From Candidatus Levybacteria bacterium RIFCSPHIGHO2_02_FULL_40_18 (GTDB taxonomy: Bacteria > Patescibacteriota > Microgenomatia > Levybacterales > GWA1-39-11): a stretch of DNA of 64,000 nt. The stretch covers positions 42,912 through 106,911 of the forward strand of contig MFOC01000002.1 of NCBI GenBank assembly GCA_001782235.1, written 5' to 3'. Both the position numbers and the translations under genes were made by a program. Shown one piece after another: positions 1 through 64,000 of the stretch. Positions within the stretch are counted from its first letter, which is position 1. The number at the start of each line of letters is the position of its first letter. The notes beneath the pieces were generated by a model. It worked only from the letters and a program-made list of their open reading frames with translations. It was not told where the DNA came from and made no database searches.

Positions 1-25
1 ATTTACATTACATGCCCAAGAACAA

Positions 26-322
26 ATGAGAAATCGTGGCATAAAAATGGAGCAGGCTTGGGAAGTCTTCAAGCATCCAATGAGAACAAATATCGGAAAA
101 TACAAAGAGACAAAAGAATTCGAACGTGAATTTGATGACTTTAAAATTACTGTTGTTGCCCACCAAAACAAAAAAAACGAATGGGTTGTTCGATCCGTTT
201 GGCGAAATCCTCCGCTCCCGGGAAGTCCCGATGCCAAACAGGAAGAAACCTGGAAAAGATATAAAAAAGCAGGGTTCTGGGGTAAAATTTTAATCCAAAT
301 CAAGCAACAACTCGGCCTCTAA
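26..322 (+). CDS. hypothetical small protein (98 aa)
   Basis: Intact ORF. No recognisable motif. Basic and Trp-rich. Confidence 0.3.
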   Translation: MRNRGIKMEQAWEVFKHPMRTNIGKYKETKEFEREFDDFKITVVAHQNKKNEWVVRSVWRNPPLPGSPDAKQEETWKRYKKAGFWGKILIQIKQQLGL

Positions 323-483
323 TTTTCTGTCTTAGAAATGCGGGGATTTTATAGACAGAACCCGCTTGTAGCTTCAATTTCCCTTATCAAGCACCGCTTA
401 ATAATAGGTATTCTTATGTCTCCAATAAGAATTTAACAGGAAATAAGAAAAAAGTCAAAACCTGTTGAGAATATCTACCGAGA

Positions 484-1017
484 TTATCTTGACCCAAACA
501 GAAGCAAACTCGCTACTGAAAGTATTAAAACGAAGGCTAACATTAGAAATGCAAGCTGCAATATTAATGCATATAGGCCTGAGTGAGGAGAAAAATCAGC
601 GTAAAGTTTGCTATCTTCCTTGACGGTTTCGTTATATTCATCAAAACTTATAAAAGCTTTTGACCACAACTTCTCACCCTTGCTTTCTCTTTCAGCTCCA
701 TTGAAAAAATATTTTATATCAATAGCTATCTGAACAATTCCACTAAGCAATGAAACCAGTAAAAAAATCCAGGACAAAAACAATAATATTCTTTCTGCTT
801 CAGATAAAGTTTTAATTTCTATAAATAATGGAGATGTAAAAGTAAAAAGAAAAATTGCAAATGTAAATAAAAGGTTTCTGAAAGCTGCCTCTGTTTTGTT
901 TACCTCCTCGTTGTATAAGTTAGCTCTAATAAAATGTCTCTCTTTTGAACTCGTGCGAAGTTCTTCTATGAGTATTCTTATTTTCTGCTCGTTCTTCTTC
1001 TTTTGTTCGTTATCCAT
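484..1017 (-). CDS. hypothetical membrane protein (N-terminal charged/coiled-coil region, 2 TM + C-terminal TM)
   Basis: Hydrophobic segments FRNLLFTFAIFLFTF, ILLFLSWIFLLVSLLSGIV and C-terminal LYALILQLAFLMLAFVLIL. Same architecture as ORF 1540..2163. Confidence 0.4.
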   Translation of the reverse strand: MDNEQKKKNEQKIRILIEELRTSSKERHFIRANLYNEEVNKTEAAFRNLLFTFAIFLFTFTSPLFIEIKTLSEAERILLFLSWIFLLVSLLSGIVQIAIDIKYFFNGAERESKGEKLWSKAFISFDEYNETVKEDSKLYADFSPHSGLYALILQLAFLMLAFVLILSVASLLLFGSR

Positions 1018-1247
1018 TATTATTTTCCTGCTCTCCGTTATTTATGAGTCCACCTATATCCTCTGGTAGCTGATCCGGAGAAGTAGGAATTGTAGCACCT
1101 TTCTCTACTTTATCCCGCTTTTTTTCTTCATCATTATTCATCTCAGCAAATAATACCATAACATACCACTAACCACAATCTAATATAAAGACTTTTACTA
1201 AAAATGCGGCTAGTTTTAACACTCTTCCATGTGTGGTATAATTAGGC

Positions 1248-1550
1248 ATGGATTATAAAGAAACTCTGAAAGAAGTTGTTAAGGTTCACCAACAAGTATC
1301 GCACTTGTATCCGCCACGCCAAATCCCTTCTTATCATTTGCCACAAGGGGCGGGAACTTACATAGACGCTATTGCAAAGGCAAGGGAAAACGCAAGAACA
1401 CAAAATGACATAAATAGATACTTAGTCGCAGAACTTTTCTTTAAGGACTTTATTGACCCCACCGGAGAATATGAAACAACAAAAGCCTTCAATGCGCTTG
1501 AAAAGAAGCTAAAGGAAAACCCACTGTATCGTGGCTGGGTTAAGGTTTAG
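1248..1550 (+). CDS. hypothetical soluble protein (100 aa)
   Basis: Intact ORF between two similar membrane-protein genes. 3' end overlaps the convergent ORF 1540..2163 by 11 nt. Confidence 0.3.
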   Translation: MDYKETLKEVVKVHQQVSHLYPPRQIPSYHLPQGAGTYIDAIAKARENARTQNDINRYLVAELFFKDFIDPTGEYETTKAFNALEKKLKENPLYRGWVKV

Positions 1551-2163
1551 CTACATCCAACCCAAATCTAACTCCCTCAAATTGAAGGCTTACAAAGTGG
1601 AGTATTAAAAAGAGTAAAGATATTAAGAACAATGTCTTAAAAATATTTTCTACTCTATCATGGTTTAAATGGAAAAATTTTAATACCTTATATGTGAATG
1701 TCTTCTTGTAAGCATCTTCTCTCTCTTTCAGATGTGGTTCAACTACTTCTTTTTCGGTTTTAACAGTTTCATCTTTCCATAATTCCCTAGACCACCAATA
1801 GTGTTTCATTTCTTGTTCATAATCCCACTCCTGTGATTGGTAATCAGCCTGCGTAGCTATATTTTGCAACCAGATACCAAAGAATAAACTAAACAAAATA
1901 GAGCAAATTCCAAGCGTAAGCCAAATTGTAGCTTCCTGTGGATTTGCAAATATCACTATCGCCGTAAGAATTACACCTTCCAATGTAATGAGTTGTGTTA
2001 TTGATGAAGAATGTTTTTCAGATAATTTTTCGGACTTTTCCGCATGCTTCTCTAGAAACCGTTCATGTCTTGCTTTTTCCTGCTCTATATTCCTCCGGTT
2101 GATAGGGTCTAGTTGTTTCTTTAAGAAATTTTCTAAGTCTTTTTTTAAGTCTTCATTGCTCAT
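1540..2163 (-). CDS. hypothetical membrane protein (coiled-coil N-terminus, 2 TM, linker, C-terminal TM)
   Basis: Lys/Glu-rich N-terminus, then ITQLITLEGVILTAIVIFA and IWLTLGICSILFSLFFGIWL helices and C-terminal LFLISLLFLILHFVSL. Architecture resembles ORF 484..1017. Confidence 0.4.
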   Translation of the reverse strand: MSNEDLKKDLENFLKKQLDPINRRNIEQEKARHERFLEKHAEKSEKLSEKHSSSITQLITLEGVILTAIVIFANPQEATIWLTLGICSILFSLFFGIWLQNIATQADYQSQEWDYEQEMKHYWWSRELWKDETVKTEKEVVEPHLKEREDAYKKTFTYKVLKFFHLNHDRVENIFKTLFLISLLFLILHFVSLQFEGVRFGLDVAKP

Positions 2164-2308
2164 GGTGCCTTAAACATTATATTATATCCAAATCTGTAGC
2201 TCAATCATTCTCCATGTCGCACAACATTGCTATTGCGACATAGTTTTGAGGCTAAATGTTGCTCCTGGAAATTGTCTCGTGCGTAAATGCTCTACTATAA
2301 GATATAAG

Positions 2309-2719
2309 TTAGTTATAGCTTCTGAAGATTATTTCAAACTGATTTTTATACGCTTCGAATATAATTTTTGCCCTTTGAAATAAATCGTTCTGGCCCAATA
2401 TACATTTATAAGGCGCGGCGGCTTCAATAATCCCCATACTTAATGTAAATTCATGATCATAAATCTCTGCTTTTAGCCCATTGAATCTGTGAGATCGAAA
2501 TGATCCGCCAATAGAAAGACCGTGCGATACAGGAATCTTGTTCCATTTGATGCTTAAAGCGTCGGCAATAACTGTAGATATCACAGCACCTGTTGCACCT
2601 GAATCAACGAGAGCAAAAGTGGAAAATTCATGTTTTCCATTTTTAAATGTTATGGGTAAAAGTGGGGCAAGGACTATTTTGTCCTTAAAATCAGGTAATG
2701 GGCTATAAGGTACTACCAT
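2309..2719 (-). CDS. retropepsin-like (clan AA) aspartic protease
   Basis: Active-site motif ALVDSGATGAVIS (D-S-G-A) at the expected N-terminal position. ~135 aa, single-domain size typical of bacterial/archaeal retropepsin-like proteases. Confidence 0.6.
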   Translation of the reverse strand: MVVPYSPLPDFKDKIVLAPLLPITFKNGKHEFSTFALVDSGATGAVISTVIADALSIKWNKIPVSHGLSIGGSFRSHRFNGLKAEIYDHEFTLSMGIIEAAAPYKCILGQNDLFQRAKIIFEAYKNQFEIIFRSYN

Positions 2720-2924
2720 GCGTTAGAATGAAACCCACGAAATTGGAGTATGATTCACCCGCAGGAAAGTAGTAAACTTTTTCTTTAAATTCTTTTGATT
2801 TTTTTATTGCTTCATTAAGGGTTTTACCCCACAAAATTACTCTCTTATGATCTTGTGAAATTCCTACCCATCCATCTTTATACCTTTTAAGTAGGTTTAC
2901 AAAATTGATCTTATTTTGTTTCAT
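2703..2924 (-). CDS. small hypothetical protein (73 aa), partner of the retropepsin-like protease
   Basis: Overlaps the downstream protease gene by 17 nt, implying translational coupling. No motif recognised. Confidence 0.35.
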   Translation of the reverse strand: MKQNKINFVNLLKRYKDGWVGISQDHKRVILWGKTLNEAIKKSKEFKEKVYYFPAGESYSNFVGFILTHGSTL

Positions 2925-2977
2925 AGAATTATTATATCATCTTTCTACAAGAGTTGAAAAATCAAACGAGTTGATAA

Positions 2978-4063
2978 TTAGTTCTTCTGGCGGAGGAAGG
3001 CGGGGATGTCAAAAATTGACTCTTCTTCTTGTGGAGGGGTCGCCGAAATAGGCTCTCCATTTTCACCCGCTTCTTCCGGCTTTTCCACTAATTCTTGAAG
3101 TCTCTTCCTTGATTCGTCAAAGCCGGTAGCAATAACTGTTATGCGAATTTGGTCATGAAGATTCTCATCAATTGTTGCGCCAAAAATAATGTTTGCGTCA
3201 GGATCCGCAGCGGATGCAATAATCTTTGATGCCTCATTAACTTCTGCCATGGAAAGATCTGTTCCCCCGATAATATTGTAAAGCACTCCGCGTGCGCCTT
3301 CCATTGAAACCTCAAGGAGTGGAGATGCGGTTGCTTGACGCGCGGCAAGTTGTGCCCTGTTTTCACCAACTCCGATTCCAATACCCATTAACGCAGACCC
3401 TGCATCCGTCATAACGGTCTTAACATCTGCAAAATCAACGTTAATTAACCCCGGAATGGTTATTAAATCGGAGATACCCTGAACACCGTGGGTAAGAACA
3501 GAATCTGCTACCTTAAAAGCTTCAAGCAATGACAATTTTTTATCTATTACCTCAAGAATTCGCTGATTCGGAATAACAATTAGAGTATCCACCTTCTCCT
3601 TGATCTGTTCTATCCCTTCTTCTGCCGCGACCATGCGTCGAGTTCCCTCAAACAAAAATGGTTTTGTAACAACCGAAACAGTAAGTGCCCCTATCTCTTT
3701 GGCAACCTCGGCAATTATAGGAGTGGCACCTGTTCCCGTTCCGCCCCCCATTCCGGCTGCCAAGAATACCATGTCTGTACCTTCAAGCATCTCTTTTATT
3801 TTCTCGCGAGATTCTTCAGCGGCTTTTTGCCCGATTTCAGGATCCCCTCCTGATCCAAGACCCCGAGTCAAATTCTCACCAATTTGGATTTTCACATTTG
3901 CCTGGTTATTTAAAAGGGCTTGGGCATCGGTATTTATAGACATAAACTCAACACCTCTTATTTGTCCTTCAGAGATCATTGAATTTATGGCATTTGATCC
4001 ACCACCACCAATACCAATTACGCGGATTCTAGCAAAAGAAGTAGTTTGAGGCTTAATTAACAT
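2978..4063 (-). CDS. ftsZ: cell division GTPase FtsZ
   Basis: Tubulin/FtsZ signatures [11 protein letters not shown] and GGGTGTG. Terminal position of the dcw cluster. Confidence 0.95.
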
Positions 4064-4124
4064 GGCTATCAGTAATTAAGCCCATCCTATCACAAAACTA
4101 AAATCAATGCAAGGACAACTCGGA

Positions 4125-4670
4125 TTATTGTTGCGACGTAACTTCGAGGATATCTGGATGCTCGCTATTATCAAACTCAAGAAATATTTCGGAGAGAGCC
4201 TTATGTCCTGGCCAAGGTGAGACTTTTCCATAACCCACAGAAGCTAATGATTCTTTTTGTGATTTTGGTTCTCCTGTAAGAAGACCATAACGTTCAATTA
4301 CTATTGCTAAGTATTGTGGCTTTCTTCGCCTGTGATCGCTCTGAGAAAATATATTATGAAGAACCCTTCCTGCCTTAGCAATATCTTCTGGTGTATTAAG
4401 GTGAAACCTTAGCTCATAATCGGTATAGTCGGAACTGAATGCGTCTTCAAAGAGCTTCCTGTAGCCTTTACTTACTCTCTCGACAAGTTCTGGAGGTACG
4501 CGCAGTAGAATACGGTCAGCCAAACTTTGATAATGTGCAGCTTCTTGTGCTTTTTCTTGGGCAATTTTTGCTTCATCTTTTTGAATTAATGCGCCTTCAA
4601 AGGAAGCAACGTGTGCCCTGAAAGATTCTTCTTGCCCCTTTTGAATATCTATCTCAAACCTTGAAACCAT
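4125..4670 (-). CDS. hypothetical cytoplasmic protein (181 aa) encoded between ftsA and ftsZ
   Basis: Intact ORF, 43 nt after the ftsA stop and 61 nt before the ftsZ start, same strand. No TM segment and no recognised domain. Confidence 0.5.
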   Translation of the reverse strand: MVSRFEIDIQKGQEESFRAHVASFEGALIQKDEAKIAQEKAQEAAHYQSLADRILLRVPPELVERVSKGYRKLFEDAFSSDYTDYELRFHLNTPEDIAKAGRVLHNIFSQSDHRRRKPQYLAIVIERYGLLTGEPKSQKESLASVGYGKVSPWPGHKALSEIFLEFDNSEHPDILEVTSQQ

Positions 4671-4713
4671 AATTACGGATATATTATAAGTATCTTTATC
4701 CCCTTGTCAATTG

Positions 4714-6054
4714 TTATTTGGGGAGGAAAGTCTTGAGTAGTTTTGTGATGGAACCGAATATGCCGCGGGTGAAGTTGAGATTGAGAGGACGCAGAATTCC
4801 GTCCAAAAACGAACCTTCTTCTTGACCCTGAAAACCTTTAGCAAAGAATAGAAGCCCAACAGATGTTGCAAAGCTCGGGTTTTCAATGTCATCAATTAAA
4901 CCCGTAACATTAGCAGGTATTCCTACTCGAACAGGCATTGACAACATTCTTTTCGCCGATTCCTCGGCACCGGCGGTCCTTGCCCCGCCTCCCGTAATTA
5001 CAACTCCGGCCGGAGTCTGCGTGGCAAAGCCGCTTTTCTTGAGTTCTATCCCAACCATAGTAAATAATTCATTAAGTCTTGGTTTTATTATTCCGTCCAC
5101 AAGTGTTTTCTGAGAAACTTTTTTTAAGTCTTCAATCAAATGAAGCCCTGCAAGATCTATATCATCGCTTGATCCCTCTTCCCCACTGGGCCGGAGACCC
5201 TCCCTCCGGGCAGAACCCTCTGGGGCGGCGTCTGGGCCGGTGGCTTCTTTGCTTTTCTTCCCGTACTTTCTTGAAAGATAGAGTTTAATCTTTTCAGCGC
5301 TTTCAAGCGATATTCGAAGCCCAATAGCAAGATCATTTGTGATGTGGCGAGCACCAATCGGTATAACAGACGAATAAGATAGCGCCCCTTCAACATAAAT
5401 ACAAATATTTGTAATTCCGGCGCCAATATCAACTAGAATTGCTCCCAGTTCCCTTTCGGTTTCTGTAAGAACGGCCAATGAGGAAGCAAGTCCTGAAAAT
5501 ACAACCGATGAGACGCCTACTCCGGCTTCCTGTTCAAGAACTCTTTGGACATTTTTAACCGAGACGGAATTCGCAGTAATTATGTGTGTATCCACCTCAA
5601 GTCTCACTCCTGTCATGCCGACAGGATCGCGAATGCCCGTTTCTCCGTCAACAGTAAATGTTTTTGGAAGGACGTGAAGAATACTAGTTGTAGAGGGCGT
5701 TGAAATAGCGCCAGCCGCCTCAAGGACTCTTTGAACATCCTGAGGGCCTATCTCCCCAGAGGGCTGAGAAATTGCAACAATTCCTTTTGAATTCTGACTT
5801 AATATGTAAACTCCTGACAATGAAACAAAAACGCGATCAACAGAATATCCTGCCATGCGTTCGGCTTGATCAAGCGAAGCATTAATTGAAGAAGAAGCTT
5901 CCTCTATGTCAACTATCTGCCCTTTCCTTATTCCTCTCGCCGGAACTTCTGAAACTCCCAAAATATTAATACCGTCTTCTTGCAACTGACCGACGATGGC
6001 TGCAACCTTTGAGGATCCTATGTCTACTCCTACGACGATTTGTGAATCAGCCAT
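4714..6054 (-). CDS. ftsA: cell division protein FtsA (actin-like ATPase) with a low-complexity insertion
   Basis: N-terminus VVGVDIGSSKVAAIVG (actin fold phosphate-1) with conserved FtsA architecture. Sits immediately upstream of ftsZ. Contains a GC-rich insert encoding EATGPDAAPEGSARREGLRPSGEEGSSDD. Confidence 0.9.
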   Translation of the reverse strand: MADSQIVVGVDIGSSKVAAIVGQLQEDGINILGVSEVPARGIRKGQIVDIEEASSSINASLDQAERMAGYSVDRVFVSLSGVYILSQNSKGIVAISQPSGEIGPQDVQRVLEAAGAISTPSTTSILHVLPKTFTVDGETGIRDPVGMTGVRLEVDTHIITANSVSVKNVQRVLEQEAGVGVSSVVFSGLASSLAVLTETERELGAILVDIGAGITNICIYVEGALSYSSVIPIGARHITNDLAIGLRISLESAEKIKLYLSRKYGKKSKEATGPDAAPEGSARREGLRPSGEEGSSDDIDLAGLHLIEDLKKVSQKTLVDGIIKPRLNELFTMVGIELKKSGFATQTPAGVVITGGGARTAGAEESAKRMLSMPVRVGIPANVTGLIDDIENPSFATSVGLLFFAKGFQGQEEGSFLDGILRPLNLNFTRGIFGSITKLLKTFLPK

Positions 6055-6160
6055 AAAATTTAGAACAATAGTTAAAATAGCTGAATAGTTAAATAGTTTT
6101 AGCTATGTAACCATTCTAACTATGTAGCTATTTGCTCTTGTTCTTATACTATTATATGTG

Positions 6161-6595
6161 CTAGAATTTTACAATAGGCTGCTCAAACCGAAGATCTATA
6201 AGTACGGGCTTTTTATTTTCTATCGTAAGTTTGTTAAGAATCAATTCCAAAGACACAACCTGCCATTTAGCATCGCGAGTTTTTGCGAAATAAACTTTAG
6301 GTCCATCTTTAACCTGACCTATAAATAAACTTGATGCGGAACTTTCAACTAAATATTCCGTAATAATATTTTTGTCGGATAAGATCTTGGACAAATCTTC
6401 GCGGGTTGCAAATTCTGAAACCGGCTTTATAATAGCATCTTTTTGTTCGCTTGAAAACTTAAGAAGCGGAAACAGATTTTTAACTGAAAGAGAGAGCAAT
6501 ATGCCGGCCGAAATTGCTAAAGCTGCGATCAATAAAGCAAAAATTGTCTTTTTAATATTCCTTCTAACTTTTCTTTTCACCATAAACCCCTTCAA
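6161..6595 (-). CDS. FtsQ/DivIB-like cell division protein (short, single N-terminal TM)
   Basis: Basic N-terminus, one TM (IFALLIAALAISAGILLSL), then a small extracytoplasmic domain. Occupies the canonical ftsQ slot between murG and ftsA. Only 144 aa, so assignment rests on position and topology. Confidence 0.45.
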   Translation of the reverse strand: MKGFMVKRKVRRNIKKTIFALLIAALAISAGILLSLSVKNLFPLLKFSSEQKDAIIKPVSEFATREDLSKILSDKNIITEYLVESSASSLFIGQVKDGPKVYFAKTRDAKWQVVSLELILNKLTIENKKPVLIDLRFEQPIVKF

Positions 6596-7676
6596 CTACA
6601 TCTGCTATTCGCTGGGCTGCGTCTTTTATTACAAACTCGCGTACGTTTTCCATATTATTTTTGTATCTTTCTTGATCTTTAAACATATTTCGAACCATAT
6701 CTAAAATTTTTTTTGGCACTGCATCATTCTCTTCTACGTACTCGCTTACGCCAAGATTCTTCAGGAATTTTGCATTCTCAAGCTGCTCGAGATTTTGTCC
6801 ATGAGGAAGTGGAATAAGTAAGCTCATTTTCTGCGTTGCCATAATCTCAAATATAATATTTGCTCCCGACCGCGAAATAATAAGATCGGCTCTTCTCAAT
6901 ACGTCTCCTATCTCGCGTGGATAAATAAACTTCTTAAGGATATATCTTTTCGCAAGATTCTGCGGTAGAGCTAGTTTTTTATGCGAAAGTTTTTCAAAGT
7001 CACGAAACTTAAGACTATCACCGGTTTGATGGATTATTGCGAAATCGCGGAGTAAATCTTCAAGAATGTCATAAATCACGGAATTTATAAAATGAGAGCC
7101 GGTACTGCCTCCGGTAACGTATATCACCCTACCCTCTGGAATTGAAATTTCACCCTTGGACTCAAAAATCTCAATTCTAACAGGATTACCGGTCATTACA
7201 ACTTTATGGGCGGGGAAAAAATTGGCCGAGCTTTTAAATGATACGCATATCTTCCTTGAGAACCTACCTACTATTCTGCTTGCGAGTCCTGCTTTTTGCG
7301 TTTGTTCATGCAAAACTACCGGGATACCCAAGAATTGTGCCGCCAAAGATATTGGAAGGCCAATGTATCCGCCAAAAGTTAAAACTATATTGGGTTTTGC
7401 TTCGGATAAAATTTTAATCGATGTGAGAAACCCAATCGGAGCTTTGAGAAGGGATGTAATAGTATAGGCAGTAAATTTTCTCTGAAAGCGACCGGTTTTT
7501 ATTTCATAAAATGGAAGATTTTCCTCTTTGGCGATTGCGTACTCAAGACTTTCGGTTTTATCACCCTCAAAGGGATAACGACGACCGGCGATTATTACTT
7601 CATGTCTTCGCGCGCCAAGCTCTTTAATTAAGCTATATGCAGGGGAAAAATGTCCCCCCGTAATTAGTACTTTCAT
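6564..7676 (-). CDS. murG: UDP-GlcNAc:lipid I N-acetylglucosaminyltransferase MurG
   Basis: N-terminal VLITGGHFSPA and C-terminal VTGGSTGSHFIN family-28 glycosyltransferase motifs. dcw position after ftsW. Confidence 0.9.
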   Translation of the reverse strand: MKVLITGGHFSPAYSLIKELGARRHEVIIAGRRYPFEGDKTESLEYAIAKEENLPFYEIKTGRFQRKFTAYTITSLLKAPIGFLTSIKILSEAKPNIVLTFGGYIGLPISLAAQFLGIPVVLHEQTQKAGLASRIVGRFSRKICVSFKSSANFFPAHKVVMTGNPVRIEIFESKGEISIPEGRVIYVTGGSTGSHFINSVIYDILEDLLRDFAIIHQTGDSLKFRDFEKLSHKKLALPQNLAKRYILKKFIYPREIGDVLRRADLIISRSGANIIFEIMATQKMSLLIPLPHGQNLEQLENAKFLKNLGVSEYVEENDAVPKKILDMVRNMFKDQERYKNNMENVREFVIKDAAQRIADVVEGVYGEKKS

Positions 7677-7680
7677 CTTT

Positions 7681-7766
7681 TAGTTTGTAACGTTCGTAAG
7701 GTTCGTAAAGTTCATAAAGTACTCAACTTTACAAACTTTAAAAACTTTATAAACCTTATAAACTAG
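7681..7766. repeat. palindromic intergenic element built of 9-nt units (GTAANGTTC x4 and inverse AAACTTTAN x4), termini TAGTTTGTAA...TTATAAACTAG
   Basis: Read directly between the ftsW stop and murG start. The right-end CTAG contains the ftsW TAG stop. Confidence 0.55.
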
Positions 7767-8833
7767 GTCTTGTGTCTTGCGATATTTAAAAGTATTCCGA
7801 TTGCGATAAAGTTTATAATTAATGACGAGCCGCCGTAAGAAACAAAAGGTAAGGGAACTCCTACCAGTGGAACTAAAATTACTTGGGATGCAAGATTAAC
7901 AAATGCCTGAATACTTATAAAGCTGACTATGCCTGCTCCGAGTAATTTTCCAAAAGTATCTTTAGTATTTTGCGCAATGTAAAAACCTATAATTGTGAGC
8001 ACAATAAAACATCCGATCAGAGCGCTCGCCCCCACAAAACCGGCTTCCTCAGCAAATATTGAAAAAATTGAATCGGTCGTTGATTCAGGTAAATAAGCAT
8101 ATTTTTGGATCGAATTTCCGAAACCAAGACCTGCTAATCCCCCTGAGCCAAGAGCAATTAAAATCTGCTTAATATGATATGGCGCGGAAGAAAGATTCTT
8201 TGAGTCAAAATTTTGAAAAGCAAGCAGTCTTTCAAGTCTATAGGGTGCAATCTTAATTAGTGCAAATATGCTTCCGGTAAGTAACAAAGCTATAAATATC
8301 ATGTCTCGAATTGGCGCTCCAGATAGAAAATATACAATTGTGGCAGTCGCGGCAATTATAAAAGCCGTTCCCAAGTCCGGTTCGATTACTACCAAAAGAA
8401 TTGATAACAGAAGAAGCATTAGAAAAGCCATCAGCCGTCCTTTTTCTCTCTCCGACAACCAAGCAGCAAGGTAAACCGTCAGGGTAATTTTAAGTACTTC
8501 CGACGGCTGGAGAACAATAAATCCTAAATTCAACCAACGATGGGCCCCTTTAAGCTTAAGGCCAATACCGGGGAAAAAAACAAGAATTAAAAGAAATAAA
8601 GATCCAAGCAAAAGAGGCAGGGCTAGTTTGTAATAGTTTTTATAATTAATTTTTGAAATAATAAGACACAAAACAACGCCTAAAATAAACCAAATCGCCT
8701 GGTTTTTAACAAAATAATATTTGTCTCCGATTGACAATAATGCCGTGTATGTAGAGCTTTCGTAGAGGATAAATATGCCAATTAGAGAAAGCGTTACCGA
8801 TGTCAAGAAAACAAGGAGTCCGGATTTTTTCAT
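7763..8833 (-). CDS. ftsW: SEDS-family peptidoglycan polymerase FtsW
   Basis: 10-TM protein with the SEDS conserved region ESTTDSIFSIFAEEAGFVGA. Located between mraY and murG. Confidence 0.85.
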   Translation of the reverse strand: MKKSGLLVFLTSVTLSLIGIFILYESSTYTALLSIGDKYYFVKNQAIWFILGVVLCLIISKINYKNYYKLALPLLLGSLFLLILVFFPGIGLKLKGAHRWLNLGFIVLQPSEVLKITLTVYLAAWLSEREKGRLMAFLMLLLLSILLVVIEPDLGTAFIIAATATIVYFLSGAPIRDMIFIALLLTGSIFALIKIAPYRLERLLAFQNFDSKNLSSAPYHIKQILIALGSGGLAGLGFGNSIQKYAYLPESTTDSIFSIFAEEAGFVGASALIGCFIVLTIIGFYIAQNTKDTFGKLLGAGIVSFISIQAFVNLASQVILVPLVGVPLPFVSYGGSSLIINFIAIGILLNIARHKT

Positions 8834-8866
8834 CTAAAAGAAGTCTATCCTATTTTTGCCCCAAAT

Positions 8867-9916
8867 TCAAAGAAAAGCGATGTAGAGTCCAAGAAGCGCA
8901 AAAACTATACCAAGAAGCCACGCTCTCATAACAACCTTAGGCTCCTCCCACCCTCGTTTAATAAAATAAACGTGGATTGGGGTGGCAGGAAGTATTCGTT
9001 TACCCAAAAAACGGCGGGACAAAATTTGAAGAAGTGTAGATCCCACTTCAAGGACAAATACGCCTCCAATTAATGCGACTGGCAATGGTTTTCCGGTCAA
9101 AAGTCCCACAGCGCCCAATACCGCCCCGAGAGAAAGCGCTCCCACATCTCCAAGCCAAAGTCTCGCGCGATAAATATTGAAGTATAGAAAGGCCAGAACG
9201 CTCCCTATTAAAATTGCAATGAATAAAGAAAGGAATGGATCAATAATGGATCCTGAAACGGCAAGAAATGCAAGTAAACAAATAACAAGAAGGCCAGTCG
9301 CAAGCCCATCCAAACCATCTGAAAGGTTTACGGCATTTGCAAACGAGACAATGACAAAGGCTGCAAAAACTATATATAAAGCCCCAAGAACTATGTTTCC
9401 AAACCAATGTACGTAAACAAATGAGTACCCGAGTTGAAAATACATCACGGCCCCAATTATCAGTCCCAAGATACATTGGATTGCAAATTTATGAGCCAGT
9501 TTCAGTCCAAAAACACCAGTATGAGTATTGAATATTTTACGAAGGTCATCGTAAAAACCTAAGAAACCAAACCCTATAAATGTAAAGAGTAGGACAAATA
9601 ATTCCCAGAACTTAACATCCACTCGAAGCAATCCATATGCCCAGAGAGAAAGAAAAGTTACAACGAGAATAATCAAGAGTCCTCCGCCAAACGGAGTTCC
9701 AACTTTCCAGACCGAAAGTCTATCCAGTAATCTGACGCGCTGATTAAAAACATCACGATGATGGTTGTGACGCTTTTGAAGTTTAATTTTATATAATAAA
9801 TCTATAAAAGGGACAAGGAGTATCCCCGTTATTGTCAAGGATAGTATTGCAAATCCAAAAACCTGTGCCATATTTATTGTTTGCATCCTCGTCCTGAGCG
9901 GATCGAAGGATGCCAT
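8867..9916 (-). CDS. mraY: phospho-N-acetylmuramoyl-pentapeptide transferase MraY
   Basis: Polytopic membrane protein with the MraY/WecA family motif NAVNLSDGLDGLATG. dcw position. Confidence 0.9.
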   Translation of the reverse strand: MASFDPLRTRMQTINMAQVFGFAILSLTITGILLVPFIDLLYKIKLQKRHNHHRDVFNQRVRLLDRLSVWKVGTPFGGGLLIILVVTFLSLWAYGLLRVDVKFWELFVLLFTFIGFGFLGFYDDLRKIFNTHTGVFGLKLAHKFAIQCILGLIIGAVMYFQLGYSFVYVHWFGNIVLGALYIVFAAFVIVSFANAVNLSDGLDGLATGLLVICLLAFLAVSGSIIDPFLSLFIAILIGSVLAFLYFNIYRARLWLGDVGALSLGAVLGAVGLLTGKPLPVALIGGVFVLEVGSTLLQILSRRFLGKRILPATPIHVYFIKRGWEEPKVVMRAWLLGIVFALLGLYIAFL

Positions 9917-9925
9917 AAAAATTAA

Positions 9926-11545
9926 TTATAAGCGTAAAATGGATCTAGACGCAATAAGCGAGAATGAATTATAAGCTTCCCTCCCCTCAAATACAACTAT
10001 GTCGGGCGCTTTGGTATTTTTATCAACAAATTTTGCAATTTTTGCCGGGGGCAAAACTTGGACAAGGCAAAGAGATTTTTCCTCCTGTATCCCTATAACT
10101 AAAGGTTTGTAATGATTATCATTTGTCAGGAAAAGATAATCGCATACTTTTCCAATCTCTTTTCCTAATTCCAAATGATCTTGGTACGCGTTCTTGCCAA
10201 GCTCCGTAAGTGGCTGAAGGATCAAAATTTTCTTTCCCTTATATAATTTCATATATTCAATTGCCCCTCTTATAGAGTTAATGTGAGTATTGTATGTGTC
10301 GTTTATCAAAATTGAGCCTTTGGAGTTCTTCGCAGGATCCATTGTTCTTGGCAAGGGACGAAGGCGCAATAACTCCTTTCTAATCAATGAAAAATCTATA
10401 CCTAAATACAGTCCTAAAAAAAATCCCGGGAGAAGATTTTCTACGTTTTGTAATCCCACGAGCTTAATGTCTGATACTTTATGTTTTTTTCCAAAGACGC
10501 GAACATCAAAAGATACCGAAAAGCGAGAAATCCTAATGTTTGACGCATAAATATCCGATGCTAAACCCGCCTCTTCAAAAGAGTAAATAAATTTTTTATT
10601 TTTAATTCGACTATATAAAGACATTGTATTGGGATTATTTCCGCATAAAATAACAATTCCGTCTCTTGGCAGCGAGCCAACTACTTCATATTTTGATTCT
10701 ATTACATTATCAAGGTTCCCGAAAACAGAAGTTTTTTCATCGTTTATTCCCGTAATAACTGCTATTTTAGGACTTGCTATATTGCACATCTCGGATACAT
10801 CTCCCTTTTTGTAGTCTTCCATCTCAACTATAAATACCTGCTTGCGAGTATCAAGTTTTGAGAGAATTGTTTTTGCTATTCCGAGAGCACTATTAAAGGG
10901 CGTATCATTTTCAAGCACGTTGAATTTAATCGATAATATTCTTGTAATAAATTCTTTAGTTGAGCCTTTAGCGTAACTTCCAACTATGGCAACCGTCAGG
11001 AGATGTTTGTGTTTATTAAATTTATCAATTGCTCGATTTATGATTGTGTCTTGTTTAAAGTCAAAGAAAACTAAAAAAATACTTATAAAGAAAGCTGTAA
11101 TAAACGGCAATAGTTTGTCAATTATAACCATCCAAAGGAATTGATCTAATGGGGGAAGAAGATATAAAACGATCGAAACAGCCAATGTAAGAAGTATTAT
11201 TAGGATAACATTAAAAGAAATTCTCGGCAATAAAAATTCACGATTATAAATTTTATATAATATCTTTAGAAAAAAATAAAAGTAGAGGAAAAATATTAAT
11301 AGATGGTAATAAAAGTCAAGGCCGCTTACGTAAATTGTCGAGCCATATAAAAAAATTACTAATATCTTGACAAGGTTTTCCCATCCTAATATTAAACTTC
11401 TCCCTCTTTTTGTTTCTCTAATGTATATTAAAATGCGCTTTGCTCTGTATTCTTTATCTTCCCAAAGCTTGACCCAGGAAAAAGCATTAAATATTAAGAA
11501 GGAGAAAAAGAATATTGATGTTAGTCTAAAAACAAGATCCGCCAT
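9926..11545 (-). CDS. murF: MurF-like Mur ligase with N-terminal ~170-aa polytopic membrane domain and degenerate P-loop
   Basis: C-terminal 370 aa match the Mur ligase family: VAIVGSYAKGSTKE aligns to the MurF P-loop GSSGKTSVKE, and DTYNTHINS matches the MurF-specific DDSYNANP motif. The first ~170 aa are four to five hydrophobic helices instead of the canonical MurF N-domain. Located immediately upstream of mraY. Confidence 0.7.
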   Translation of the reverse strand: MADLVFRLTSIFFFSFLIFNAFSWVKLWEDKEYRAKRILIYIRETKRGRSLILGWENLVKILVIFLYGSTIYVSGLDFYYHLLIFFLYFYFFLKILYKIYNREFLLPRISFNVILIILLTLAVSIVLYLLPPLDQFLWMVIIDKLLPFITAFFISIFLVFFDFKQDTIINRAIDKFNKHKHLLTVAIVGSYAKGSTKEFITRILSIKFNVLENDTPFNSALGIAKTILSKLDTRKQVFIVEMEDYKKGDVSEMCNIASPKIAVITGINDEKTSVFGNLDNVIESKYEVVGSLPRDGIVILCGNNPNTMSLYSRIKNKKFIYSFEEAGLASDIYASNIRISRFSVSFDVRVFGKKHKVSDIKLVGLQNVENLLPGFFLGLYLGIDFSLIRKELLRLRPLPRTMDPAKNSKGSILINDTYNTHINSIRGAIEYMKLYKGKKILILQPLTELGKNAYQDHLELGKEIGKVCDYLFLTNDNHYKPLVIGIQEEKSLCLVQVLPPAKIAKFVDKNTKAPDIVVFEGREAYNSFSLIASRSILRL

Positions 11546-11580
11546 TATCTTTCTTAATTAATTATCATTTCAAGCTCGTT

Positions 11581-12903
11581 TCAGGATCTCTTTGGGCGGC
11601 CGTATCTGCCGGCCCGCTTCGCCATAGCTTTATCGAGGCGAGCAGGCAGGGTTTTCTTTTCTTCTACAAACTCGGCAAATTTTGTATAAAATGTAGTATC
11701 TGAATCAACATTTCTCATAACGGTTGTGGATGGTCCAATAATTGCATTATTTCCAATAGTTATTCCGGGCATGGTGGAAACCCGCTCTCCAATTACCACA
11801 TTATCGCCAATTATCGCGCCAAGAGACCCAAAACCTGTATCTATCTTTTCTCCATTAACCACGGAACGGACGTTAGCTCTATCCAGGCGAACATTTGCAG
11901 TTCCAAATAGAGCTCCAATTTTGGAATTTTGCCCAAGTACAGAATCACCTATAAATCCTGAATGTGTTTTTGTTCCTTCCAAAATTAGCGATCCCCTCAC
12001 TTCCATATATGCACCTATGACGGCAGATTCTTCAATATCTGATCCATCTCTAACAAGCGAATTAGACCCTATGAAGACGTTTCTACCTATGTAGCATGGT
12101 CCTTTTATAACTGCGTTTTCAAGTACCTGTGCGCCCTCTTCTATAACTACACTCCCATCAATTTGTGCGTTACCTGCAATCCGCGCTTTCTTTGAAATAC
12201 TTCTTTTTTGTTTTGAAAGTATGTAGTTTTTGATATTAAGAAGATCCCACGGATACTTTAAAGATAATATTTTATGGTTTGTTAATGCAAGAAGAACTCT
12301 CTTTTCTTTTGCGTATTTATCTAGAGCGTTCTCCAAGGAATAATGTGTTGATGGAATTTTTTTAAGAGTTTTAACGAAATCCTGGTTAAGAAAATAAACG
12401 CCAACAATTCGTAAATTTGAAAATCCACGACTACTCTTGGGCTTCTCGGAAATTTCAAGTACCCTATCGCCATTTATTTTAAGCGCTCCGAATTTTCTTT
12501 GCGATGGCTCGGGCGTTGCAAGAAGAACCGGTTCCTTATTTGTGCCTCTATTTAAGTCTATTGCGTGCTTTAACTCATCAAACTCTACATGATTTGAATT
12601 AACTAAAAAAAAATCTCCCGTTAGAAATTTTGATGCAACTATAAGAGCATCGCCCGCTCCAGTTGGCTTTTCTTGAATAACATATCGAATTTTAACGCCA
12701 AACTTTTTGCCATTCCCCAAAACATCTTGAAAGTTACGGTTGTTGCCGGTTACTATAGTGATATCAGTTATACCAGCGCGCTTAACAGCTCGGACAGTGT
12801 GCGAAATCAATGATTCTCCGGCAATTTTTACAAGACATTTGTGTTTCAGGTTCAGTGGGAAGAATCTACTTGATTCTCCTGCTGCCAGTAGTACTGCTTG
12901 CAT
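11581..12903 (-). CDS. GlmU-like bifunctional sugar-1-phosphate nucleotidyltransferase / hexapeptide-repeat acetyltransferase
   Basis: N-terminal AVLLAAGESSRF nucleotidyltransferase motif. C-terminal 180 aa of left-handed beta-helix hexapeptide repeats. 440 aa, close to GlmU size. Confidence 0.65.
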   Translation of the reverse strand: MQAVLLAAGESSRFFPLNLKHKCLVKIAGESLISHTVRAVKRAGITDITIVTGNNRNFQDVLGNGKKFGVKIRYVIQEKPTGAGDALIVASKFLTGDFFLVNSNHVEFDELKHAIDLNRGTNKEPVLLATPEPSQRKFGALKINGDRVLEISEKPKSSRGFSNLRIVGVYFLNQDFVKTLKKIPSTHYSLENALDKYAKEKRVLLALTNHKILSLKYPWDLLNIKNYILSKQKRSISKKARIAGNAQIDGSVVIEEGAQVLENAVIKGPCYIGRNVFIGSNSLVRDGSDIEESAVIGAYMEVRGSLILEGTKTHSGFIGDSVLGQNSKIGALFGTANVRLDRANVRSVVNGEKIDTGFGSLGAIIGDNVVIGERVSTMPGITIGNNAIIGPSTTVMRNVDSDTTFYTKFAEFVEEKKTLPARLDKAMAKRAGRYGRPKRS

Positions 12904-14264
12904 TAGACTATTCCTCTTTCTCCCGCATAGCGAGATCTCTCCTCAAGAGACTCTTCAATAACATCTATGTCTGCCCCAAGTGATCGAAGTCGCTTGTCAA
13001 AAGCTTCATATCCTCGTTCAAGATATTCAATTCCAAAGACTATACTTTCTCCTTTTGCAATTAAAGCTGCTATTACCAGCGATGCGCCGGCTCGTAGGTC
13101 CGAGATATTTAATACTGCATTGTGGAGATGAGTCTTGCCGTGAATCTTTAACCCATGTTTACCATTTTTGCGATAATTAAAATTGTAAAATTCTTTTGGA
13201 TTCACAACTTCAGGTTGATAAATTTCCAAATCCGCTCCCATTTTCGCAAGTTCATTAACGTACCCAAATCTATTTTCGTAAATTGTCTCATGAATAGTAG
13301 AGTCACCTTCCGCTTGAGTCATAAAAATAGCCCAAGGTCCCTGCCAATCGGTCATAAAACCCGGATGAGGTGCGGTCAATATGTGCGTTGGCTTAACATA
13401 GCCGGTCAAATAAAATCTTGCTTTTGAGTCCTTTTTCTCCCATTTTCCCCCTGCTTCTTTAAACTCCGAAACAAAATTCTTAATATCTAAAAGGTCTATG
13501 TTTTTAATATAAATTGCACCACCTGTTAGCGCCGAAAGGATTGCAAAAGTTATAGCTTCATTTCTATCGGGGGGAATCTCAAAAGTTGCCCTATGAAGCT
13601 TTTGAACTCCATCTATTACAATTGTTCGAGGTTCTGTCCTCTTAATTTTTGCTCCCATTGAATTCAAAAGACCAATAAGATCATCGACCTCGGGCTCTTG
13701 TGCAGCATTCTCAAGAACGGTTTTTCCGTGAGCCAAAGTTGCCGCCATTATAAGCGTTTCTGTTCCTGTGTGGGTGTTTTTTTTGAAACGATACATTGTA
13801 CCCTTTAATCCGTTGGTTCTAACATGGAAATATCCGTCTCGACTGTTATATTTTGAAACCGCCCCCATTTTTTCAAGTCCTTCAATATGACGATCTATGG
13901 GACGGGCTCCAATTCTGCAACCGCCGGGATTTGGAATTAATGCCTCCTTTTTTCGGGCTAAAAGCGGGGCTAAAAACATAGAAGATGTTCTAATTTTTGC
14001 CCCCATCTCAAGAGGAATTTTGATGTTTCTTATTTTCTCGACAGAAATTTTTACCGTGTGTCCCGAAAGCTTAACATGCCCGCCAATTTCTTTAACGAGC
14101 TCGAGCATTACTAAAACATCTGAAATTAGAGGAACGTTCTTGATCTCAACGGGTTCGTTTGTCAAACACGCGGCAATTATTGCTTTTAAAACCACATTCT
14201 TGCTTCCTGAAACCGCGACTTCCCCAGCGAGCTTACTCCCACCATTTATAATATATTTTTTCAT
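12903..14264 (-). CDS. murA: UDP-N-acetylglucosamine 1-carboxyvinyltransferase MurA
   Basis: N-terminus IINGGSKLAGEVAVSGSKN and active-site Cys loop PGGCRIGARPID. ~450 aa EPT fold. Confidence 0.9.
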   Translation of the reverse strand: MKKYIINGGSKLAGEVAVSGSKNVVLKAIIAACLTNEPVEIKNVPLISDVLVMLELVKEIGGHVKLSGHTVKISVEKIRNIKIPLEMGAKIRTSSMFLAPLLARKKEALIPNPGGCRIGARPIDRHIEGLEKMGAVSKYNSRDGYFHVRTNGLKGTMYRFKKNTHTGTETLIMAATLAHGKTVLENAAQEPEVDDLIGLLNSMGAKIKRTEPRTIVIDGVQKLHRATFEIPPDRNEAITFAILSALTGGAIYIKNIDLLDIKNFVSEFKEAGGKWEKKDSKARFYLTGYVKPTHILTAPHPGFMTDWQGPWAIFMTQAEGDSTIHETIYENRFGYVNELAKMGADLEIYQPEVVNPKEFYNFNYRKNGKHGLKIHGKTHLHNAVLNISDLRAGASLVIAALIAKGESIVFGIEYLERGYEAFDKRLRSLGADIDVIEESLEERSRYAGERGIV

Positions 14265-15769
14265 ACTAGTTTTTCCGCCACGTGATAAACGTCTCCTGCT
14301 CCCATTGTAATTACTATTTTATCCGATCCTTTAACGTTTTTCCTGATGTATTCTACCACACTCGTTTGCGTTTCAATCAACTTCACATTAGGTTGGACTG
14401 TCCGAACTTTTTCAACGAACTCTCGGTCCTCCGCGAGCCCATGTTCGCTGAGATCACGAGCCGATGTAAAAGTCGGCAAAATTATTAGTTCTGAAACACC
14501 CGCAAAAGAGGAGGTAAACTCAGAAAGAAGAGCCTTTGTTCTGTTGTAAGTATGTGCTTGAAAAATAACCGTAATTTTTTTGTTTGGAAATGTAGCTTTT
14601 ATTGCTTCGAGAGTTTTTCGAATTTCTTCTGGGTGATGAGCGTAATCATCAAATATTAAAACCCCATCGGGGGTTTCGCCGATTCCCTCAATTCTCCTCT
14701 TAATGCCCCTAAATTCGGGAAGGACTCTTTGAATATCTTGAATCGAAAAACCAAGCTCAATAAGAAGCGCAATAACGGCTAGCGAATTCTTGGCGTTATG
14801 GTATCCTGGAATTGATAATTCGAATATTCCAAGCGAAGTATCTTTTCGAAAGACTTCAAAGTGCGAACCAAAAACGTGCGAACCAAAAACCTCCTGGTTA
14901 AACCCAGCACCATAATGGCGCTGGGTAAAATTCTTTATTACAAATTCATTCCCCTCATCAGCCCCATAAGTAAAAACCCTAATCCGACTGCCATCACCCG
15001 TGATACCCTTTATACCCGTGGTGCTCGTGATACTTTTAATATTTCCGTCATCGCCATTCACAATAAGAGTTGAATCCGAATCTAGATTCGATACGAATTT
15101 CCTATATGCTTCCCGAACCTCCTCAATATCCTTAAAAAAATCCGGATGGTCAAAGTCAATGTTGTTTATGATTAAATACTTAGGATGTTGATGTAAAAAT
15201 TTAGGATTTCGATCGAATTTTAGTTCGGAGAGGTACTCATCAGCCTCTGCTATAAAATATTTACCCCGGCCATAATGCCCCGCGGCGCCAATCTGAAAAA
15301 TTTCGCTCGTCCCAACGGTGAAACTAGGGTCGGACCCCAAGCGTGAAAGACATGCTGCTGTCATTCCTGCAATTGTAGTTTTACCGTGAGATCCTGAAAT
15401 AGAAATACCTTCGATGTCATTTCGGCCGAACAATTCTCCCGACATAAATAATCCGACCGCTTCCCCATGAGATATAACCCTGTAATCGTTCTCCCGAGCA
15501 AAAACTGCTTCCGGATTTTCAAAACCATCGTGAGCCGCTGTGGCAATAAAAAGACACTCGTCAGGTCGAGTTGTCCCAAAAAAGTTCTCCACATTCTCCT
15601 TTTTAAACCCAATTAGACTATCTATCCCTGCCTCCTTCAGTATTTTATCCGTTATAAATTCTTCCTCGACATCACTTCCTTCCACAATAAATCCAGCCTC
15701 TTTGGCAATAATCGCCAAAGTTGCCATCCCCACACCCTTAATCCCCATGAAATATATCTTTTTATACAT
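14261..15769 (-). CDS. murC: UDP-N-acetylmuramate--L-alanine ligase MurC
   Basis: N-terminal IYFMGIKGVGMATLA...GSD (MurC Rossmann signature) and P-loop ISISGSHGKTT. Confidence 0.8.
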   Translation of the reverse strand: MYKKIYFMGIKGVGMATLAIIAKEAGFIVEGSDVEEEFITDKILKEAGIDSLIGFKKENVENFFGTTRPDECLFIATAAHDGFENPEAVFARENDYRVISHGEAVGLFMSGELFGRNDIEGISISGSHGKTTIAGMTAACLSRLGSDPSFTVGTSEIFQIGAAGHYGRGKYFIAEADEYLSELKFDRNPKFLHQHPKYLIINNIDFDHPDFFKDIEEVREAYRKFVSNLDSDSTLIVNGDDGNIKSITSTTGIKGITGDGSRIRVFTYGADEGNEFVIKNFTQRHYGAGFNQEVFGSHVFGSHFEVFRKDTSLGIFELSIPGYHNAKNSLAVIALLIELGFSIQDIQRVLPEFRGIKRRIEGIGETPDGVLIFDDYAHHPEEIRKTLEAIKATFPNKKITVIFQAHTYNRTKALLSEFTSSFAGVSELIILPTFTSARDLSEHGLAEDREFVEKVRTVQPNVKLIETQTSVVEYIRKNVKGSDKIVITMGAGDVYHVAEKLV

Positions 15770-15811
15770 GAGAATAGTATTATATTAAATACATCGAATA
15801 CATGCCACTAG

Positions 15812-15938
15812 CTAGAAATTGGTTATTAGAAATTAGAAAATGGTTCGGAAATTAGAAATTGGAAATTGGAATTTAATTACCATTTTCTATTTTCAATTCT
15901 CCATTACTATTTTCTATTATCTATTAACTATTTTCTAG
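15812..15938. repeat. palindromic AT-rich intergenic element (family A/B) built of GGAAATT heptamer repeats and their inverse, termini CTAGAAATTGG...AACTATTTTCTAG
   Basis: Four direct GGAAATT-like 7-mers followed by their inverted copies (CCATTTTC). Bounded by CTAG at both ends. Second copy at 41290..41417. Confidence 0.6.
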
Positions 15939-15939
15939 A

Positions 15940-17655
15940 TTATTGTGATGGCAGATTATAGTACTTGATGAGATCGCGGGCAATGTTAAAAAAGATAGGT
16001 GCGGCGGTTTCGGAGCCGTAAATTGATGTCTTGGGACGGTCCACTAGAACCAGCATTGTGATTTTAGGGTTGTCTGCCGGGAAAAATCCTACAAATGATG
16101 CTATTGTTTGATTTGGGTCATAGTGTCCCGCAACCGGAATCTGGGCAGTCCCGGTTTTCCCAGCAATTTTATAATTTTTGATCTTTGTCCATTTTGCCTC
16201 TCCTTCCTCAACTGCCGAGACCATCATGCCGGCTATTATCTTTGACGTTGATTCCTTAATAACTTTTGTTTTAATTTTTGGTTTTATGTCTATTTTTTTA
16301 CCTTCTTCCGTAATTATTTGTGAAACAGCATATGGGGTCATAAGATTCCCCCCATTTGCTATAGCATTGACTGCATTTGCTAGTTGAATCGGCGTAATGG
16401 AAATTCCCTGTCCAAAAGAGGCCGTTGCCAAATCTATCGGATACCATGAATCTTTATCGCGAATTACCCCTGTTGTTTCTCCCTGAAGATCAATCCCTGT
16501 TATTTTTCCAATCCCAAACCTGTTAAGATACTTAATCATATTCGAGAGTCCTAATTTTCTCCCCACAAAAACCATTCCCGTATTATTAGAGTGAATTATT
16601 ACCTCTCGCATCGTAGAGTTTGGAAAATACTTATCGTTCCAGGTCCTTATTTTATAATCCCCCTCCTGAATCGGTCCCGAACAAATATTGCAGCGGGTCT
16701 CGGGTTTAACCTTGTTCTCATCAATTGCCGCAGCCATAATAAGCACCTTAAATGTTGAGCCCGGCTCATAGACGTTCGACAACACGGGATTTGTGTAAGA
16801 GCCTGGGTCAAATTCGTAGTATTTTTGAGGGTCAAATGAAGGAATTGACGATATGGCAAGAATAGCTCCTGTCTCACTCTCCATAACAACCACGCTTCCA
16901 CCCTCTGCGTTATATCGTAGAACTCCCTCGCGAAGCCTCTTTTCCGCCGTAAATTGAACAGTCCTATCAAGCGTTAACTTTAAACTTCTCCCGTCAATTT
17001 TCTTATCCTCCCGTGTATCTCCTACTATTTGATTGCCCAATGCGTCACGAATTGCATAAAGCTTTCCCGAACGCCCTGAGAGTTGTTGGTCATAACGTCC
17101 TTCAATTCCAAAGTATCCTTTATCCTGTCCTTGCGAATCTTTGCCTAAAAACCCAATTAAATGTGCCGCCATAGATGCCTCGGGATAAAATCGAGTATAT
17201 TCTTGCTGAAAACCTAACCCTGCAAGCGCAAGTTTTTCGATCGCCCGCTTTTTATCTTGATCAAGTCCGGTAGCAAGCTTCACCCAGTATAGGTCAGATG
17301 AAAGCTTTGCCGAGACTGATGCCGGATCGTCCGCCAAAATGGTACTTAGTTTCTCAGTATAATCTTGTCTATCTTTTATAATTTTGGGGTTGGTATAAAG
17401 AAAATATGAAATAGTGTTGGTAGCAAGAGGAAAATCATCTCTTGATTTTATTTCCCCTCGAATGGCCGGAATTGTCAGAACTTGAGAGCTTTGAGCGCGG
17501 CCTAGATCCGATAATCCAGATCCGCGGACTATCTGCCATAAAAATAACCTAGCAATTACGGCGATGTAAAAAAAGCACAGGAAGACAAGGACAAGAGCAA
17601 ATCGTAATTTTTCCCCCACCAGGCCAGAGGCCCTCGGGGCCGGAGACCATCTCAT
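15940..17655 (-). CDS. ftsI: class B penicillin-binding protein (transpeptidase) FtsI
   Basis: N-terminal TM. Transpeptidase motifs STFK (EPGSTFKV), SNN (HSNNTG) and KTGT (AGKTGTA). Confidence 0.85.
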   Translation of the reverse strand: MRWSPAPRASGLVGEKLRFALVLVFLCFFYIAVIARLFLWQIVRGSGLSDLGRAQSSQVLTIPAIRGEIKSRDDFPLATNTISYFLYTNPKIIKDRQDYTEKLSTILADDPASVSAKLSSDLYWVKLATGLDQDKKRAIEKLALAGLGFQQEYTRFYPEASMAAHLIGFLGKDSQGQDKGYFGIEGRYDQQLSGRSGKLYAIRDALGNQIVGDTREDKKIDGRSLKLTLDRTVQFTAEKRLREGVLRYNAEGGSVVVMESETGAILAISSIPSFDPQKYYEFDPGSYTNPVLSNVYEPGSTFKVLIMAAAIDENKVKPETRCNICSGPIQEGDYKIRTWNDKYFPNSTMREVIIHSNNTGMVFVGRKLGLSNMIKYLNRFGIGKITGIDLQGETTGVIRDKDSWYPIDLATASFGQGISITPIQLANAVNAIANGGNLMTPYAVSQIITEEGKKIDIKPKIKTKVIKESTSKIIAGMMVSAVEEGEAKWTKIKNYKIAGKTGTAQIPVAGHYDPNQTIASFVGFFPADNPKITMLVLVDRPKTSIYGSETAAPIFFNIARDLIKYYNLPSQ

Positions 17656-17939
17656 CTTGTACGAGCAACCTCAACCGGATCATAAAGCGAGACAAAGCCT
17701 GAGGTCTCCTTGTATCCCAATTCCCCCGCACGAGACGATATAGTATTGTAAGATGAAAGGGTTAACACCTCTGATTGGAGTTTTATATTGTTCTCCGAGA
17801 GCTCTGCAACTTGCGTCCGAAGTTTTGTAGCTTCAATACTCTCAAGTGATTTAGTATTAGACAGGTATATACTAGCTACTTGAGTTATAAAAGCCACAAC
17901 TGCCAAAAATATTATTGTTAACTTTAAATGTTTACTCAT
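17652..17939 (-). CDS. ftsL: FtsL-like cell division protein
   Basis: 95 aa, one N-terminal TM followed by a coiled-coil. Overlaps the ftsI start by 4 nt. Canonical slot between rsmH and ftsI. Confidence 0.5.
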   Translation of the reverse strand: MSKHLKLTIIFLAVVAFITQVASIYLSNTKSLESIEATKLRTQVAELSENNIKLQSEVLTLSSYNTISSRAGELGYKETSGFVSLYDPVEVARTR

Positions 17940-17967
17940 AGGTTAATTTGTTGTTTTTGTCAATTTG

Positions 17968-18888
17968 TTAACTGTTAGTTATCTTCTCTAAAATCCTCAA
18001 TTTCGCGCTTCTTGCTCTTCTATTTGCCTTTATTTCTTCCTCGCTTGGAACTATTGGCTTCTTGTTTGCTAAAATTGCCCTACCTTCTCTTGCTAATCTT
18101 GCAAAAAAGAGCTTTACAACCCTATCTTCAAGCGAATGGAAAGAGATTACAATCAATCTTCCATTTGGAGCAAGAATTTCAAAAGCGCCCGCAAGTCCCT
18201 CTTTCAAATTGTCAATTTCGCTATTTACCGCAATTCGCAAAGCTTGAAACACGCGAGTTGCCGGATGCAATCGAGTAACACCCCGAAGGTGTGTTCCGCT
18301 TGCTCTTGCAACTATTTCTGCAAGTTCCCGACTTGTTTCGATCGGCTTTATTGAACGCGCCCGAACAATACTATCGCAAAATGCGTAAGCATTCTTTTCT
18401 TCACCAAATTTACTAAAAATATTATAAAGTTCATCGCGACTTGCACTGTTTACTATATCTCTTGCTGTTAGCTTTGTTTCGATTGACATCCTCATATCAA
18501 GCGGCTCATCTCTTAAAAAGCTGAATCCTTTCCCCGACTTTTCCATCTGATAGCTCGAGAATCCCAGATCAAATAAAACTCCGTCCGCATTTACGAATCC
18601 TCTTTCCCGAGCTATCCTTTCGATGTCTTTGAAATTTCCTCGTGTTAAAACCAATTCCTGATTCTCGATTCCAGATTCTTGATTCTTCTTGATATACTCA
18701 ATGGCATCTTCGTCCTGGTCAATACCTAACACTTTTCCACCTCTTCGAATGATCTCAGCCGAATGTCCTCCGCCGCCAATTGTCGCATCTATATACTTAC
18801 CGTTCGGCCGAACATTTAGCGCGGAAACCGCTTCTTTTAAAAGAGCAGGGGTGTGAAAACCCCAATTTAATCGGGGAAAATTATTCAT
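17968..18888 (-). CDS. rsmH: 16S rRNA (cytosine1402-N4)-methyltransferase RsmH (MraW)
   Basis: SAM-binding motif IDATIGGGGHS. Follows mraZ with an 8-nt overlap. Confidence 0.9.
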   Translation of the reverse strand: MNNFPRLNWGFHTPALLKEAVSALNVRPNGKYIDATIGGGGHSAEIIRRGGKVLGIDQDEDAIEYIKKNQESGIENQELVLTRGNFKDIERIARERGFVNADGVLFDLGFSSYQMEKSGKGFSFLRDEPLDMRMSIETKLTARDIVNSASRDELYNIFSKFGEEKNAYAFCDSIVRARSIKPIETSRELAEIVARASGTHLRGVTRLHPATRVFQALRIAVNSEIDNLKEGLAGAFEILAPNGRLIVISFHSLEDRVVKLFFARLAREGRAILANKKPIVPSEEEIKANRRARSAKLRILEKITNS

Positions 18889-19321
18889 TTTTCTCCCCCT
18901 TTTTGACTAATCGAGACGAAATCCGTTCTATATTCTTTTCAAGATTCCCCCGATATTCGCCCCAGCGTTTTTTATCCCAAATCTCAACGTAACGTGAAAG
19001 CCCTAGGAATACGATCTCGTCTTCAACCTTTGCAAATTCTCTAAGGTACGGAGGTAATACAAACCTTCCCTTGCTATCCAGCTCCACGGAAGCGGCGCCT
19101 CCAAGTAGGAACCTTTGTGTTTCGCGAGTTTCGTATTCAATAAAGGGGCGGCCGGCCGTACCTTCAAGTAAAGCCTGCCATTGAGTTTCTGAAACGACAA
19201 TAAGTGAGCTTTCATATCCAAGTGTAACTATAATATTGTTTCCGAGAATTTCTCTAAATTTCTTTGGAATTGCCGTTCTTCCTTTTTTATCAATCTTTGC
19301 CTCATACTGACCTATTAACAT
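18881..19321 (-). CDS. mraZ: transcriptional regulator MraZ
   Basis: Duplicated MraZ/SpoVT-AbrB-like halves. N-terminus MLIGQYEAKIDKKGRTAIPKKFR. First gene of the dcw cluster. Confidence 0.9.
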   Translation of the reverse strand: MLIGQYEAKIDKKGRTAIPKKFREILGNNIIVTLGYESSLIVVSETQWQALLEGTAGRPFIEYETRETQRFLLGGAASVELDSKGRFVLPPYLREFAKVEDEIVFLGLSRYVEIWDKKRWGEYRGNLEKNIERISSRLVKKGEKNE

Positions 19322-19354
19322 GGTGTTTTACCTCCGGGGATCGAAGAACCTGCC

Positions 19355-19378
19355 AGTCCCACTTTTTCCCACTTTATA
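19355..19378 (-). promoter_or_regulatory. candidate MraZ operator: direct GTGGGA repeats at 10-bp spacing upstream of mraZ
   Basis: On the coding (minus) strand, AAAGTGGGAAAAAGTGGGACTGG lies 35-57 nt upstream of the mraZ ATG. It contains two TGGGA copies with 10-nt periodicity and a degenerate third. Confidence 0.45.
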
Positions 19379-19680
19379 CCATTTTGAACTACTTTTCACG
19401 GTATGTCAATAGGTAAATGAACCAAAATAGTGTGGAAATACTCCTTTTTACGCTATATCTGGAAATCTTGCTGTTTTCATACAAAGTAGTAACATTAAGT
19501 AATCCAAATCGATTAGACACGAAGTGTACTTTTTCGAAGACAACTGAAAATCGCCCAGGAAAGATACTAATGTAAGAATAAAGATGAATATGCGATTTTC
19601 ATTTAGTGAGGGGTGGATAACTTTAACAGAGTAAAAACTTACCGAGCGGGTCTGAGAAAAACGTACACGAGCGGCTAGTG

Positions 19681-20166
19681 CTATTCTTCTTCAAGGAGGA
19701 TAGTATCTTCTACGGCGCCTATTTCGCCGTTTTCAAAATTGACTTTGATTACTACCTTAACATCGCTTACAACCTTATCGTATTTACATACGTTTGCAGA
19801 GCAGGTTCCCAAATCAACCTCAGCCTGGGCTATTCCTCCACGAATTGTTAACTCCCCAACCGCTCCCCTTGGAACCGTAGCCGATTCACCGTCCTCTGTG
19901 ACTTGCGCATCATATGTCAATTCGTATTCGAAGCTTTTAATACCTTCGACTTTGGTAGCCTTCACAATAACGGCTTTCCCATCTGAACGCAACGTCAGCT
20001 CAAGGCCAATATCCTCCGGTGACATTTGTTTTACGTTTTGCTGTTCCTCACCTTTTGGAGTAAGAGTTTGACTTTGAAATTGATTCCAGACAAAAAATCC
20101 GCCAATTCCCAAAACAACAACTACAATCAAACCAACAATCAAAGCATTTTTCTTAATAAATTCCAT
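19681..20166 (-). CDS. hypothetical membrane-anchored extracytoplasmic protein (161 aa)
   Basis: N-terminal TM (LIVGLIVVVVLGIGGFFVW) followed by a beta-rich soluble domain. Confidence 0.4.
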   Translation of the reverse strand: MEFIKKNALIVGLIVVVVLGIGGFFVWNQFQSQTLTPKGEEQQNVKQMSPEDIGLELTLRSDGKAVIVKATKVEGIKSFEYELTYDAQVTEDGESATVPRGAVGELTIRGGIAQAEVDLGTCSANVCKYDKVVSDVKVVIKVNFENGEIGAVEDTILLEEE

Positions 20167-20209
20167 ATTTATTTATATACAGAAACAAGAATTGTAGTCA
20201 AGCGGAAGG

Positions 20210-20563
20210 CTATGTAAGTTCTCGAACCTCAACGATTTCTCCAGGAGAAGCTTCTCGACCATTCCCACTTGGATGGACAACCACACTTGGAACTTCAGAC
20301 TGCACAGCACTACCATTCCGCCACCACGGATAATCTATACTCCTAATGTAGGATCTGTAACCTAAAATTTGCTTGCTTCTTTTCTTCGGATCTTCTGATA
20401 GTTCAAGTTCGGAAGCGAGTTGTTCCCTTTCCGCTTCTGTTTTTACCACAAGTTTATCACTCATTGCAAAAGTAATTTTGGGATCACGATGATTCCTTAG
20501 GAGAAAATCTGCTTTTATGAGTGCCGGAATGCGGGGGTCAATCTCTCTACGAAACGGCATCAA
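20210..20563 (-). CDS. hypothetical protein (117 aa)
   Basis: Intact ORF downstream of glyQS. No motif recognised. Confidence 0.3.
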   Translation of the reverse strand: MMPFRREIDPRIPALIKADFLLRNHRDPKITFAMSDKLVVKTEAEREQLASELELSEDPKKRSKQILGYRSYIRSIDYPWWRNGSAVQSEVPSVVVHPSGNGREASPGEIVEVRELT

Positions 20564-20611
20564 TTTCTAGTTTGCAGAGAATTTTTAAAATTGTCAATAG
20601 AACAAAGTATA

Positions 20612-21973
20612 TCAAACAAGCTTTTCGATGAGATATTTTTTTAGATTTTCTATTTTAATTCTTTCTTGTGTTGCAGAATCTCGATCCCTGACCGTAACCG
20701 TATCGTTTTCAAGCGATTCGAAATCAACTGTGATGCAAAACGGGGTTCCAATCTCATCTTGTGCAAAATACCTTTTACCGATATTTCCCCTTTCATCCCA
20801 GGCAATGAGTAGATCCGATCGGAGCGAATCATATATCGAACGAGCTTTCGAAACCAGCTCCGGTTTGTTTGCAAGGAGCGGAAATACTGCAGCCTTATAT
20901 GGTGCAAGTTTTGGATTTAATTTAAGTACAATTCGATCACCATCTTCAGAATAGGAATCGAACAATACGATCCCGACCAAACGAGATAAGCCAAAAGTCG
21001 GTTCTATAACGTGAGGAACGAATTTTTCTCCTGTGTCGGGGTCGGTGTAAGATAAGTCTTTGCCCGTGTGTCTGGCATGATTCGATAAATCAAAATCGGT
21101 ACGGTATGCAATCCCAAACATTTCTTTCCACCCAAACGGATATTTATATTCAATGTCCATGGTTTTTTTGGAGTAATGCGATCGCTCATGCTCTTCATGC
21201 TCGCGCCAGCGAAGATTTTCTTTTCGAATCCCCAATTCTTGTGTCCAATTCCACATCTCATTTTTAAAGTACTCGAATTTCTCCTCCCAATCTTTTGAAT
21301 TGAGGAAATACTCAAACTCCATTAAGTCGAACTCCAAAGTCCTATGAACAAACTGTCCTAATGTGATCTCATTGCGAAAAGCTTTTCCAACTTGAGCGAT
21401 ACCGAATGGTATACGAACGCGGGTTGTATCAAGCACATTTTTAAAATTGATAAAAATACCCTGCGCAATCTCACCCCGCAAATAAACTTTTTGTTTCCCT
21501 TCTTCGATTATTCCGACAGATGTTTCGAACAATAAATTGAAGCGACGGACCTGCGTCCAGTCGTGTTTGCCGCACTTTGGACATTTAATTTGTTTTTCGC
21601 GAACAATTTTCGTCAATTCTTCAACCGGCAAGCCTTCGACTTTAATGTCGGGAACATTATCTTCGATCAAATGATCAGCGCGAGTTCGATAGTGACAGCT
21701 CCGGCAATCAATAAGCGCATCTGTAAAACTTGCAACATGGCCTGATGCTTCCCAAATTTTTGGCGAAAGAAAAATCGATGCATCAAGGCCCACCATGTCA
21801 TCGCGTGACAAGACGAATTTATTCCACCAAAGATCTCTAATGTTATTCTTAAGAAGCGTACCCATAGGACCGAAATCCCACGTATTTGCTAAGCCTCCGT
21901 AGATCTCGGAAGAAGGATAAACAAACCCCCGTCTCTTTGCCAAAGCAACAACCTTATCGACTAAATTTCCCAT
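20612..21973 (-). CDS. glyQS: glycine--tRNA ligase, homodimeric alpha2 type
   Basis: N-terminus ALAKRRGFVYPSSEIYGGLANTWDFGPMGTLLKNN is characteristic of class II GlyRS. ~450 aa. Confidence 0.9.
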   Translation of the reverse strand: MGNLVDKVVALAKRRGFVYPSSEIYGGLANTWDFGPMGTLLKNNIRDLWWNKFVLSRDDMVGLDASIFLSPKIWEASGHVASFTDALIDCRSCHYRTRADHLIEDNVPDIKVEGLPVEELTKIVREKQIKCPKCGKHDWTQVRRFNLLFETSVGIIEEGKQKVYLRGEIAQGIFINFKNVLDTTRVRIPFGIAQVGKAFRNEITLGQFVHRTLEFDLMEFEYFLNSKDWEEKFEYFKNEMWNWTQELGIRKENLRWREHEEHERSHYSKKTMDIEYKYPFGWKEMFGIAYRTDFDLSNHARHTGKDLSYTDPDTGEKFVPHVIEPTFGLSRLVGIVLFDSYSEDGDRIVLKLNPKLAPYKAAVFPLLANKPELVSKARSIYDSLRSDLLIAWDERGNIGKRYFAQDEIGTPFCITVDFESLENDTVTVRDRDSATQERIKIENLKKYLIEKLV

Positions 21974-22039
21974 GAAATCATTATATCAAAGCAGGTTTTT
22001 ATTCTGTAGTAGCACTATCAAATTTCGGAGCATCTGCCT

Positions 22040-23164
22040 CTATTCCCTTTTTGGCTGGAATTGCAGAGAGGGACTGAAGAGGAGGGATTTTGCTTCGTGC
22101 GCTGAGGCTGTAATGATGCTTCTTAGAGAGCGAACAAGCTCCCTGTCTAGGGCTGTTTTGGCATATTCGCCTTTATCGTTTTCGGGAAATTTGACATATC
22201 CTCTTGCCTTAAAGGCTTTTTGAATATTCCTTTTTAACGTATGCCAAATTTCCGCAAGCTCTTCATCTGTTGATTCTGTACTTACCAGTAAGCATGCGCC
22301 CAAAAGCTGAATCTCCTTCATTAGCCTATAAACACTTGCGTCTCTAGCCTCAAGATCCTTGATCTCAAACCTCCCGCCTTGCCCAAAGCCTTTTTCCGTA
22401 AATTCTGCACTTTTTTTGGTCCATAACGGCTGTCCGGATTTGCTCGTGAATCTTAGTGGGGATGTAAACGCAAGAGCAAAAACCATATTAAAAATTTCGA
22501 ATTTTTTATCGCTTCGCAGCTTATTAGAAGAAGGATTAATCGCAGTCTTTGGCAGTCCTATATTAATATGTAATGAAACAAGTTTATCGTCTAAATGTGC
22601 TCTAATATCTTCAGGCGCAGAGCTATCATGAAGACTTGGAATAAACCCACCGGCAATAAGCTGATTTAAAATATAGACTTGAACATCTGATGAAAAAGAC
22701 GGCGGAGGAGAGAATTCCCACATAGAGATAGATGAAGCTCTGTTTTTTGGAAAACCCATATTTTTAAAAAGCTCTTCATACTTTTCAAAATTAATTACAT
22801 TCTTGCTTCCTAATATGTAGGGTTTTCTCGGGGACTCGACCTCAAATCCTATTGTCGGAAGGTGAGGAATGCCTAGGGCGAGGGCTTCGGTTTTGGCCAA
22901 TTTCATTATTTGATGCTCAACTTGGTTACCATAATCATAATTTTCAGGGAAATTTCTTGACGCAATTGAATAATTATAATATCCAAGCGCTATAGCGATT
23001 CTTAAAGCGCTAAATCTATTTTGGGGAAATTGTTCGCTCACAAACTCATCGGCCCATCCTCTTGAAGTCATAGCTGCCTCGAAATCGAAAACAGGATTCT
23101 TCAAAATATGAACGCTCGCGTCCTTTGTCACCGGAATAGGCGTTAAAACTTCCTTGAGTTTCAT
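22040..23164 (-). CDS. hypothetical soluble protein (374 aa)
   Basis: Intact ORF. No TM and no recognised motif. Confidence 0.4.
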   Translation of the reverse strand: MKLKEVLTPIPVTKDASVHILKNPVFDFEAAMTSRGWADEFVSEQFPQNRFSALRIAIALGYYNYSIASRNFPENYDYGNQVEHQIMKLAKTEALALGIPHLPTIGFEVESPRKPYILGSKNVINFEKYEELFKNMGFPKNRASSISMWEFSPPPSFSSDVQVYILNQLIAGGFIPSLHDSSAPEDIRAHLDDKLVSLHINIGLPKTAINPSSNKLRSDKKFEIFNMVFALAFTSPLRFTSKSGQPLWTKKSAEFTEKGFGQGGRFEIKDLEARDASVYRLMKEIQLLGACLLVSTESTDEELAEIWHTLKRNIQKAFKARGYVKFPENDKGEYAKTALDRELVRSLRSIITASAHEAKSLLFSPSLQFQPKRE

Positions 23165-23199
23165 GGCGAAATTATACTGCTTTTTGGGGGAATTTCCAA

Positions 23200-23418
23200 T
23201 TATATTTTGAAGAATTCGAGGAGATTATAGATTAGAAGAGCGGGCCAGAGTATTGCTTTTATAACACCCAACACTCCTTCCCAGAAGCTTGCTGCATGCT
23301 GGATATAATAGACGAGGGCGCCTATAAAACCCAACCCATAAACGGCGCCCGAAGGTCCGCCGCCGCCTCTTATTATCTTAACGTGTTTACTTTCCGCTCG
23401 ATTATTTTCCTTTGCCAT
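23200..23418 (-). CDS. hypothetical small membrane protein (72 aa)
   Basis: Gly-rich segment followed by two hydrophobic helices. Confidence 0.3.
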   Translation of the reverse strand: MAKENNRAESKHVKIIRGGGGPSGAVYGLGFIGALVYYIQHAASFWEGVLGVIKAILWPALLIYNLLEFFKI

Positions 23419-23421
23419 TGG

Positions 23422-23952
23422 CTACGATTCGAAAATATGTCGGCTCCTGAGTTTTCGTTCAATTATTTGCTCCGTGTATTGGGCAAGGTGATCCTCGTTT
23501 TTAAATGCATAATTTGGATTCCAGAATCCAAGAAGCGTCAGAAGTTTTGCCTGAAAGTAAAGGATATTTTTCTTGTTATCGACCATCCTGTGCGAAGCAC
23601 GCTCGATCAGATCAAAAACGTCAGGATGGCGCTGTTCGCGGGGCAGCACTGCATCGATAAGCTCGCACATTAGAAAAACTTTTTTGATATGTTGGATCTC
23701 CTTCTTAAGCTCTTCAAAAGAATCGATAAGTCTAACCTCTGTTAAAACATAGTTTTTGTGAGAACGGACGGATTGAAATTCGATTAAGTTAAGAGGTTCG
23801 ACTGATGAAGCACGCCGTGAGGTAATTTTACGAACACCTTTTGCTACTACATCTATCTTGCCATGGTTTTTGGTGAAGATAGTTATATAGCGATCCGACT
23901 CGCCAAAATTGACACGTTTGAGTATAAAGCCGCGATCCTTCAAGTAATGCAT
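23422..23952 (-). CDS. recO: DNA repair protein RecO (short form)
   Basis: N-terminal OB-fold region MHYLKDRGFILKRVNFGESDRYITIFTKNHGKIDVVAKGVRK matches RecO. The ORF track extends to a GTG at 23967, but the ATG at 23952 gives the canonical start. Confidence 0.6.
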   Translation of the reverse strand: MHYLKDRGFILKRVNFGESDRYITIFTKNHGKIDVVAKGVRKITSRRASSVEPLNLIEFQSVRSHKNYVLTEVRLIDSFEELKKEIQHIKKVFLMCELIDAVLPREQRHPDVFDLIERASHRMVDNKKNILYFQAKLLTLLGFWNPNYAFKNEDHLAQYTEQIIERKLRSRHIFES

Positions 23953-23960
23953 TTTGTCAT

Positions 23961-24026
23961 CCCGCACTTGATGCGGGATCCAGAACGTTTATTTTTAGTC
24001 TTAGTCCCGGATCATGGTCCGGGACT
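23961..24026. repeat. two GC-rich hairpins (CCCGCACTTGATGCGGG and AGTCCCGGATCATGGTCCGGGACT) between the DUF4012 gene and recO
   Basis: Perfect 6-bp and 9-bp stems, GC-rich in an AT-rich background. No U-tract on either transcript. Confidence 0.5.
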
Positions 24027-24032
24027 TGAAGG

Positions 24033-26057
24033 TTACACCTTCAAGTTTAGTATCTTATCTCCTCTTAAGTCAAGTTTCTCAACTCTCTTGCCGTTGACAT
24101 AAACTTCTGTAGGCAGTACTTCAACCCCAGGCTGTTTTTGAATAAGCACAGGAAGATTGCTACCTTCTATTTTAAAGGGTAATTTATAAGTATAAGTGAT
24201 TGTTGCTTTTCCAAGAGGATTGACAGTGAAGAATCCTTCAAAATAGGTCTTCCCAAGATCTTCTTTTGTTTCAACCTTAACCTGTGAACCCTTGCTTGAA
24301 ACAAGTGTTGATCCGCGAGGAACATAAACCCTCTGGACATCGCGGTGAATGGCATTAAGACAAAGTCCTCCGCGTTCAAGATTACAGTCCGAGTGCTTTT
24401 CAGGATTTCTATAATCAATGGTTATCGTCTTTTCAATACTACCGTCGCTTCCCACTTTATAATCAATCCTTAAGTTCTGCTTAATAAACATGTTGGTTTT
24501 TGCGCCTGAAAAATTAATATCATTTATATGTAGATAATCTCCGTCAAATGCCTTTATGTTCCCAGCCCACCCCAAAGCCGCAAGTCCTTTTTGCGCATCC
24601 GGATTATTTACACTAAAAAGTATATGTTTTTCGTTTGCATCAATTACTGCTTGTTGGATTAGAGACCCCCAATATTTTCCCGGAGATACTCCCAGAGCTT
24701 TCTGCATTGTGGCATATAGAAGGCTTGCTATTATTCCTTTCCTATCCTCTCTTATGTACCCGACCGGAGTTGTTGTAATAGACTGTAATTCATAAACAAC
24801 CTGAGGACAATTACATCGCGGATCATTCTCCGCCTTAAAGAATGCATTGCCTACTTGTACTTCGCCCAATATGCCTATTACATGAACCAAGAAGTCTGTA
24901 TCAATTGCAATTATCCCGTCAATCTCGGTCGCACTACGAGAATCCTCATAAAATTCACGAAACGTTTCCATTGATTTTTGAAAATCGGGCGAAAGGTTGC
25001 TATCTCTTATATAAAATCTGGTGACTTTGGGGAAATATTTACGAATTAGCTCGGGGGCTTGAGGATGCGAACGAATAGAGTCGTCCAACCTATAGATATC
25101 ATTTGATGAATCAATATGAATTACGCCTTCCTCAATTCTGAAGATGGAATAATATGTTAAGAATCCGCCTGTTGCACGCAGTTCTCCGTCATTCTGAAAC
25201 AATATAAGGTATTTTTTAGATTTTGTATCGCCTAAAAGCTCCGGCAGTACTTTTATGAGAGGCTTCCCTTGTTCAACGGCAACAACCCCTTCGTCAACAA
25301 GAGTCTTTGCAGAGGCAATTTGATTATGAATTTTTTTGAGCGGGCCAAGGACCGGGTACCGCGCTGGATTGACGTGATCTATTTCCTCTTTTGCCAGTTT
25401 GGCCTTAACTTCAATATCGTCAATTTTAGAAACAACCTTCCCAAGGGATCTGACGGCAGTCCTAATTCGATCCTCAGCTGAACCTCCGGCAAACGTCCCC
25501 TTTCCTTTAAGCCCCAAGACGTCCGCATATGGAATAAGAGAGTCCGCCGTAATAATTGCCGCATCAATCCCGTGAATTCCGGCATTCACCATATGCTCCG
25601 CATCTGAAACATAAAGCCCTGCAAGCGGAATATATTTTGCAAAACCAATTGATGAGAGTTCTTGTTTCAAACCCTCTGCTGCCTTACGGGTTTTAACAAG
25701 TTCTTCCTTGGCTAGTACTATATTCTGATTCTTTGCAGCATCCGATGCTTTTTTTGCCTGATCATAAACCTTATCGGCCTTCTGGTATACGGCAAATGCA
25801 CGAAACGACACATAGAACATTAAGATCCCAAATATAATTAAGATCACGCCTATGATCCCTAATCTTTTTATGTTAAAAAAGTTAGAAAAGTTTATTTTTA
25901 TAGGAACTTTTGGCCTCAAGAGGGTCTTAGATTTTGTAGATAGGGGAGCTTCGCTTGAAGTAGAGTCTTTTTTCAAAACTGAATCAAATTCAATTTTTTT
26001 AAATCCTTCATCCATAAAAATATTATAAAATTTGGGCCAACTATTTATTTTAAACAA
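24033..26057 (-). CDS. DUF4012-family membrane-anchored extracytoplasmic protein
   Basis: N-terminal TM (LGIIGVILIIFGILMFYV), coiled-coil, then the DUF4012 core KYLILFQNDGELRATGGF. In-line downstream of the PglC-like gene. Confidence 0.55.
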   Translation of the reverse strand: MFKINSWPKFYNIFMDEGFKKIEFDSVLKKDSTSSEAPLSTKSKTLLRPKVPIKINFSNFFNIKRLGIIGVILIIFGILMFYVSFRAFAVYQKADKVYDQAKKASDAAKNQNIVLAKEELVKTRKAAEGLKQELSSIGFAKYIPLAGLYVSDAEHMVNAGIHGIDAAIITADSLIPYADVLGLKGKGTFAGGSAEDRIRTAVRSLGKVVSKIDDIEVKAKLAKEEIDHVNPARYPVLGPLKKIHNQIASAKTLVDEGVVAVEQGKPLIKVLPELLGDTKSKKYLILFQNDGELRATGGFLTYYSIFRIEEGVIHIDSSNDIYRLDDSIRSHPQAPELIRKYFPKVTRFYIRDSNLSPDFQKSMETFREFYEDSRSATEIDGIIAIDTDFLVHVIGILGEVQVGNAFFKAENDPRCNCPQVVYELQSITTTPVGYIREDRKGIIASLLYATMQKALGVSPGKYWGSLIQQAVIDANEKHILFSVNNPDAQKGLAALGWAGNIKAFDGDYLHINDINFSGAKTNMFIKQNLRIDYKVGSDGSIEKTITIDYRNPEKHSDCNLERGGLCLNAIHRDVQRVYVPRGSTLVSSKGSQVKVETKEDLGKTYFEGFFTVNPLGKATITYTYKLPFKIEGSNLPVLIQKQPGVEVLPTEVYVNGKRVEKLDLRGDKILNLKV

Positions 26058-26178
26058 AATTTTAGGATAAATGCAAACCTAATCCAACATGTAACACGTG
26101 GCATTTAACATGTGACGAAAGCAATTCTGTCAATTGTCAGTTGTCAAATGTTAATTGTTGTGATTTTGCGCAGAAAAA

Positions 26179-26817
26179 TCACATGGCGCCTTTGCCTGAA
26201 AGCATTGCAAATGGAGTTTGGATGATTATCCACAAATCATAGAGAATAGACCTCTTTGAGGCATAGCTTGCATCAAGCTGTATTCTTTTATCAAAATTAA
26301 TTTCAGATCGGCCGGTTACCTGCCAAACTCCTGTTATCCCAGGCTTTACCGACAGCACGATTTTTACAGACTCGCGTGTGCTGGGGTATTCTTTTTGCTG
26401 GTCGCGCAGTTCATCAGGATAATAAGCTCGAGGACCCACAATGCTCATCTCGCCGCGCAAAACGTTTATAAACTGCGGAATTTCATCTATTGAATATTTT
26501 CTAATTATCCTGCCTATGTTTGTGATTCTTGGATCTTCTTTTAATTTATATCCTCCTTTCTTATATTCCTCGTGGAGCTTCTTGAATTCAGGATCGTTTA
26601 AAAGAATTTCGTGCGCGTTCTGAACCATGGATCTAAATTTATACATTCTAAACAATCTGCCGTATCTACCTACTCTTTGCGGGGTATCTGCAAATATTGG
26701 CCCTAGAGAGTCAAGTTTTATTGCGATGGCGGCAATTATTATTACAGGCAAAAAAATAATTATAAGAACAATTGAAAGGATTGTATCAAGAAGTCTCTTA
26801 AAAAAATCGTACACCAT
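26179..26817 (-). CDS. PglC/WbaP-type polyprenyl-phosphate hexose-1-phosphate transferase (initiating phosphoglycosyl transferase)
   Basis: Monotopic N-terminal helix plus bacterial sugar transferase motifs YKFRSMV, EIPQFINVLRGEMSIVGPR and KPGITGVWQV. Confidence 0.85.
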   Translation of the reverse strand: MVYDFFKRLLDTILSIVLIIIFLPVIIIAAIAIKLDSLGPIFADTPQRVGRYGRLFRMYKFRSMVQNAHEILLNDPEFKKLHEEYKKGGYKLKEDPRITNIGRIIRKYSIDEIPQFINVLRGEMSIVGPRAYYPDELRDQQKEYPSTRESVKIVLSVKPGITGVWQVTGRSEINFDKRIQLDASYASKRSILYDLWIIIQTPFAMLSGKGAM

Positions 26818-26825
26818 AAAATATC

Positions 26826-26935
26826 GTATAACGTTTGTCGGTAACGAAGCCCGTATCGGTTAAGTTCTACGTTAAACGTGACCAAACTACGAAACGGGCA
26901 TCGTAACCGTAACCGATAACCGAACTTGTTACGTT
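26826..26935. repeat. imperfect palindromic intergenic element with CGTAAC/GTTACG-type short repeats
   Basis: CGTATAACG, CGGTAACG, CGTAACCGTAACCGATAACCG units and their approximate inverses between the PglC-like and ManC-like genes. Confidence 0.4.
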
Positions 26936-28011
26936 AGTTTCTCGTGTTCTGTTCCGGACAGCGATTCAACAAGTTTTTTAATCTTAGGAACAGATTCTTT
27001 AGGGCAAACCAAAACCACATCTTCAGTATTAATAACAAGATAATCGGAAAGATCTATGCCCACAACCATTTGATCTGTATAGTTGAATACAAGGCTATCT
27101 TTTGAATCCTCAAGCATAACCTTTCCCTTTGTAACGTTTTCCTCTTCCGATGTCGATAGCGCCTCTTTGAGCTGCTCCCAAGCGCCAATATCACTCCAAC
27201 CAAAGTCTGCACCAATAACATAACCGTCGGAGGACGTTAATTTCTCAAGGATAAGATTGTCAAAGGATACTTTTTCAAATGTAGGAAAGACGTTCGATAA
27301 GGTGTCTGAAAACAAAGAAGTTCCATATGAAGAAGCGATTTTAACAAGACCGTCATACATTTGGGGGGCATATTTTTGATACAAAGACATTAAAAATGAT
27401 GGCGTAGTACCAAAATAACCCGGATTCCAAGCATGCTTCTCACTTGCATGAAACTCCTCAGCTGTTGCTAAATCCGGACGGTAATGAAGGCTCTTAAATT
27501 CATAAACTGATAAACCCTCAATGTCCTTTATCTTTTCGCCGAATTCAATCCAGCCTAAGTTTTGAGTGGCCAAGCGCGATTTCTGCCCAATAAAAACTAT
27601 TTTATTAGGTTTGTTCTCAAGGATTTTTCCGCAAGTAACTAGGATTTTGCGAAATAGCCCTTCATTTTTAACAAGATGATCGCTCCAAAGAATTATAAAG
27701 GGTTCTGAATCAGCTACTTTCTCAAGAATTGCGGCAACCAATCCAACCGCCGCTCCTACATCCCTCATTTCAGGCTCAAGAATAAAGTTTTCGCGAGGAA
27801 TACTGGGAAGCTGGCCATGCAGGATTTCACGATATCTCTCGCCCGAGGAGATAAAGATATCCGAAGGTTTAAAAATTGGAGAAATGCGATCATATGCCAA
27901 TTGCAATGTTGATTTTTCGCCAATTACTTTTTCGAATTGTTTTGGAGTGTGTTTTCTTGATAAGGGCCAAAGCCTTGTCCCAACTCCTCCTGCAAAAATT
28001 ACAGCCTTCAT
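26929..28011 (-). CDS. mannose-1-phosphate guanylyltransferase-like nucleotidyltransferase
   Basis: N-terminus MKAVIFAGGVGTRLWPLSR with ManC-type NTP-transferase layout. 360 aa, no cupin domain. Confidence 0.65.
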   Translation of the reverse strand: MKAVIFAGGVGTRLWPLSRKHTPKQFEKVIGEKSTLQLAYDRISPIFKPSDIFISSGERYREILHGQLPSIPRENFILEPEMRDVGAAVGLVAAILEKVADSEPFIILWSDHLVKNEGLFRKILVTCGKILENKPNKIVFIGQKSRLATQNLGWIEFGEKIKDIEGLSVYEFKSLHYRPDLATAEEFHASEKHAWNPGYFGTTPSFLMSLYQKYAPQMYDGLVKIASSYGTSLFSDTLSNVFPTFEKVSFDNLILEKLTSSDGYVIGADFGWSDIGAWEQLKEALSTSEEENVTKGKVMLEDSKDSLVFNYTDQMVVGIDLSDYLVINTEDVVLVCPKESVPKIKKLVESLSGTEHEKLT

Positions 28012-28115
28012 AAAATGCTAATGAAATGCGAATTTAATTAGTGATAATGATGCGAATATTCGCATAAATTCGCAGTATTTAAATTAGTATAAAATAACTT
28101 TACCATAATTGAACA

Positions 28116-29255
28116 CTATAAAATTCCCAAGATTTTAGCCTTGAACCTTTCGAATGAGAATCTATTAGCATTTTTACGGCAATCTTTCCCATTATAGCGG
28201 CTTGCCCGGAAGCTTTTCAACTTCGAAGCTAATGATTGAACGGTTTGTTTATCAAAAAATACACCGGTTTTCCCCTCGACTATAATCTCTTCTGCCCCAC
28301 CACCCCGAAACGCAATAACAGGCTTGTCGAAGGTTTGCGCTTCAACCATGGTTAATCCAAAATCTTCAACTCCGGGGAACACAAGTGTCTTGCAATTTGC
28401 GTAGTAATATTTAAGATCCGAATCAGAAACATATCCTAAAAAATCAACAGTCGGTCCCGCCATTTTTTTAAGACGATCGAATTCGCTTCCAGTTCCTATG
28501 ATCTTTAACGGCGCGCGAACCTTATTTGCCGCTTTTACAGCAAGGTCGATTCGTTTATAGGGAACTAGTCTCGAAACGATTAAAAAATAGTTTTGAATTT
28601 TGAATTTAGAATTTTGAATTTGTTTCGGATTTCGAATTTCGGATTTCGAATTTAATGGGCGCATCATTAATGGCGGATAAATAACTTCCGATTCTAATCC
28701 GTAATACTTTTTGATTCGACTTTGAACTGTTTCCGATATTGCAATCAATTTGTCTGGCCTTCGTGCTGCAATTTTGTCCCAAAAACGAAGATAGGAAACA
28801 ACCGGCCAAATTATAATTCGAAAAATTGGATTCGAAAAATAGTCTTTGTGTCCGCTCCAAAGATACCTTGTGGGCGTTAAAATAATCGAGATGTGTTTCG
28901 TCTGAGGTTTTGTAATAATGCCTTTTGCAGCCTCAGAAGTTAACGATATAACCAAATCGAAGTCTGAAAAATCGAACGATTCAAATGCAACTGGCATAAG
29001 AGTTGCAAAAACTTCATGATGAGAAGATGCAAACGGGATTTTTTGAAGGAACGACGTTTTTACTGGAATTTTTCTTGCCCAAGAAGCGCGGTCTTCTTTG
29101 TAAACTGATGTAAACAAAACCGAATCGGGAAAAATTTTGCGCAAAGCTATAATAACACGCTCCGCTCCACCCCACTTATTGACTCTATCATAAACCAACG
29201 CCACTTTCATGGGAAGATTATAACATCTTGACAAGTCAATACCAAACCTATACAA
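28116..29255 (-). CDS. family 4 glycosyltransferase (GT4)
   Basis: C-terminal GT-B motif VFPGVEDFGLTMVEAQTFDKPVIAFRGGGAEEII (E-x7-E). The interdomain linker carries a translated 7-nt tandem repeat. Confidence 0.8.
   Translation of the reverse strand: MYRFGIDLSRCYNLPMKVALVYDRVNKWGGAERVIIALRKIFPDSVLFTSVYKEDRASWARKIPVKTSFLQKIPFASSHHEVFATLMPVAFESFDFSDFDLVISLTSEAAKGIITKPQTKHISIILTPTRYLWSGHKDYFSNPIFRIIIWPVVSYLRFWDKIAARRPDKLIAISETVQSRIKKYYGLESEVIYPPLMMRPLNSKSEIRNPKQIQNSKFKIQNYFLIVSRLVPYKRIDLAVKAANKVRAPLKIIGTGSEFDRLKKMAGPTVDFLGYVSDSDLKYYYANCKTLVFPGVEDFGLTMVEAQTFDKPVIAFRGGGAEEIIVEGKTGVFFDKQTVQSLASKLKSFRASRYNGKDCRKNANRFSFERFKAKILGIL
28582..28648. repeat. in-CDS tandem 7-nt repeats (TTTGAAT x4 then TTCGRAT x4)
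   Basis: Tandem units read directly from the sequence. Translated as NSKSEIRNPKQIQNSKFKIQN in the GT4 interdomain linker. Confidence 0.7.
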
Positions 29256-29256
29256 T
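29228..29256 (+). promoter_or_regulatory. near-consensus sigma70-type promoter (TTGACA-17 nt-TACAAT) for the toxin-antitoxin operon
   Basis: TTGACA at 29228..29233, a 17-nt spacer, then TACAAT at 29251..29256. Lies 10 nt upstream of the antitoxin ATG at 29266. Confidence 0.5.
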
Positions 29257-29265
29257 CGTATTATT

Positions 29266-29553
29266 ATGCAGAGAGTAATAGTTCAAGTTCCAATGAGCCA
29301 AAGTTTAAAAAGCATGGCAGAAACTGTTGCTTCTGATATGGGTTTTTCGTCCTTACAGGAAGCAATTCGAGTCATCTTAACAAAGCTATCAAAAAAGCAG
29401 TTAACCTTAAGGATTGAGGAACCTGAAGAAATAACTGATCTCTCCCCCACCGCAGAAAGAAGATTTAAAAAAGCGCTTGCCGATATCAAAGCAGGAAAAA
29501 ATATCTATAAGCCAAAAAATAAAGAGGAATTCTTCAAAATGCTCCGTTCATGA
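29266..29553 (+). CDS. type II antitoxin (putative ribbon-helix-helix, RelB/DinJ-like)
   Basis: 95 aa. The ATGA overlap places its stop inside the toxin start codon. N-terminal beta-strand/helix pattern. Confidence 0.5.
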   Translation: MQRVIVQVPMSQSLKSMAETVASDMGFSSLQEAIRVILTKLSKKQLTLRIEEPEEITDLSPTAERRFKKALADIKAGKNIYKPKNKEEFFKMLRS

Positions 29554-29819
29554 AGACCTACTTCACGAAAAGTTTTAAAAGAGCATACAAGGAAAGAATT
29601 GAGTCTAATCCAAAATTAGTAAACAAATTCGAGGAAAGATATGACCTATTTTTAGAAGACCCTTCGAACCAACTTCTTTCAGATCACCCACTTGGCAAAA
29701 ACCTAACAGGATTTAGAGCATTTTCTGTCACTAAAGACGTAAGAGTCGTGTACCATATTCATAATAACATTGCCTATTTTATTGACATCGGCACCCACAC
29801 CCAAGTCTATAAAAAATAA
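29550..29819 (+). CDS. type II toxin, RelE/YoeB/ParE superfamily
   Basis: LGKNLTGFRAFSVTKDVRVVYHIHNN...IGTHTQVY parallels the YoeB/RelE core LKHNLSGFWSRRIT..RLVY...H.Y. 89 aa. Confidence 0.75.
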   Translation: MKTYFTKSFKRAYKERIESNPKLVNKFEERYDLFLEDPSNQLLSDHPLGKNLTGFRAFSVTKDVRVVYHIHNNIAYFIDIGTHTQVYKK

Positions 29820-29906
29820 GACACACCCAATTTTTGCGATAGCAACTTTTGGGTGTATAAAGTCTCTCGAAGAAGAGGTGTGGATCTAGACAACCCGGAG
29901 GGTTGA

Positions 29907-31043
29907 TTAGCTTGAAACCTTTTCTTTAACTGCCGAATTATAGATGCTTAGCGTTTGTTTCGCCATTTCTTTCCATGAGAATTGTTTGGCGCGCGTTTTG
30001 CCTTGGGCAATTAATTCTTTTCGGGATTCTTCGATTAATGAACACGCAAAGGAGATTTTCTGTTTTATATCACTTACATCGCTAGGGTTGCAATAGATAG
30101 CGGCGTTTGAACAAATTTCTCTATGGACGGGAATGTCTGAAACAATGACTGGACAGGAAAGAGACATTGCTTCAACTGCCGTCAATGAAAAGCCTTCTAA
30201 GAATGATGGAACGATGGTTGCTGTCGCATTGGAATAAAGCGAAAAAAGATCAGAATCTTTAACGTTCTCAAAAAATATCGTATTTGCCCCTATATTTAAT
30301 TTTTCTATTTGTTTTTCTATCCTTTTGAAAAAATAATCTCGTTTTCCAACCAAGATAAGCTTTACATCATGATTTTCGTAACTATCGTAGAGAAAATCTC
30401 TGAATGCTGAAAGCAATCCCTCAATATTTTTATGTGGATAGAAATTTCCTACACGCAAAATATATCTTCCTTCGATGAGTGGCGTGTGGCGGGTAGCACG
30501 TAGCAGGTGGTCGATGCCGCCTTCGTATGTCACCTCAACTTTAGAAGGATCAATATTGAGATAAGTTTTCAAAAGATCGTCGCGGACCGCATTTGAGGGA
30601 ACAATAATTTTTTTTGATCTATAAACCGCGTTTGATAAAACCGCATAGTATCCAATGCGTTTTACTAGATATAAGGATAAAGGCAATGTTGACGCTCGAC
30701 CCGTGTTAAATTTATTGACGATTAAATCATGAATCGTGACGATAAACGGCTTATGATAGAAAATTGGAACCGAAAAATATGGGAAATGCATCAAGTCCAG
30801 ATTTTCCTTGTTTAAAAGCTTGGGAAATAAGACTTGTTCGGTAACTGAATGCCAAGGAAAATCTGCTTTGACAACTGACAACTGACCACTGACAACTGAC
30901 TTAATTGCTTTTTCATCATCTGTACGAGCAAACAAGATATATTCGTTTTTTTTGTCGAGCTGAATAAGATTCGAAACAAGATTACGAATGTAACGCCCTA
31001 CTCCTGTTTCATTCCAAAGCCGAACATCAATACCAATCCTCAT
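29907..31043 (-). CDS. family 4 glycosyltransferase (GT4)
   Basis: GT-B C-domain motif VPSFLEGFSLTAVEAMSLSCPVIVSD. Carries the in-CDS 7-mer repeat ACAACTG x4. Confidence 0.8.
   Translation of the reverse strand: MRIGIDVRLWNETGVGRYIRNLVSNLIQLDKKNEYILFARTDDEKAIKSVVSGQLSVVKADFPWHSVTEQVLFPKLLNKENLDLMHFPYFSVPIFYHKPFIVTIHDLIVNKFNTGRASTLPLSLYLVKRIGYYAVLSNAVYRSKKIIVPSNAVRDDLLKTYLNIDPSKVEVTYEGGIDHLLRATRHTPLIEGRYILRVGNFYPHKNIEGLLSAFRDFLYDSYENHDVKLILVGKRDYFFKRIEKQIEKLNIGANTIFFENVKDSDLFSLYSNATATIVPSFLEGFSLTAVEAMSLSCPVIVSDIPVHREICSNAAIYCNPSDVSDIKQKISFACSLIEESRKELIAQGKTRAKQFSWKEMAKQTLSIYNSAVKEKVSS
30870..30900. repeat. in-CDS tandem 7-nt repeat (ACAACTG x4, one variant ACCACTG)
   Basis: Read directly. 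Translated as SVVSGQLSVV near the GT4 N-terminus. Confidence 0.7.
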
Positions 31044-31083
31044 GGTTTTAAGTTGTAAGTTTTAAGATGTAAGTAATTTCTTA
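31044..31083 (-). promoter_or_regulatory. conserved 5' leader motif shared by two adjacent GT genes
   Basis: Coding-strand sequence GAAATTACTTACATCTTAAAACTTACAACTTAAAACC sits directly before the ATG. Paralogous copy at 31990..32030. Confidence 0.45.
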
Positions 31084-31101
31084 AATCGTATATCATACAT
31101 T

Positions 31102-31989
31102 TTACCAACCAGAGATACGCTTCTTTAACGCAATTCCAGTTAGCACCAACATCCTAATTATACTTGGGTATTTATCTTTGTAGTGTTTATCATAAAAGAT
31201 TCTCATAGCGGCAAATCTTGCTTCATGGGCTCTTTTTCTTATTTCGCGGGTTGCGGTTGAATAGCTTTTTGAATCTTTTTTAAGTCCGCCGGATACCCCT
31301 TTATAATGAAGGATTTCAAATTCTGGAACAAAATAAATTTTCCAACCCCGCTCTTTTAACCTGTAACAAAAATCAATATCCTCACCGTACCAAAAGAAAT
31401 CCTCATCCCACCATCTCACCTGTTCCCCTGCTTCTCTCCTGACCAACATAAATGCGCCAGCTAAAGCGTCAACCTCATGAGTTTTGTTTAAGTCTAAATG
31501 TCCCAAACTGTATCCTGCAAATATTTTTGATTTTTTAAACAATTTCGAAAGACTTGAAAAATGCGACAATGCTCTCCATGGTGTTGGAAATCCTCTATGG
31601 GAAGCGTCGTCAAGTCTGCCACTTGGCAGGCGAACAAAACATGTTGCAGCGCCCGCATCTTTATTATGATCCATAAACTCAACCACCCCGTCAATTGTAT
31701 TTTCATAAACAACCGTATCCGTGTTCAAAAACAGAACAAACCGGCCTCTTGCTTCTTTAACGCCAATATTATTTGCTCGTGAAAAACCTACATTTTCCTT
31801 ATTTTGAATAAGTTTTAAGTTTGCGAGCTTAAGTTTTAAGATTTCACTGACTGAATCGTCCTCTGAATTATTATCAACCACGATTATTTCATAAGAATTC
31901 TTTTTAACTGTCCGAACAATCGATCGAATACATTCAATTGTCAAATCCCGGGTATTAAAGGAGACAATAATGATAGATAGGTCAACCAT
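31102..31989 (-). CDS. family 2 glycosyltransferase (GT2)
   Basis: N-terminus LSIIIVSFNTRDLT...VVDNNSED, and DxD region. Confidence 0.8.
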   Translation of the reverse strand: MVDLSIIIVSFNTRDLTIECIRSIVRTVKKNSYEIIVVDNNSEDDSVSEILKLKLANLKLIQNKENVGFSRANNIGVKEARGRFVLFLNTDTVVYENTIDGVVEFMDHNKDAGAATCFVRLPSGRLDDASHRGFPTPWRALSHFSSLSKLFKKSKIFAGYSLGHLDLNKTHEVDALAGAFMLVRREAGEQVRWWDEDFFWYGEDIDFCYRLKERGWKIYFVPEFEILHYKGVSGGLKKDSKSYSTATREIRKRAHEARFAAMRIFYDKHYKDKYPSIIRMLVLTGIALKKRISGW

Positions 31990-32030
31990 ACTAGCTTTTA
32001 AGTTTTACGATGTAAGATTTAAGTAATTTC
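31990..32030 (-). promoter_or_regulatory. second copy of the conserved GT-gene leader motif
   Basis: Coding-strand GAAATTACTTAAATCTTACATCGTAAAACTTAAAAGCTAGT before the ATG at 31989. Shares GAAATTACTTA.ATCTTA and AACTTAAAA with the 31044 copy. Confidence 0.45.
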
Positions 32031-32059
32031 ATACATCTTAGATCTTACAACTTACCTAC

Positions 32060-33229
32060 TTATAGGTTATTCCAAACTGTGTTTAGGTTATTGCCGATTA
32101 CCTTCCAAGAATACTCACGCTCAACCAGTTTCCGAGCGTTTCTTGCTAGTCTTCTTCTTAAGTTTAAATCATCTAACATCTTTTCAAGCCTCTCTTTAAA
32201 TTCCGATTCTTCGATTACGACCACCAAGTGCTCTCCGTCTTTTACGTCAAGCCCTTCAAGTCTTTGGGAAAGAGAAATAACAGGAACACCGGCAGCCATA
32301 GCCTCAAGAATCTTAAAGTTTGTACCCCCACCGAGTCTGATAGGAGCAACCATTACATCCGCTTTTTCATACTCATCTTGAATCTTAGGAACAAACTCAT
32401 TAATTATAACCCTGTTGTCATCCGCGAACTTCAAATCTCTTGCTTTCTTCCCAATAATTGTTAAAGTTATATCATTGCCTAAATTCTTAAAGACGGAGTC
32501 ATAGAAATAATTAATTGCGTCTATATTTGGAAAATAAGTAAAATTTCCTACAAATAGAAGTTTCGTTCCTCTTCTTTTTTTAGGAAGATTGAATTTATAA
32601 TCATCAATATCAACGCCGTTTCGTATTATTTCGCATTCGCCAACATACTTTCTTACTTCACGAGCATCGGTATCAGAAACCGTAATGCAAAGATCGGCCT
32701 TTTTAAACAGCGCTGTTTCTTCGCTGCGAATTTTGTCAACCTGGAATTCATATAGAGGTCTTATAAGGATATTCGTTTTTTGTGCGTATTCGCCATACAT
32801 CTTGTATTCAATATTCTCAGTTCCGAATACCTGCTTTGCTCCAAGATTTCTAATCTTATCCGATATATAAAAGGCTGTATAAAAAGATTCAAAGTGAACA
32901 ATGTCGATTTTCTTATCAGCGATAATCCGCAGTAAATCCGTGAGAATCGAGGATGTGAGGTAAAGAGTTTTAAAAATTGAATCACCGGAGAATAAACCCA
33001 ATATATTTCTTATATCCCTTACCTTTCTGCGGCTGGTTATTCCCGCGACTTCAACGCCTATCTTTTCCATTTCTACAACCGAATCCCTCCATGCATTATC
33101 TCTTACAAAAGAGAATAAATATTTCTTAATATCGACTCCAGAATATTTAAGCATATGATAGGCACGATTCTTTCCCCCGGTATTCGTGGGATAAGGAAAA
33201 TCATAAGTGACAAATAAGACTTTTTTCAT
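32060..33229 (-). CDS. family 4 glycosyltransferase (GT4)
   Basis: N-terminal MKKVLFVTYDFPYPTNTGG and C-terminal GGGTNFKILEAMAAGVPVIS. Confidence 0.8.
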   Translation of the reverse strand: MKKVLFVTYDFPYPTNTGGKNRAYHMLKYSGVDIKKYLFSFVRDNAWRDSVVEMEKIGVEVAGITSRRKVRDIRNILGLFSGDSIFKTLYLTSSILTDLLRIIADKKIDIVHFESFYTAFYISDKIRNLGAKQVFGTENIEYKMYGEYAQKTNILIRPLYEFQVDKIRSEETALFKKADLCITVSDTDAREVRKYVGECEIIRNGVDIDDYKFNLPKKRRGTKLLFVGNFTYFPNIDAINYFYDSVFKNLGNDITLTIIGKKARDLKFADDNRVIINEFVPKIQDEYEKADVMVAPIRLGGGTNFKILEAMAAGVPVISLSQRLEGLDVKDGEHLVVVIEESEFKERLEKMLDDLNLRRRLARNARKLVEREYSWKVIGNNLNTVWNNL

Positions 33230-34701
33230 TTTAGTTTTAATATCAAATACTCTTTGCTTGACGAAACGTGTTCATACATTGTCCCGAATCCGCTAAAATC
33301 ACTTGGGGTGGGATTTGCAATTACCAAATGCGTTGCGCCCCGCTCGATCAATTTTTCAATTGGTTCTTGAAATGTGGGCCAGCCGCGCCTTGCGCTCATA
33401 TTAAGCAGGGTTGTGCTTCCGTCATAAGGCGCAATTACGATTGCATCTTTTGGCAAAATCTCATCGGCTCTCTTTCCGGCCGCAACCATTCCCCGATCAT
33501 TAATATTGAAGTAATCCCGAACCAGCATCCACGAAAAATAAAAGGATGTCAAAATTAAAACCCCGAGAACGGCAGATGCAGTAACGTGATTGCTCTTCTC
33601 GGAGGTGAATTCGAATAATTTACTTGCTCCAAGACCGGCAAAGATACTAATTGTAGGAATTATGGCAATTTGATAATAGTCGTGTCTTACGTTACCCGTT
33701 GCTATAACCGAAACATAAAGCGCCGATGCAACAGCAAATGAAAGAAAAAATCCCGCATTCTTATCTAACTGCCACCCATTCGACTCACTCCGTTTACTCA
33801 AGGCAAACAAGCCACCTGCCACGAACAAAATTCCTACATACCCCAGTATCAATTTCGTTATTCTTTCAAAACCAAGCCACCTAAAAAATGCCGGTCGGAA
33901 ACGAATTCCGTCACCATTGAAAAGCCAACTTGACGCTGGAATTCCTTCCGGGAAATGTCCTATCCACCACCGCCAAAGAGTAAAAGGCACTAAAGATAAA
34001 ATTGCGAACACCCAGAGTTGCCATTTTTTTATAAAATCGACCCCGAACGCCTTCCACGCTAAATACGCCATTGGCAGTGTAAAGAAAAGAGCATAAGGCT
34101 TGAGCAAAAGCGCCAGTGCTGTAAAAAGAATTGATAAACCGAATGGCACCAAATACTTTATACTTAATACTTTATACTTAATACTTTTTTCGAGCCAGCG
34201 ATCGAAAAAATAAATTCCTCCAAGAATCGATGCTGCCATAGATGGATCAGGGAGAATTGTCCGTCCAAAAAATATCGAAAATGGCAGAAAAAGATAAAAA
34301 AGGCCGGCAAAAAATCCGGCAAGTTCACTTGCATATCTCTTCACTAAAAGATAGACAAAACATGCTCCTGCAAGACTTGCGAAAATAGAAATCAATCTGC
34401 CCCATTGTTCGAGCGCTAATATTCCGAATACGCCGAATAAACCTGCCTGGACTGCGTTATAAATCGGGAACTCTACAAATCGGTACCCACTTGGATTGTC
34501 AGTGCCAGATTGAATATTTGAGATATCAAAATACCGGGGGTATAAAAGGTTTATACTATCGCGAGCAAAAATTGTCGATACTGCATTTGTGTCGCTCTGC
34601 CTGAAAGCATGCCAATCCGCCACCGGATTATCAAACCTATAAAGCCTAACAATAAATCCAAGCACAAAAATCCCCACCAAAACCCAAGAAATCCTTCTCA
34701 T
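33226..34701 (-). CDS. GT-C fold polytopic membrane glycosyltransferase (ArnT/PMT-like, family 39/83-like)
   Basis: ~12 TM helices. First extracytoplasmic loop has the conserved acidic/aromatic region RFDNPVADWHAFRQSDT typical of lipid-phosphate-sugar dependent GT-C enzymes. Confidence 0.55.
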   Translation of the reverse strand: MRRISWVLVGIFVLGFIVRLYRFDNPVADWHAFRQSDTNAVSTIFARDSINLLYPRYFDISNIQSGTDNPSGYRFVEFPIYNAVQAGLFGVFGILALEQWGRLISIFASLAGACFVYLLVKRYASELAGFFAGLFYLFLPFSIFFGRTILPDPSMAASILGGIYFFDRWLEKSIKYKVLSIKYLVPFGLSILFTALALLLKPYALFFTLPMAYLAWKAFGVDFIKKWQLWVFAILSLVPFTLWRWWIGHFPEGIPASSWLFNGDGIRFRPAFFRWLGFERITKLILGYVGILFVAGGLFALSKRSESNGWQLDKNAGFFLSFAVASALYVSVIATGNVRHDYYQIAIIPTISIFAGLGASKLFEFTSEKSNHVTASAVLGVLILTSFYFSWMLVRDYFNINDRGMVAAGKRADEILPKDAIVIAPYDGSTTLLNMSARRGWPTFQEPIEKLIERGATHLVIANPTPSDFSGFGTMYEHVSSSKEYLILKLK

Positions 34702-34760
34702 AAGCTTAATTCTAGTTTATTTTATAGCATCAATCAAACTTTTTGTTATAATCTCGAGAA

Positions 34761-35705
34761 ATGGAAAGAGAGCCTATTCTTCCGCCAGAAAAAATAAATC
34801 TTTCTGAATTTGTGGAAAACCCGCATGCTACAATCAGGCAAGCGAATCGTCTGCATCTTGAAATCGCAAGAACAGCAATTGCAAGTAGAGGAATAGAAGG
34901 TGCCATGCAATACGGACCAATGTTTTTATCATTCTGGGTTTATAGAATCCGAGGTAGAGATAGAGCTCGCGCTCTTAAATCCTCTTATTTTTGGCTAAGA
35001 CACGCTGATGATATTGCTGATGGAGATAAGCCGTTGCCCCGCGGTTATTCCTCAAAAGAAGACTTTCTCTTAGAAAAAAAGGGGCTCGCTCGAAAGATTT
35101 TGACAGGCAGCGCCACTGACATTTTTGGAGATAAAGAGGACGTCCTTCTTTTGGATTTTGCATTTGCGACAAGAAGATTAAACATTGATTTAAGTGAGGA
35201 AACATTAGCGATTTTAGACACCATAATCTTCGACGAAGAAAGAAGTCGGACTGGAAGACTTCCTAAACAAGCGGAACTAGATGATTACTTCGATAAACTA
35301 GACTTCGCCTGCGTAGAAGGAGGTCTAAAACTCGCTGGAGAAAATTATAACAAAGAGGAAGTTGCTGATATAACCATGGCTGTTCGAACAATGTTTAATC
35401 TACGAGATATTACAAAAGACATGAGGGCAGGAATAATTAATATATCCTCTGAAGATATAGAGAGTTACGGAATTGATTTGGACAGATGTAAAAATGCTCC
35501 TACGCTCTCAGACCTTTTGAATTATGATCCGATCAGGAGATGGTACACAGATCAGATGCTTGCTTGCTCTGATTATTTGGAAAGGTCGGAAAAGAGCCTC
35601 GCCGGTATTAGAATGAAGCCCGAAACGCGCTTCGCTCTATCTTTCAATTCAAAAAGGGTTGTGAGAAATAAACTACGAAAGCTTAACAAATTACTAGCTC
35701 AATAA
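34761..35705 (+). CDS. squalene/phytoene synthase (SQS_PSY) family isoprenoid synthase
   Basis: FWLRHADDIADGD matches the first Asp-rich region (YAFCRxVDDIVD). MFNLRDITKDMRAGIINISSEDIESYGI matches the SQS_PSY signature-2 pattern NI.RDI.ED...GR.YLP.E.L..FGV. Confidence 0.55.
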   Translation: MEREPILPPEKINLSEFVENPHATIRQANRLHLEIARTAIASRGIEGAMQYGPMFLSFWVYRIRGRDRARALKSSYFWLRHADDIADGDKPLPRGYSSKEDFLLEKKGLARKILTGSATDIFGDKEDVLLLDFAFATRRLNIDLSEETLAILDTIIFDEERSRTGRLPKQAELDDYFDKLDFACVEGGLKLAGENYNKEEVADITMAVRTMFNLRDITKDMRAGIINISSEDIESYGIDLDRCKNAPTLSDLLNYDPIRRWYTDQMLACSDYLERSEKSLAGIRMKPETRFALSFNSKRVVRNKLRKLNKLLAQ

Positions 35706-36530
35706 AATGATTAGTGGTACACTAGTGGTACACCCGTCGGGTGAATTAGCTTGGCACCTCACGGCATTTACTCTAAAATTAGATTTTTTATCTTTGCAAG
35801 ATTTCTCTGGTAACCAACCCCATCATTAATAAATTCGCTATATTTCTTCGATCCACCAAATATATTCAAAAGGAATTCAGTTTTTACGAAACTCGCACTT
35901 TTATCTTGGAAGTAAAACTGATAAGACGTATAGGGGTAATTTTTAAGATCGCCAACTTCAATAATATGTGCCGTTACAGGATTTAGATGAATATAACGCG
36001 ATATATGCATAAAATCCTCAGTATCCTCTATCCGCCTACTCTTAAAGGGATTTTGAAACAAACTCCCGTTTCGATCATGTTTTGTATTAAAATATTTGGC
36101 AAAACTATTTTGGACATTAGATGCGAAGATTTTTATTCCATCATCTCGTAATTGCTCCACCAATAAATGGTAATGGTTAGGCATAAAAGCAAATGCATAA
36201 ATTTCGACTAATGGAAAATGATCTTTCACACCAGACAGATATGAATCTCTTAGCTTTATGGTCATTTGTTTAAACTTGGAATATCTCATTGACTGTTGAT
36301 ATCGATAGAAATCAACCGAGTTAACAATCTGAGTCAAATGCCTTAATGAAGAGAATATTGTTTCATTTCCTACGGACTTATTGAAGATATGATAAATTTC
36401 CCCAGTAGCCAATACATCTCTTTTTGCCGACATATCTCAGACTACTATAGAATCCGTAGGGTGTCAATACAATACCACCCGTCGGGTGTATTCGTTTGGA
36501 CCCGTCGCTCAGTCCGCCCCAATTAATCCG
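35706..36530. mobile_element. IS200/IS605-family (RAYT-type) element: Y1 HuH transposase flanked by subterminal hairpins
   Basis: Transposase ORF flanked on both sides by the motif ACCCGTCGGGTG (35733..35752 and 36476..36495, same orientation). Right flank also has the direct repeat TAGTGGTACAC x2. Confidence 0.7.
35768..36433 (-). CDS. REP-associated tyrosine transposase (RAYT) / IS200-like TnpA
   Basis: YHIFNKSVGNETIF (YH..RG motif), HuH motif MPNHYHLLV, and catalytic-Tyr region RYIHLNPVTAHII...NYPYTSY. Confidence 0.8.
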   Translation of the reverse strand: MSAKRDVLATGEIYHIFNKSVGNETIFSSLRHLTQIVNSVDFYRYQQSMRYSKFKQMTIKLRDSYLSGVKDHFPLVEIYAFAFMPNHYHLLVEQLRDDGIKIFASNVQNSFAKYFNTKHDRNGSLFQNPFKSRRIEDTEDFMHISRYIHLNPVTAHIIEVGDLKNYPYTSYQFYFQDKSASFVKTEFLLNIFGGSKKYSEFINDGVGYQRNLAKIKNLILE

Positions 36531-36560
36531 CCTCATTAGCTTTATTGTATCAAAAAAACG

Positions 36561-39500
36561 TTATTGTGGAATGATGGGGTGGCCGTCTTTGAAACGGATT
36601 ACTTCTTCTATGCTTCCATCGTCTTTAAATTCGAATACATGATCTTGAACTGAGGTTCCTGCAAGACTCAAAGCCTCAGGAAGATTTGAATGAACATATA
36701 CTTTTAAGTTGTCATTTTGGAAGGCAAACCAAAGCGCATCAGAAAGGCCCACGGGAAATATCCACGCCTCCCCTGTTTTGATCGAAACATTTACAAACCT
36801 AAATCTTAGATCATTTTTTGACCATGAATCGGAATAGAGCTCATCGATTGAAACAAAGAACTTCTGTACCTTCTGTCCTGCAGTCTGCCAATCACCGTGA
36901 ATTTGCTGAACCTGGATGATATGGAAGAGTGAAAAAATGGCAATCAAAACACCAACGCTCATAATAGCTATGTCTCGTCCATAGGAAGTTAGATATTCGA
37001 ATATCTTTCTGATTACCAAACCCAGTATCAAAATCAGCCCTAGTGTTGGAAGATAGCTGTATCTTGAGGTAATATTCCCAAGCCCCAAAAAAGGAAGGAG
37101 AGCTATCACAAAGAATAACATACCAAATACGGTCACCTTTCTTTCATCTGCGGATAGATATTTAGGAATTATTTTGTATGCAAAGTAAGAAGCACCCAAG
37201 ATCAAGGGAACTAAGACTGCCGCAAGCAAAAGATTATCCCGAAGCCCCGTTCGCAGTGCCGAATACACCGGGAACGAGGAAGGACCTAGAGCCGTTAATA
37301 GAAGATATCCGATTATATTACCGAGAACATTGAACGGTAACTTTATAATACTGTAACTGTAATCTCCGCTAAACCAGTGGCTTCCTGAAGCAAGTCTTAC
37401 CAAAAGATAAACTAAAATCGGAGAGAATAAAAATATGTGGCCCGACTTTTTAATGATCTTTCCTATTGATCCAAATCCTTCCTGAGCGACTTTATAGGCA
37501 ATTATTAGAAGCGGAGTCACAATTCCTACTTCGTGGAAAAGGAAGCCCAGGGATATGAAAACAATAGTTGCAATATAATATAGTGGATTCCTTTTCTCAT
37601 CCCAAACAGAAAACGCCAGAAGTGCGAGAAGCGCAAAAGCCGCGTTGAACAGATATCCGATTGAGGAGATCCAAAAAACGGCTTCTTGATACCCGCTCAT
37701 AAAAAGGAACAATAGTGCCGAAAGACCTGCAAGAATATTGTTCTTGAGGATCTTTCTTGCCAATAAATAGAATAAGACCGAAACTAAGAAATGCAAGATA
37801 AGCGAAGTTATATGGTATACAACCTGATTAAGCCAAAATATAGGATACATTGCCGAAAAGAATATTTTTGTACCGGGCCGGAAGAAAAATCCCTGAGAGT
37901 CAAGAAAATATTTGTAAATTCTCTCGAAAATTGATTTACAGGATGAATAATCACAGTCGGCCGCCCACCTAAACCAGGTAAAGTCGTCTCCTGTGAAATA
38001 GTTGCTAATCATTGGCGAGAATATTACAATTGTTGCAAGCAGCAAATAAAATATAAACGCATATGTTGAAATTGCCGCTTCCTTAAGTTCTTTATACAAA
38101 TCCACAGGTTTTTTTTGATATAAAGCGAGTGTTCCAAGAACTATGCCAGTCAAAAGCCACAGGGAAAAGGCGATTTTTGATGCCTCAAATACATCAATTA
38201 GAGTTGCATTAAACGCAAGACCAATAACTCCCGCAACATATCCTAAAACAAAACTTCTAACAACTCTATTTCTTACCTCTGGTAAGACTTTCTTTATGTA
38301 AATGCCTATTGTTAAGAATATGCCAAAAAAGGAGGCAAGCCCTAAAAGGCCTGTTTCGCCCAATATCCTAAGATAGTTATTATCAACGGCAAGACTGACT
38401 GATCCATATCCGCTTCCTAAAAATACATTCTTGGCAAATATGGCAAGAGTGCGGGGCCACTCCCCCTGAAACCGTGTGGTAAAGGAAAGGTCGTAGGCCG
38501 AGGCCCTTTTGACAATAAAATTACCATGAAGAATTACAACTTCTGCAGACAGAGATGCTTCCTCATCCGGATCAAGTTCGTAGAAAAAATTTCCCAATCT
38601 TTTAACAACCGGTGATAATGAAAGATTTATGTAGCCCGTTCCTTGCGGTAAATTCTCTCCTGTTGAAACATTGCTTGCAGTTACAACCGGGACTTCTGAG
38701 GGAAACTTTAAGGGTTTAGTAAATACTGGATCGGTTGGCCTCTTGAAAGTAGATGAACGAGTAGATTCAACTTCAAGAATCTCGTCAATCTTTCCACCTT
38801 TCATTGCGTGCTGAACTTCACCCAAGTCTTTGACAAAACTTTGACCTATTCTTTTATCTTTAAAATATGAAAATGGGACAAATTTTACGTTTCCAATGGC
38901 ATTCCCTGTTTGAGCATCCACCAAAACGTCCGTTTCGCGGATAGTGCTACCAAACCTTGTAAAAATTGATGGTTGAAATATAACAGAGAGGACGGCGAGA
39001 GCAAAAACAGCGGGCAAAAAAACAAAAATCAACTTCCTCTTTACAAATAAAAGAACAAAGAAAAGAGCTATAAAAAGAACGACAAAAGATATTCTTGAAA
39101 CTGTCCAGAAAAGAACAATGCCGCCTATAACTATAGCTGCCGCAAGCCCTATTTTTACAAGCCAGTTTTTAAATCCAAAAAATAAACCAGCGAGTATTGA
39201 AATAGCAAGAACAAGATATGCTGCAAAATCATAATGCCCGGCAAATGTTGATGGCACGCGGGAAAGAGAAGATAGCTGAATCGGAATTCCTTTGGCAAAT
39301 TCCTCATTCATTGTAAGATACGCCGGTAATCCGAAAAACTTCTGTCCTATACCATATAGAGATACTGCGACTAAAGTTACCGCTAAGACGGTAATTGCAT
39401 ATTTTAAGAAACTCTTATCCCGCATGGCAGAATAGGCAACAAAAAATAAACTCATATACTCTATATGTCTGACATAAGCAAGATATGAAACATTAGGGAA

Positions 39501-39800
39501 TACGTTGGCAAGAGTTGGGAAAAGCAGCACTACTCCGTGAATTGTCGCAATTGCACCGATCGTCCAATATATTAATATGGGAACCGTTAATGGGGTTTTA
39601 ATAGTTATTTTCTTTCTAAACAAAAAAACTAACCATAAAAGTAACGCAAGTAGCACAACGAAATCCTCTGCTCTTACATAAACCCAAGTATTCCGGACAT
39701 CAAGAATTGGTATTTTGGGGAATAATGGAATAAATGCCAAAAGAAATAAGGTGAAAACAAATAAAATATTGTCGGAAATCCACGAGAAAATTTTTTTCAT
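36561..39800 (-). CDS. 1079-aa polytopic membrane protein: O-antigen ligase/polymerase-like (Wzy_C-like) N-terminal domain fused to a GT-C-like domain
   Basis: More than 20 predicted TM helices. N-terminal half resembles O-antigen ligase family proteins. C-terminal half has the GT-C-like segment DDFTWFRWAADCDYS...FFFRPGTKIFFSAMYPIFW. Confidence 0.5.
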   Translation of the reverse strand: MKKIFSWISDNILFVFTLFLLAFIPLFPKIPILDVRNTWVYVRAEDFVVLLALLLWLVFLFRKKITIKTPLTVPILIYWTIGAIATIHGVVLLFPTLANVFPNVSYLAYVRHIEYMSLFFVAYSAMRDKSFLKYAITVLAVTLVAVSLYGIGQKFFGLPAYLTMNEEFAKGIPIQLSSLSRVPSTFAGHYDFAAYLVLAISILAGLFFGFKNWLVKIGLAAAIVIGGIVLFWTVSRISFVVLFIALFFVLLFVKRKLIFVFLPAVFALAVLSVIFQPSIFTRFGSTIRETDVLVDAQTGNAIGNVKFVPFSYFKDKRIGQSFVKDLGEVQHAMKGGKIDEILEVESTRSSTFKRPTDPVFTKPLKFPSEVPVVTASNVSTGENLPQGTGYINLSLSPVVKRLGNFFYELDPDEEASLSAEVVILHGNFIVKRASAYDLSFTTRFQGEWPRTLAIFAKNVFLGSGYGSVSLAVDNNYLRILGETGLLGLASFFGIFLTIGIYIKKVLPEVRNRVVRSFVLGYVAGVIGLAFNATLIDVFEASKIAFSLWLLTGIVLGTLALYQKKPVDLYKELKEAAISTYAFIFYLLLATIVIFSPMISNYFTGDDFTWFRWAADCDYSSCKSIFERIYKYFLDSQGFFFRPGTKIFFSAMYPIFWLNQVVYHITSLILHFLVSVLFYLLARKILKNNILAGLSALLFLFMSGYQEAVFWISSIGYLFNAAFALLALLAFSVWDEKRNPLYYIATIVFISLGFLFHEVGIVTPLLIIAYKVAQEGFGSIGKIIKKSGHIFLFSPILVYLLVRLASGSHWFSGDYSYSIIKLPFNVLGNIIGYLLLTALGPSSFPVYSALRTGLRDNLLLAAVLVPLILGASYFAYKIIPKYLSADERKVTVFGMLFFVIALLPFLGLGNITSRYSYLPTLGLILILGLVIRKIFEYLTSYGRDIAIMSVGVLIAIFSLFHIIQVQQIHGDWQTAGQKVQKFFVSIDELYSDSWSKNDLRFRFVNVSIKTGEAWIFPVGLSDALWFAFQNDNLKVYVHSNLPEALSLAGTSVQDHVFEFKDDGSIEEVIRFKDGHPIIPQ

Positions 39801-39868
39801 AAAATTGAATAGCTAAATAGCTAAATGGCTACATGGTTTTTAACCATTCAACTATTCAACCATTTTAA

Positions 39869-40738
39869 CTATACTTTGAGCATCCTCTTGTATGTATCGG
39901 TTAAGTATTTATTATTTATGATTTTACCTAAAACTACAAGAGCAAAAGATTTAGAAAAAAGTAAAAACTTCACAAAACTATACGAAAAAGGATTGCCGTG
40001 TTTTTTTTGAAAATAGATTAATCCCTTATGAATGTTCCTGATTGCAAACCCGCGACTTGAACTGGCATAACCTTCGTGAATTACTTCGATTGAGGGATCG
40101 AATACAACCTCAAGTCCTTCTTTTTTAACTCTGTAACAAAACTCCATGTCCTCAATATACATGAATAAGTTCTCATCGAATCCGTTAAATCTTGCAAATA
40201 GGTCGCGACGAACAGCCATAAAACCACCGCTCACAAAATCTACCTGCTGATTTCTTCCTGGCGAGAATCTTATTCCGAACGTCTCATCTAAACCTAATGC
40301 TGTAAGAAAAACTTCCGATGTTTTTAAAAATTTACCTGCCGATTTCTCACTTTTTAGGTTTCTATTTAAAATCTTTCCCCCCGCCACCCCAACATTGACA
40401 TCTTCTTCGAATATAGAAACTAAATTATCTAGCGAACCCTTATTCCACTCACAGTCGGGATTTATAAACAGAAGGTACTCTCCTCGCGCTTCTTTTGCTC
40501 CGATATTAATCCCTTTCGCGAATCCAAAATTCTCCTTGTTCTCTATAATTTTGACTTTTGACTTCAAATTTTGACTTTTGACTTTTGAATTTTGAATTAT
40601 CTCTAATGTTCCATCGGTCGAATTATTATCCACAACAATAACTTCAAAAGCTTTGTCTTTATTAAATTTAAAGATACTCTCAAGAAGCCTTTCGATGTAT
40701 TTCGCTGAATTATACGTGACGATAATTATCGAAACCAT
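39869..40738 (-). CDS. family 2 glycosyltransferase (GT2)
   Basis: N-terminus MVSIIIVTYNSAKYIERLLESI...VVDNNSTDGT. Carries the in-CDS 7-mer repeat. Confidence 0.8.
   Translation of the reverse strand: MVSIIIVTYNSAKYIERLLESIFKFNKDKAFEVIVVDNNSTDGTLEIIQNSKVKSQNLKSKVKIIENKENFGFAKGINIGAKEARGEYLLFINPDCEWNKGSLDNLVSIFEEDVNVGVAGGKILNRNLKSEKSAGKFLKTSEVFLTALGLDETFGIRFSPGRNQQVDFVSGGFMAVRRDLFARFNGFDENLFMYIEDMEFCYRVKKEGLEVVFDPSIEVIHEGYASSSRGFAIRNIHKGLIYFQKKHGNPFSYSFVKFLLFSKSFALVVLGKIINNKYLTDTYKRMLKV
40551..40606. repeat. in-CDS tandem 7-nt repeats (TTGACTT / TTGAATT, ~8 units)
   Basis: Read directly. Translated as NSKVKSQNLKSKVKIIEN inside the GT2 between the DNNS region and the ENFGFAKGIN motif. Confidence 0.7.
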
Positions 40739-41280
40739 GCTGCCCTTCCCAGACGATACGTGGGGTTTTTGAGTTTTCGCTCGCCAATTACTTTTGCCGG
40801 AACGCCGCCCACAATTTCAAACTCCCCAACATCGCGTGTAACTACTGCTCCTGCCCCAACCACAGCTCCTTTACCGATTTTTACTCCCGGCAAAATTATG
40901 GCGCGGGGCCCTATAAAAACGTAGTCGCCGATTTCAACAGGAGATGTTACGGCTTTAAAATTTTCGTCATTTATATCATGTTCTGCATTGTAGATCATTA
41001 CTTCACTCGCAATATCTACGTGATCACCAATTATTAATTTGTCTCGACCGTCCAAAACCGCGTTTTCTCCAATAATCGAATCTTGACCTATCGATATCTT
41101 ACATGCATCGTAAAAAACAGCACCCATGTGCAGGGTTGAGCCTTTGCCGATTTTCATGCCCTGAATCCTATAGAAAAACCGCCTTACGTGATGAAACGGA
41201 ATGTGACCAACGCATTTTAATACCATATTGTCACACTCTAATAGTATTGCCTTAAGTCTTCTTATGATTTTATTAAACAT
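40726..41280 (-). CDS. hexapeptide-repeat sugar O-acetyltransferase (WcaF/MAT-like)
   Basis: Left-handed beta-helix repeats IGENAVLDGRDKLIIGDHVDIASEVMI...IGPRAIILPGVKIGKGAVVGAGAVV. Confidence 0.8.
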   Translation of the reverse strand: MFNKIIRRLKAILLECDNMVLKCVGHIPFHHVRRFFYRIQGMKIGKGSTLHMGAVFYDACKISIGQDSIIGENAVLDGRDKLIIGDHVDIASEVMIYNAEHDINDENFKAVTSPVEIGDYVFIGPRAIILPGVKIGKGAVVGAGAVVTRDVGEFEIVGGVPAKVIGERKLKNPTYRLGRAAWFR

Positions 41281-41289
41281 ATATTTATT

Positions 41290-41417
41290 TAGAAATTGGT
41301 TAATAGAAATTTGATATTGGTTATGGAAATTAGATATTGGAAATTTGTATATTTTTAACTATTATCTATTTTCCAGTTTCCATTACCATTTTCCATTTTC
41401 TCACAACTATTTTCTAG
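41290..41417. repeat. palindromic AT-rich intergenic element, second copy of family A/B (TAGAAATTGGTTAATAGAAATT...AACTATTTTCTAG)
   Basis: Termini nearly identical to the element at 15812..15938. Internal GGAAATT / CCATTTTC heptamer arms. The right-end CTAG contains the TAG stop codon of GT4 41414..42580. Confidence 0.6.
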
Positions 41418-42580
41418 CTTACTGGTTTTGCTGCTTCTTCCAAGGTGTGCAAAACCTGTCTTGCGCTCTTTTCCCAAGAAAACTTTTTAACCTGTTCGTG
41501 CCCTTTCTTAATCATGTCATCGCGAAGTTTTTTGTCTGACAAAACTTTTTCAATTTTCTCCGCGATGTCCGATACATCTTCCGGATTAAAGTAAATTGCG
41601 GCATCTCCTCCTGCCTCGGGAAGGGAAGAAACATTACTTGTTAAAACTGGACATCCGTATTTCATCGCCTCTAAAATTGGCAGACCGAATCCTTCATAAA
41701 GGCTTGGCAATACAAAAAGTTCTGCGCTTTCATAAAATGCCGGAAGCTCTTCATCGGTAACATTTTCTAAAAATCGAACCCGATCTTCAACTCCGTATCT
41801 TCTTGGCGCTTCGAGAATTTCCTCATACTGCCACCCCCGCCTCCCAACAATCACCAGTTTTAAATCTTCTCCCACCCCTGAGGTGAGGACGCTTTCACCT
41901 CGGGGGTGAATAACGGCCGAAAATGCTTCGACTAGTCGTACAATATTCTTACGAGGTTGAAGTGTCCCGACGAATAAAATAAATGTCTTTTCGATTGAAT
42001 ATTTTTCAAGAATTTCTTTTTTTGACATTTTAGATTTATTTGCCTCCTTAATACCAAGATAAGCTACGTGTACGCGAGCCGCAGGGACATGGTACTCCTT
42101 GATTATATCATCCTTTGAGCTCCGGCTAATGGTGATGATTTTGCGAGCGGAACGAACAGAATATCCTCCCCACAAGTTGAGTTGAAGCAGATCCTTCTTC
42201 TTAAAAAGCTTCGGGAAATGCTTATATGAAATGTCTAGAATTGAAATTACTTGAGGACAAGGGGCGAACAACGGACCATAGTGGGTTGGCGAGAAGAAAA
42301 CATCAAATTCTTGCTTGCGAATAGCAGGGCTTAAGGCAAAAATTGTCCAAAGAGGCTTATTTGGCAATATTTCGTAGCGCCATCCTTCCCGTTCGCGAGG
42401 CAAGTCGGATGTAGGTTCGACAGGCAAAAAAATGACATACTCGTTTTGTTTATCAATCTTGTTTAGTTCGATTAACCATTCAAAGGCAACCTCTGAACTT
42501 CCAACCCTGTTTGGTAATCCATTCAAATCATATCCAAATCTTGGAATAACTCCTTCGTATCCATTAATTCCTATCTTCAT
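41414..42580 (-). CDS. family 4 glycosyltransferase (GT4)
   Basis: N-terminal MKIGINGYEG and C-terminal LPSLYEGFGLPILEAMKYGCPVLTSN. Confidence 0.8.
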   Translation of the reverse strand: MKIGINGYEGVIPRFGYDLNGLPNRVGSSEVAFEWLIELNKIDKQNEYVIFLPVEPTSDLPREREGWRYEILPNKPLWTIFALSPAIRKQEFDVFFSPTHYGPLFAPCPQVISILDISYKHFPKLFKKKDLLQLNLWGGYSVRSARKIITISRSSKDDIIKEYHVPAARVHVAYLGIKEANKSKMSKKEILEKYSIEKTFILFVGTLQPRKNIVRLVEAFSAVIHPRGESVLTSGVGEDLKLVIVGRRGWQYEEILEAPRRYGVEDRVRFLENVTDEELPAFYESAELFVLPSLYEGFGLPILEAMKYGCPVLTSNVSSLPEAGGDAAIYFNPEDVSDIAEKIEKVLSDKKLRDDMIKKGHEQVKKFSWEKSARQVLHTLEEAAKPVS

Positions 42581-42609
42581 AATTAGTATTAAGAATTAAG
42601 TATAAAGTA

Positions 42610-42978
42610 TTAAGTATAAGTCTGGGAAGCCTTTATTAAACCATTGAGTAGCTTGTGAACTAAAATTATTGAATTCTCAATTATCAAGAAGTTTTCATTA
42701 GATACATATTCAAGTTCTTTCGAGATAATCAGTTGATTATGTAACTCTGTTACGGATCCTAACGCAATATAGTAAAATTGATTTTTTTCCTTCTTGTTTC
42801 TTCTTGAAAATCCCTCAGCAATATTACTAGTTACTGAAATAGCGCATCTTCGCATTTGTGTAGTAAGAGCGAATAATTCTTCCCTTGGAAATTGTTTAGT
42901 AATCTTATAAATTAACAGGACAAGCTTTATACCTTCCTGCCAAGCTATAAGGTCTTTAAAAGTGACGATTTTTGTCAT
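42610..42978 (-). CDS. four-helix-bundle protein (23S rRNA intervening-sequence-type, TIGR02436-like)
   Basis: 122 aa, all-helical, with a conserved-looking segment CAISVTSNIAEGFSRRNKKEKNQFYYIALGSVTEL typical of this family. Confidence 0.6.
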   Translation of the reverse strand: MTKIVTFKDLIAWQEGIKLVLLIYKITKQFPREELFALTTQMRRCAISVTSNIAEGFSRRNKKEKNQFYYIALGSVTELHNQLIISKELEYVSNENFLIIENSIILVHKLLNGLIKASQTYT

Positions 42979-43002
42979 ACTTAATACTTACTTCTTTATA
43001 CT

Positions 43003-43536
43003 TTATACTGTTGAGATTCCTGGATAGACAACACGTATCCTGCTCTCGTCTATCCCCAGAATCTCAAGTGCGTCTTTTTTGCTTGATTCAGAAATACAAA
43101 ACACGATATTGGACTCTTTTTTTACCCAAGAGAGTTTTCTTTTCTGAACTGAAACAATTTTTTGATCAGTCTCCTCCGGATGTTTATAAACAATAAGATC
43201 ATAAATTATAGTTACCTTTTTCGCTTTTCGCGCCGGCGGCTCTGTCCAATCGGAAGTAATAAACCAATCCACATCTCCCACAAACAGTTCTACCGGCAAA
43301 ATATGGAGCTTGTTCCATAATGTATCTAGAAGCGTCGGTGGGATTGGAAATTTGACAATTCGAACATTAATTGGAAATTGGAAATTGGAAATTGGAAATT
43401 GCCTTCGCAGGGAAGAAAAGAATAAAACAAATTCATGTTCGTCATTTTTAACCATTTCCCTTACCAAATTCGAAAGATAATTCGCTACTCCAGTATTGCC
43501 GTATGCAATCTGACTCACATCAATCCCGATCTTCAT
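43003..43536 (-). pseudogene. GT4 glycosyltransferase N-terminal fragment (177 aa, lacks the C-terminal GT-B domain)
   Basis: Starts MKIGIDVSQIAYGNTGVANY like the intact GT4s at 41414 and 29907, but terminates after the N-domain (VVYPGISTV*). The four-helix-bundle gene follows instead. Contains the TGGAAAT x4 repeat. Confidence 0.55.
43372..43399. repeat. in-CDS tandem 7-nt repeat TGGAAAT x4 (same unit as intergenic element family A/B)
   Basis: Read directly. Translated as QFPISNFQFPINV. Flanking ATTGGAAATTTG also occurs in element B. Confidence 0.7.
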
Positions 43537-43572
43537 TTCTTAATTATAACTATAAAGCGACTTGGGAACAAA

Positions 43573-43791
43573 TTAGTGCTTGCGGTTTTGAATTAAATAA
43601 ATGATGATCGCCGCCAGAAAAAATGCGGCGGCATAATAGGTAAGCCTTTGAGCTGTGAAGAAAACCCATGCTGAAAAAAGCGGAATCGCTAAAACTAAAC
43701 ATAAAAGTCCGACCAATGTAAACCATTCAGGTTTTCTCCTAAATAAAAGTCCCAAAAGTATAATCAAGAATATTAAATCTTGTGGTTTCAT
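43573..43791 (-). CDS. hypothetical small membrane protein (72 aa, 3 TM)
   Basis: Overlaps the upstream gene by 4 nt. Almost entirely hydrophobic. Confidence 0.3.
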   Translation of the reverse strand: MKPQDLIFLIILLGLLFRRKPEWFTLVGLLCLVLAIPLFSAWVFFTAQRLTYYAAAFFLAAIIIYLIQNRKH

Positions 43792-45674
43792 TTTTTTAAT
43801 TTGCTTCGAGCAAGGGACATAATGATTAATGCAAGTGTTATACTGCTAATCACGAGGCCAATGTGAACCCACTTTTGCGGTCCGTAATAAATTTCCAAGA
43901 CATAATTCCCTGTTTTTGGTAAGACGAAACTGTTCATTTTATTAAACTCCGAACTTGATACGTTTAAATTCGAACTTTTCGCTATCCAGTTTTGATCGTA
44001 CCCTTCGGCAAAAACTATTCTCTCATTTATTTCCGCATTTTTGATGTTAAGCTTATATCTTGTTGGATTTATAAATTTGTAATCAATTTGCAAGTTATCG
44101 TTTGGGCTCCAAAAACGATCCTTAAAGTCAGGGGCTTCAAATACTACAATTTTGCCGAACGTTTCAACTTTTTTAAGCCAGGGGATTTCTTCCAGCCCAT
44201 TAACCGCATCTTTATATTTTTGGTCATCATATTTCCTATCAGAAAGAAATATTTCGCCTTCAGAGTCTTGCGGCACTATCACATACCGTACGGATAAATT
44301 AGAAAAAAGCTCTTGTGACTCCTCCATATTTAACTCTTGAATCATGGCAGAAGCACTTCCCGATTTTAGAAGTTCATACCTCCCAATGGCAGGATTAATA
44401 TCCGAGAAATATCCATAGCGCTGCCACTCCGGAATCCAAAGAGTTCTAAAAAATTCATTTTGTTCAACTATAAAATCTTTAAGTCGAACATAACTCTCGG
44501 GAACTTTTCTAATTTGAAAAATATCGGAGATAAATATCAATCTTAAGCTAAATATCCAAAAAATTAAAAAGGCTCCAATTAATATCTTGTGTGAAATTTT
44601 CCTTTTTAGAAATACCGAAAAATTAAATAGCGAATAAGGTATAAGGATGGAATAAGAAAGCGCAATCAAAGAATAAAATTTTGTCGGATCTCGAAAAAGA
44701 CTAAACCCGGGAATGTTCTCAAATAACCACTCGAACACCCGACCGAATGGCTCATTTGTACCTTTTGCTAAAAAGACACCTGCTAATCCCAGAAGGGCAA
44801 AAAATAATATAACTCGGCTTTGGAGAATCTCTTTCTTGTTTTTTAAGTCTATAAAAAATAGGCTTACGAAAGCCAGAATCGGAATTATTAGGAATTCAGG
44901 CCGCATAAAGTATGTCTTTCCGAAAATATTTTCCGGCCAGTTGGGATGAAGAAGGGAGATTGTGTTTTCAAAAAGAGCAAAACTGAAAAATTTTAATCCT
45001 GAAAGTGAATCAAAACCCTGCGGCAGAAATGCGGGTTTAAACAATATAAGGGGAATAATCCAGTAAGAATGAAGAAGAAAAACAATTAGTAAAGGGGTAA
45101 TAACTACATACAGTAGATGCTTTTTAAAGAATTCGGATTGAAGAAGAGAATAAAAGAAGAGCGAACCTAAAGTAAGAAGAAAAAATCGGGGATCGAATAA
45201 AAGCTGCAGGGACAAAGCTAAGCTAAAAATGATGGAGGATCTTAGGTTTGTATTTCGCAGGAGATTTATAAATGTTAGAAATACGAGAGGCATAAGAGCA
45301 TAGGCAAATGCGACGCCCTGCTGCCCGCCTAAAAAAATAGTCAAAAAATAAGTATTGGTTGTAAAAATTATTCCTGACAGTAGCGAATAAACAATGTTCT
45401 TGCTGATAATGTTTCTGAAGAGAAAAAAGGCTCCCAAAAAAGCGATGAGAAGTGCTGGTATTATCCAAAAGACAAGATTTATGATAAACCAAGGAATACC
45501 AAGATAGGAAAAAAAGGAAGTAAGATTTAAAAAGCTAGTTATCCAAATCGTATTTATGGAGGAAATCCCGATTCCTGTATTAAGACTCGAATCCCAAGCA
45601 TACGGAACATGTGCGAAAAACTTTATATTTTCTGGCCAAAAAAACCTAAAGTCTCCTAAGAGTAGATTTAACAT
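43788..45674 (-). CDS. polytopic membrane protein with C-terminal extracytoplasmic domain (YfhO/GT-C-like)
   Basis: ~12 TM helices in the first ~400 aa, then a soluble ~200-aa domain and a terminal TM anchor. In an operon with the GtrB-like synthase. Confidence 0.45.
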   Translation of the reverse strand: MLNLLLGDFRFFWPENIKFFAHVPYAWDSSLNTGIGISSINTIWITSFLNLTSFFSYLGIPWFIINLVFWIIPALLIAFLGAFFLFRNIISKNIVYSLLSGIIFTTNTYFLTIFLGGQQGVAFAYALMPLVFLTFINLLRNTNLRSSIIFSLALSLQLLFDPRFFLLTLGSLFFYSLLQSEFFKKHLLYVVITPLLIVFLLHSYWIIPLILFKPAFLPQGFDSLSGLKFFSFALFENTISLLHPNWPENIFGKTYFMRPEFLIIPILAFVSLFFIDLKNKKEILQSRVILFFALLGLAGVFLAKGTNEPFGRVFEWLFENIPGFSLFRDPTKFYSLIALSYSILIPYSLFNFSVFLKRKISHKILIGAFLIFWIFSLRLIFISDIFQIRKVPESYVRLKDFIVEQNEFFRTLWIPEWQRYGYFSDINPAIGRYELLKSGSASAMIQELNMEESQELFSNLSVRYVIVPQDSEGEIFLSDRKYDDQKYKDAVNGLEEIPWLKKVETFGKIVVFEAPDFKDRFWSPNDNLQIDYKFINPTRYKLNIKNAEINERIVFAEGYDQNWIAKSSNLNVSSSEFNKMNSFVLPKTGNYVLEIYYGPQKWVHIGLVISSITLALIIMSLARSKLKK

Positions 45675-45675
45675 T

Positions 45676-48285
45676 TTAATGGTTATACTTTTTAAGCATT
45701 CTTTTTAAAGTTTTTCTTTTTGAATACAATCCTGTAATTGTAATAAGTCCGATTGTTGTAGCGCTTATTCCTGCCCCTATTTTAAATGAATCCGGAGAAT
45801 AGTACATTCGGATAACATGCTTCCCTTTTTGAGGGATTATTACCCCCTTCACTAACCCGTCAGCCATATAGACGGTTACTGGCTTACCACCAAGTTCTGC
45901 CTTCCATCCAGGATAATATGAGTCGCTGAATTGCAGAACCGCATTATCTTTTTGAGATTCCATCTCAAAAATCAAATCTTCAGGGGTAAACTTTTGAATT
46001 GAAACAGTGCCGGGCGACGCATTCTGAGAAGAAAGTTTTTTAAAAACCTCGGATAAAGTTTCACCATTCCTATCAGAATAACTCCATGCTGGTTTATTTG
46101 TCCAAATGGATCCTGACCTTGCATGTAAGCTTTCGTATTCAATCCACTTACTTTTTAACTCTATAATTTTCCCAGTATTTTGATAATCGCCCTTTATTGT
46201 TTCAAAAGTATCCTTATTTCTAATTCGGGGGCCAACCAGTATTAGAATCGGAAAATTTTTGAGTTCTTCAATTGTGTAATCTTCAAGATCTTTTTTTAAA
46301 GAAAGAATTGTTATTTTTTTCTCGTCAAAATCGGGATGAAACATTAGTTGTTTTGCAATAAACCCAGAGAAGTCATTAAAACGATTGTCAGAGATAAGAA
46401 GAATAGGATTTGAAATGACAGTTATTTTAGGCAATACATTCCTATCGTAAAAGATTCCCCCTTCTCCTGTTGTTGCCATTGGAGCAAGGCGTGTTTCAAG
46501 ATAATCACATACACCATCCTCTGGTTTTTTTACTTCATCTTCAATAGTATTTTCAAGATTTATTTTCGGCAGGTCCAATCTGTTACATCCCTCATACTCA
46601 AAATATTCTCTTTGTTGCATAACAAATCTTGTATTTAAAACGCTGAATATTTTAAATCTTTTTTTTGTTACCTCTAAGCTATCTTGAGTGCTACCTTTTT
46701 GAATAACCGAATCTTCATAGGTTGGTACAACTTTGGCATAGAAAGGGGATAATGAATAAATATTACCTTCTAGCAAGTCTGCATTAGAAAGATTATAGAA
46801 ATCACTAGTAAAATTTGAGTATAATCTTCCCTCTGGTTTATAAACGTTAAAAACGTGAAGTAAAATGGCTAAGAGATTGGTTGTTTTTATGCTTGTATAG
46901 GGTGGATTATTATAATCTTGAGTTTTAATGATATTAATTGGTTCATTTTTAACTTTTTCTAGTAAATTGATACTATTTGTAAGACTTGCTGATTTAAAAG
47001 AGGTCTGAATAAATGTGACAGTGGAAAAAATGAGAATCATTCCAAAAATGTATCCAAAAAATCTAATTATAAAATGTCTTTTTTGTCTTATTAAAAGGTC
47101 AAGACCTAGAGCAACACAAACCATAAATGCAAATTGTATGATAATCATGAAACGAAAAGGATACTTGTTGGAATTGAAACCTGGAAGAAAATTATATATT
47201 AACGAGTAAAAATCAATTGGGACCTGATTAGCTAGATATCCCCATATGCCAATAATTAACAAGCCTAAAAATATTCCATGCAATAGAGATCGCTTTAATA
47301 AAAAATAGATAAAGCAAATAAGAACAAGGAAAATACCTATGTCATTTGCCCATTGTGTAAAAGAAGTAGTATGCCCAGGAGTAATAAAAAAATTACGTAA
47401 ACGATCCCAGAGCACAGAAAATGGCTGAATATCAACTTCTGATTCAGAAAGAGAAAGAAGACTTCTTGATGAAAGAGATCGGAATTCCAGTAATGGAATT
47501 AGTTTTACTGCTGAAATCCCAATGAATCCAACCCAAAAAACAACATTTAAAGATAAATATGAAAAAAAATGTTTGAGAAAATTTAAATTTCTCTCTTTTC
47601 TATTTTCCCACAAAAACCGCAAACCTAACATAAGCATTATCCATAAGAGCACTATTGAATTGTAGTGGAAAACATAATATGTGTTGTCAAAAAAATGCAA
47701 AGACATAATAATAGCTCCGATAATCATGTATAGGTAATTTTTTTTCATTATTCCAAGCCATACAAACATAACTGTAAGAGGAAGAAGCATAACTCCTATG
47801 AATTCTTCAAACCAACCATTTACACCAAACAAAAATGCATATTGGTTAGCCACATAAGGAATGCTAATAAGAAAACTCGTAGTCCGAGAAAGCTTTAGAA
47901 CTCTTAATAGAAAATAAAATGCTACAGATGCAAATGAAATATAAAAAAGTTCCATAAATCGAGCCGCTGATGCAGGATCATTAAAAAAAATAATAGTTAA
48001 CCAAGCAATAGGAGAAAAATGGTAACCGCTTGGATGACTTATTAATGACATACCCGATAAGAGAAACTGATTCCATAATGCAAATTGACCATAGTGAATA
48101 AGTGAGTATTTCATTACTATTGCAATATATCCGTTAAATCGTGCGGCATCTCCAAAAATAATTGTTTTAGGAGCTGTTATTAAAAATTGATAGGTAAATA
48201 CTGTGATCAAAACCAGCAATAGACCAATTAGAATATCTTTCAAATGACCAGAAGATAAATTTATTTTTTTAAAGATTTTTTTCAT
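45676..48285 (-). CDS. YfhO-like GT-C superfamily membrane protein (869 aa)
   Basis: N-terminal region FGDAARFNGYIAIVMKYSLIHYGQFALWNQFLLSGMSLISHPSGYHF resembles the YfhO family. ~14 TM helices, then a ~450-aa extracytoplasmic C-terminal domain. Confidence 0.5.
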   Translation of the reverse strand: MKKIFKKINLSSGHLKDILIGLLLVLITVFTYQFLITAPKTIIFGDAARFNGYIAIVMKYSLIHYGQFALWNQFLLSGMSLISHPSGYHFSPIAWLTIIFFNDPASAARFMELFYISFASVAFYFLLRVLKLSRTTSFLISIPYVANQYAFLFGVNGWFEEFIGVMLLPLTVMFVWLGIMKKNYLYMIIGAIIMSLHFFDNTYYVFHYNSIVLLWIMLMLGLRFLWENRKERNLNFLKHFFSYLSLNVVFWVGFIGISAVKLIPLLEFRSLSSRSLLSLSESEVDIQPFSVLWDRLRNFFITPGHTTSFTQWANDIGIFLVLICFIYFLLKRSLLHGIFLGLLIIGIWGYLANQVPIDFYSLIYNFLPGFNSNKYPFRFMIIIQFAFMVCVALGLDLLIRQKRHFIIRFFGYIFGMILIFSTVTFIQTSFKSASLTNSINLLEKVKNEPINIIKTQDYNNPPYTSIKTTNLLAILLHVFNVYKPEGRLYSNFTSDFYNLSNADLLEGNIYSLSPFYAKVVPTYEDSVIQKGSTQDSLEVTKKRFKIFSVLNTRFVMQQREYFEYEGCNRLDLPKINLENTIEDEVKKPEDGVCDYLETRLAPMATTGEGGIFYDRNVLPKITVISNPILLISDNRFNDFSGFIAKQLMFHPDFDEKKITILSLKKDLEDYTIEELKNFPILILVGPRIRNKDTFETIKGDYQNTGKIIELKSKWIEYESLHARSGSIWTNKPAWSYSDRNGETLSEVFKKLSSQNASPGTVSIQKFTPEDLIFEMESQKDNAVLQFSDSYYPGWKAELGGKPVTVYMADGLVKGVIIPQKGKHVIRMYYSPDSFKIGAGISATTIGLITITGLYSKRKTLKRMLKKYNH

Positions 48286-48316
48286 TTATTTCCGGTATAA
48301 AGAATGACTATTTCAA

Positions 48317-49246
48317 TCACAAATAAAGCTTTTTAATGAGGTACTGTGGTCTTTTTCTAATTTCATCGTAAATCCTCCATAAATATTCTCCTATGACTCC
48401 AAGCATCATCATAATTAATCCTGAGGCAATTAGTAATACAATCATTATAGGTGCATATCCTTGAAATGGGATATCGTTAAACAATCGTGCAAAAAGAACT
48501 ACTAATGCATATATAAATCCTAAAAATGACGTCATAACGCCGATAAAAGACATTATCCTTATTGGCAAATAAGAGGTATTGATAAATCCGTCAATAAAAT
48601 ACTTAATTTTCTTTGTGAAATTCCATTGAGATTTTCCTATTACTCTTTTTAACCGTTTATACTTTATGAAATAGGGTTCGTATCCTAACCAAAGAAGATC
48701 TCCCTGAATGAAAGAATTTCGCTCATCAAAGCTCAATACCCTTTTATATACCTCATTATCTACTAAAAAATAATCAAAACCTCCCGCCGGCATTTTTGGA
48801 ACAGCTACCTTAATTAGGCTATAAAATATTTTAGATGTAATTTTAGAAATAAAATCATCTTCTCTATCTATTCTTGCACAAGCAACCACTTTGTAACCCT
48901 TATTCCATTTTTCAATCATTTTTGTAATAAGGTCAGGCGGATCTTGTAAATCGGCCGAGATATGTATAAGAAGATTCCCCTTCGCATGCTGAAAACCTGC
49001 AAGTATTGCGGACTGCTGCCCAAAATTCCTTACAAAATCTATTACTGTAACATTCCTGTCAACTTTCTTTATTTTCAGCAACTCATTCAAAGAATTATCA
49101 TCCGAGCCGTCGTTGATAAATATAATTTCATAAGCATATCTGCTTAATAATTCTCTTAATACGGAGATAAGACTTATGTAGGTCTTGTACAATGTCCCTT
49201 CATTTCTATAAACAGGAACAACTACCGAAATCAGCTTTTTTTTCAT
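48317..49246 (-). CDS. GtrB/ArnC/DPM1-like polyprenyl-phosphate sugar synthase (GT2 with C-terminal TM hairpin)
   Basis: VVVPVYRNEGTL...INDGSDDNS...RNFGQQSAILAGF...ADLQDPP catalytic core plus two C-terminal TM helices ending GVIGEYLWRIYDEIRKRPQYLI. Confidence 0.8.
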   Translation of the reverse strand: MKKKLISVVVPVYRNEGTLYKTYISLISVLRELLSRYAYEIIFINDGSDDNSLNELLKIKKVDRNVTVIDFVRNFGQQSAILAGFQHAKGNLLIHISADLQDPPDLITKMIEKWNKGYKVVACARIDREDDFISKITSKIFYSLIKVAVPKMPAGGFDYFLVDNEVYKRVLSFDERNSFIQGDLLWLGYEPYFIKYKRLKRVIGKSQWNFTKKIKYFIDGFINTSYLPIRIMSFIGVMTSFLGFIYALVVLFARLFNDIPFQGYAPIMIVLLIASGLIMMMLGVIGEYLWRIYDEIRKRPQYLIKKLYL

Positions 49247-49252
49247 TGCAAC

Positions 49253-49849
49253 TTATAATTCCTGGTCTTTTAAAAATTTTATTTCTTTTTCAAGAAGTTC
49301 TCTCGATCTTTTTTTTATAAATTTAGCCGGAATACCACCGTAAATACAAAAACTTTTACAGTTATTCTTAATGAGTGAAAGAGCCCCAACGCAGACTCCG
49401 TCTTCAAGTATTATGTTTGGAAGAATTATGCTACCCGACCCAACTATAACATGCTTTCCAATATTAACATCTCCGTGAGTCACGTTGGTAAATTTTGGAT
49501 CAACTGTAGGATTTGTCATATACTCCCCTGAATAATCATCGCTGCTTGAATAGATAGAAACTCTTGATGAAATTGTTGAAAAATCACCAACAGTTATTTT
49601 CTCTTTGCCAATCAAAGAAGCAAATACAGAGATATGAATGTTTTTACCGATCCAAATACCTCCGCTCCCTGCTGATAAAACGCAAAAATCATCAATTCTG
49701 GAATTATCCCCTATTGAAATATTGCTCGTATTATGGAAAGAGGCCTTCGGTGAGATTTTTAGATTCTTGCCTAAATGCTTGAAGCCAAATTTATTTAATT
49801 GAGGTCTTGTTAAAAATGCCATATTATGATACTTCCTTCTGGGACGCAA
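49253..49849 (-). CDS. hexapeptide-repeat acetyltransferase (likely amino-sugar N-acetyltransferase)
   Basis: LbH repeats IGDNSRIDDFCVLSAGSGGIWIGKNIHI...IGKHVIVGSGSIILPNIILEDGVCVGALS. Gene overlaps the DegT aminotransferase gene. Confidence 0.75.
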   Translation of the reverse strand: MRPRRKYHNMAFLTRPQLNKFGFKHLGKNLKISPKASFHNTSNISIGDNSRIDDFCVLSAGSGGIWIGKNIHISVFASLIGKEKITVGDFSTISSRVSIYSSSDDYSGEYMTNPTVDPKFTNVTHGDVNIGKHVIVGSGSIILPNIILEDGVCVGALSLIKNNCKSFCIYGGIPAKFIKKRSRELLEKEIKFLKDQEL

Positions 49850-50912
49850 TAATTAGTTTCGCAATTAAATTCACTTCCTCTTTAGATAACGACTCATATA
49901 AAGGAAGGCACATAATTCTCCTTGCTATATCTTCCGACACTGGACAGCTATACTTTTTGACGTAATTTAATGTATTTAGAGATGGATAAAAATATCTTCG
50001 CGGAAAAATATTGTGCTTATTTAAACTGTTTTTTACTCTCAAAAGCTCGGATTCTGATTCAAATATGACTGGATAATACGAATAATTATATTCTAAATTC
50101 TCAAAGAGCCCCGGTCTGGTTAATTTAGCCCTCTTAAGTGCTTCATCGTAAAGTTTGGAGAGCTTTCTTCTCCTTGATATAAAGGTCTTAACTTTTGGGA
50201 GTATGGCAAGTCCCATAGCAGCATGGAATTCTGTATTCTTCCCATTTATACCTAATCCAAAAAAGGATTCCTCCCCGTTATGTCCAAAGTTGCGCATGTA
50301 AGAAATTTTATGAGCAAACTGGTCGTCTGAAGTGGTTATAGCTCCTCCCTCAACGGTATGAAAGATCTTTGTTGCGTGGAAACTTAGAATAGATATATCT
50401 CCAAAGTTAACCAAGGGAATTTTTTTATATTTAACACCAAATGCATGCGCGGCATCGTATATGATTTTAAGTTTGTTTTTCTTTGCAATCTTTCCAATCG
50501 CCTCAACATCGCAAGAATTTCCATATACGTGGACAGCCAATATCGCCTTTGTTTTTGAGGTAATGGCTTTTTGAATTTTTTTTACATCAATAGTTAATGT
50601 TCCTGGATCAATATCAACAAAAATCGGCCTACAATGCTCCCAAACTATTGACGAGGTTGACGCTACATAAGAGAAAGGCGTGGTTATTATCTCTCCATCT
50701 TTCAGGTCAAGAGCGCGTATAGCAATCTGCAAAGCGGTAGTACCATTGGAAACGAAAAATAAATGTTTAACCTCTAAATATTTTTTAAGTTTCTTTTCAA
50801 GACTAAGTACGTATTTACTGTGGTTTGTGATAAATCCGCTCTTCCATATCTCCTCAACATATTTGATATATTCTTTGATAGGCGGAAGATATGTTTTAGT
50901 TACGGTAATCAT
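49824..50912 (-). CDS. DegT/DnrJ/EryC1/StrS-family PLP-dependent sugar aminotransferase
   Basis: Conserved layout with NGTTALQIA, DAAHAFG and the Schiff-base lysine in SFHATK. Confidence 0.85.
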   Translation of the reverse strand: MITVTKTYLPPIKEYIKYVEEIWKSGFITNHSKYVLSLEKKLKKYLEVKHLFFVSNGTTALQIAIRALDLKDGEIITTPFSYVASTSSIVWEHCRPIFVDIDPGTLTIDVKKIQKAITSKTKAILAVHVYGNSCDVEAIGKIAKKNKLKIIYDAAHAFGVKYKKIPLVNFGDISILSFHATKIFHTVEGGAITTSDDQFAHKISYMRNFGHNGEESFFGLGINGKNTEFHAAMGLAILPKVKTFISRRRKLSKLYDEALKRAKLTRPGLFENLEYNYSYYPVIFESESELLRVKNSLNKHNIFPRRYFYPSLNTLNYVKKYSCPVSEDIARRIMCLPLYESLSKEEVNLIAKLIIASQKEVS

Positions 50913-50922
50913 CTTTTATACA

Positions 50923-51609
50923 TTATTTCTTTGCGATTATAAATACGGGCGAATTAATAAAAGTTGATTTTATTGCTATGGGGAATATTAAATGTAAGTG
51001 TTTACTGAGTTTATAAAAAAAGGGGAGAAAAGAAACTTGCCTAATAGATAACTTGGTAAATCCGTTTTTTTTAAATATTTTTTTCCATTCGTTAAGCGAT
51101 TTAACATTTATATGCGTGGGGTCGTTTGACAAATCAGTTTGGGCATTTGGTGTCGAACATATAAGTACACCGTTTTTTTTGAGTTTATTTTTCATATTGA
51201 TTATCGCATGTTCTGGATTTTTCAAATGCTCAATTACTTCAAAGGCTATAATTATATCAAAAGTCCCCATCAACGGTATACGTTTTTCTACGTCAAACAC
51301 GTGAAATGAGATGTTTTTTTTAAGTTTCTTTGCAAGTTTTTCTGCTTTACTAACTGCATATTTTGAAATATCCGAAGCATGAACTTCAAAACCGCGTTCG
51401 TAAAAAATATTACTCGCGCCTCCTATCGAACAGCCAATCTCCAAAACCTTACGGCCTACGCCATTTTTAAGGTCAACAAATTTATCAAGATAGGAAATCC
51501 AACCATAAAACCAATTTATAGAACGATCCAAATCCCCTTCTTTAAATTCGCCAACATTCCTCGTATAATAACCAGTGAAATACCCCTTTTCAAATTTGCG
51601 CCTTTGCAT
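50923..51609 (-). CDS. class I SAM-dependent methyltransferase
   Basis: Motif I VLEIGCSIGGAS and motif II region. Clear paralog of 55522..56211. Confidence 0.75.
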   Translation of the reverse strand: MQRRKFEKGYFTGYYTRNVGEFKEGDLDRSINWFYGWISYLDKFVDLKNGVGRKVLEIGCSIGGASNIFYERGFEVHASDISKYAVSKAEKLAKKLKKNISFHVFDVEKRIPLMGTFDIIIAFEVIEHLKNPEHAIINMKNKLKKNGVLICSTPNAQTDLSNDPTHINVKSLNEWKKIFKKNGFTKLSIRQVSFLPFFYKLSKHLHLIFPIAIKSTFINSPVFIIAKK

Positions 51610-52049
51610 TAAGCCTCGTGTAAACTTACTCTTTCAATTATTAGTTGTCTTATAACATAAGTTAGGATAAAAACATACGCCGCAAATCCCAAAACGTCGG
51701 AAGCAAATTCAAGCTCAATAACTGTAAAGGGAATGGCAAGAATAAACATTGCAATTCCAAAAATGAGTGTTCTTTTATTGGTTATGTATTCCCTAAGGAG
51801 GAGATTAGCAAGAATCCATAGTATCGCAGCTATGTAGTAATAATACTTGTCAATAATATTAAAGTAAGGAAGAGTATTAAGAAACACTAAGAACTGATAG
51901 GTAAAAACCAAAAATACAATTTGAGGCAAATAATCCCTAAAGAACTTAGTAGGTGTCCTAAATGACTTTTTTATTTTTTCCGAAAGATTGTCCAACATAC
52001 TCCAACAATAATAGTGAAAATTGTAGCTACCGTCAAATACGCACCCCAC
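51609..52049 (-). CDS. small polytopic membrane protein (possible GtrA-like flippase; start probably at internal Met)
   Basis: 3-4 hydrophobic helices in ~130 aa. Overlaps the 3' end of the upstream gene. Functional guess comes from context only. Confidence 0.25.
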   Translation of the reverse strand: MGCVFDGSYNFHYYCWSMLDNLSEKIKKSFRTPTKFFRDYLPQIVFLVFTYQFLVFLNTLPYFNIIDKYYYYIAAILWILANLLLREYITNKRTLIFGIAMFILAIPFTVIELEFASDVLGFAAYVFILTYVIRQLIIERVSLHEA

Positions 52050-55000
52050 ATGTATATCTTTTGAGGATAGTAATATAAGTTAACTTTTTTTTGTATACCA
52101 TCTTTTACATACCACCCATTTGTGAATCCTCCTGAGGGGTAGTGCGCATCAGTATCGAATGGTATACATTCTTTACCTTCCTCACAGAAACGCCAGAATT
52201 TTCCATAGCTTTCGCGCATAACTAAAGTAACCGGATCTTTGCTTGGCTTAACATTTATATTGTATTCAACTGGACTTATCTTCTCAAAGTCTGAAACATA
52301 TTCATTTTCTTGCGTTGCTCTTTGTTTTTGATAAAAGACTACCACAGGAAATGAAATTTTATAGAGAGCAACATCCTGAATTTCTATTATATTCTGACCA
52401 GGATCAATAAATCTTAAGTCTTCTCTTCCTTTAATACCTTGCTCCTGACTAAGAGACACGAACCCATTACATAGGTTTATTTTTATTCTATCTCCTACTG
52501 GCCTTACTAATTCATTATGAGTTGCCCAAGCACGACTATTAGGGATAAATGATTCCCGTATCCTGAGTCTTGGAATTTTCACTTTTGGATCATTAACATA
52601 GAAACTTAAATCATTTTTATCAGTTAAGTTTCTATAACTAAATGAAACTATGTATTCAGCTCCCAAGGTCTCAAGATTGTTAACTGAATAAGTCATGCAT
52701 TTATTTCTACTTTCAAGATTCATGGAAATCTTATTGCCGTCTCTAATAATCCCTCCTGTACCATCAGGAAACTCAGGTTTTACAGAGGAAATAAGATTAG
52801 ATAGTGTTGAGTCTTGAAAAGCCAGATGAACTTGATTTTGTGTAAAGTTCATTTTTCCAAAATATAACCAATCACTTACCTCCGCAATCGGAGCAAGGGA
52901 TACATTGTTTTCTTGTACTGATATTCTTGAGCCCGATGAATCTCCCACGGGATTTGAAAAGCTATTCTTCTTAGCGTATATATCGTAGCTTCCCGTTTTA
53001 GGAAGATCAAAAATATATCTTTTATCTATTATGTCTTGCGTAACCCATTGTTTTTGGTCTGTAATTTTTTTAATTTCCAATAACTCATCGTAAGCTAACG
53101 AAAAACCTTTTCTATGATCTATATTAAGTATTGGATTATCAAAAATCGAATCAATAAGCGTAACCTCTTGTAATAAGTGTCCGTTAATAGTTCGCGCTAA
53201 TCTATTTTCTTCTTTACCGCTAACGCTCCAACGCTTTGATACCAAATCTTTGAGTTCGACGATTGCTTTATTGTATCCATCTACTGCTCTTTGCAAGAAT
53301 TGTAATTTTTCTTTTGAATCTATCATCCATTTTGCTTCCACAATTCTTCTATCAGCGATAGTTAGATAATGGTTAACTAGTGAGGAAAAGTCACGTGCTT
53401 GTTCGCGAATCCTATCTTCTCGATATAAAATTAAAGGATAAAGAACAGAACCAGGTAGAATTTTAGGATTGTAATAAGTGAATCCAAAAAACTCTTCTTT
53501 TAAGTTACACTGTATACATTCTGGAGCAACAAATATATCTGTTGCTTCATTCGCGTAATATGAAAATTTTTTAGGTTCAAGATCAGCCATAAAGAGAGGA
53601 CTTGTTGGATCAAACCCAGGGAAAGAAACAATGTTTTTTAATTCTCCCTGTAAAAAATTAAGCTTTGGAGTGATTGTTATTCTATACGATCTATCTGTAT
53701 CCGCGATGTCATACACTTTCCATTTCCCAAATGTTTTTTCAAGCTTAAACTTAGGATTATTATCAAGAATCTTCCCATAGATCGCAGGATTAGTTGTCCC
53801 CCATGAAATGTTCTGCCAATCAAAATCTTCATGTACTATGACTCCATCAATTGCAAATACTTCAGTAAAGTCAGTAAAACTTTTAATATCCTCATGAAGC
53901 AAAGCGCTATACATTTGTTTCATTAAAAATCTTTCACTCTGAGGAACCAAAAAAGTATTCTGAACATAAGAATTTTTAGCCATTAGACTATTTATTGGGG
54001 CTGCGCTCCAATATCCCCATTGATATGCGATATATCCCGTATCGCTTATCTCAGGAACTATAAGATATCGCCTTGTCGGATTTTGTTGATTTACCCATTT
54101 ACCAAAATCGAAAACATATTGTGGTACGTTAACGCGGGTTGAAAGCTCTTTTCCTGGCTCACTCGAATAATCAAAAAAAGATCCGCTTATGATTGGGTAA
54201 TGGTATAGTACATAAAGCACGGTAAATAGACCTATTAAAACAAAATGAATGGGGGGAATAAATATTTTTTTTGTTTTAGCAAACTGCTCAAATCGCGAAA
54301 ATATCACATCAAGAGTAAAACCAATTAGAATACCGTACACAAACCATTGAACATAATCGAATTTGTAAAAATTACTTCTAAATATTGCGAATCCGGGAAT
54401 ATATAGAATAAAGAATTCATAGATAATACCAAGTTGTGACTTAGGACCAGCGGCAAAAATTAAAGTCACTAAGCTAATTAAAACAAAAAGATAAATAAAG
54501 AATTTTTCTCTTTTTATTTTTACAAGCAACAAAGACCCGTAAGCCGCAAGAGGAAAAAAGAAGCTTGCAACTATTAAAAACGGATTTAATAAAAAGTTTC
54601 CCGCATATGAGTGATATGCATTTAAATACCACTCTGGTATTCCCTGACCTCTAAAAAGGTTTATAAATGTAGATCCTTTTGAAAGATATTCTGACCAAGC
54701 CAGTGCCCCTTGCGCACCCCCTGCAAGAGCTAAATCCCGAGAGTAAAAACCCAAAATATAGTAGATGTAGGGGAAAAACCAATATGCACTGAGCAAAAGG
54801 TACAAAATACCTACTCCAAAAAAATAGAGTATTGTTTTTCGGAGCGTCTGAAAACTCCTTTCAATAAAATTGAAGTACAAAGCTGAGAGTACCAAAAAGA
54901 TTATAAGCCCTCCATAGAGAGGAAAACTTCCACCGCCATTCAAAATACCAAGCGTTATACCTGTCCCCAAAACAGATTTTAAAAGACTTATCTTTTTTGT

Positions 55001-55603
55001 GAAATAAGAAAAAGTAAAATAAGCGACTAGTGGGAGTGCCGCGTAGATGCTAAATTTAGTTTGCTCAGCAACAAACCATGCCTGTAGCAAATAAAAATTG
55101 ATCATGTAAACCAAAGAGGCTATAAGAGGCAAATATTTTTTGTCTGGCCAGAATTTGTATGCAAAAAAATACATGGTAAAACCGGGAAGCGTGAACCAGA
55201 AAATAAAATTTATAAGCTGATCAGCTTTCAATGAAAAACCAATCCAGACTAAAAAGGCTTGTAATCCATGTATAGGTAACGCACCCAAAAGTCCATAGCT
55301 CTGGTCGGTTCCAATTCCCAGACGTTGCGACCATACGGAAAACCTGTCAAGAAAATGGGTTATTGGATCAAAGGGAAAACCTGCGTCGTGCCCAAACAAC
55401 ATCGTTTGACCGGGAAACCATAAAAGAGGTAGAAGCCCAATAAGAAAGACAATTAAAAGATCAAATAATATTCTTTTCCTCATTAAAAGAAGCTGAAGAT
55501 TAAGCATTATACCAATAAATCTCACTTTTTCGCAAAGATAAATACTGTCGAAAGAAACCAAGTAGTCGAAGAAGCAAACGGCAATATAAGATTTAATCTC
55601 CAA
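51971..55603 (-). CDS. 1210-aa polytopic membrane protein with large extracytoplasmic domain (GT-C / YfhO-AftD-Emb-like)
   Basis: ~16 TM helices in the first ~480 aa, including the loop GQTMLFGHDAGFPFDPITHF. Then a ~700-aa soluble domain and a C-terminal TM anchor. Confidence 0.45.
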   Translation of the reverse strand: MEIKSYIAVCFFDYLVSFDSIYLCEKVRFIGIMLNLQLLLMRKRILFDLLIVFLIGLLPLLWFPGQTMLFGHDAGFPFDPITHFLDRFSVWSQRLGIGTDQSYGLLGALPIHGLQAFLVWIGFSLKADQLINFIFWFTLPGFTMYFFAYKFWPDKKYLPLIASLVYMINFYLLQAWFVAEQTKFSIYAALPLVAYFTFSYFTKKISLLKSVLGTGITLGILNGGGSFPLYGGLIIFLVLSALYFNFIERSFQTLRKTILYFFGVGILYLLLSAYWFFPYIYYILGFYSRDLALAGGAQGALAWSEYLSKGSTFINLFRGQGIPEWYLNAYHSYAGNFLLNPFLIVASFFFPLAAYGSLLLVKIKREKFFIYLFVLISLVTLIFAAGPKSQLGIIYEFFILYIPGFAIFRSNFYKFDYVQWFVYGILIGFTLDVIFSRFEQFAKTKKIFIPPIHFVLIGLFTVLYVLYHYPIISGSFFDYSSEPGKELSTRVNVPQYVFDFGKWVNQQNPTRRYLIVPEISDTGYIAYQWGYWSAAPINSLMAKNSYVQNTFLVPQSERFLMKQMYSALLHEDIKSFTDFTEVFAIDGVIVHEDFDWQNISWGTTNPAIYGKILDNNPKFKLEKTFGKWKVYDIADTDRSYRITITPKLNFLQGELKNIVSFPGFDPTSPLFMADLEPKKFSYYANEATDIFVAPECIQCNLKEEFFGFTYYNPKILPGSVLYPLILYREDRIREQARDFSSLVNHYLTIADRRIVEAKWMIDSKEKLQFLQRAVDGYNKAIVELKDLVSKRWSVSGKEENRLARTINGHLLQEVTLIDSIFDNPILNIDHRKGFSLAYDELLEIKKITDQKQWVTQDIIDKRYIFDLPKTGSYDIYAKKNSFSNPVGDSSGSRISVQENNVSLAPIAEVSDWLYFGKMNFTQNQVHLAFQDSTLSNLISSVKPEFPDGTGGIIRDGNKISMNLESRNKCMTYSVNNLETLGAEYIVSFSYRNLTDKNDLSFYVNDPKVKIPRLRIRESFIPNSRAWATHNELVRPVGDRIKINLCNGFVSLSQEQGIKGREDLRFIDPGQNIIEIQDVALYKISFPVVVFYQKQRATQENEYVSDFEKISPVEYNINVKPSKDPVTLVMRESYGKFWRFCEEGKECIPFDTDAHYPSGGFTNGWYVKDGIQKKVNLYYYPQKIYMWGAYLTVATIFTIIVGVCWTIFRKK

Positions 55604-56211
55604 TTAAGCCTATATAAATATGGCGGGAAAAAAGTTACTCTTTTAATTCGTACATTAGAAAAACCTGCCTCTAAAAATAATCCTCTCCATTCTTCGTGAT
55701 TTTTAACACTTATGTGCGTTGGGTCCTGAATTTTATAGTCAAAATCATTTTGCGTTGAGATAATTGCCCATCCCTTAGGCTTTAAAGTGTTATATATATT
55801 TTTAATTGCAAGTTCGGGCCATTCCAAATGTTCTAAGACATCAAAAGCCATAACATAATCAAATTTTTCTTTAAGCGGTTTTTGAATATCGTGCGTTTTA
55901 AATGTGATTGAGGGATGAATTTTTTTAGCACGTTCTATGGCAAACTTTGAAATATCAGTTGCGGTTACTTTAAGCCCGTATTCATCAAGAACAATTGCGG
56001 CAGCACCATAGGCGCAACCAAATTCTATAATGCTTTTCCCTTTGGAATTTTTAATCGGAACAAATTTGTTCACATAATTTAAACCTCCTCTGAACCAATT
56101 GGATAACTCCCTATCCCTTTTTTCACTAAATTCTCCCACTTCGCTTTTATAAAAACCTTCAAAGTAAGTATCTTCAAACTTCTTATTTTTTCTCATATCG
56201 AACTTATTCAC
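55522..56211 (-). CDS. class I SAM-dependent methyltransferase (paralog of 50923..51609)
   Basis: IIEFGCAYGAAA motif I. Alignable along its full length with the other MTase, e.g. the shared C-terminal hydrophobic tail FIFAKK. Confidence 0.75.
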   Translation of the reverse strand: MNKFDMRKNKKFEDTYFEGFYKSEVGEFSEKRDRELSNWFRGGLNYVNKFVPIKNSKGKSIIEFGCAYGAAAIVLDEYGLKVTATDISKFAIERAKKIHPSITFKTHDIQKPLKEKFDYVMAFDVLEHLEWPELAIKNIYNTLKPKGWAIISTQNDFDYKIQDPTHISVKNHEEWRGLFLEAGFSNVRIKRVTFFPPYLYRLNWRLNLILPFASSTTWFLSTVFIFAKK

Positions 56212-58432
56212 TTATCGCAACTGAGCCAAAAAGTCTCTCAATGGGTGAACCCTCTAGATAAGTACCTGAAACAACTAACCTAACAACTTTATCATTAAAT
56301 TTTACAAAGTATTGTGTTTGCCAACCGCTCTTAAATTCAATTGCATCATTAAAGTGATATGTATCAAAATATATTTTCTTTAAGGTTACAGTCCCCGCTT
56401 CATTTATAACTGTTTTTATTTCCTGCATATCAAAAGTGGGCAATACTGAAATAATGCTTAATTGAGCGGTAAATCCAGGATTGCTCAGTGTATATATTTT
56501 TAAAATTTTAGGATCTTGAGTGCTTATCTGCTCCTCTATTTTAGCTCCTTGCGGATACCTGAAGGATAATTTCGTAAAAGAGTCTTCAAAAACCAGCCAA
56601 TCAGTATCATTTTTTGAATTTTTCATAAAATTCTCCATTTCTTCTCTTACGGACTTGGTAATATCGTTAAACTTAATTTTTTTTGAATCATAATAAAAAC
56701 CATAAACGTCATTAACGGAAAAAGTATTGGCAAGAAGAGCTTCTGATAGCGTTTTTTTGGTATTATAAAATCCAAATCCCCTGTTTTCTGAAAACAAATA
56801 ACCTTGTGGTTTTGCATCCAAAATAAATGTATCAAAAAAACTATCTGGTAGTGGATTCTTATCATAGTAGACAATTGTCAATATCTGAGGGAAACTCGTT
56901 TGGAAAGGAAGTATTGTACCGTATGCGCCTCCCCCATCTGTCTCGGCATAGAAAACAGCTTTTTGTGGTAACACCGGAAGATGCTGTTTTAATTGTGTAA
57001 TAATCTGCCGCCTTGGGATTCCCGTAACATCAACAATGGTATGCATATTCGCTTGAAATACGCTGTTATTGTTAATAAACCAAGCAAGAAACAGCAAACC
57101 TAAAACCCACAAAGAATTCAGAGAAATTCGCGTTATTTTTTTGATTATCCTGACTATAAATTCAGAAATAAATAAGAGCAAAAAAGGAAAAACTATCGCA
57201 GCTCCAATGGAAGGCATATAATAATGCCTTGAATCAAAAAGATCTGTCCCCCACGACGGAATACGTAAAACATTTAAAACCAGAGGGAGCGTACTCGCTA
57301 TTATGAGTAAAAATCCTAAAAGAACAGTTTGGGCCTCAGAATTTTTCTTGGATTGCATGTATTTACGTACCATAACAATAATGAGCACAACTATTCCAAG
57401 AGAAATCAGATAAAATAATAAATTTTGTCCCGGCCCATATACAAAAAACAAACGATTTTGGGCTCGCGACGCTGGCTCGCCAGGATATAAGTAATAAATA
57501 AACGGGCTTATCGTCTGCATGACAGAAAGGATAGTCGCCCCGGGGATAAAAACTTGCGAAAGCATACTTAAGGGAAATGAAATAGTTCTGTAGATAATAA
57601 GAGAGATATCAAAACCGCTACTTGCAGTAGCAACTTCTGCTTGATGTGTTAATTTCATGCTAACCTCTATCCATTGATTTATCCACACATACAAAGCTGG
57701 CAACACAAAACGAAAAGGAATAAAAAATGCTAACGGGATAGAATAGATTTTAATTAAAAATTTTACTGGGAAAACTCTTTTTTCCATAAAAATCATAATT
57801 GGAATTATCAAAATAAGAACAACTGCTATTTCTTTAGTTAGTAGATCAAGCAATAAAAATATGGAAGAAATAAAAAGATATTTTTTTTTCTTTGTACTTA
57901 GGGCTTTCTTCAAAAATAAAATGCTTAATATAAAAAAGGTAATTGAAAGAACATTTTGGCCATAAAATGCAGCCCATGTAACTGCATGCATAGGTATCGC
58001 CGACAATGCAAAAAAGACTCCTCCCACAATTGCAATAATGGTATTTTTGGATTTAAGTTTCCCATTTTTTAATAATTCCTGAATAAAAAGAAATACCAAG
58101 AAACTATTAATTGAGTGAAGCAATATAGATATAAATGCATATGGTGTAAAATTGACTCCAAAAAATCGAGTGTTTAGAAAAAAGATTTCCTCTCCTATTG
58201 GAACAACATGTTGCCCCTCAGATAATACTACCGCATCTGTAACTGATTTTATTAAAGGAAGTAACGGACCCCAAGGATCTTTTGTTAAAGGAAAGTAATG
58301 TGTAAAATGGAACCATTCATCCGCTTCAAAGTAAGAATTAAAGAGATCTTTGTATGCTGTAAAAACAAGGATAAGGAAAAAGATAAGTATAATTTTTTCG
58401 TTGAAAATAATTTTCTTAAACTTCTTTTTCAT
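56204..58432 (-). CDS. 742-aa GT-C-like polytopic membrane protein with C-terminal soluble domain
   Basis: ~13 TM helices. First loop has the acidic motif YFEADEWFHF. ~200-aa C-terminal extracytoplasmic domain. Confidence 0.45.
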   Translation of the reverse strand: MKKKFKKIIFNEKIILIFFLILVFTAYKDLFNSYFEADEWFHFTHYFPLTKDPWGPLLPLIKSVTDAVVLSEGQHVVPIGEEIFFLNTRFFGVNFTPYAFISILLHSINSFLVFLFIQELLKNGKLKSKNTIIAIVGGVFFALSAIPMHAVTWAAFYGQNVLSITFFILSILFLKKALSTKKKKYLFISSIFLLLDLLTKEIAVVLILIIPIMIFMEKRVFPVKFLIKIYSIPLAFFIPFRFVLPALYVWINQWIEVSMKLTHQAEVATASSGFDISLIIYRTISFPLSMLSQVFIPGATILSVMQTISPFIYYLYPGEPASRAQNRLFFVYGPGQNLLFYLISLGIVVLIIVMVRKYMQSKKNSEAQTVLLGFLLIIASTLPLVLNVLRIPSWGTDLFDSRHYYMPSIGAAIVFPFLLLFISEFIVRIIKKITRISLNSLWVLGLLFLAWFINNNSVFQANMHTIVDVTGIPRRQIITQLKQHLPVLPQKAVFYAETDGGGAYGTILPFQTSFPQILTIVYYDKNPLPDSFFDTFILDAKPQGYLFSENRGFGFYNTKKTLSEALLANTFSVNDVYGFYYDSKKIKFNDITKSVREEMENFMKNSKNDTDWLVFEDSFTKLSFRYPQGAKIEEQISTQDPKILKIYTLSNPGFTAQLSIISVLPTFDMQEIKTVINEAGTVTLKKIYFDTYHFNDAIEFKSGWQTQYFVKFNDKVVRLVVSGTYLEGSPIERLFGSVAISE

Positions 58433-59450
58433 TAAATCTTCCTTCCGGATTAAAGAAAAAATGTGAATAATAGTTAAAACTTGGATTACGTTCTACAGAG
58501 GCAAAGAGCATTTTATCATTTATTTTTCTAATACGAGATTGTATGTATTCTCTTTTTTTTAAAATCGAAGGTAAACTGGGAATCCATCCTATAACTCCGA
58601 TTTGAGAAGCAATGGCTTGTTTGAATTTCCCCCGAAGAAGACTCATAAAAATAAGTATCTCACAAAGTATAAAATGAATCGGTAAAACAAATAGTAACTT
58701 TTTTAAGCTTAAATTTTTTATATAAGATACAAACCTATTTCTAAAAGATCTAAATATTACCACTTCAGTTTTTGTCATTACAGACATATCTCCTCCGCCA
58801 AAGTGATAAACAATACTTTTTGGTATATAAATTATATTTTTTCCGGAGAGAAGAAGTCTATGACAAAGATCCGATTCTTCAACGTAGGTGACAAAACTTT
58901 CATCTATTCCTCCGAGATCAAGATAATCTTTCTTTTTCATAAGATAACAAGCTCCTTTTACTGAATAAACTGAAAGTTCTTTGTTGTATTTTTTTTCGGT
59001 TGCATTTTGAAAATATCCGTAGTGATATAAAAATCCGGTGAAGGTAAAAAAAGAACCGATAGAATCAATTGCATTTTTACTAACCATATTCCTTATTTGA
59101 GGTTGAACCGCTCCAATAGTTTTATCATTTTCAATTTTTTCAACAAGAGGCCCCAGAAAATTTGGAGTGACCTTAGTATCATTATTCAAAAAAAGAATGT
59201 ATTCGCCTGTAGCTCTTTTAACTCCTAAATTGTTTGCTCCTGAGTATCCTCTGTTCTTTTTAATTTCCAAGACTTTAAACTTCGGATAGTTCTTTTTAAG
59301 GAATTTTGCACTGTCATCCGTTGAACCATTGTTTACAATCAAAACTTCAATATTTTTATAGCTGACCTTTTTTAGAGTAGGAAGAAGCCCCTCCAGCCAT
59401 TTCTTGCCATTATAATTTGGTATAAGTACTGTAACCTTAGGTTTCGACAT
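58416..59450 (-). CDS. family 2 glycosyltransferase (GT2)
   Basis: VTVLIPNYNGKKWL...VNNGSTDDS and DxD-containing core. Confidence 0.8.
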   Translation of the reverse strand: MSKPKVTVLIPNYNGKKWLEGLLPTLKKVSYKNIEVLIVNNGSTDDSAKFLKKNYPKFKVLEIKKNRGYSGANNLGVKRATGEYILFLNNDTKVTPNFLGPLVEKIENDKTIGAVQPQIRNMVSKNAIDSIGSFFTFTGFLYHYGYFQNATEKKYNKELSVYSVKGACYLMKKKDYLDLGGIDESFVTYVEESDLCHRLLLSGKNIIYIPKSIVYHFGGGDMSVMTKTEVVIFRSFRNRFVSYIKNLSLKKLLFVLPIHFILCEILIFMSLLRGKFKQAIASQIGVIGWIPSLPSILKKREYIQSRIRKINDKMLFASVERNPSFNYYSHFFFNPEGRFNEKEV

Positions 59451-59455
59451 AAAAT

Positions 59456-60307
59456 TTAGGATAAAGTGAATAGATATCTTTTTAGTGCATCTTTCCAGGA
59501 AGGAAGTGTAACTCCAAGTTTTGCTGCACTGGTATTTTTAAGCGCAGAGAACATAGGACGTCTTAAATCTCCCTCACTCCGTCTGATAGGAATTACTTTT
59601 GTATTCTTATTTGATGCTCTAATTATTTCCATTGAAAATTCGGCAAGTGAACAATATCCTTCATTAACCAAGTGATAAATTCCAGAATTTGGTTTTTTTA
59701 ATATAAGTCTTAAAGAGGCAATAGCCAGGTCTTTTGCATAAGTTGGAGAAACGATTTGATCAGATGCTACCTCAAGCTCATCATTCTCTTTTGCCTGTTT
59801 TAAAATCGTTAATACAAAATTTCCACCTTTTGATCTACTACCTGATAATCCTCCGTACAAATAGGCAGTCCTAATAATTAATGACTTACTGCAATACGTT
59901 TTTGCGCAATATTCTCCCGCAAGTTTTGAGATTCCATACAATTGTAATGGATTTGCAGCATCATCTTCTAAGTATGGCTCGCCTTTTCTACCATCAAAAA
60001 CGTAATCAGTGCTATAGTGTATTAACCGTGAGCCATTATCTTGGCAAATCTGAGCAAGATTTTTAATAGCTATGGAATTAATTATGAAAGCTTTATCAGG
60101 AAACTCTTCACAGTCGCGAACTACATGAAAGGCGGAAGCATTTATAACAACGTCTGGTTTTATTCTTTTGACAAACTGAGAAATTTTACCTTTGTCTTCG
60201 ATATTAAGTTCCTTACTTGAAAATGCCGATACTTTATATTTCTTTCCCAACTCTATGTTTAGCTCGTGACCTAATTGACCATTTTTCCCAATTAATAAGA
60301 ATTTCAT
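59456..60307 (-). CDS. rmlD: dTDP-4-dehydrorhamnose reductase RmlD
   Basis: MKFLLIGKNGQLG...PDVVINASAF...HYSTDYVFDG...PYLEDD...LYGISKLAGE matches RmlD throughout. Confidence 0.8.
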   Translation of the reverse strand: MKFLLIGKNGQLGHELNIELGKKYKVSAFSSKELNIEDKGKISQFVKRIKPDVVINASAFHVVRDCEEFPDKAFIINSIAIKNLAQICQDNGSRLIHYSTDYVFDGRKGEPYLEDDAANPLQLYGISKLAGEYCAKTYCSKSLIIRTAYLYGGLSGSRSKGGNFVLTILKQAKENDELEVASDQIVSPTYAKDLAIASLRLILKKPNSGIYHLVNEGYCSLAEFSMEIIRASNKNTKVIPIRRSEGDLRRPMFSALKNTSAAKLGVTLPSWKDALKRYLFTLS

Positions 60308-60834
60308 CTTTTAGAAAGTGGCCATGAGGCATCCTTTTCTGATAAGAGCGGCTTATCTATTGGCCATTGAATCTTAAAAAACGGATCGTCCCATCTTATG
60401 CCTTTTTCATATTCTGGAGAATAATATTCAGTAACGAAATATTCAACGACCGTATCTTTTTCAAGCGTCTGGAATGCATGACCGCATCCCCTTGGAACAA
60501 GGAGCATTTTTTTATTTTTTTCCGACAATTCCACTCCTAACCATTTACCAAATGTCTTGGAATTACGACGTAAATCTATGGCAACGTCAAAAACTTTACC
60601 ATGCAAGCACTGGATTATTTTGTTCTCCGCGTGAGGTTTTATTTGGTAATGAATTCCTCGAATTGTACCTTTTTGTTTTGTGAATGATCTATTAATATGA
60701 ACTATATCAAATTCTATCTTATTTTTTTTAAGAACCTCTTTAGCATATATTCTCATGAAGTATCCGCGATCATCTACTTTTGGTTCAGCTTCAATAACGT
60801 ACACACCGCGAATTTTTGTTTTGTGAATCTTCAT
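60304..60834 (-). CDS. rmlC: dTDP-4-dehydrorhamnose 3,5-epimerase RmlC
   Basis: Cupin with DDRGYF and RGIHYQ motifs. 176 aa. Overlaps rmlD by 4 nt. Confidence 0.85.
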   Translation of the reverse strand: MKIHKTKIRGVYVIEAEPKVDDRGYFMRIYAKEVLKKNKIEFDIVHINRSFTKQKGTIRGIHYQIKPHAENKIIQCLHGKVFDVAIDLRRNSKTFGKWLGVELSEKNKKMLLVPRGCGHAFQTLEKDTVVEYFVTEYYSPEYEKGIRWDDPFFKIQWPIDKPLLSEKDASWPLSKR

Positions 60835-61859
60835 GTTGTGCGGAATAAATTCTTATCAATTCTGTTATTCTTCTGCAAGCGGCGTAAAACTGCAAGTCGA
60901 GTATATCTCCCTTCCTCAAAATCTTTTTTTGAAAATTTACTCTTTTTGAGAGCATAAATCATATCCTTAACAGATTTTGAAAGAGGCCATTTTTGACGGA
61001 CGTTGGGAAAGTGTTTCTTAAAGAAACCAAACTTGACTCTATAGCTTCTTGAATCAGCGCCATGTTCCCCTGTGTAGACGGCCGAGCAAAAGGGTAGCTC
61101 TTTTTTTATCACATCAACAAGATCCCTCACTTGAAAATTATTTTCATTAAATCCAATATTTACAATTTCCCCATTCAAAGATATGTCTTTTGTCTTAAGG
61201 AATTCAATAAAAATGTCAGTAAGGTCTCGAACATCAATCAAGGGCCTCCACGGTGTACCATCGCTCATAATTCGTATCTGGCCATAAGCAAGTGCTGTTG
61301 TGACTAAATTATTTACGACTAAATCATTTCTAAAACGAGGAGAAAAACCATAAACTGTCGAGTTTCGCAGAAGGCCAACAAAAAAATCTGAGGCAGCTAG
61401 TTTTTTAAGAGCTTGTTCGGTTTTTATTTTTGAGCGAGCATAGGCCGTCAATGGATTCACTCTCGATTTTTCATCCACTATTCCGTTTTCAGCTATACCG
61501 TAAACACTCGCGGAGGAAGAAAAAATAAATTTTTTAACTCCTGCTTTTTTTGCTAATTTTGCTAATCGAATTGAAGCCTTATGGTTTATTTCTTCTGTCA
61601 ATTTTGGGTCTATCTCTCCCATTGGATCATTAGATAAAGCACTGAGGTGAATAATTGCATCAACTCCTCTCAGGTCAGAAAGGCTTACATGACGAATATC
61701 CTTTGTGATTTTTTTATAGGAGGGTATGGAATCGCCGGGCAAAAGGTTGTTTTCAAAAAAACCCGTATCTAATCCAATTACATTGTGACCTTCTTTAACT
61801 AATTTCCTGACCAGAACCGATCCAATATATCCTCTATCACCGGTAACCAAAACTTTCAT
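60831..61859 (-). CDS. NAD-dependent epimerase/dehydratase (extended SDR)
   Basis: N-terminal VLVTGDRGYIGS Rossmann motif. ~340 aa. Confidence 0.7.
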   Translation of the reverse strand: MKVLVTGDRGYIGSVLVRKLVKEGHNVIGLDTGFFENNLLPGDSIPSYKKITKDIRHVSLSDLRGVDAIIHLSALSNDPMGEIDPKLTEEINHKASIRLAKLAKKAGVKKFIFSSSASVYGIAENGIVDEKSRVNPLTAYARSKIKTEQALKKLAASDFFVGLLRNSTVYGFSPRFRNDLVVNNLVTTALAYGQIRIMSDGTPWRPLIDVRDLTDIFIEFLKTKDISLNGEIVNIGFNENNFQVRDLVDVIKKELPFCSAVYTGEHGADSRSYRVKFGFFKKHFPNVRQKWPLSKSVKDMIYALKKSKFSKKDFEEGRYTRLAVLRRLQKNNRIDKNLFRTT

Positions 61860-61863
61860 ATTA

Positions 61864-62637
61864 TCACCACACTTTCCAGGCAGGATCCTTTTTCCACTGT
61901 TTATTCATTTCTTCAACATCTTGATATGTATCCATCGCTGACCAGTACCCGTCATGAAGATATACTGCAAGTTGACCATTTTTTGCTAATCCCGGAAATG
62001 CATCGTGAATCATATCACCTTTCTTTAGATATTCAAAAACTTTTTTTGTAAAAACCATAAATCCTCCATTTGTATATTGATTAAATCTTGGTTTTTCTTG
62101 GAATCTTTTGACGACCCCATTCTTGTCCGAGACAATAATCCCCCATTTAGACTTAGGGTGGACACCTGTAACAGTCCCTATTAATTTCTTTTTTTTATGG
62201 AAACGAAGCAAATCTCGAATATTAATATCGCTGACACCGTCTCCATAAGTAACCATAAATAGATCCGATTTTAAGTATTTTTTTACTCTAACTAATCTAT
62301 CGCCAGTTGGCGTTTCAAGACCTGTATTGACAAAGGTAATATCAAAATCATCTTTTCTCCTTCTGTTATTTTTATGTAAAATTTTTTTTCCTGTTTTTGT
62401 TTGTAAATTAAAGTCGTTATCAAAATACTCCTGGTTTAGAAAATAATCTTTAATGTAATCACCCTTATACCCTAGAGCTATTATAAATTTATTGAATCCG
62501 TGGTGTGAGTAGATTTTCATTATGTGCCAGATGATTGGTCTTCCTCCAAGGGAAACCATGGGTTTTGGGCGGAATTCAGTTTCTTCTTTCATTCGTGTTC
62601 CTGTCCCACCACAGAATATTACTACCGGAATTTTCAT
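61864..62637 (-). CDS. rfbF: glucose-1-phosphate cytidylyltransferase RfbF
   Basis: Matches RfbF along its whole length (VVIFCGGTGTRMKEETEFRPKPMV, GRPIIWHIMKIYS, TYGDGVSDINI, NGGFMVF, C-terminal PAWKVW). 257 aa. Confidence 0.85.
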   Translation of the reverse strand: MKIPVVIFCGGTGTRMKEETEFRPKPMVSLGGRPIIWHIMKIYSHHGFNKFIIALGYKGDYIKDYFLNQEYFDNDFNLQTKTGKKILHKNNRRRKDDFDITFVNTGLETPTGDRLVRVKKYLKSDLFMVTYGDGVSDINIRDLLRFHKKKKLIGTVTGVHPKSKWGIIVSDKNGVVKRFQEKPRFNQYTNGGFMVFTKKVFEYLKKGDMIHDAFPGLAKNGQLAVYLHDGYWSAMDTYQDVEEMNKQWKKDPAWKVW

Positions 62638-62670
62638 AGTTTTAAATTTGGTTACTTATTTTAACATATT

Positions 62671-63762
62671 TTGATGTTGACGGGCATATTTTTCTTAGTT
62701 ATAATGCCATATATAAATTTAGTGAAAAAAACAAAGAAAAAAATCTTCATAACAGGAGCCGCCGGATTCATAGGAAGCAATGTTTTAGAGTACTTATTTA
62801 AAAAATATAAAAATTACTACTTCACCGTACTCGATGCATTAACATATGCAGGAAATCTAAGAAATTTTCTACCCGAGATGATGAACGACAAACGCTTTCA
62901 CTTTGTGTACGGAGATGTAACCAACAATGCTTTGGTCGACAATCTAGTACGGGATTCTGATGTTGTAATTCATTTTGCTGCCGAAACTCACGTCACACGA
63001 TCAATTCATGACAATAGAAAATTTTTTGAGACTGATGTCTTGGGAACTCAATCGGTTGCAAACGCAGTTTACCATCATAAAAAAAGGGTTGAAAGATTTA
63101 TTCATATCTCTACTTGTGAGGTATATGGTCACGGTCTTACTCGAAAGATGGATGAATCACATCCACTAAACCCTCATAGCCCATATGCGGCAGCAAAAGC
63201 AGGAGCAGATCGCTTAGTATATTCTTACTATATTACTTATGGGATTCCAGTAATAATCTTGCGTCCATTTAATATTTATGGGCCCCGCCAGCATCTTGAA
63301 AAAGCAATACCCCGTTTTATAACTTCCGCATTATCGAATGATCCATTACCGCTGCATGGAGGGGGGAAGTCAAAAAGAGACTATATGCATGTTTCAGACG
63401 TAGCAACGGCTATTGATCTTTTAATACGCGCTCCTCTTAAAAAGGTTAAGGGTGAGGTATTTAATATTGGTTCAGGAAAAGCAATATCAATTCTTCAAAT
63501 AGCAAAGTCAGTCGCAAAGCATATGAAAATTCCAGAGTCCCGAATTAAAATTGTAAAAGACAGACCGGGACAGGTGTCTGGTTTTGCTTGCGATTATAGT
63601 AAGATAAAAAAACTACTTGGTTGGGAACCGAAAAAAGACATGAGAATAGGACTCATTGAAACAATTGCCTGGTATCGAGAAAATAAGGATATTTGGAATT
63701 TGCAAACATGGCTCAAGTCAGTTCCAATTGTGTTGCCTGATGGCACCACCGAACACCACTAG
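62671..63762 (+). CDS. rmlB: dTDP-glucose 4,6-dehydratase RmlB-like
   Basis: ITGAAGFIGSN, LDALTYAGN, AAETHVTRSI and SPYAAAKAGADRLV match RmlB signature regions. Confidence 0.8.
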   Translation: MMLTGIFFLVIMPYINLVKKTKKKIFITGAAGFIGSNVLEYLFKKYKNYYFTVLDALTYAGNLRNFLPEMMNDKRFHFVYGDVTNNALVDNLVRDSDVVIHFAAETHVTRSIHDNRKFFETDVLGTQSVANAVYHHKKRVERFIHISTCEVYGHGLTRKMDESHPLNPHSPYAAAKAGADRLVYSYYITYGIPVIILRPFNIYGPRQHLEKAIPRFITSALSNDPLPLHGGGKSKRDYMHVSDVATAIDLLIRAPLKKVKGEVFNIGSGKAISILQIAKSVAKHMKIPESRIKIVKDRPGQVSGFACDYSKIKKLLGWEPKKDMRIGLIETIAWYRENKDIWNLQTWLKSVPIVLPDGTTEHH

Positions 63763-63765
63763 TAT

Positions 63766-64000
63766 ATGAATGTTGAGTTTTTTAAACATAATGTCGGAAA
63801 TCAAGAAATTAAATTGGTTGAGAAAGTACTTCGTTCGCTCTTTTTGACAACGGGTGCATATGTAGATCAGTTTGAAGAATCTTTAGCGTCTTATCTTAAT
63901 GCAAAATACGCTGTTGGACTAACTAGCTGTACAGCCGCGCTTCATCTCGCGTGCATTGCCGCCGGTGTAAAACCAGGAGATGAAGTTATAACCACGCCAA
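63766..64000 (+). CDS. DegT-family sugar aminotransferase, 5' partial (runs off window end)
   Basis: Translation MNVEFFKHNVGNQEIKLVEKVLRS...YVDQFEESLASYL...LTSCTAALHLA matches the DegT N-terminus. No stop codon before position 64000. Confidence 0.7.
   Translation, partial: MNVEFFKHNVGNQEIKLVEKVLRSLFLTTGAYVDQFEESLASYLNAKYAVGLTSCTAALHLACIAAGVKPGDEVITTP

Follow-up and report, generated by a model that had tools for sequence, protein, structure and literature searches.

A Microgenomates membrane protein that fuses an O-antigen-ligase/polymerase-like module with an ArnT/PMT-like glycosyltransferase module

The minus strand of a 64,000-nucleotide stretch of a Candidatus Levybacteria genome (contig MFOC01000002.1; hereafter the window) encodes an integral-membrane protein of 1079 aa; the question is whether it is one known enzyme, two enzymes joined in a single chain or an artefact, and which role it could play in the cell envelope. 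The host is an uncultivated "candidate phyla radiation" bacterium. The original prediction, made from the sequence, took the protein for a fusion, and the reading frame is indeed complete, running from an ATG to a stop codon at 36561-36563. More than 120 homologues in the protein database match it over its full length (1045-1094 aa, 54-98 % identity, 97-100 % coverage). Furthermore, relatives are encoded in at least 582 stretches of GTDB species genomes of Microgenomates at 41-82 % identity, the best 80 of which are single full-length matches. Given these homologues, this recurrence and the invariant polar residues found in both halves, an artefact of assembly or a frameshift can be dismissed. 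An O-antigen-ligase/polymerase-like enzyme and an ArnT/PMT-like transferase are really fused here, and the fusion is widely conserved; having been called unusual, it is instead the standard form across Microgenomates and not rare. It is a new bimodular combination of enzyme kinds that are already known. No description of it was found in the searchable literature, and the public annotation of its homologues covers the N-terminal half alone, NCBI and JGI naming them 'O-antigen ligase (family protein)'.

Hydropathy and an AlphaFold2 (AF2) model of the full-length protein (pLDDT 77, pTM 0.76) give an N-terminal block of 12 transmembrane (TM) helices, a K-rich linker, a C-terminal block of 11-12 TM helices and a soluble tail, that is about 23-24 TM helices in the chain. 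Topology prediction places the linker in the cytoplasm and the loop that carries the acidic pair D605-D606 outside. The halves belong to two families and not to one, since the N- and C-terminal profiles score 2.5 % against each other in hhalign, no YfhO match was obtained at E <= 10, and each half has structural matches of its own. A single long family, for example of the YfhO type, had been named beforehand as the case that would refute the fusion; this reading, or that of an artefactual read-through of two genes, would draw on the resemblance that polytopic GT-C proteins all have in general and on nothing more. We give this reading practically no credence, as no other single-family match was seen either and, besides the recurrence in genomes, genuine split versions exist. 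In the relatives L083 and L086, N-like and C-like halves are separate adjacent genes of the same operon, and in L082 this is probably so as well. Synteny is identical around the split genes of all three, and the junction sequences of L082 and L083 identify the linker as the point of the split. As the halves are separate but adjacent in some relatives, a joint action of the two on one sugar polymer of the cell surface is very probable. Against this, the C-module can work away from the N-module, to judge from L088/L089 and L087, where a homologue of the C-half has no adjacent N-half gene.

A many-TM organisation of the Wzy_C/O-antigen-ligase kind had been proposed for the N-terminal half, and topology, predicted structure and orthologues all agree with it. 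Both termini of this module are cytoplasmic, and the alternating loop charges fit 12 TM helices. Against Pfam Wzy_C (PF04932, gathering threshold 31.7 bits) the window protein scores 19.6 bits as a whole and 23.2 bits with the N-half alone; the match is split by an enlarged loop, and it is because of this enlargement that the protein stays below the threshold. Stand-alone N orthologues (38 % identity, E 5e-111) pass it with 33.1 and 32.3 bits, the HMM being covered in full. Weak Wzy_C matches occur in 24 of the 35 family members, and within the fusion the signal is confined to aa 221-290. In Foldseek, with modest E-values (about 5e-4 to 1e-1) and with TM-scores around 0.45-0.63 both for the full-length model and for the C-half, the full-length model matches WaaL (7tpg_B) with probability 1.0 and a TM-score of 0.63 normalised to WaaL, and it also matches GT-C_A enzymes. 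With both Pfam gathering thresholds missed (for PMT_2 see below), the window protein is assigned to its families through transitive homology and its predicted structure.

In WaaL, an Arg pair (R191/R265 in CmWaaL, R215/R288 in E. coli) binds the diphosphate of Und-PP, and a His (H313 in CmWaaL; motif H-[NSQ]-X9-G-XX-[GTY]) has been proposed to activate the acceptor, whereas SEDS and GT-C1 polymerases typically have Asp or Glu at the position of this His (PMC10920833). At the level of the alignment, R236 and R443 of the N-module appear to correspond to the Arg pair, the local alignment for R443 and R288 of E. coli WaaL pairing LAIFAKNVF with LNIFIKSPF. The E. coli motif, read directly as H338-N-EIIEAGSLK-G-LM-G, keeps its register in the fusion, where D473, N474, G484 and G487 are all invariant. 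The acceptor-activating His of the O-ligases is absent from the N-module, and its position is held by the invariant D473, an Asp that is kept in the split orthologues. As such, the N-module resembles WaaL (CAZy GT121, clan GT-C1, subclass GT-C_B; 7TPG) in its 12 TM helices, its large outside loop near the C-terminus, the Arg at both equivalent positions and the register X-N-X9-G-XX-G. It differs from WaaL in having the Asp, as SEDS and Wzy-type polymerases do, in being joined to a whole second glycosyltransferase module, and in its loop. The periplasmic region of WaaL is mostly helical, whereas the loop of the N-module holds a beta-rich insertion of ~150 aa (about aa 287-437), predicted by AF2 with low to medium confidence and shorter in the split orthologue of L082, as seen from alignment gaps.

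For the C-terminal half, an ArnT/PMT-like GT-C enzyme had been expected, and its model, which reaches pLDDT 94.3 and pTM 0.93 when the half is predicted alone, points the same way. The top 21 PDB matches in Foldseek (probability 0.93-1.0) are all GT-C_A enzymes, including STT3, DPY19, ArnT (5f15, TM-score 0.52/0.50), PglB, AglB, Pmt4, AftA, PIG-M, ALG6 and Pmt1/2, and WaaL is absent from the top 50. By hhalign, the profile of the C-half (alignment A2) is related to the alignment of the neighbouring PMT_2-like family at 95.0 % (E 3.7e-8, 195 columns); against one lone E. coli ArnT sequence the comparison, at 2.7 %, was uninformative. For Pfam PMT_2 (PF13231, gathering threshold 26.1 bits), the window protein has no match with the cut-off relaxed to E <= 10 and 3 of the 35 family members have weak ones, and these links are confined to the C-half. 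Distant stand-alone relatives of the C-half (E 1e-16 to 1e-18) pass the threshold with 34.1, 27.0 and 26.5 bits. Neither Pfam nor NCBIfam returned a match for the C-module itself, and searches of the PDB by sequence were negative for the protein as well.

Both motifs quoted in the original prediction are in place, DDFTWFRW at aa 605-612 and FFFRPGTKIFFSAMYPIFW at aa 638-656. The pair D605-D606 lies about 10 residues past TM1 and is a putative catalytic or metal site of the GT-C_A type. Alignment A1 shows no exception to it, and in A2 and A3, which are diverse alignments, it is conserved to at least 90 %. Invariant residues of the C-half in A1 are D605, D606, R641, K645, H663, H670, E706, E757, R802, D813 and R913; the core candidate catalytic residues of both halves persist in relatives at 20-36 % identity, and R641 is invariant even in stand-alone relatives at this distance. 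G908-R913-Y916 marks a further conserved loop, and the tail, which is possibly involved in acceptor binding, has the conserved motif FVNVP..G.AWVFPVGL.DA.W. The C-module is thus like ArnT (GT83) and PMT/PMT_2 (GT39) in its GT-C_A fold, in the acidic pair right after TM1 and in its homology, by profile and through its distant relatives, to PMT_2. Unlike these enzymes, it has a conserved set of its own (DD, R641-P, H663, H670, E706, H-E757, SHW..GDYSY, GNI.SRY.Y) and only a small C-terminal domain of ~90 aa; MIR and TPR are absent, and a Wzy_C module is joined to it in the same chain. In Foldseek the C-half has its top matches in STT3/PglB/AglB (GT66; E 4.7e-4, probability 1.0), which have the GT-C_A core in common with it. 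However, its sequence-profile affinity is to PMT_2 and not to STT3, neither WWD nor WW of their WWD(YG) motif occurs anywhere in the fusion sequence, and in place of a large peptide-binding domain at the C-terminus there is one of about 90-115 aa.

Table 1. Features of the fusion gene and its surroundings (positions in the window).
Feature	Coordinates	Strand	Basis
Whole gene, 1079-aa bimodular integral-membrane glycosyltransferase	36561..39800	-	ORF list and translation, full-length homologues, AF2
N-module, aa 1-565, Wzy_C/O-antigen-ligase-like (GT-C_B type), 12 TM helices	38106..39800	-	Pfam, Foldseek, loop charges
T233-V-S-R236, invariant Arg aligned to E. coli WaaL R215	39093..39104	-	invariant columns, hhalign and local alignment
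Large extracytoplasmic loop, aa 276-478, ~200 aa	38367..38975	-	hydropathy, DSSP of AF2 model
R443, invariant Arg aligned to E. coli WaaL R288 to within one residue	38472..38474	-	invariant columns, local alignment
D473-N474-X9-G484-XX-G487, O-ligase motif register with Asp for His	38340..38384	-	invariant columns, E. coli WaaL comparison
Cytoplasmic K-rich linker between the modules, aa 562-575	38076..38117	-	hydropathy, charges, L082/L083 junction sequences
C-module membrane domain, aa 576-962, GT-C_A fold, divergent PMT_2-related family	36915..38075	-	AF2, Foldseek, hhalign
D605-D606-FTWFRW, acidic motif opening the first extracytoplasmic loop after TM1	37965..37988	-	sequence, conservation
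Stretch with R641-P-G-T-K645, juxtamembrane helix of loop 1, conserved	37833..37889	-	sequence, conservation
C-terminal tail, aa 963-1079, long helix extension and small alpha/beta domain	36564..36914	-	DSSP of models, conservation
GT4, upstream	41414-42580	-	Pfam/NCBIfam
WcaF-like hexapeptide acetyltransferase, upstream	40726-41280	-	Pfam/NCBIfam
GT2, directly upstream of the fusion	39869-40738	-	Pfam/NCBIfam
Y1_Tnp/IS200-like ORF flanking the fusion gene	35768-36433		
PMT_2-like GT-C, downstream	33226-34701	-	Pfam/NCBIfam
GT4, downstream	32060-33229	-	Pfam/NCBIfam
GT2, downstream	31102-31989	-	Pfam/NCBIfam
GT4, downstream	29907-31043	-	Pfam/NCBIfam
GT4, downstream	28116-29255	-	Pfam/NCBIfam
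Sugar-1-P nucleotidyltransferase, downstream	26929-28011	-	Pfam/NCBIfam
WbaP-type priming phosphoglycosyl transferase, downstream	26179-26817	-	Pfam/NCBIfam
PgfS/ArnC-like GT2, two C-terminal TM helices (227-245, 267-285)	48317..49246	-	NCBIfam

The fusion gene is part of an operon that is nearly invariant in Microgenomates, in the order GT4, acetyltransferase, GT2, fusion, PMT_2-like, GT4 ... priming transferase (Table 1); in the window its conserved blocks span 39869..42580 upstream and 26179..34701 downstream, both on the minus strand. A GT2 gene stands immediately upstream of the relative of the fusion in 67 of 71 loci, a PMT_2-like gene immediately downstream in 68 of 68, and Bac_transf follows about 7 kb downstream in most. 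The flanks named at the outset, an IS200/RAYT element and a GT2 gene, were recovered as the Y1_Tnp/IS200-like ORF and the directly upstream GT2. The former reached this place by an insertion specific to the lineage, the second GT-C gene (PMT_2-like) being the native neighbour on the downstream side. Farther away, the PgfS/ArnC-like GT2 matches NCBIfam PgfS (E 3.4e-63) and ArnC (E 1.4e-48) over its full length and below the equivalog cut-offs, which makes it a candidate polyprenyl-phosphate-sugar synthase that may provide the island's GT-C_A modules with lipid-P-sugar. Neither a flippase (Wzx, MurJ, MATE or GtrA type) nor an LCP-type ligase was recognised in the island, and the pathway as annotated is thus incomplete.

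Altogether, we consider it probable that this one polypeptide unites two different extracytoplasmic glycosyltransferase modules, each dependent on a lipid-linked sugar, which catalyse consecutive steps and were formerly encoded by coupled adjacent genes. The data show the two distinct modules with their folds and family ties, the conservation of candidate catalytic residues and of the operon, and the fused and split forms of the gene; for both modules we infer the donors, the acceptor, the order of reaction and the activity as follows. The WbaP-type primer and the GT4/GT2 enzymes of the operon would build an undecaprenyl-PP-linked oligosaccharide, which the N-module most likely binds via R236 and R443 and then transfers, with D473 as the putative acceptor-activating residue, either to the next repeat unit (polymerase mode) or to an envelope acceptor (ligase mode). 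The C-module (aa 576-1079) most likely takes a polyprenyl-P-monosaccharide as donor, using its DD605-606 loop, and would add a single sugar to the glycan of the N-module or to its acceptor. The modules were presumably once adjacent, translationally coupled genes of the conserved Microgenomates envelope-glycan operon that became joined via the short cytoplasmic linker, and a fusion of such genes suggests that consecutive steps are carried out by one physical unit. The fusion may couple ligation with decoration, as had been suggested. A bolder version, which we put forward tentatively and hold to be possible but doubtful, is a self-contained two-site 'assembly line' of ~23-24 TM helices in which a glycan, growing or newly ligated, is handed directly between the Und-PP-oligosaccharide-fed Wzy/WaaL-like site and the polyprenyl-P-sugar-fed PMT/ArnT-like site. 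Its product would be an envelope glycopolymer common to the Microgenomates lineage and possibly essential. The C-module would then found a new GT-C_A family at CAZy level, and the clan of O-ligases/polymerases would gain a new branch of Asp type with the N-module.

A variant of this explanation has a protein as acceptor: the N-module would be an O-oligosaccharyltransferase (O-OTase) of the PglL/PilO/WsaB type and the C-module a PMT-like protein O-glycosyltransferase, together modifying S-layer, pilin or other surface proteins instead of making a polysaccharide of the cell wall. O-OTases of this type are included among the Wzy_C-family enzymes. The C-half is related to PMT_2, a protein O-mannosyltransferase family, Pmt4 and Pmt1/2 are among its structural matches, and the polyprenyl-P-sugar synthase of the island is most similar to PgfS, which belongs to a streptococcal protein-glycosylation system. 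However, ArnT, AftA and STT3 match the structure of the C-half equally well, the operon yielded no gene for an acceptor protein, and with its WbaP-type primer, acetyltransferase and numerous GT4/GT2 genes it resembles a classical repeat-unit polysaccharide locus, so that we rate this variant as unlikely.

It seems still less likely that one module alone is catalytic and the other a degenerate pseudo-enzyme that serves as membrane scaffold, lipid-carrier binding site or regulator. The missing ligase His, the sub-threshold scores on both Pfam models and the poorly predicted loop of the N-half would fit such decay, yet both halves keep many invariant charged or polar residues at the expected active-site positions among sequences only 20-60 % identical, both are also conserved as independent full-length genes, and the Asp at the His position is normal in the polymerases named above (PMC10920833). 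To take the protein for an O-antigen ligase, finally, would follow the public names of its homologues and WaaL as the best structural match of the N-half. Against this stand the replacement of the acceptor-activating His by Asp and a host of the Patescibacteria/Microgenomates, which are monoderm and, in a further difference from WaaL, not known to have LPS; in the window, peptidoglycan genes are present and lipid A or core genes are not. We regard this reading as very improbable.

The preferred reading, two lipid-linked-sugar-dependent transferases at consecutive steps, has a precedent in WadA of Brucella/Mesorhizobium, a bimodular O-antigen ligase (GT121 + GT25; PMC10920833). There, too, the module of the O-ligase type is joined to another glycosyltransferase, which is proposed to catalyse the adjacent step of the same glycan. 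However, the partner in WadA is a soluble, nucleotide-sugar-dependent GT25 of the GT-A type, whereas the appended module of the fusion is a polytopic GT-C_A with a predicted lipid-linked donor, and no Pfam match to GT25 was found in the fusion. Three-component extracytoplasmic glycosylation systems consist of a polyprenyl-P-sugar synthase, a flippase and a GT-C (Gtr, CsbB/YfhO, GT136; PMC11127046). The fusion departs from them in that no flippase partner was recognised and in that its GT-C is not free-standing but covalently joined to a ligase/polymerase-like enzyme. The likely logic of the C-module, addition of one lipid-P-sugar-derived sugar outside the membrane after assembly, is the same, and the island encodes a PgfS/ArnC-like synthase. 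Furthermore, the small C-terminal domain of the fusion, which could bind glycan, is reminiscent of the CBM of the GT136 enzyme.

The ORF list and translation confirm the 1079-codon reading frame that the original prediction described as an O-antigen-ligase/polymerase-like half followed by an ArnT/PMT-like GT-C half. It runs from ATG to stop on the minus strand, and the two motifs quoted for its C-terminal half lie at aa 605–612 (DDFTWFRW) and aa 638–656 (FFFRPGTKIFFSAMYPIFW). The flanking genes named for it, an IS200-like transposase ORF and a GT2 gene, are likewise in place (see the table). The ORF is no artefact: more than 120 full-length homologues of 1045–1094 aa and 54–98 % identity were among the matches listed from the protein database, and a scan of GTDB species-representative genomes returned at least 582 stretches with a relative. 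The best 80 of these are all single full-length matches (41–82 % identity) from Levy-, Roizman-, Gottesman- and Woesebacteria, that is, Microgenomates of the candidate phyla radiation, and the closest among the matches listed comes from a Roizmanbacteria MAG (82 %). Many operon-bearing records go under the title “uncultured Gammaproteobacteria bacterium” (TPA assemblies; loci L002, L004, L005, L007 and others) and one under “Candidatus Pacearchaeota archaeon” (L062); they seem to be Patescibacteria contigs that were mislabelled or mis-binned.

The protein joins two unrelated modules, each with its own fold and with conserved residues of the active-site type. Hydropathy, two AlphaFold2 models and family-wide loop charges all agree on two blocks of transmembrane helices joined by a cytoplasmic linker, with the motifs of both modules facing the outside. 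For the α/β domain of the tail and the strongly conserved G908-R913-Y916 loop the topology cues conflict, giving 11 vs 12 TM helices in the second block.

That two families have been fused, as originally proposed, is borne out by their occurrence as separate adjacent genes. Among the 150 best representatives at 50 % identity, we counted 33 clear fusions, 14 truncated fusions and about 29 complete stand-alone proteins of the C-half type with their own N-termini. Five apparent stand-alone C-halves (P0121, at a contig end, P0126, P0130, P0142 and P0158) were rejected as truncated fusions because they begin within the final TM helices of the N-half. Two split cases are reliable. At locus L083, the Wzy_C gene (1406–2992, 528 aa) and the C-half gene downstream of it (2982–4532, 516 aa) share an ATGA-type overlap of 11 nt; the tail of the upstream protein (~30 aa) and the polar N-terminus of the downstream one (19 aa) together exceed the fused linker in length, and the split is therefore real. 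At L086, an N-half homologue of 531 aa (5406–7001) that is 35 % identical (E 8e-97) and retains the Asp motif adjoins a C-half gene of 470 aa (7001–8413). The adjacent N- and C-half genes of L082 are an uncertain split, because their junction lies on an A6 run, at which an indel of a single nucleotide would re-create the fused frame. In L088 (1–9617), L089 and L087 (7001–8482), a GT2 gene, a stand-alone C-half homologue and a PMT_2-like gene follow each other with no N-half (Wzy_C-like) gene between them, and the C-module can thus exist without an adjacent ligase/polymerase-like partner. In a rough neighbour-joining tree of the C-half columns, calculated without support values, the stand-alone PMT_2-type proteins are deepest, followed by the P0175 clade of separate adjacent genes and then by a large clade in which fusions predominate and a few stand-alones are nested. 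This order of branching is suggestive of a history that may have led from adjacency to fusion and occasionally on to fission or loss.

The N-module is a member of the Wzy_C/GT-C_B superfamily, the structural subclass of GT-C glycosyltransferases to which WaaL belongs. Pfam Wzy_C scores 19.6 bits on the fusion and 23.2 bits on the N-half alone (cut-off 31.7), it matches 24 of 35 family members, every one below threshold, and NCBIfam IctB matches the fusion protein weakly. The low score arises because an enlarged loop, predicted by AlphaFold2 with low confidence as a β-rich insertion, splits the HMM match; stand-alone N-half orthologues with shorter loops exceed the cut-off across the whole HMM (33.1 and 32.3 bits), and the L082 orthologue shares 38 % identity with the N-half (E 5e-111). 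Furthermore, the full-length AlphaFold2 model matches the WaaL cryo-EM structure 7tpg_B with probability 1.0 and a TM-score of 0.63 normalised to WaaL. This match belongs to the N-half, since a search with the C-half alone no longer returns 7tpg_B among its top 50.

Comparison with E. coli K-12 WaaL, whose sequence was taken from the annotated genome, places the invariant R236 (TVSR) at WaaL R215 and the invariant R443 at most one residue off R288 (R-FQGEWPRT-LAIFAKN vs R-LAMYEIG-LNIFIKS). The O-ligase motif, H-[NSQ]-X9-G-XX-[GTY], reads H338-N-EIIEAGSLK-G-LM-G in WaaL and, in the same register, D473-N474-NYLRILGET-G484-LL-G487 in the fusion. Both Und-PP-binding arginines are therefore present, while the acceptor-activating His is replaced by an invariant Asp. 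In the CAZy analysis of these families (PMC10920833), His at this position marks the O-ligases, whereas SEDS peptidoglycan polymerases have Asp or Glu there, as do most of the Wzy-type polymerase families in clan GT-C1. Judged by its aligned residues, the N-module thus lacks one of the features that define bona fide O-antigen ligases. Homologues are publicly named either “O-antigen ligase family protein”, which covers the N-half only, or hypothetical, and the former name should not be read literally; the host is a Patescibacterium, of a lineage established to be monoderm and without LPS.

The C-module fits best as a new branch, not covered by Pfam, within the PMT_2/ArnT-type GT-C_A enzymes (the other structural subclass). 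The C-half of the fusion protein and its closer relatives have no sequence match in Pfam, NCBIfam or PDB, and when PDB sequences were searched with the protein and with profiles of its full length and of its C-half, only chance matches came back (nitrite reductase, TrpRS, a designed coiled coil). An exhaustive HMMER search with aa 566–1079 reached 6090 representative clusters at E ≤ 1e-3, among them distant stand-alone relatives (E about 1e-16 to 1e-18) that score 34.1, 27.0 and 26.5 bits with PMT_2, against a Pfam threshold of 26.1, and others with C-terminal TPRs. An alignment of 61 sequences yielded a very confident AlphaFold2 model of the C-half alone (pLDDT 94.3, pTM 0.93); the best 21 PDB matches of this model are exclusively GT-C_A enzymes (probability 0.93–1.0), comprising STT3/OST, DPY19, ArnT (5f15, TM 0.52/0.50), PglB, AglB, Pmt4, AftA, PIG-M, ALG6 and Pmt1/2. 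In profile-profile comparison, the C-half family matches the family of the neighbouring PMT_2-like gene at 95.0 % probability (E 3.7e-8, 195 columns, N-terminal GT-C core), vs 0.6 % for the N-half family against the same family and 2.5 % for the two halves against each other. This kinship is visible only between profiles, BLASTP of the C-half against the neighbouring ORF giving no match. With the single E. coli WaaL and ArnT sequences, hhalign probabilities stayed below 3 %, which is uninformative because the template lacks a profile; only the registers were used, cautiously. Polar residues kept down to 20–36 % identity are D605, D606, R641-P642, H663, H670, E706, E757, Y798, R913 and Y916. 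The DD pair lies in the first outside loop, ~10 residues past TM1, at the site where GT-C_A enzymes (ArnT, PMT, PglB, Emb) carry catalytic or metal-binding acidic residues. The fusion sequence contains no WWD motif, and hence the C-module is not an oligosaccharyltransferase of the STT3/PglB type, even though STT3 is its top structural match.

A tblastn survey of the window's neighbouring genes in 80 loci revealed a nearly invariant order on one strand: GT4, WcaF-like acetyltransferase, GT2, fusion, PMT_2-like GT-C, GT4, (GT2), GT4 and, farther on, a WbaP-type priming phosphoglycosyl transferase. In 68/68 loci with enough flank, the fusion is immediately followed by the PMT_2-like gene, and in 67/71 it is immediately preceded by GT2. 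In the window, a segment of ~1.86 kb (34702–36560) lies between fusion and PMT_2-like gene; a Y1_Tnp homologue occurs within 9 kb in just two of 68 related loci, and the segment is a lineage-specific insertion. The 24–64 kb region forms a single glycan-biosynthesis island with at least four GT-C-like polytopic proteins besides the fusion, a DegT aminotransferase, two methyltransferases, two acetyltransferases and many GT2/GT4 genes. The PgfS/ArnC-like GT2 is a candidate polyprenyl-phosphate-sugar synthase that could feed the island's many GT-C enzymes. Pfam and NCBIfam scans recognised no Wzx, MurJ, MATE or GtrA-type flippase and no LCP ligase in the island. A 628-aa ORF at 43788–45674, with ~7 TM helices by hydropathy and no Pfam match, has a weak local match to the NCBIfam MmpA family trehalose lipid delivery protein (33.8 bits, cut-off 210); since many related loci have homologues of it 4–9 kb upstream of the fusion, it may be a missing transport or flippase component. 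A 23S_rRNA_IVP gene (four-helix bundle, 42610–42978) lies between a 177-aa ORF with the GT4 N-terminal domain only (43003–43536) and a full GT4 gene (41414–42580), and IVP genes occupy shifting positions in related operons (L082 and several other loci).

Features of the fusion protein and of the surrounding glycan island
Feature	Position	Strand	Remarks
Fusion gene	36561–39800	minus	1079 aa
TM block 1			12 TM helices; ~200-aa extracytoplasmic loop aa 276–478; hydropathy, AlphaFold2, loop charges
Linker	aa 562–575		short, K-rich, cytoplasmic; hydropathy, AlphaFold2, loop charges
TM block 2	aa 576–962		11–12 TM helices; first outside loop opens with DD605-606
Soluble tail	aa 963–1079		
GT2	39869–40738		flanks fusion
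Y1_Tnp/IS200-like ORF	35768–36433	minus	within insertion
314-aa ORF	34761–35705	plus	within insertion; no Pfam or NCBIfam match
PMT_2-like GT-C	33226–34701		polytopic
WbaP-type primer	26179–26817		island
PTPS_related-like GT-C-like	45676–48285		polytopic
PgfS/ArnC-like GT2	48317–49246		two C-terminal TM helices; PgfS E 3.4e-63, ArnC E 1.4e-48, both full-length
AftD-like GT-C-like	51971–55603		1210 aa, polytopic
PMT_2-like GT-C-like	56204–58432		polytopic
RmlABCD	59456–63762		island

We propose that the operon's primer and GT4/GT2 enzymes would make an Und-PP-oligosaccharide, which the N-module would bind via R236 and R443 and transfer to an acceptor activated by D473. A polymerase-like or non-LPS ligase role is favoured because of the Asp state and because the operon holds no other Wzy-like gene. 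PMT_2/ArnT-type families use polyprenyl-phosphate monosaccharide donors (Table 1 in PMC10920833); the C-module would add a single sugar from a polyprenyl-P-sugar via its DD loop, onto the same glycan or its acceptor. The two reactions would run either as priming before ligation or as decoration after polymerisation.

A more specific version of this mechanism, in which the fusion serves as a protein O-glycosylation machine, is possible, though we regard it as rather unlikely, and it is less likely still that one of the modules is dead. That the protein is an LPS ligase in the literal sense, as the public name has it, is very improbable given the invariant Asp in place of His and a host lineage established to be without LPS. 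Least credible, to a degree that we practically dismiss it, is a single family or an artefact: the profiles of the two halves are unrelated, both halves also exist as separate genes, and full-length homologues are abundant. Our preferred, probable reading is assembly by a polymerase- or ligase-like and a monosaccharide-transferring module.

Both modules come from known superfamilies, and fusions of glycosyltransferases are common. Our literature searches turned up no description of a polypeptide that unites a Wzy_C/O-ligase-like with a GT-C_A module, and nothing relevant on an O-antigen ligase in Patescibacteria, CPR or Microgenomates. Among bimodular ligases already described, WadA, which combines GT121 with a soluble GT25 (PMC10920833), comes nearest to the fusion; for the C-module, the nearest model of how it might work is offered by three-component extracytoplasmic glycosylation systems (PMC11127046). 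Lipid-linked substrates and unknown partners make enzymes of both classes difficult to investigate. The natural covalent fusion, together with its split-gene relatives, indicates which GT-C_A enzyme pairs with which Wzy/WaaL-like enzyme, and offers a single-chain cryo-EM target that unites a polymerase/ligase with a decorating or priming transferase. The fusion also draws attention to a large family whose C-half is invisible to Pfam and NCBIfam and whose current labels say just “O-antigen ligase” or “hypothetical”, as well as to an envelope-glycan operon conserved in Microgenomates, a group whose cell surface has scarcely been characterised and provides no LPS on which an “O-antigen ligase” could act. 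Directly below the island, at 9926–18888, lies a peptidoglycan/division block (MraW, an FtsI-type PBP, MurE-like, MurA, GlmU-like and another Mur ligase), which fits a peptidoglycan-containing host.

Follow-up and report, generated by a model that had tools for sequence, protein, structure and literature searches.

Predicted lipid-carrier-dependent glycosylation with an N-acylated amino sugar by an operon of a Candidatus Levybacteria genome

A compact block of eight minus-strand genes in a Candidatus Levybacteria metagenome-assembled genome (CPR/Patescibacteria) raises the question of which sugar these genes handle and to what it is passed. The window analysed was a single stretch of 64,000 nucleotides (64 kb), and the eight tightly packed ORFs, spanning positions 43573 to 52049, were recovered at exactly the coordinates given in a first-pass annotation. 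Neighbouring genes are separated by -4 to +31 nt, and none of the gaps holds a terminator-like site. Each of the ORFs has conserved homologues, and for those of 628 and 869 codons, at 31-35 % GC, a chance origin is impossible. The operon most likely produces an amino-deoxy sugar in N-acylated form, couples it to a lipid-phosphate carrier in the membrane and passes it to two large outward-facing GT-C glycosyltransferases, and would represent a new, uncharacterised example of a well-known bacterial surface-decoration route.

The 309-aa protein (48317-49246, minus strand) is a GtrB/ArnC/PgfS-type polyisoprenyl-phosphate glycosyltransferase (GT2) with a GT-A domain, a juxtamembrane region and two C-terminal transmembrane (TM) helices (residues 227-245 and 267-285). 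Residues 6-307 align with GtrB 5EKP (E=1.1e-66), and the alignments with ArnC structures are also full-length (E=1e-39 to 1e-41). Its full-length NCBIfam matches, of which PgfS (3.4e-63) is the best and ArnC (1.4e-48) another, lie under the equivalog cut-offs (214 bits against 500 for PgfS, 166 against 529 for ArnC). R125, D158 and R201 are the equivalents of GtrB R122, D157 and R200, and the DXD motif reads S97-A98-D99, with Ser in place of the first Asp. This substitution is confined to a clade linked to DegT and AntD-like genes (5 of 118 sequences) and may alter or even weaken synthase activity. The protein, earlier labelled a GtrB/ArnC-like synthase, is classed here as a bona fide GtrB-family synthase; it is the sole GtrB-type GT2 in the window, where two or three GT-Cs share it.

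The two genes preceding the synthase gene point to the nature of the donor. The 362-aa protein (49824-50912, minus strand) is a DegT/DnrJ/EryC1-family PLP sugar aminotransferase (Pfam PF01041, E=2.9e-91), as had been noted. Its top NCBIfam match is the DesI-type dTDP-4-dehydro-6-deoxyglucose aminotransferase (6.6e-68), with further matches to PseC, LegC and WecE, all under equivalog cut-offs; the ArnB model yields 149 bits where 631 are required. In the PDB, sugar aminotransferases and perosamine synthases match it best (E about 1e-45 to 1e-50), compared with only 1e-27 for ArnB, and the enzyme is predicted to be an NDP-4-keto-6-deoxyhexose 4-aminotransferase. The next gene encodes a left-handed beta-helix (LbH) enzyme, which as a mechanical ORF starts at TTG (49253-49849, minus strand, 198 aa) and most likely starts at M10 (49822), giving 189 aa (49253-49822). 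It carries the Pfam Hexapep repeat (E=4e-9) and matches PDB 3VBI-3VBP over its full length (E about 4e-46, 45.6 % identity over 182 positions). One of these structures, 3VBN, shows AntD of Bacillus cereus, the N-acyltransferase that serves D-anthrose synthesis (PMC6031040). The fold assigned in the first-pass annotation was thus upheld while its generic acetyltransferase label was not, and the sugar is described as N-acyl rather than N-acetyl because the enzyme is AntD-like. The substrate of AntD, in work of Kubiak and Holden from 2012, is reportedly dTDP-4-amino-4,6-dideoxyglucose. Since the LbH enzyme is AntD-like, the donor is probably an N-acyl-viosamine-type sugar; with AntD homology at 46 % and sub-threshold DegT family matches as its basis, a 3-amino or GDP-perosamine-type route may apply instead.

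DegT, the AntD-like gene and the GT2 gene co-vary as one donor cassette. The three genes stand in this order, 1-6 nt apart, in the window and in five of the homologous loci used for comparison, which carry L-numbers (L001, L006, L088, L100 and L171). The DegT protein is 62 % identical in L001, L006 and L088, always with the AntD-like gene directly downstream. GT2 identity reaches 51-78 % only in loci with DegT and AntD-like genes alongside, against 31-34 % elsewhere, whereas homologues of the 869-aa protein stay at 43-46 % identity with or without an adjacent cassette. Of 80 unrelated metagenome loci with an AntD-like gene, about 19 also have a full-length GtrB-type GT2 abutting it, and the lineages with this adjacency are themselves unrelated, with GC contents from 26 % to 65 %. 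In L004 and L007 the GT2/GT-C pair occurs together with epimerases and no LbH enzyme; the pair as such is therefore not bound to amino sugars.

Downstream of the synthase gene lies the 869-aa ORF (45676-48285, minus strand), whose product has an N-terminal polytopic TM domain, an extracytoplasmic alpha/beta and beta-sandwich region of about 400 aa, and a C-terminal TM helix. Its family aligns with YfhO proteins by hhalign at E=4.8e-47; the Pfam YfhO model itself misses the protein, and the Pfam YfhO and AftD models remain under threshold on window proteins except for a 1210-aa ORF (GT-C_AftD). The protein is classed as a divergent YfhO-superfamily GT-C glycosyltransferase, in agreement with its earlier YfhO-like label, on the basis of fold and profile comparison. 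The predicted structure models of this and the 628-aa protein are both confident, and each shows a GT-C fold in which an N-terminal Asp is invariant. This contradicts a placement of the large proteins among unrelated transporters. The 869-, 628- and 1210-aa proteins are paralogues with a common N-terminal G(H)D motif. A GtrB-like GT2 gene lies immediately upstream of every 869-aa homologue examined (L001, L002/L003, L004, L006, L007 twice, and L171). The earlier GtrB/YfhO comparison holds as to the YfhO superfamily, but the YfhO-like gene is a rare insertion in the locus and the widely conserved partner of a GtrB-like gene in Patescibacteria is the 628-aa GT-C.

The 628-aa protein (43788-45674, minus strand) belongs to a Patescibacteria-wide family of more than 1100 members that is unannotated in Pfam. 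Its GT-C-like label was borne out by fold; it is a remote paralogue of the two larger proteins, and its G-D motif is N-terminal with no preceding TM helix. Family members adjoin a GtrB-type GT2 in L168, L169 and L170. The last 4 nt of the 628-aa gene, its stop included, are shared with the start of the 72-aa ORF (43573-43791, minus strand), which encodes a conserved micro-protein with 2-3 TM helices. Homologues 49-62 % identical to it directly follow the 628-family gene in L002, L003 and L169, and in L168 the homologue follows a GT2 that intervenes downstream of that gene. A set of 1.84 billion proteins contains 77 cluster representatives of the family, almost all of them 70-77 aa long. A profile scan gave no flippase-family match, and a DUF7657 match was sub-threshold only. 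The 72-aa protein is probably an accessory subunit of the 628-aa GT-C, a putative role, and the widely conserved core consists of these two and a GtrB-like synthase, which are conserved across distant Patescibacteria together with GT4N, GT4, Hexapep, GT2 and Wzy-like genes.

The remaining two genes of the block, placed in the amino-sugar operon by the first-pass annotation, belong to an adjacent GT-C module. The 228-aa protein (50923-51609, minus strand) is, as labelled, a class I SAM methyltransferase (Methyltransf_23, E=3.6e-24), with a C-terminal TM anchor (207-225). It is 62-63 % identical in L004, L006 and L007, with or without DegT and AntD, is a paralogue of a methyltransferase at 55522-56211, and belongs to a neighbouring block of methyltransferase, GT-C of about 1200 aa, TM protein of about 129 aa and methyltransferase. 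The 146-aa ORF (51609-52049, minus strand) starts mechanically at GTG; its start is most likely M18 (51998), giving a protein of 129 aa with 3 TM helices (51609-51998), because homologue alignments begin there and family members are about 129 aa long. This gene comes after the 1210-aa GT-C gene, the two overlapping by 28 nt, and an identical overlap with the upstream gene in L006 fits the M18 start. Like the methyltransferase, the protein is conserved with or without DegT and LbH genes. Its identity is 47-50 % in L004, L006 and L007, falling to 28-30 % in L002, L168 and L169; the gene always follows a GT-C gene of about 1100-1200 aa in the loci compared, and the family has only 16 homologues, none with a Pfam domain and none matching GtrA, EamA or SMR. 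The 1210-aa ORF (51971-55603, minus strand, probable start near M41) is a third paralogous, AftD-like GT-C, scoring 27.1 bits against the Pfam GT-C_AftD cut-off of 26 and matching the 628 family by hhalign with 98.4 % probability (E=5.4e-15, 529 columns). The suggestion that the small TM proteins are flippase subunits found no homology in its favour (GtrA, EamA, SMR and DUF2304 matches were absent from every member of both families), each travelling instead with its GT-C, 72 aa with 628 and about 129 aa with 1210.

The 6-deoxyhexose genes noted nearby (59456-63762) are real and could supply an NDP-4-keto-6-deoxyglucose precursor. RmlD (269 bits, cut-off 224) and RmlC (190, cut-off 156) pass their NCBIfam thresholds and lie on the minus strand with an SDR and the RfbF-like gene, while the RfbF-like glucose-1-phosphate cytidylyltransferase (258, cut-off 300) and the plus-strand RmlB-like dTDP-glucose 4,6-dehydratase (62671-63762; 317, cut-off 365) fall under theirs. 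The locus adjoins the dcw cluster. Besides the rhamnose genes (RmlBCD) it encodes an initiating phosphoglycosyl transferase, glycosyltransferases of families GT4 and GT2 and a Wzy-like protein, and its five or six polytopic GT-C or Wzy-like proteins include PMT_2-like 742-aa and 491-aa proteins. No recognisable flippase homologue was found in the 64-kb window.

In the pathway proposed, a nearby nucleotidyltransferase and the RmlB-like dehydratase, assigned by family, would form NDP-4-keto-6-deoxyglucose, the nucleotide being presumptive. The DegT enzyme would aminate C4 to give NDP-4-amino-4,6-dideoxyhexose, a regiochemistry suggested by its DesI- and perosamine-synthase-like best matches and its AntD partner, and the LbH enzyme would, by homology, N-acylate the amine with an acetyl or short hydroxyacyl group. 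The GtrB-type GT2 would then move the N-acyl sugar onto polyprenyl phosphate at the cytoplasmic face, a step favoured by family, architecture and four of five key residues, with the donor suggested by the co-variation of the cassette. A flippase encoded outside the window would turn the lipid-linked sugar outward. The 869-aa GT-C, the 628-aa GT-C (probably with its 72-aa partner) or both would transfer it to an extracytoplasmic acceptor, with the conserved Asp, observed in the first outward loop of the fold, as the presumed catalytic residue. The acceptor is most likely the cell-wall glycopolymer built by the rest of the locus, with its phosphoglycosyl transferase, GT4/GT2, Wzy-like and rhamnose genes beside the dcw cluster. 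The pathway would parallel the way in which streptococci and lactococci decorate their rhamnose-rich wall polysaccharides with side chains. Adjacent GT-A/GT-C pairs with a flippase encoded elsewhere are documented, as is the use of one synthase, GttA, by two GT-Cs, GttB and GtlB (PMC8035078). The core of the earlier proposal, namely cytoplasmic tailoring of an amino-deoxy sugar, transfer to polyprenyl phosphate and an extracytoplasmic GT-C, is supported by the GtrB family assignment, the GT-C folds and the co-conservation of the genes in the loci compared. Lipid-carrier amino-sugar glycosylation by the DegT, AntD-like, GtrB and GT-C proteins, with a glycopolymer as most likely acceptor, is considered the probable explanation overall.

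Protein O-glycosylation, in which the GT-Cs would pass the lipid-phosphate-linked N-acyl amino sugar to Ser/Thr-rich surface proteins (pilins, S-layer proteins or adhesins) and not to a glycopolymer, as with streptococcal PgfS/PgfM and actinobacterial PMT, is judged unlikely. PgfS, the best NCBIfam match of the synthase, is part of the Pgf protein-glycosylation machinery of S. mutans, and Patescibacteria rely heavily on surface proteins in host attachment; however, the PgfS score is far under its cut-off, the operon sits inside a classical glycopolymer locus, the nearest fold and sequence relatives (AftD, AftA and YfhO) act on glycopolymers, and no candidate acceptor protein is encoded near the operon. 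Slightly more doubtful is an extracytoplasmic polymer assembly resembling that of mycobacterial arabinan, in which the 628-, 869- and 1210-aa GT-Cs and the 742-aa and 491-aa proteins would go beyond side-chain decoration and successively build the backbone or branches of a major Patescibacterial envelope glycan from polyprenyl-phosphate sugars. The number of polytopic proteins within one locus, the retention of its architecture across distant Patescibacteria and the size of the 628 family agree with such a role, but a single GtrB-type synthase in the window provides too few donors for a multi-sugar polymer, the conventional cytoplasmic route (phosphoglycosyl transferase, Leloir GT4/GT2 and Wzy-like protein) can explain the backbone, and there is no sign of processivity.

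It is quite improbable that the adjacency is coincidental, with DegT and the AntD-like enzyme feeding a cytoplasmic Leloir glycosyltransferase and the GtrB-like synthase loading a common sugar (Glc or GlcNAc, from UDP-sugar) for the GT-Cs. The AntD product of the anthrose pathway (ant operon) goes to a soluble glycosyltransferase, a neighbouring GtrB-type gene is absent from most of the 80 AntD-like metagenome loci (many of these contigs are short), and L004 and L007 have GT2/GT-C pairs but neither DegT nor LbH. Against this stand the dependence of GT2 identity, but not that of the downstream GT-C, on the presence of DegT and AntD, the restriction of the S97 active-site substitution to cassette-linked GT2s, the conserved gene order and the recurrence of the neighbourhood in unrelated lineages.

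Compared with known systems, the proposed amino-sugar decoration follows the working principle of Arn and of Gtr/CsbB-YfhO, and it is orthologous to none of them. It resembles CsbB/YfhO (plus GtcA), GtlA/GtlB, GacI/J/K/L and CsdAB in having a membrane-anchored GT-A synthase directly beside a GT-C, a flippase possibly encoded elsewhere, possibly one synthase for two GT-Cs, and a context like that of a rhamnose-containing wall-polysaccharide cluster. The donors of those systems are Glc, Gal or GlcNAc from the UDP-sugar pool, whereas an N-acyl-4-amino-4,6-dideoxyhexose from a dedicated cassette is predicted here; the organism belongs to the CPR, the window ORFs scanned included no recognised teichoic-acid gene, and novel 72-aa and 129-aa membrane proteins occur in place of a GtrA/GtcA or GacJ (DUF2304) homologue. 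The Arn-like character claimed at first holds for the logic of the Arn (PmrHFIJKLM) pathway, with DegT amination, N-acylation, GtrB-family transfer to undecaprenyl phosphate and an extracytoplasmic GT-C, but not for orthology, as the ArnB and ArnC cut-offs were missed widely and no orthologue was found. In the related locus L169, a formyltransferase gene and a polysaccharide deacetylase-family gene even adjoin the 628-aa homologue. The Arn sugar is a pentose, acylated by a formyltransferase and transferred by a GT-C of ArnT/PMT_2 type, whereas a 6-deoxyhexose, an LbH acyl-CoA transferase and GT-Cs of YfhO/AftD type are predicted here, and neither the ArnA decarboxylase, the ArnD deacylase nor ArnE/ArnF was found in the window. 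CPR bacteria are considered monoderm and without lipid A, and the window showed no lipid A genes; the acceptor must therefore be another than that of Arn.

The Bacillus anthrose pathway (AntC, AntD) has its LbH enzyme in common with the operon: the one here matches AntD along its whole length at 46 % identity, and a DegT aminotransferase is encoded immediately upstream. The predicted product is therefore an N-acylated 4-amino-4,6-dideoxyglucose; a 3-hydroxy-3-methylbutyryl donor is not indicated, because the window has no AntA-like enoyl-CoA hydratase. The anthrose product is used by a soluble Leloir glycosyltransferase whose target is a spore glycoprotein, whereas a lipid-phosphate carrier and GT-C are predicted here, and the nearby methyltransferase is membrane-anchored and outside the cassette. 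Mycobacterial AftD and AftA, which depend on decaprenyl-phosphate-arabinose, share the conserved N-terminal Asp (essential AftD residues include K39 and D41) and polyprenyl-phosphate donors, and the 1210-aa paralogue exceeds the Pfam AftD threshold. Sequence identity is only 11-14 %, the donor synthase here is GtrB-type with no DprE1/E2 or UbiA-type pathway in the window, and the 628-aa protein is without the three carbohydrate-binding modules and the ACP-binding helical bundle of AftD.

The locus appears to encode a concrete pathway, in which an aminotransferase, an AntD-like acyltransferase and a GtrB-type synthase form a defined donor cassette and two or three GT-C transferases come from families without Pfam annotation. 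All eight minus-strand ORFs of the operon at 43573-52049 listed in the first-pass annotation are present with exact coordinates, and the gaps between them are -4 to +31 nt. No terminator-like sites were detected between the operon genes in a promoter/terminator scan, in which promoter and terminator counts did not exceed the shuffled expectation, and which is informative only for this absence of an intergenic terminator. The LbH gene most likely starts at M10 (49822) rather than at the mechanical start, and the ORF called as 146 aa most likely starts at M18 (51998), giving a protein of 129 aa.

The 309-aa protein is the sole GtrB-type GT2 within the window. Its N-terminal GT-A (GT2) catalytic domain (PF00535, E=2.7e-26, aa 7-135) is combined with juxtamembrane helices and two C-terminal TM helices located by hydropathy at 227-245 and 267-285, which is the full-length GtrB/ArnC architecture. 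Residues 6-307 align at ungapped scale with residues 28-329 of GtrB (5EKP, E=1.1e-66), and the protein also aligns with the ArnC cryo-EM structures 9HWJ, 9BHC and 8VXH (E ~1e-40). The key residues of GtrB are D94xD96, R122, D157 and R200 (PMC4728340), and four of the five are retained as D99, R125, D158 and R201; the DXD motif reads S97-A-D99, with Ser in place of the first Asp. The D-D-R-D-R pattern was found in 90 of the 118 GtrB-type sequences compared, and S-D-R-D-R was confined to five, which are GT2s adjoining DegT and AntD-like genes. The equivalog models for PgfS (213.7 bits vs a cut-off of 500) and ArnC (165.6 bits vs a cut-off of 529) were not reached, and by sequence the 309-aa protein is assigned to the GtrB/ArnC-type PI-GT family as an orthologue of neither. 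A 344-aa GT2 with one TM helix, encoded at 56204-59450 (minus strand) together with a 742-aa PMT_2-like membrane protein (a further putative GT-C) whose gene start it overlaps by 17 nt, was considered as a second lipid-phosphate sugar synthase. It was rejected as not GtrB-type by sequence because its likeness to other GT2s is limited to the N-terminal core. This gene pair is conserved (357 aa + 557 aa) in L169, one of the related or metagenome loci (L001-L171) that carry homologues of the window proteins.

The 362-aa protein belongs to the DegT family of sugar aminotransferases (PF01041, E=2.9e-91), and the curated entries that it matches best are 4-aminotransferases acting on 4-keto-6-deoxy sugars (DesI type, 6.6e-68; perosamine synthases, ~1e-45). 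It scores 149.1 bits with the ArnB model, vs a cut-off of 631, and DesI-, PseC-, LegC- and WecE-type models all score above ArnB; the match to an ArnB structure (1e-27) compares with 1e-50 for the best aminotransferase structure. The LbH protein, with the DegT gene directly upstream, matches PDB entries 3VBI-3VBP over its full length (E ~4e-46) and is 45.6 % identical over 182 positions to 3VBI. The enzyme in these entries is AntD of Bacillus cereus, the N-acyltransferase of the anthrose pathway. In the 2012 work of Kubiak and Holden, the substrate that AntD acylates is reportedly dTDP-4-amino-4,6-dideoxyglucose. The likeness to AntD, together with an adjacent RmlB-like dehydratase and nucleotidyltransferase, makes an NDP-4-(N-acyl)amino-4,6-dideoxyhexose, of viosamine type, the predicted product. 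The anthrose system (AntA-D) resembles the operon in having an AntD-like N-acyltransferase next to DegT and differs in its AntA-like enoyl-CoA hydratase for 3-hydroxy-3-methylbutyryl-CoA supply, since no crotonase/ECH-family match was obtained among the window ORFs scanned.

The 628-aa and 869-aa membrane proteins have no significant Pfam or NCBIfam match, and a protein of a Candidatus Levybacteria MAG, "hypothetical protein A3C30_00460", is 100 % identical to the 869-aa one, which places the window in a CPR/Patescibacteria genome. The 869-aa protein gave a sub-threshold PTPS_related match (19.4 bits) and no match to Pfam YfhO (PF09586) even at E up to 10, although several close homologues have weak precomputed PF09586 matches, and P0003, a homologous database protein from L171, has an unmarked match. 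When 19 close members of the 869-aa family were compared by hhalign with 11 PF09586-annotated proteins, the families aligned with 100 % probability (E=4.8e-47) over 669 columns spanning 28-861, and an N-terminal Asp, FLPG..FR.P.R and YPGW.A.DG are motifs common to both. The predicted structures of the two large proteins are confident (pLDDT 84.8 and 85.7, pTM 0.84 and 0.86). The 869-aa protein folds as a GT-C, and its first extracytoplasmic loop carries a conserved acidic residue; its leading fold matches are ALG12 (16.4) and AftD (16.1), then AftA, AglB, Pmt4, STT3B, ArnT and PglB. The 628-aa protein also has a GT-C fold, closest to AftD (18.9, 524 residues aligned), followed by Pmt4, STT3B, AglB, AftA, ArnT and PglB; it scores 10.9 bits (E=0.1) with Pfam GT-C_AftD (PF11847) vs a cut-off of 26, which the 1210-aa paralogue barely clears with 27.1 bits. 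The accessory parts of AftD (~1400 aa), three carbohydrate-binding modules and an ACP-binding C-terminal bundle, are absent from the 628-aa protein, in which the C-terminal portion shows one beta-sandwich region and a lone terminal TM helix. The 628-aa, 869-aa and 1210-aa proteins are remote paralogues by profile comparison (E=1.4e-18 and 5.4e-15) and have in common an invariant Asp near the N-terminus (D46 in the 869-aa protein, D8 in the 628-aa protein, and a "GHD" motif). The catalytic or metal-binding acidic residue of GT-C enzymes sits at this N-terminal site, and the essential residues of AftD include K39 and D41. Fold and profiles uphold the earlier GT-C reading of the large proteins over one as unrelated transporters without a GT-C catalytic loop. 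Residue 72 of the 869-aa protein is Asn where >90 % of the close family has Asp (ALWDQF), and it is probably not catalytic, since YfhO-annotated relatives carry Asn there as well (PLWNP). Searches of the large proteins against PDB by phmmer returned noise or low-complexity matches only, among them a spurious one to a designed repeat protein and, in NCBIfam, a short one to MmpA at aa 286-345.

The operon genes had been expected to be co-conserved across related genomes, and a GtrB-like GT2 lies directly upstream of every 869-aa homologue with readable context (L001, L002/L003, L004, L006, L007 twice, and L171). The genes upstream of the GT2 vary: the window, L001, L006 and L171 have DegT and an AntD-like gene, L002 has a nucleotidyltransferase, a dehydratase and a long DegT, and L004 and L007 have epimerases only. 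In loci that have DegT and AntD, the GT2 is 66-78 % identical to the window protein (51-64 % in L100 and L088), against 31-34 % elsewhere, whereas the 869-type GT-C is 43-46 % identical with or without them. As GT2 identity tracks DegT/AntD presence while GT-C identity stays flat, the DegT, AntD-like and GT2 genes behave as one donor cassette. An AntD-like probe against metagenome contigs showed that a DegT partner is usual, and in ~19 of 80 loci the AntD-like gene directly adjoins a full-length GtrB-type GT2, mostly with a Pfam-blank polytopic protein alongside and at contig GC contents of 26 % to 65 %. The association of an N-acyl amino sugar with the GtrB route thus recurs well beyond Levybacteria. 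AntD-like and GtrB-type GT2 genes occur with a 530-780-aa polytopic protein in L100, L107, L126, L134, L137, L144, L147, L153 and L157, and these proteins have almost no Pfam annotation (one has DUF6077). The polytopic neighbours in other lineages gave negative hhalign comparisons to the 628-aa family and could represent GT-C families, as yet unrecognised, that go with the same sugar.

The 628-aa family has >1162 matches, nearly all unannotated, across the phylum. In the distant Patescibacteria loci L168, L169 and L170 its neighbour is a GtrB-type GT2 carrying two C-terminal TM helices. A counterpart of the 72-aa ORF of the window, 71-75 aa long and 58-62 % identical, is present as well in L168 and L169, and in loci of this type the GT4N, GT4, LbH, GT2 and Wzy-like block of the window then follows. 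On this distribution, the 628-aa GT-C, its micro-protein and the GtrB-like synthase are the ancestral, widespread trio. The YfhO-like 869-aa gene, with only ~19 close homologues, is an insertion specific to its lineage that separates the synthase from the 628-aa gene. In L007, the stretch 7997-22586 holds two tandem cassettes of epimerase, GtrB-like GT2 and YfhO-like GT-C and, after these, a GT2-methyltransferase fusion, a formyltransferase and a 1573-aa ORF that extends past the locus edge and is 56 % identical to the 869-aa protein over its first ~860 aa.

The small TM proteins gave no sign of their proposed role as flippase subunits: no GtrA, EamA, SMR or DUF2304 match was found in the 72-aa protein, the 129-aa protein or all 16 members of the 129-aa family (Pfam, E up to 10), and neither small protein has similarity to GtrA, ArnE/F or GacJ. 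Both are conserved micro-proteins that always travel with their GT-C transferases, and among 1.84 billion proteins 77 cluster representatives fall into the 72-aa family. A homologous database protein, P0188 (721 aa), carries the 72-aa homologue at the N-terminus of an unannotated ~650-aa protein with ~12 TM helices, which could be a genuine fusion or a gene-calling read-through; it yields no functional clue because the fused part matches neither Pfam nor any window protein. The methyltransferase and the 129-aa protein, placed within the Arn-like pathway in the first-pass annotation, accompany a ~1200-aa GT-C with or without amino-sugar genes, and the 129-aa protein and the 228-aa membrane-anchored methyltransferase are parts of a neighbouring module. 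The last 28 nt of the 1210-aa GT-C gene (51971-51998) are shared with the 129-aa gene, and the identical overlap in L006 (6300-6327) implies translational coupling of the two genes. Two class I SAM methyltransferases, at 50923-51609 and 55522-56211 (minus strand), lie on either side of the 1210-aa GT-C, in a block that L004, L006 and L007 also retain, and are paralogues (~39-44 % identical through homologues). Each ends in a predicted TM helix (~aa 207-225), which suggests a membrane-bound and possibly lipid-linked substrate.

Upstream of the operon (higher coordinates) are the 1210-aa membrane protein, the second methyltransferase, the 742-aa PMT_2-like protein and its GT2, then RmlD, RmlC, an SDR, an RfbF-like nucleotidyltransferase and an RmlB-like dehydratase (plus strand). 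Downstream are a split GT4, an LbH acetyltransferase, a GT2 and a 1079-aa Wzy-like protein, followed by more GT4 and GT2 enzymes, an initiating phosphoglycosyl transferase, a DUF4012 protein and then the dcw division/cell-wall cluster, to which the remaining window ORFs belonged once scanned. The 1079-aa protein (36561-39800, minus strand) has ~18 predicted TM helices and a sub-threshold Wzy_C (O-antigen ligase/polymerase) match only, and closes the same gene block in L002 (44 % identity), L168 and L169.

The parallel to the Arn pathway drawn earlier holds for the logic of sugar preparation and fails for membership, as the ArnB and ArnC cut-offs are missed and ArnA, ArnD, ArnT and ArnE/F are lacking. 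No Formyl_trans_N or Polysacc_deac_1 domain (ArnA/ArnD) was detected in the window ORFs scanned, and no PMT_2/ArnT-type GT-C (ArnT) or SMR/EamA-like flippase (ArnE/F) was found in the operon. Acylation would be carried out by the LbH enzyme, whereas Arn uses the ArnA formyltransferase. A closer Arn parallel than the window is L169, which like L007 carries a formyltransferase gene and also has a deacetylase-family gene, these resembling the ArnA formyltransferase domain and ArnD. In L169, from a MAG labelled Saccharimonadales, the Formyl_trans_N formyltransferase and polysaccharide deacetylase-family genes (6299-9932) lie directly upstream of a 628-family GT-C, its 71-aa partner and a GtrB-like GT2. 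The operon is orthologous to neither CsbB/YfhO nor PgfS, and resembles CsbB/YfhO in that a GtrB-type GT2 is directly upstream of a YfhO-like GT-C (window, L001-L007 and L171). It also resembles three-component (Gtr-type) systems, of which the hallmarks have been described (PMC11127046, PMC8035078), in encoding a lipid-phosphate sugar synthase and a GT-C together. Those systems have a dedicated flippase (GtrA, Wzx or MATE type), whereas none of the GtrA, Wzx, MATE or MurJ type was found among the ORFs of the 64-kb window. That result is compatible with the mechanism, because the flippase is often unlinked in characterised systems (PMC8035078). The traits that distinguish the window system are its predicted donor sugar, CPR host, Pfam-blank GT-C families, micro-protein partners and S-A-D motif.

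With the observed family assignments, folds, conserved residues and gene linkage, a six-step route can be proposed. NDP-glucose, with the nucleotide presumed, would be converted to NDP-4-keto-6-deoxyglucose; the DegT enzyme would aminate it, presumably at C4; and the AntD-like enzyme would N-acylate the amine with a presumed acyl group. The GtrB-like enzyme would then move the sugar onto polyprenyl phosphate, a putative flippase would turn the lipid-linked sugar to the outward side of the membrane, and the YfhO-like GT-C, the 628-aa GT-C or both would pass it to a presumed extracytoplasmic acceptor. By analogy, this acceptor is most likely a wall glycopolymer, given the phosphoglycosyl transferase, Leloir glycosyltransferases, Wzy-like protein, rhamnose genes and adjacent dcw cluster, and the analogue is the way in which streptococci and lactococci decorate rhamnose-rich polysaccharides (PMC8035078). 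The rival in which the sugar is transferred to protein, as O-glycosylation, has to be set beside this array of polysaccharide genes. A further rival is that the GT-Cs build a polymer, as those of the mycobacterial type do. The sugar genes might also be adjacent by coincidence. A reference-genome scan with the 309-aa GT2 returned relatives of only <=42 % identity, from many phyla, and none of these had an AntD-like gene or a 628/869-type partner, so that the scan says nothing about the cassette. The covariation of the GT2 with DegT and AntD, and their recurrence in metagenome loci, speak for the donor cassette.

A broader reading is possible, and we regard it as rather doubtful, in which the region from 36 to 60 kb represents a single copy of a Patescibacteria-wide extracytoplasmic envelope-glycan supercluster. 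An AftD/YfhO-like GT-C clade, each member with a micro-protein subunit, would assemble or diversify the main surface polymer, and swappable donor cassettes would vary the surface between strains. Its parts would be the 628-aa GT-C, the 72-aa partner, the GtrB-like synthase, the split GT4, the LbH enzyme, the GT2 and the Wzy-like protein, and further the 1200-aa GT-C, its 129-aa partner and the membrane-anchored methyltransferases. If this were true, a previously unrecognised GT-C clade would act outside the cell of ultrasmall epibionts, with cassettes for N-acyl-viosamine here and formylated or epimerised sugars elsewhere, which would bear on host and phage recognition. Within a literature search of incomplete coverage, no experimental accounts of CPR/Patescibacteria cell-envelope glycans were found, and none tying CPR bacteria to GT-C or lipid-phosphate-sugar glycosylation, or viosamine-type sugars to a lipid-monophosphate carrier. 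Confirmation of the pathway would add N-acyl-4-amino-4,6-dideoxyhexose to the short list of polyprenyl-monophosphate-borne sugars, define candidate new GT-C families and identify genes shaping the epibiont surface met by hosts and phages. The general mechanism is already well established in other bacteria, and the advance would be one of scope and detail, not principle.

Two further genes were observed within the glycan locus. An IS200-like Y1 transposase-domain protein is encoded at 35768-36433 (minus strand); its gene has the Wzy-like 1079-aa gene on one side and, on the other, an ORF of the plus strand (34761-35705) with no Pfam match. A gene for a 23S rRNA intervening-sequence (bAvd-like) protein (IVP) at 42610-42978 (minus strand) lies between two GT4-related genes, a 177-aa ORF (43003-43536), which corresponds to the N-terminal half of a GT4 and no more, and a complete GT4 (41414-42580). 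The two-gene GT4N and GT4 arrangement is kept without the IVP gene in L002, L168 and L169, and another IVP gene adjoins the GtrB-like GT2 in L170.

Follow-up and report, generated by a model that had tools for sequence, protein, structure and literature searches.

The methyltransferase (MTase) and giant membrane-protein genes described here belong to a block that recurs across genomes, in the order MTase, AftD-like GT-C, small protein with four transmembrane (TM) helices and, usually, a shorter AftD paralog (628 aa here). The window, the whole 64,000-nucleotide stretch that was analysed, comes from an uncultivated groundwater bacterium of the Microgenomates type (Candidate Phyla Radiation). 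Between 43.8 and 62.6 kb it holds 15 tightly packed genes on one strand (minus), a cell-envelope glycan operon nested in a bigger glycan island of about 24-64 kb (Table 1). Both MTase ORFs and the polytopic 1210-aa and 742-aa ORFs lie inside this single array. On balance we lean toward reading it as a glycan operon with a core of cytoplasmic MTase, AftD-like GT-C, 4-TM protein and short AftD paralog, in which the MTase would modify a sugar precursor.

Table 1. Genes of the minus-strand array, in order of transcription, with the evidence for each assignment
Feature	Position	Strand	Evidence
Sugar-1-phosphate nucleotidylyltransferase, array's first gene	61864..62637	-	NCBIfam glucose-1-phosphate cytidylyltransferase 258 bits, below cut-off 300
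SDR-type NDP-sugar epimerase/dehydratase	60831..61859	-	Precomputed Pfam Epimerase/GDP_Man_Dehyd (identical contig); GalE-like 100.7 bits, below cut-off
RmlC, dTDP-4-dehydrorhamnose 3,5-epimerase	60304..60834	-	TIGR01221 190.2 bits, above cut-off 155.75
RmlD, dTDP-4-dehydrorhamnose reductase	59456..60307	-	TIGR01214 269.2 bits, above cut-off 224.05
GT2 glycosyltransferase, 344 aa, one C-terminal hydrophobic segment	58416..59450	-	Pfam Glycos_transf_2 100.1 bits
PMT_2/ArnT-like GT-C candidate, 742 aa, polytopic	56204..58432	-	Pfam PMT_2 24.0 bits, below GA 26.1
MT_B, class I SAM methyltransferase, 224 aa from ATG 56196	55522..56196	-	Pfam; BLASTP; slot directly upstream of AftD-like gene
AftD-like GT-C, 1170 aa (alternative start 55507)	51971..55483	-	Pfam GT-C_AftD (PF11847) 27.1 bits, above GA 26; AF2 model; PDB fold matches
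Small 4-TM protein, 129 aa, invariant PYxN motif	51609..51998	-	Family alignment; adjoins AftD-like gene downstream
MT_A, second paralogous class I SAM methyltransferase, 228 aa	50923..51609	-	Pfam; BLASTP; AF2 model
DegT/DesI-type NDP-4-keto-6-deoxyhexose aminotransferase	49824..50912	-	Precomputed Pfam DegT_DnrJ_EryC1; NCBIfam DesI 229.6 and PseC 213.1 bits, both below cut-off
Hexapeptide-repeat acetyltransferase	49253..49822	-	Pfam Hexapep; WbbJ-like 58.6 bits, below cut-off
GtrB/ArnC/PgfS-like GT2, 309 aa, two C-terminal TM helices	48317..49246	-	NCBIfam PgfS 213.7 bits (E 3e-63) and ArnC 165.6 bits (E 1e-48), both below equivalog cut-offs; TM segments at 229-290
Remote GT-C relative, 869 aa, polytopic	45676..48285	-	hhalign to 628-aa family, probability 97%, E 1e-10; homolog in L084
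Short AftD-like N-terminal GT-C paralog, 628 aa, MmpA-like architecture	43788..45674	-	hhalign, BLASTP; usually final gene of conserved block

Of 20 independent loci outside the window, 19 have a family MTase as the immediate upstream neighbour of an AftD-like gene. Three of the loci were reached from homologs of the AftD-like GT-C rather than from the MTase; in all three, a family MTase (287-309 bits) immediately precedes the AftD-like gene and the small ORF lies downstream. Among true-family loci from the genome collection, 9 of 10 have the AftD-like gene immediately after the MTase, most often with stop and start overlapping by 4 nt, and this order was kept in L084, L085, L087, L089, L090, and L091. 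The adjacency spans 28-73% identity, the exception being the family member in L009, which lacks an AftD-like neighbour. Copy numbers vary: the window and L084 have two MTases for one GT-C, L087 a single MTase for two GT-Cs. Whether approached from the MTase or from the GT-C, many divergent genomes keep the gene order. The co-occurrence of MTase and giant GT-C-type membrane protein proposed in the first-pass annotation was borne out, and a functional tie between them is supported by the 19 of 20 loci. Such conservation in practice refutes an unrelated housekeeping MTase (rRNA, tRNA or protein) hitch-hiking in the operon. Class I MTases are promiscuous in annotation, and weak matches to PrmA, HemK and Trm9-type models were obtained, but the adjacency over that range of identity, the fusion partners (RmlD and, in one relative, a GT2), and the narrowness of the family (at E<=1e-30, 83 representatives out of 1.84 billion) make this explanation extremely improbable. 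Grouping with rRNA or protein MTases, a test named beforehand, was not observed; the resemblance is to small-molecule MTases.

The large membrane protein begins with about 11 TM helices at the N-terminus, continues into an extracytoplasmic region of roughly 700 aa (a helical bundle and beta-sandwiches), and ends in a single C-terminal TM helix. Its AF2 model (pLDDT 86.6) yielded AftD (6wby, 6w98, and 6wbx) as the sole strong PDB fold matches in Foldseek, with E about 1e-16 (4e-16) and TM-scores of 0.41-0.46. The family alignment revealed an invariant GHD...DR motif close to the N-terminus, and homologs carry the NCBI name "alpha-(1->3)-arabinofuranosyltransferase family / DUF3367". A sequence profile of the protein against PDB AftD reached just E 0.02. 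The fold, together with a marginal Pfam score, points to a distant AftD-like GT-C. The 628-aa protein matched the large protein by BLASTP (24.8% over 412 aa, E 1e-11) and matched its residues 82-639 by hhalign (probability 100%, E 2.8e-40). By these alignments it is the true in-window paralog of the 1210-aa ORF, corresponding to the N-terminal GT-C domain. Its homologs follow the small ORF in eight loci (L004, L006, L007, L010, L011, L012, L041, and L085); in L022 the homolog is present but sits behind a different ORF. Nearly every locus, even L041 at 21% identity, has the small 4-TM ORF downstream of the AftD-like gene, and no Pfam or PDB match was found for this ORF. Because 11 + 1 TM helices plus these four make 16, and AftD has 11 + 5, the small protein may be a detached counterpart of the AftD C-terminal TM bundle; sequence support for such a split was not found.

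MT_A and MT_B aligned end to end by BLASTP (98/228 identical, 43%, E 2e-61), confirming the earlier view of the two ~228-aa MTases as full-length paralogs. With Pfam Methyltransf_23 scores of 85.8 and 79.5 bits (GA 27) and retained SAM motifs, both are intact class I SAM enzymes by sequence. They belong to a narrow and so far uncharacterised family whose alignment shows a conserved N-terminal aromatic helix pair and the specific motifs FExxYFxGxY, NWFxGW, DPTHINVK, and a C-terminal PFFYRF.... The MT_A model (AF2, pLDDT 89.4) had generic PDB neighbours with TM-scores of about 0.6 (0.6-0.67). Best sequence and fold matches were phosphoethanolamine N-MTs, ToxA, XrdM, UbiG, CouO/NovO, and RebM/AtmM. 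No curated sugar-MTase cut-off was reached, and every NCBIfam match fell far under threshold.

The two copies occupy different positions. MT_B sits in the canonical slot, next to the AftD-like gene on its upstream side. MT_A is an anciently diverged paralog, each copy having closer orthologs elsewhere. In this lineage it comes after the small 4-TM ORF and heads an inserted amino-sugar sub-module consisting of the DegT aminotransferase, the acetyltransferase, the ArnC/PgfS-like GT2 (a candidate polyprenyl-phosphate glycosyltransferase), and the 869-aa GT-C, for which the Pfam scan returned no family above GA. An MT_A ortholog is found at the equivalent position in L084. The two-MTase layout recurs in at least one genome besides that of the window (GCA_040960765.1). 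The placement of each MTase directly beside a giant membrane protein holds for MT_B and fails for MT_A, which is separated from the 1210-aa gene by the 129-aa 4-TM ORF.

Gene starts were also revised. The overlaps at 55522-55603 and 56204-56211, which had been taken as tight translational coupling, were rejected as longest-ORF artefacts arising from extension to upstream TTG/GTG codons; the true starts leave gaps. Family alignments and independent gene calls (identical contigs) place the MT_B start at ATG 56196, 7 nt past the 742-aa stop, and that of the large protein at ATG 55483 (1170 aa) or 55507 (1178 aa), 14-38 nt past the MT_B stop. Genuine overlaps join the GT2 and 742-aa genes (17 nt) and the large-protein and small-ORF genes (28 nt), and the small-ORF stop and MT_A start share one base in a TAATG junction.

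The 742-aa protein has about 10 TM segments followed by a soluble C-terminus of roughly 280 aa, and a conserved N-terminal YFEADEW loop motif in which D38/E39 are invariant. Pfam PMT_2 was reached by just 3 of its 12 homologs. It could not be aligned with the 1210-aa protein by BLASTP (best E 2.8), and hhalign against the AftD-like family (probability 91%, E 1e-6, about 300 columns) indicated a remote relationship. The two were thus rejected as a duplicated pair, being of different GT-C families (PMT_2/ArnT-like and AftD-like, respectively). A GT2 and a PMT_2-like GT-C usually stand ahead of the conserved core, and homologs of the 344-aa GT2 (38-45% identity) precede the block in L004, L006, L007, L008, and L012. 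In place of the repeated functional unit of the first-pass annotation, the window has the conserved block once, together with a surplus MTase of ancient divergence, and the membrane part is unduplicated. Its proposal of two duplicated MTase and GT-C modules, coupling deoxyhexose O-methylation to membrane transfer as chain-length or capping devices, is already contradicted on anatomy. Methyl caps do end rhamnan chains in the WsaE and WbdD systems (PMC2943079), the operon encodes RmlC and RmlD, and MTase-GT2 fusions exist in related loci. However, the membrane partners are not paralogous modules, MT_A has no adjoining GT-C, the cited overlaps are artefactual, and known cap systems need a Wzm/Wzt exporter with a cap-binding domain, none being found among the island ORFs scanned. 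We consider this proposal improbable.

A rhamnose-type sugar precursor is a plausible target for methylation in the cytoplasm, with three pointers, none of them proof. First, P0267 fuses RmlD to an MTase and takes the canonical position ahead of an AftD-like gene. Second, L041 joins an MTase and a GT2 in one protein; this GT2 is a homolog of the operon's 344-aa GT2, and the fusion is followed by the AftD-like gene, the 4-TM ORF, and the 628-like gene. Third, RmlC and RmlD in the operon both exceed NCBIfam equivalog cut-offs. In distant archaeal relatives, a GT2 is always a neighbour. The MTases would act in the cytoplasm, where SAM is found, and their target would be a small precursor that carries a sugar, most likely a 6-deoxyhexose of the rhamnose type attached to a nucleotide or polyprenyl carrier. 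Once flipped, the methylated unit would be used by the AftD-like GT-C at the outer face of the membrane. Sugar-nucleotide genes vary by locus, being of the rhamnose type here and of the heptose type in L093 and L094. Because the trio of MTase, AftD-like gene, and small ORF stays constant while these genes change, the MTase substrate may be other than the variable sugar.

Head-group N-methylation of an amine, such as that of a DegT-made 4-amino-4,6-dideoxyhexose or a phosphoethanolamine-type substituent, in a reaction like that of NodS or the phosphoethanolamine N-MTs, would agree with the top PDB sequence match (phosphoethanolamine N-MT 5wp5, E 5e-19), Pfam NodS scores slightly above GA 24 (24.9 and 30.7 bits), and the position of MT_A immediately ahead of DegT. 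Yet the NCBIfam NodS equivalog scored 23-29 bits against a cut-off of 300, stronger generic MTase families overlap the NodS-type matches, and the canonical-slot MTase also occurs in loci with no nearby DegT (L090 and L091). The amine is probably acetylated, because an N-acetyltransferase gene follows DegT. The chance that N-methylation is the reaction appears slim.

Among known enzymes, the MTases share a Rossmann-type fold, SAM motifs, and two N-terminal helices with invariant aromatic residues with the lid-bearing small-molecule enzymes (phosphoethanolamine N-MTs, ToxA, XrdM, UbiG, and NodS). Identity to these is just 15-20%, and the family-specific motifs have no counterpart in them. The 309-aa GT2 followed by a large GT-C-like membrane protein recalls three-component systems (GtrA/B/C, ArnC/ArnT, and S. 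mutans PgfS/PgfM), and the aminotransferase and acyltransferase ahead of it recall the Arn pathway. Unlike those systems, the operon has dedicated SAM MTases, its GT2 scores under equivalog cut-offs, and a GtrA-family flippase was not detected, the small ORF having no Pfam match. The Geobacillus S-layer glycan enzyme WsaE and E. coli O8/O9a WbdD likewise tie a SAM MTase to assembly of a rhamnose/6-deoxyhexose glycan; their clusters also overlap tightly (PMC2943079), and an MTase-GT2 fusion is found in the related locus L041. In contrast to WsaE and WbdD, whose MTases are fused to GT or kinase domains and whose methyl-cap systems depend on the Wzm/Wzt ABC transporter (PMC2943079), the MTases here stand alone (224-228 aa) and are paired with extracytoplasmic GT-C enzymes, and no Wzm/Wzt was found among ORFs scanned across the window.

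The Mycobacteriales aftD-tmaT-mmpA-mtrP envelope locus (C. glutamicum cgp_3161-3168; M. tuberculosis Rv0224c-Rv0236c) contains a short AftD N-terminal paralog encoded by mmpA (PMC8698533; bioRxiv 10.64898/2026.07.31.741767). Both loci encode an AftD-type GT-C of giant size whose beta-sandwich domains are of the carbohydrate-binding kind, a shorter membrane protein paralogous to its N-terminal GT-C domain (MmpA in Mycobacteriales, the 628-aa protein in the window), glycosyltransferases of the cytoplasm, and a soluble putative class I SAM MTase, the likeness to MtrP being one of locus content. The MTase might accordingly be a counterpart of MtrP, needed for AftD/MmpA-type membrane machinery. In Corynebacteria and Mycobacteria, aftD, mmpA, GT genes, and mtrP share a conserved locus and their mutants phenocopy each other (PMC8698533; bioRxiv 10.64898/2026.07.31.741767); the window holds the same three component types, and the trio is unchanged across loci with differing sugar genes. 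MtrP is predicted to require a Trm112-like partner (bioRxiv 10.64898/2026.07.15.738315); P0263 bears an apparent Trm112-like zinc ribbon by motif reading, and P0285 is a TM-anchored relative. Against this, the window has no TmaT-type acyltransferase and the host organisms make no mycolates, the Mycobacteriales genes lie several ORFs apart and uncoupled whereas those here are contiguous and often translationally coupled, and the 628-aa protein scored 33.8 bits on NCBIfam MmpA, far under the cut-off of 210. An accessory role of this kind is a tentative and rather unlikely alternative to precursor modification. In sequence, the resemblance to AftD and MmpA is marginal, and the AftD-like protein differs from AftD in having a single C-terminal TM helix followed by a separate 4-TM protein. 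Herein, the pairing of MTase and AftD-like protein proved real and the "duplicated module" did not, and the block as a whole resembles the mtrP-mmpA-aftD locus of Mycobacteriales.

Comparison across genomes resolved this region into one conserved block and an extra, ancient SAM methyltransferase (MTase) paralog on an amino-sugar sub-module. Both lie in a tightly packed array of 15 ORFs on the minus strand, from 62637 to 43788, in which the two MTases, MT_A (228 aa) and MT_B (224 aa), flank a large AftD-like protein and a small 4-TM protein.

Genes of the minus-strand array, in transcription order, and the divergent neighboring gene
Gene	Position	Strand	Remarks
Sugar-1-phosphate nucleotidylyltransferase	61864-62637	-	first in transcription order
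SDR epimerase	60831-61859	-	
RmlC	60304-60834	-	190 bits, cut-off 156
RmlD	59456-60307	-	269 bits, cut-off 224
344-aa GT2	58416-59450	-	
742-aa polytopic protein	56204-58432	-	
MT_B	55522-56196	-	
~1170-aa polytopic protein (AftD-like)	51971-55483	-	
129-aa 4-TM protein	51609-51998	-	
MT_A	50923-51609	-	
DegT/DesI-type aminotransferase	49824-50912	-	
Hexapeptide acetyltransferase	49253-49822	-	
309-aa GT2, PgfS/ArnC-like	48317-49246	-	two C-terminal TM helices; E 3e-63 and 1e-48
869-aa polytopic protein	45676-48285	-	
628-aa polytopic protein	43788-45674	-	last in transcription order
dTDP-glucose-4,6-dehydratase-like gene	62671-63762		divergent from the 15-ORF array

The array is the distal portion of a larger glycan island that starts at about 24 kb with a DUF4012 protein, a Bac_transf initiating phosphoglycosyl transferase and a ManC-like enzyme, and that also carries several GT4 and GT2 genes and two further GT-C-like proteins. 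The first 19 kb of the window hold a cell-division/cell-wall (dcw) cluster. The 309-aa GT2, a candidate polyprenyl-phosphate glycosyltransferase of the GtrB/ArnC/PgfS type, aligned over its full length to PgfS (213.7 bits, cut-off 500) and ArnC (165.6 bits, cut-off 529), with its two TM segments at residues 229-290. An Rfam scan of the entire window returned no RNA family. Consensus scans of 43.4-63 kb found promoter-like sites to be rarer than in shuffled sequence and terminator-like sites at chance level. Groundwater metagenomes, among them those of the Rifle aquifer, contained a contig identical to that of the window.

At least six GT-C-like proteins are encoded in the island between 33 and 58 kb. 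The 491-aa PMT_2-like membrane protein at 33226-34701 (minus strand) scored 25.8 bits, slightly below the GA of 26.1. A 1079-aa protein at 36561-39800 (minus strand), without a Pfam family, contains about 20 hydrophobic stretches. It had a weak IctB/O-antigen-ligase-like match (33 bits) and scored 56 bits to the 742-aa-family HMM, and it possibly represents a doubled or extended version of a GT-C-like protein. Also inside the island, an IS200-like Y1 transposase (35768-36433, minus strand; 24.9 bits, GA 23) adjoins an unannotated plus-strand ORF (34761-35705). A bAvd-like four-helix-bundle protein (42610-42978, minus strand) sits between two GT4 genes, at 43003-43536 and 41414-42580, one encoding a 177-aa N-terminal fragment and one full-length. 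It scored 113 bits to TIGR02436, but the Avd model of diversity-generating retroelements gave just 27 bits (cut-off 80). L085, one of the comparison loci from other genomes, has a comparable bAvd-like gene in its own glycan island.

The two MTases proved to be paralogs, as the first-pass annotation had proposed, with 43% identity end to end (E 2e-61). Both retain the glycine-rich SAM motif I (VLEIGCSIGG/IIEFGCAYGA) and the acidic residues that end beta-2 and beta-3; across the family E57, G59, G63 and D80 are invariant and D106 is nearly so (at least 90% of 24 members). Methyltransf_23, 11, 12, 25 and 31 all scored above their Pfam GA for both proteins, and the AF2 model (pLDDT 89.4) matched more than 1200 PDB MTases at E<=1e-3. 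Both are class I (Rossmann-fold) SAM-dependent methyltransferases with a seven-stranded alpha/beta fold, stand-alone and single-domain. Signs of a NodS-type N-methyltransferase were equivocal. The Pfam NodS model gave 24.9 and 30.7 bits (GA 24), overlapped by the much stronger generic families, and the NCBIfam NodS equivalog, with its cut-off of 300, gave 23.4 and 28.7 bits. No curated family threshold was reached in the NCBIfam scan. The nearest neighbors in sequence and fold are small-molecule MTases at 15-20% identity, namely phosphoethanolamine N-MTs, ToxA, XrdM, UbiG and CouO/NovO, with the sugar O-MTs RebM and AtmM lower in the ranking. The family itself is narrow (of 1.84 billion cluster representatives, 83 matched at E<=1e-30) and is marked by the motifs FExxYFxGxY, NWFxGW and DPTHINVK and a C-terminal PFFYRF segment. 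Its HMM separated three tiers: true members (>240 bits), a second tier, mainly from Bathyarchaeia (96-146 bits), and generic MTases.

A recent tandem duplication was considered as the origin of the pair and rejected, each copy being 71-73% identical to orthologs elsewhere vs 43% to its partner. MT_A belongs to a second MTase subfamily, whose members elsewhere fill the canonical slot, as in L085 (57% identity). The hydrophobic C-terminal tail of the MTases was likewise considered as a membrane anchor; in the AF2 model this tail supplies the final strands within the core beta-sheet (pLDDT 82-97) and therefore is not one.

Conserved gene order defined the unit to which MT_B belongs. The genome collection behind the 10 true-family loci contained one genome per species, and in 9 of these loci an AftD-like gene (1105-1153 aa) directly followed the MTase, with a 4-nt overlap of MTase stop and AftD-like start in most complete loci. 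Next came a 104-131-aa ORF with 3-4 TM helices and then usually a 628-like protein, while upstream of the block there were usually a 344-aa-GT2 homolog and a 742-like protein. Six further loci, reached via individual MTase homologs, had the identical gene order. In all three loci reached via AftD-like homologs (30-51% identity), the AftD-like gene stood directly between a family MTase on its upstream side (287-309 bits) and a small ORF on its downstream side. With L096 included, the MTase directly preceded the AftD-like gene in 19 of 20 loci, L009 being the exception. At L041 the AftD-like gene, 21% identical, was followed by an overlapping 4-TM ORF and then a 628-like gene. From this conserved order the recurrent unit emerges as an MTase gene followed by those for the AftD-like GT-C, the small TM protein and, in most cases, the short paralog. 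Named homologs came from Candidatus Roizmanbacteria, Levybacteria and Daviesbacteria, which together with the groundwater contigs makes a Microgenomates-group member of the Candidate Phyla Radiation the most likely source.

These loci revise the picture of a repeated MTase/GT-C module, since the window carries exactly one copy of the recurrent unit, with MT_B in the MTase slot. The two-MTase layout is common to the window and GCA_040960765.1 (L084). Its mirror image occurs in L087 (10001-18525), where one family MTase precedes two tandem pairs, each of an AftD-like gene (1168 and 1170 aa) and a small ORF (132 and 147 aa). MTase and GT-C numbers thus vary, and the module is not a fixed one-to-one pair. 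The conserved pairing is real and beyond chance, though it had been described wrongly. So far as the searchable literature shows, a block of MTase, AftD-like GT-C, 4-TM protein and short paralog is undescribed; a search on DUF3367/AftD in the Candidate Phyla Radiation (CPR) returned no paper joining the terms.

The junctions were also redrawn. The tail-to-head overlaps reported at 55522-55603 and 56204-56211 are longest-ORF artefacts, as family alignment and independent gene calls both start further in. By the same two lines MT_B starts at ATG 56196, leaving a 7-nt gap to the preceding gene, and the large protein starts at ATG 55483 or 55507, leaving a gap of 14-38 nt (the longest ORF gives 1210 aa). 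True stop/start overlaps occur at three other operon junctions, including TAATG between the small ORF and MT_A. This conserved small membrane ORF separates MT_A from the large protein, which had been taken to adjoin it directly.

Two observations concern the comparison loci more generally. Frequently a further class I MTase of a different kind (about 230 aa; family-HMM score 53-62 bits) runs into the start of the upstream 344-aa-type GT2, for example in L004 (6167-6865), L085 (5861-6556) and L089 (3024-3710); it is missing from the window and L084, both with an extra family MTase instead. Several TPA MAGs behind L004-L013 are titled 'uncultured Gammaproteobacteria' and have patescibacterial-type gene content, and these titles may be placeholder taxonomy.

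The large protein marginally passed Pfam GT-C_AftD (PF11847; 27.1 bits, GA 26). Most of its homologs carry this domain, with 41.9 bits for that of L041, and its relatives in Patescibacteria are widely annotated as DUF3367 or arabinofuranosyltransferase-family proteins. The AlphaFold2 model, built with 31 homologs, had a mean pLDDT of 86.6. It begins with about 11 TM helices, continues with a long helical bundle and several beta-sandwich domains, and closes with a single TM helix at the C-terminus. A polytopic GT-C domain joined to large extracytoplasmic, CBM-like beta-sandwich domains is also the architecture of AftD. In a Foldseek search of the PDB the sole strong matches were the AftD cryo-EM structures 6wby, 6w98 and 6wbx (E 4e-16 to 4e-15; TM-score 0.41-0.46). 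The best other match had E 6e-5, the next GT-C (DPY19) E 6e-3, and CBM folds E ~0.03 or weaker. At the sequence level, the profile match to AftD was marginal (E 0.02), and a single-sequence PDB search with a 1178-aa version gave no match. Sixteen TM helices in a single chain, the mark of AftD, were not found in the large protein (about 11 + 1). No DPA-pathway genes (UbiA-type DPPR synthase, DprE1/2) were found among the ORFs scanned in the window. We call the large protein AftD-like rather than an AftD ortholog, and arabinose specificity is left unclaimed.

The 1210-aa and 742-aa proteins, first regarded as a duplicated pair, have no BLASTP similarity and are remote relatives at the profile level (hhalign probability 91%, E 1e-6). 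The clear paralog of the large protein's N-terminal GT-C domain is the 628-aa protein (hhalign 100%, E 2.8e-40, 472 columns; BLASTP E 1e-11), and the 869-aa protein is a more remote relative (hhalign probability 97% to the 628-aa family). An MmpA-type relation, in which a short membrane protein paralogous to the N-terminal TM domain of AftD is encoded near aftD, fits the 628-aa protein; its match to the MmpA model (NCBIfam NF053599) covered 60 residues only, at 33.8 bits against a cut-off of 210. The 742-aa protein, a candidate GT-C of the PMT_2/ArnT type, scored 24.0 bits for PMT_2, under the GA of 26.1, and 3 of 12 homologs matched at E<=0.01. It carries an invariant Y34-F35...D38-E39-W40, and a YFxxDEW-type loop motif is typical of GT-C enzymes. 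A single-sequence PDB search with the 742-aa protein and profile searches with the 742-aa and 628-aa families gave no match.

The small ORF family has no Pfam family and no PDB match. Against the 11 + 5 TM helices of AftD, the CPR AftD-like protein shows about 11 + 1, with 4 more in the obligate ORF downstream. This topology is consistent with division of the gene between TM12 and TM13. No small ORF fused to an AftD-like protein was found in a 5.8-billion-sequence database and there was no sequence match, so the argument for a split AftD is purely one of TM arithmetic and topology. The fusion-type homolog P0285, at 5557-6570 in L095, is a second-tier family MTase that carries 3-4 TM helices in an N-terminal domain. 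L095 also encodes a formyltransferase, a DegT protein, a GT2, another MTase and a membrane protein of 593 aa. The N-terminal TM region of P0285 showed no significant similarity to the small-ORF profile (6.5 bits, hhalign probability 1%).

Several lines tie the MTases to sugar chemistry. RmlC and RmlD are encoded in the operon, and practically all related loci have an RmlD/epimerase-type gene. In the fusion-type homolog P0267 an RmlD-like domain (140 bits) and a true member of the MTase family are naturally joined in one protein, which occupies the canonical slot directly upstream of an AftD-like gene. At L041 the MTase domain is fused to a GT2 homologous to the 344-aa GT2 of the operon (31% identity, E 1e-40), and the second-tier archaeal relatives always have a GT2 neighbor. 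In the Bathyarchaeia loci L014-L021 (e.g., L021 9998-11437), distant MTases (100-125 bits) are followed by a 247-261-aa GT2; this pair stands amid housekeeping genes (SecY, cytidylate kinase, radical SAM, DNA ligase) instead of lying in a glycan island.

The nucleotide-sugar genes vary by locus, with heptose-pathway genes in L093 and L094, while the trio of MTase, AftD-like gene and small ORF is constant, which points against the MTase simply methylating a locus-specific sugar. The MTases have neither signal peptide nor TM helix and SAM is cytoplasmic, suggesting that they act before the substrate crosses the membrane. We judge it somewhat probable that the MTase is a cytoplasmic enzyme dedicated to the AftD-like pathway, whose substrate would be a 6-deoxyhexose-type unit carried on a nucleotide or a polyprenyl; the modified unit would then be used on the outer side of the membrane. 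We read the block as a form of GT-C-based assembly of envelope glycans that includes an accessory MTase. CPR genomes commonly encode giant GT-C proteins, of which, to our knowledge, none has been characterised; these probably build the surface glycans through which episymbionts meet their hosts.

Methylation as a chain cap had also been suggested for these genes. The N-terminal MTase domain of WsaE 2-O-methylates rhamnose (PMC2943079), and the L041 MTase-GT2 fusion resembles WsaE in layout. The WsaE/WbdD cap systems combine a Wzm/Wzt exporter with an MTase fused to a GT or to a kinase/coiled-coil, whereas the MTases of the window are stand-alone. No Wzm/Wzt ABC exporter was found among the window ORFs scanned, and because these lack such a methyl-cap-reading exporter, the capping idea is left without specific support.

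The closest known arrangement to the CPR block is the envelope locus of Mycobacteriales, which comprises aftD, tmaT, mmpA, two GT-like genes and the putative MTase gene mtrP (PMC8698533; bioRxiv 10.64898/2026.07.31.741767). MmpA is homologous to the first 11 TM helices of AftD (PMC8698533). Mutants in the aftD locus phenocopy one another, and the substrate of MtrP is unknown (PMC8698533; bioRxiv 10.64898/2026.07.31.741767). The CPR block and this locus have three component types in common, so the block could plausibly work in a similar way. A place for the block within that system is tentative, given an MmpA-model score far below the cut-off, an AftD likeness that is essentially structural and the absence of TmaT. 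Among the fusion-type homologs, P0263 (526 aa) is a triple fusion in which a true member of the family is joined to an N-terminal CxxC...CxxC segment and a further class I MTase. Judged by its sequence, the segment is a putative Trm112-like zinc ribbon, with Pfam silent at E<=1e-3, and the fusion recalls the predicted mycobacterial MtrP/Trm112-like (ML1347) pair.

In mycobacteria, the C-terminal TM bundle of AftD binds a cytoplasmic partner. It is conceivable, and in our estimate rather unlikely, that the MTase, AftD-like GT-C, 4-TM protein and MmpA-like paralog form one membrane complex, in which the 4-TM protein would replace the AftD C-terminal bundle with the MTase docked there, making the block a minimal, ancient and glycan-directed MtrP-MmpA-AftD system. 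If so, the substrate of MtrP would be a lipid-linked sugar and not a mycolate intermediate. MtrP, MmpA and AftD are essential or near-essential in corynebacteria and mycobacteria. Only if the homology of the MTase to MtrP holds could a simpler, mycolate-free version help to tell the glycan role of this machinery from its mycolate role. The block, with its dedicated and very narrow MTase family, presents a concrete target for biochemical reconstitution.
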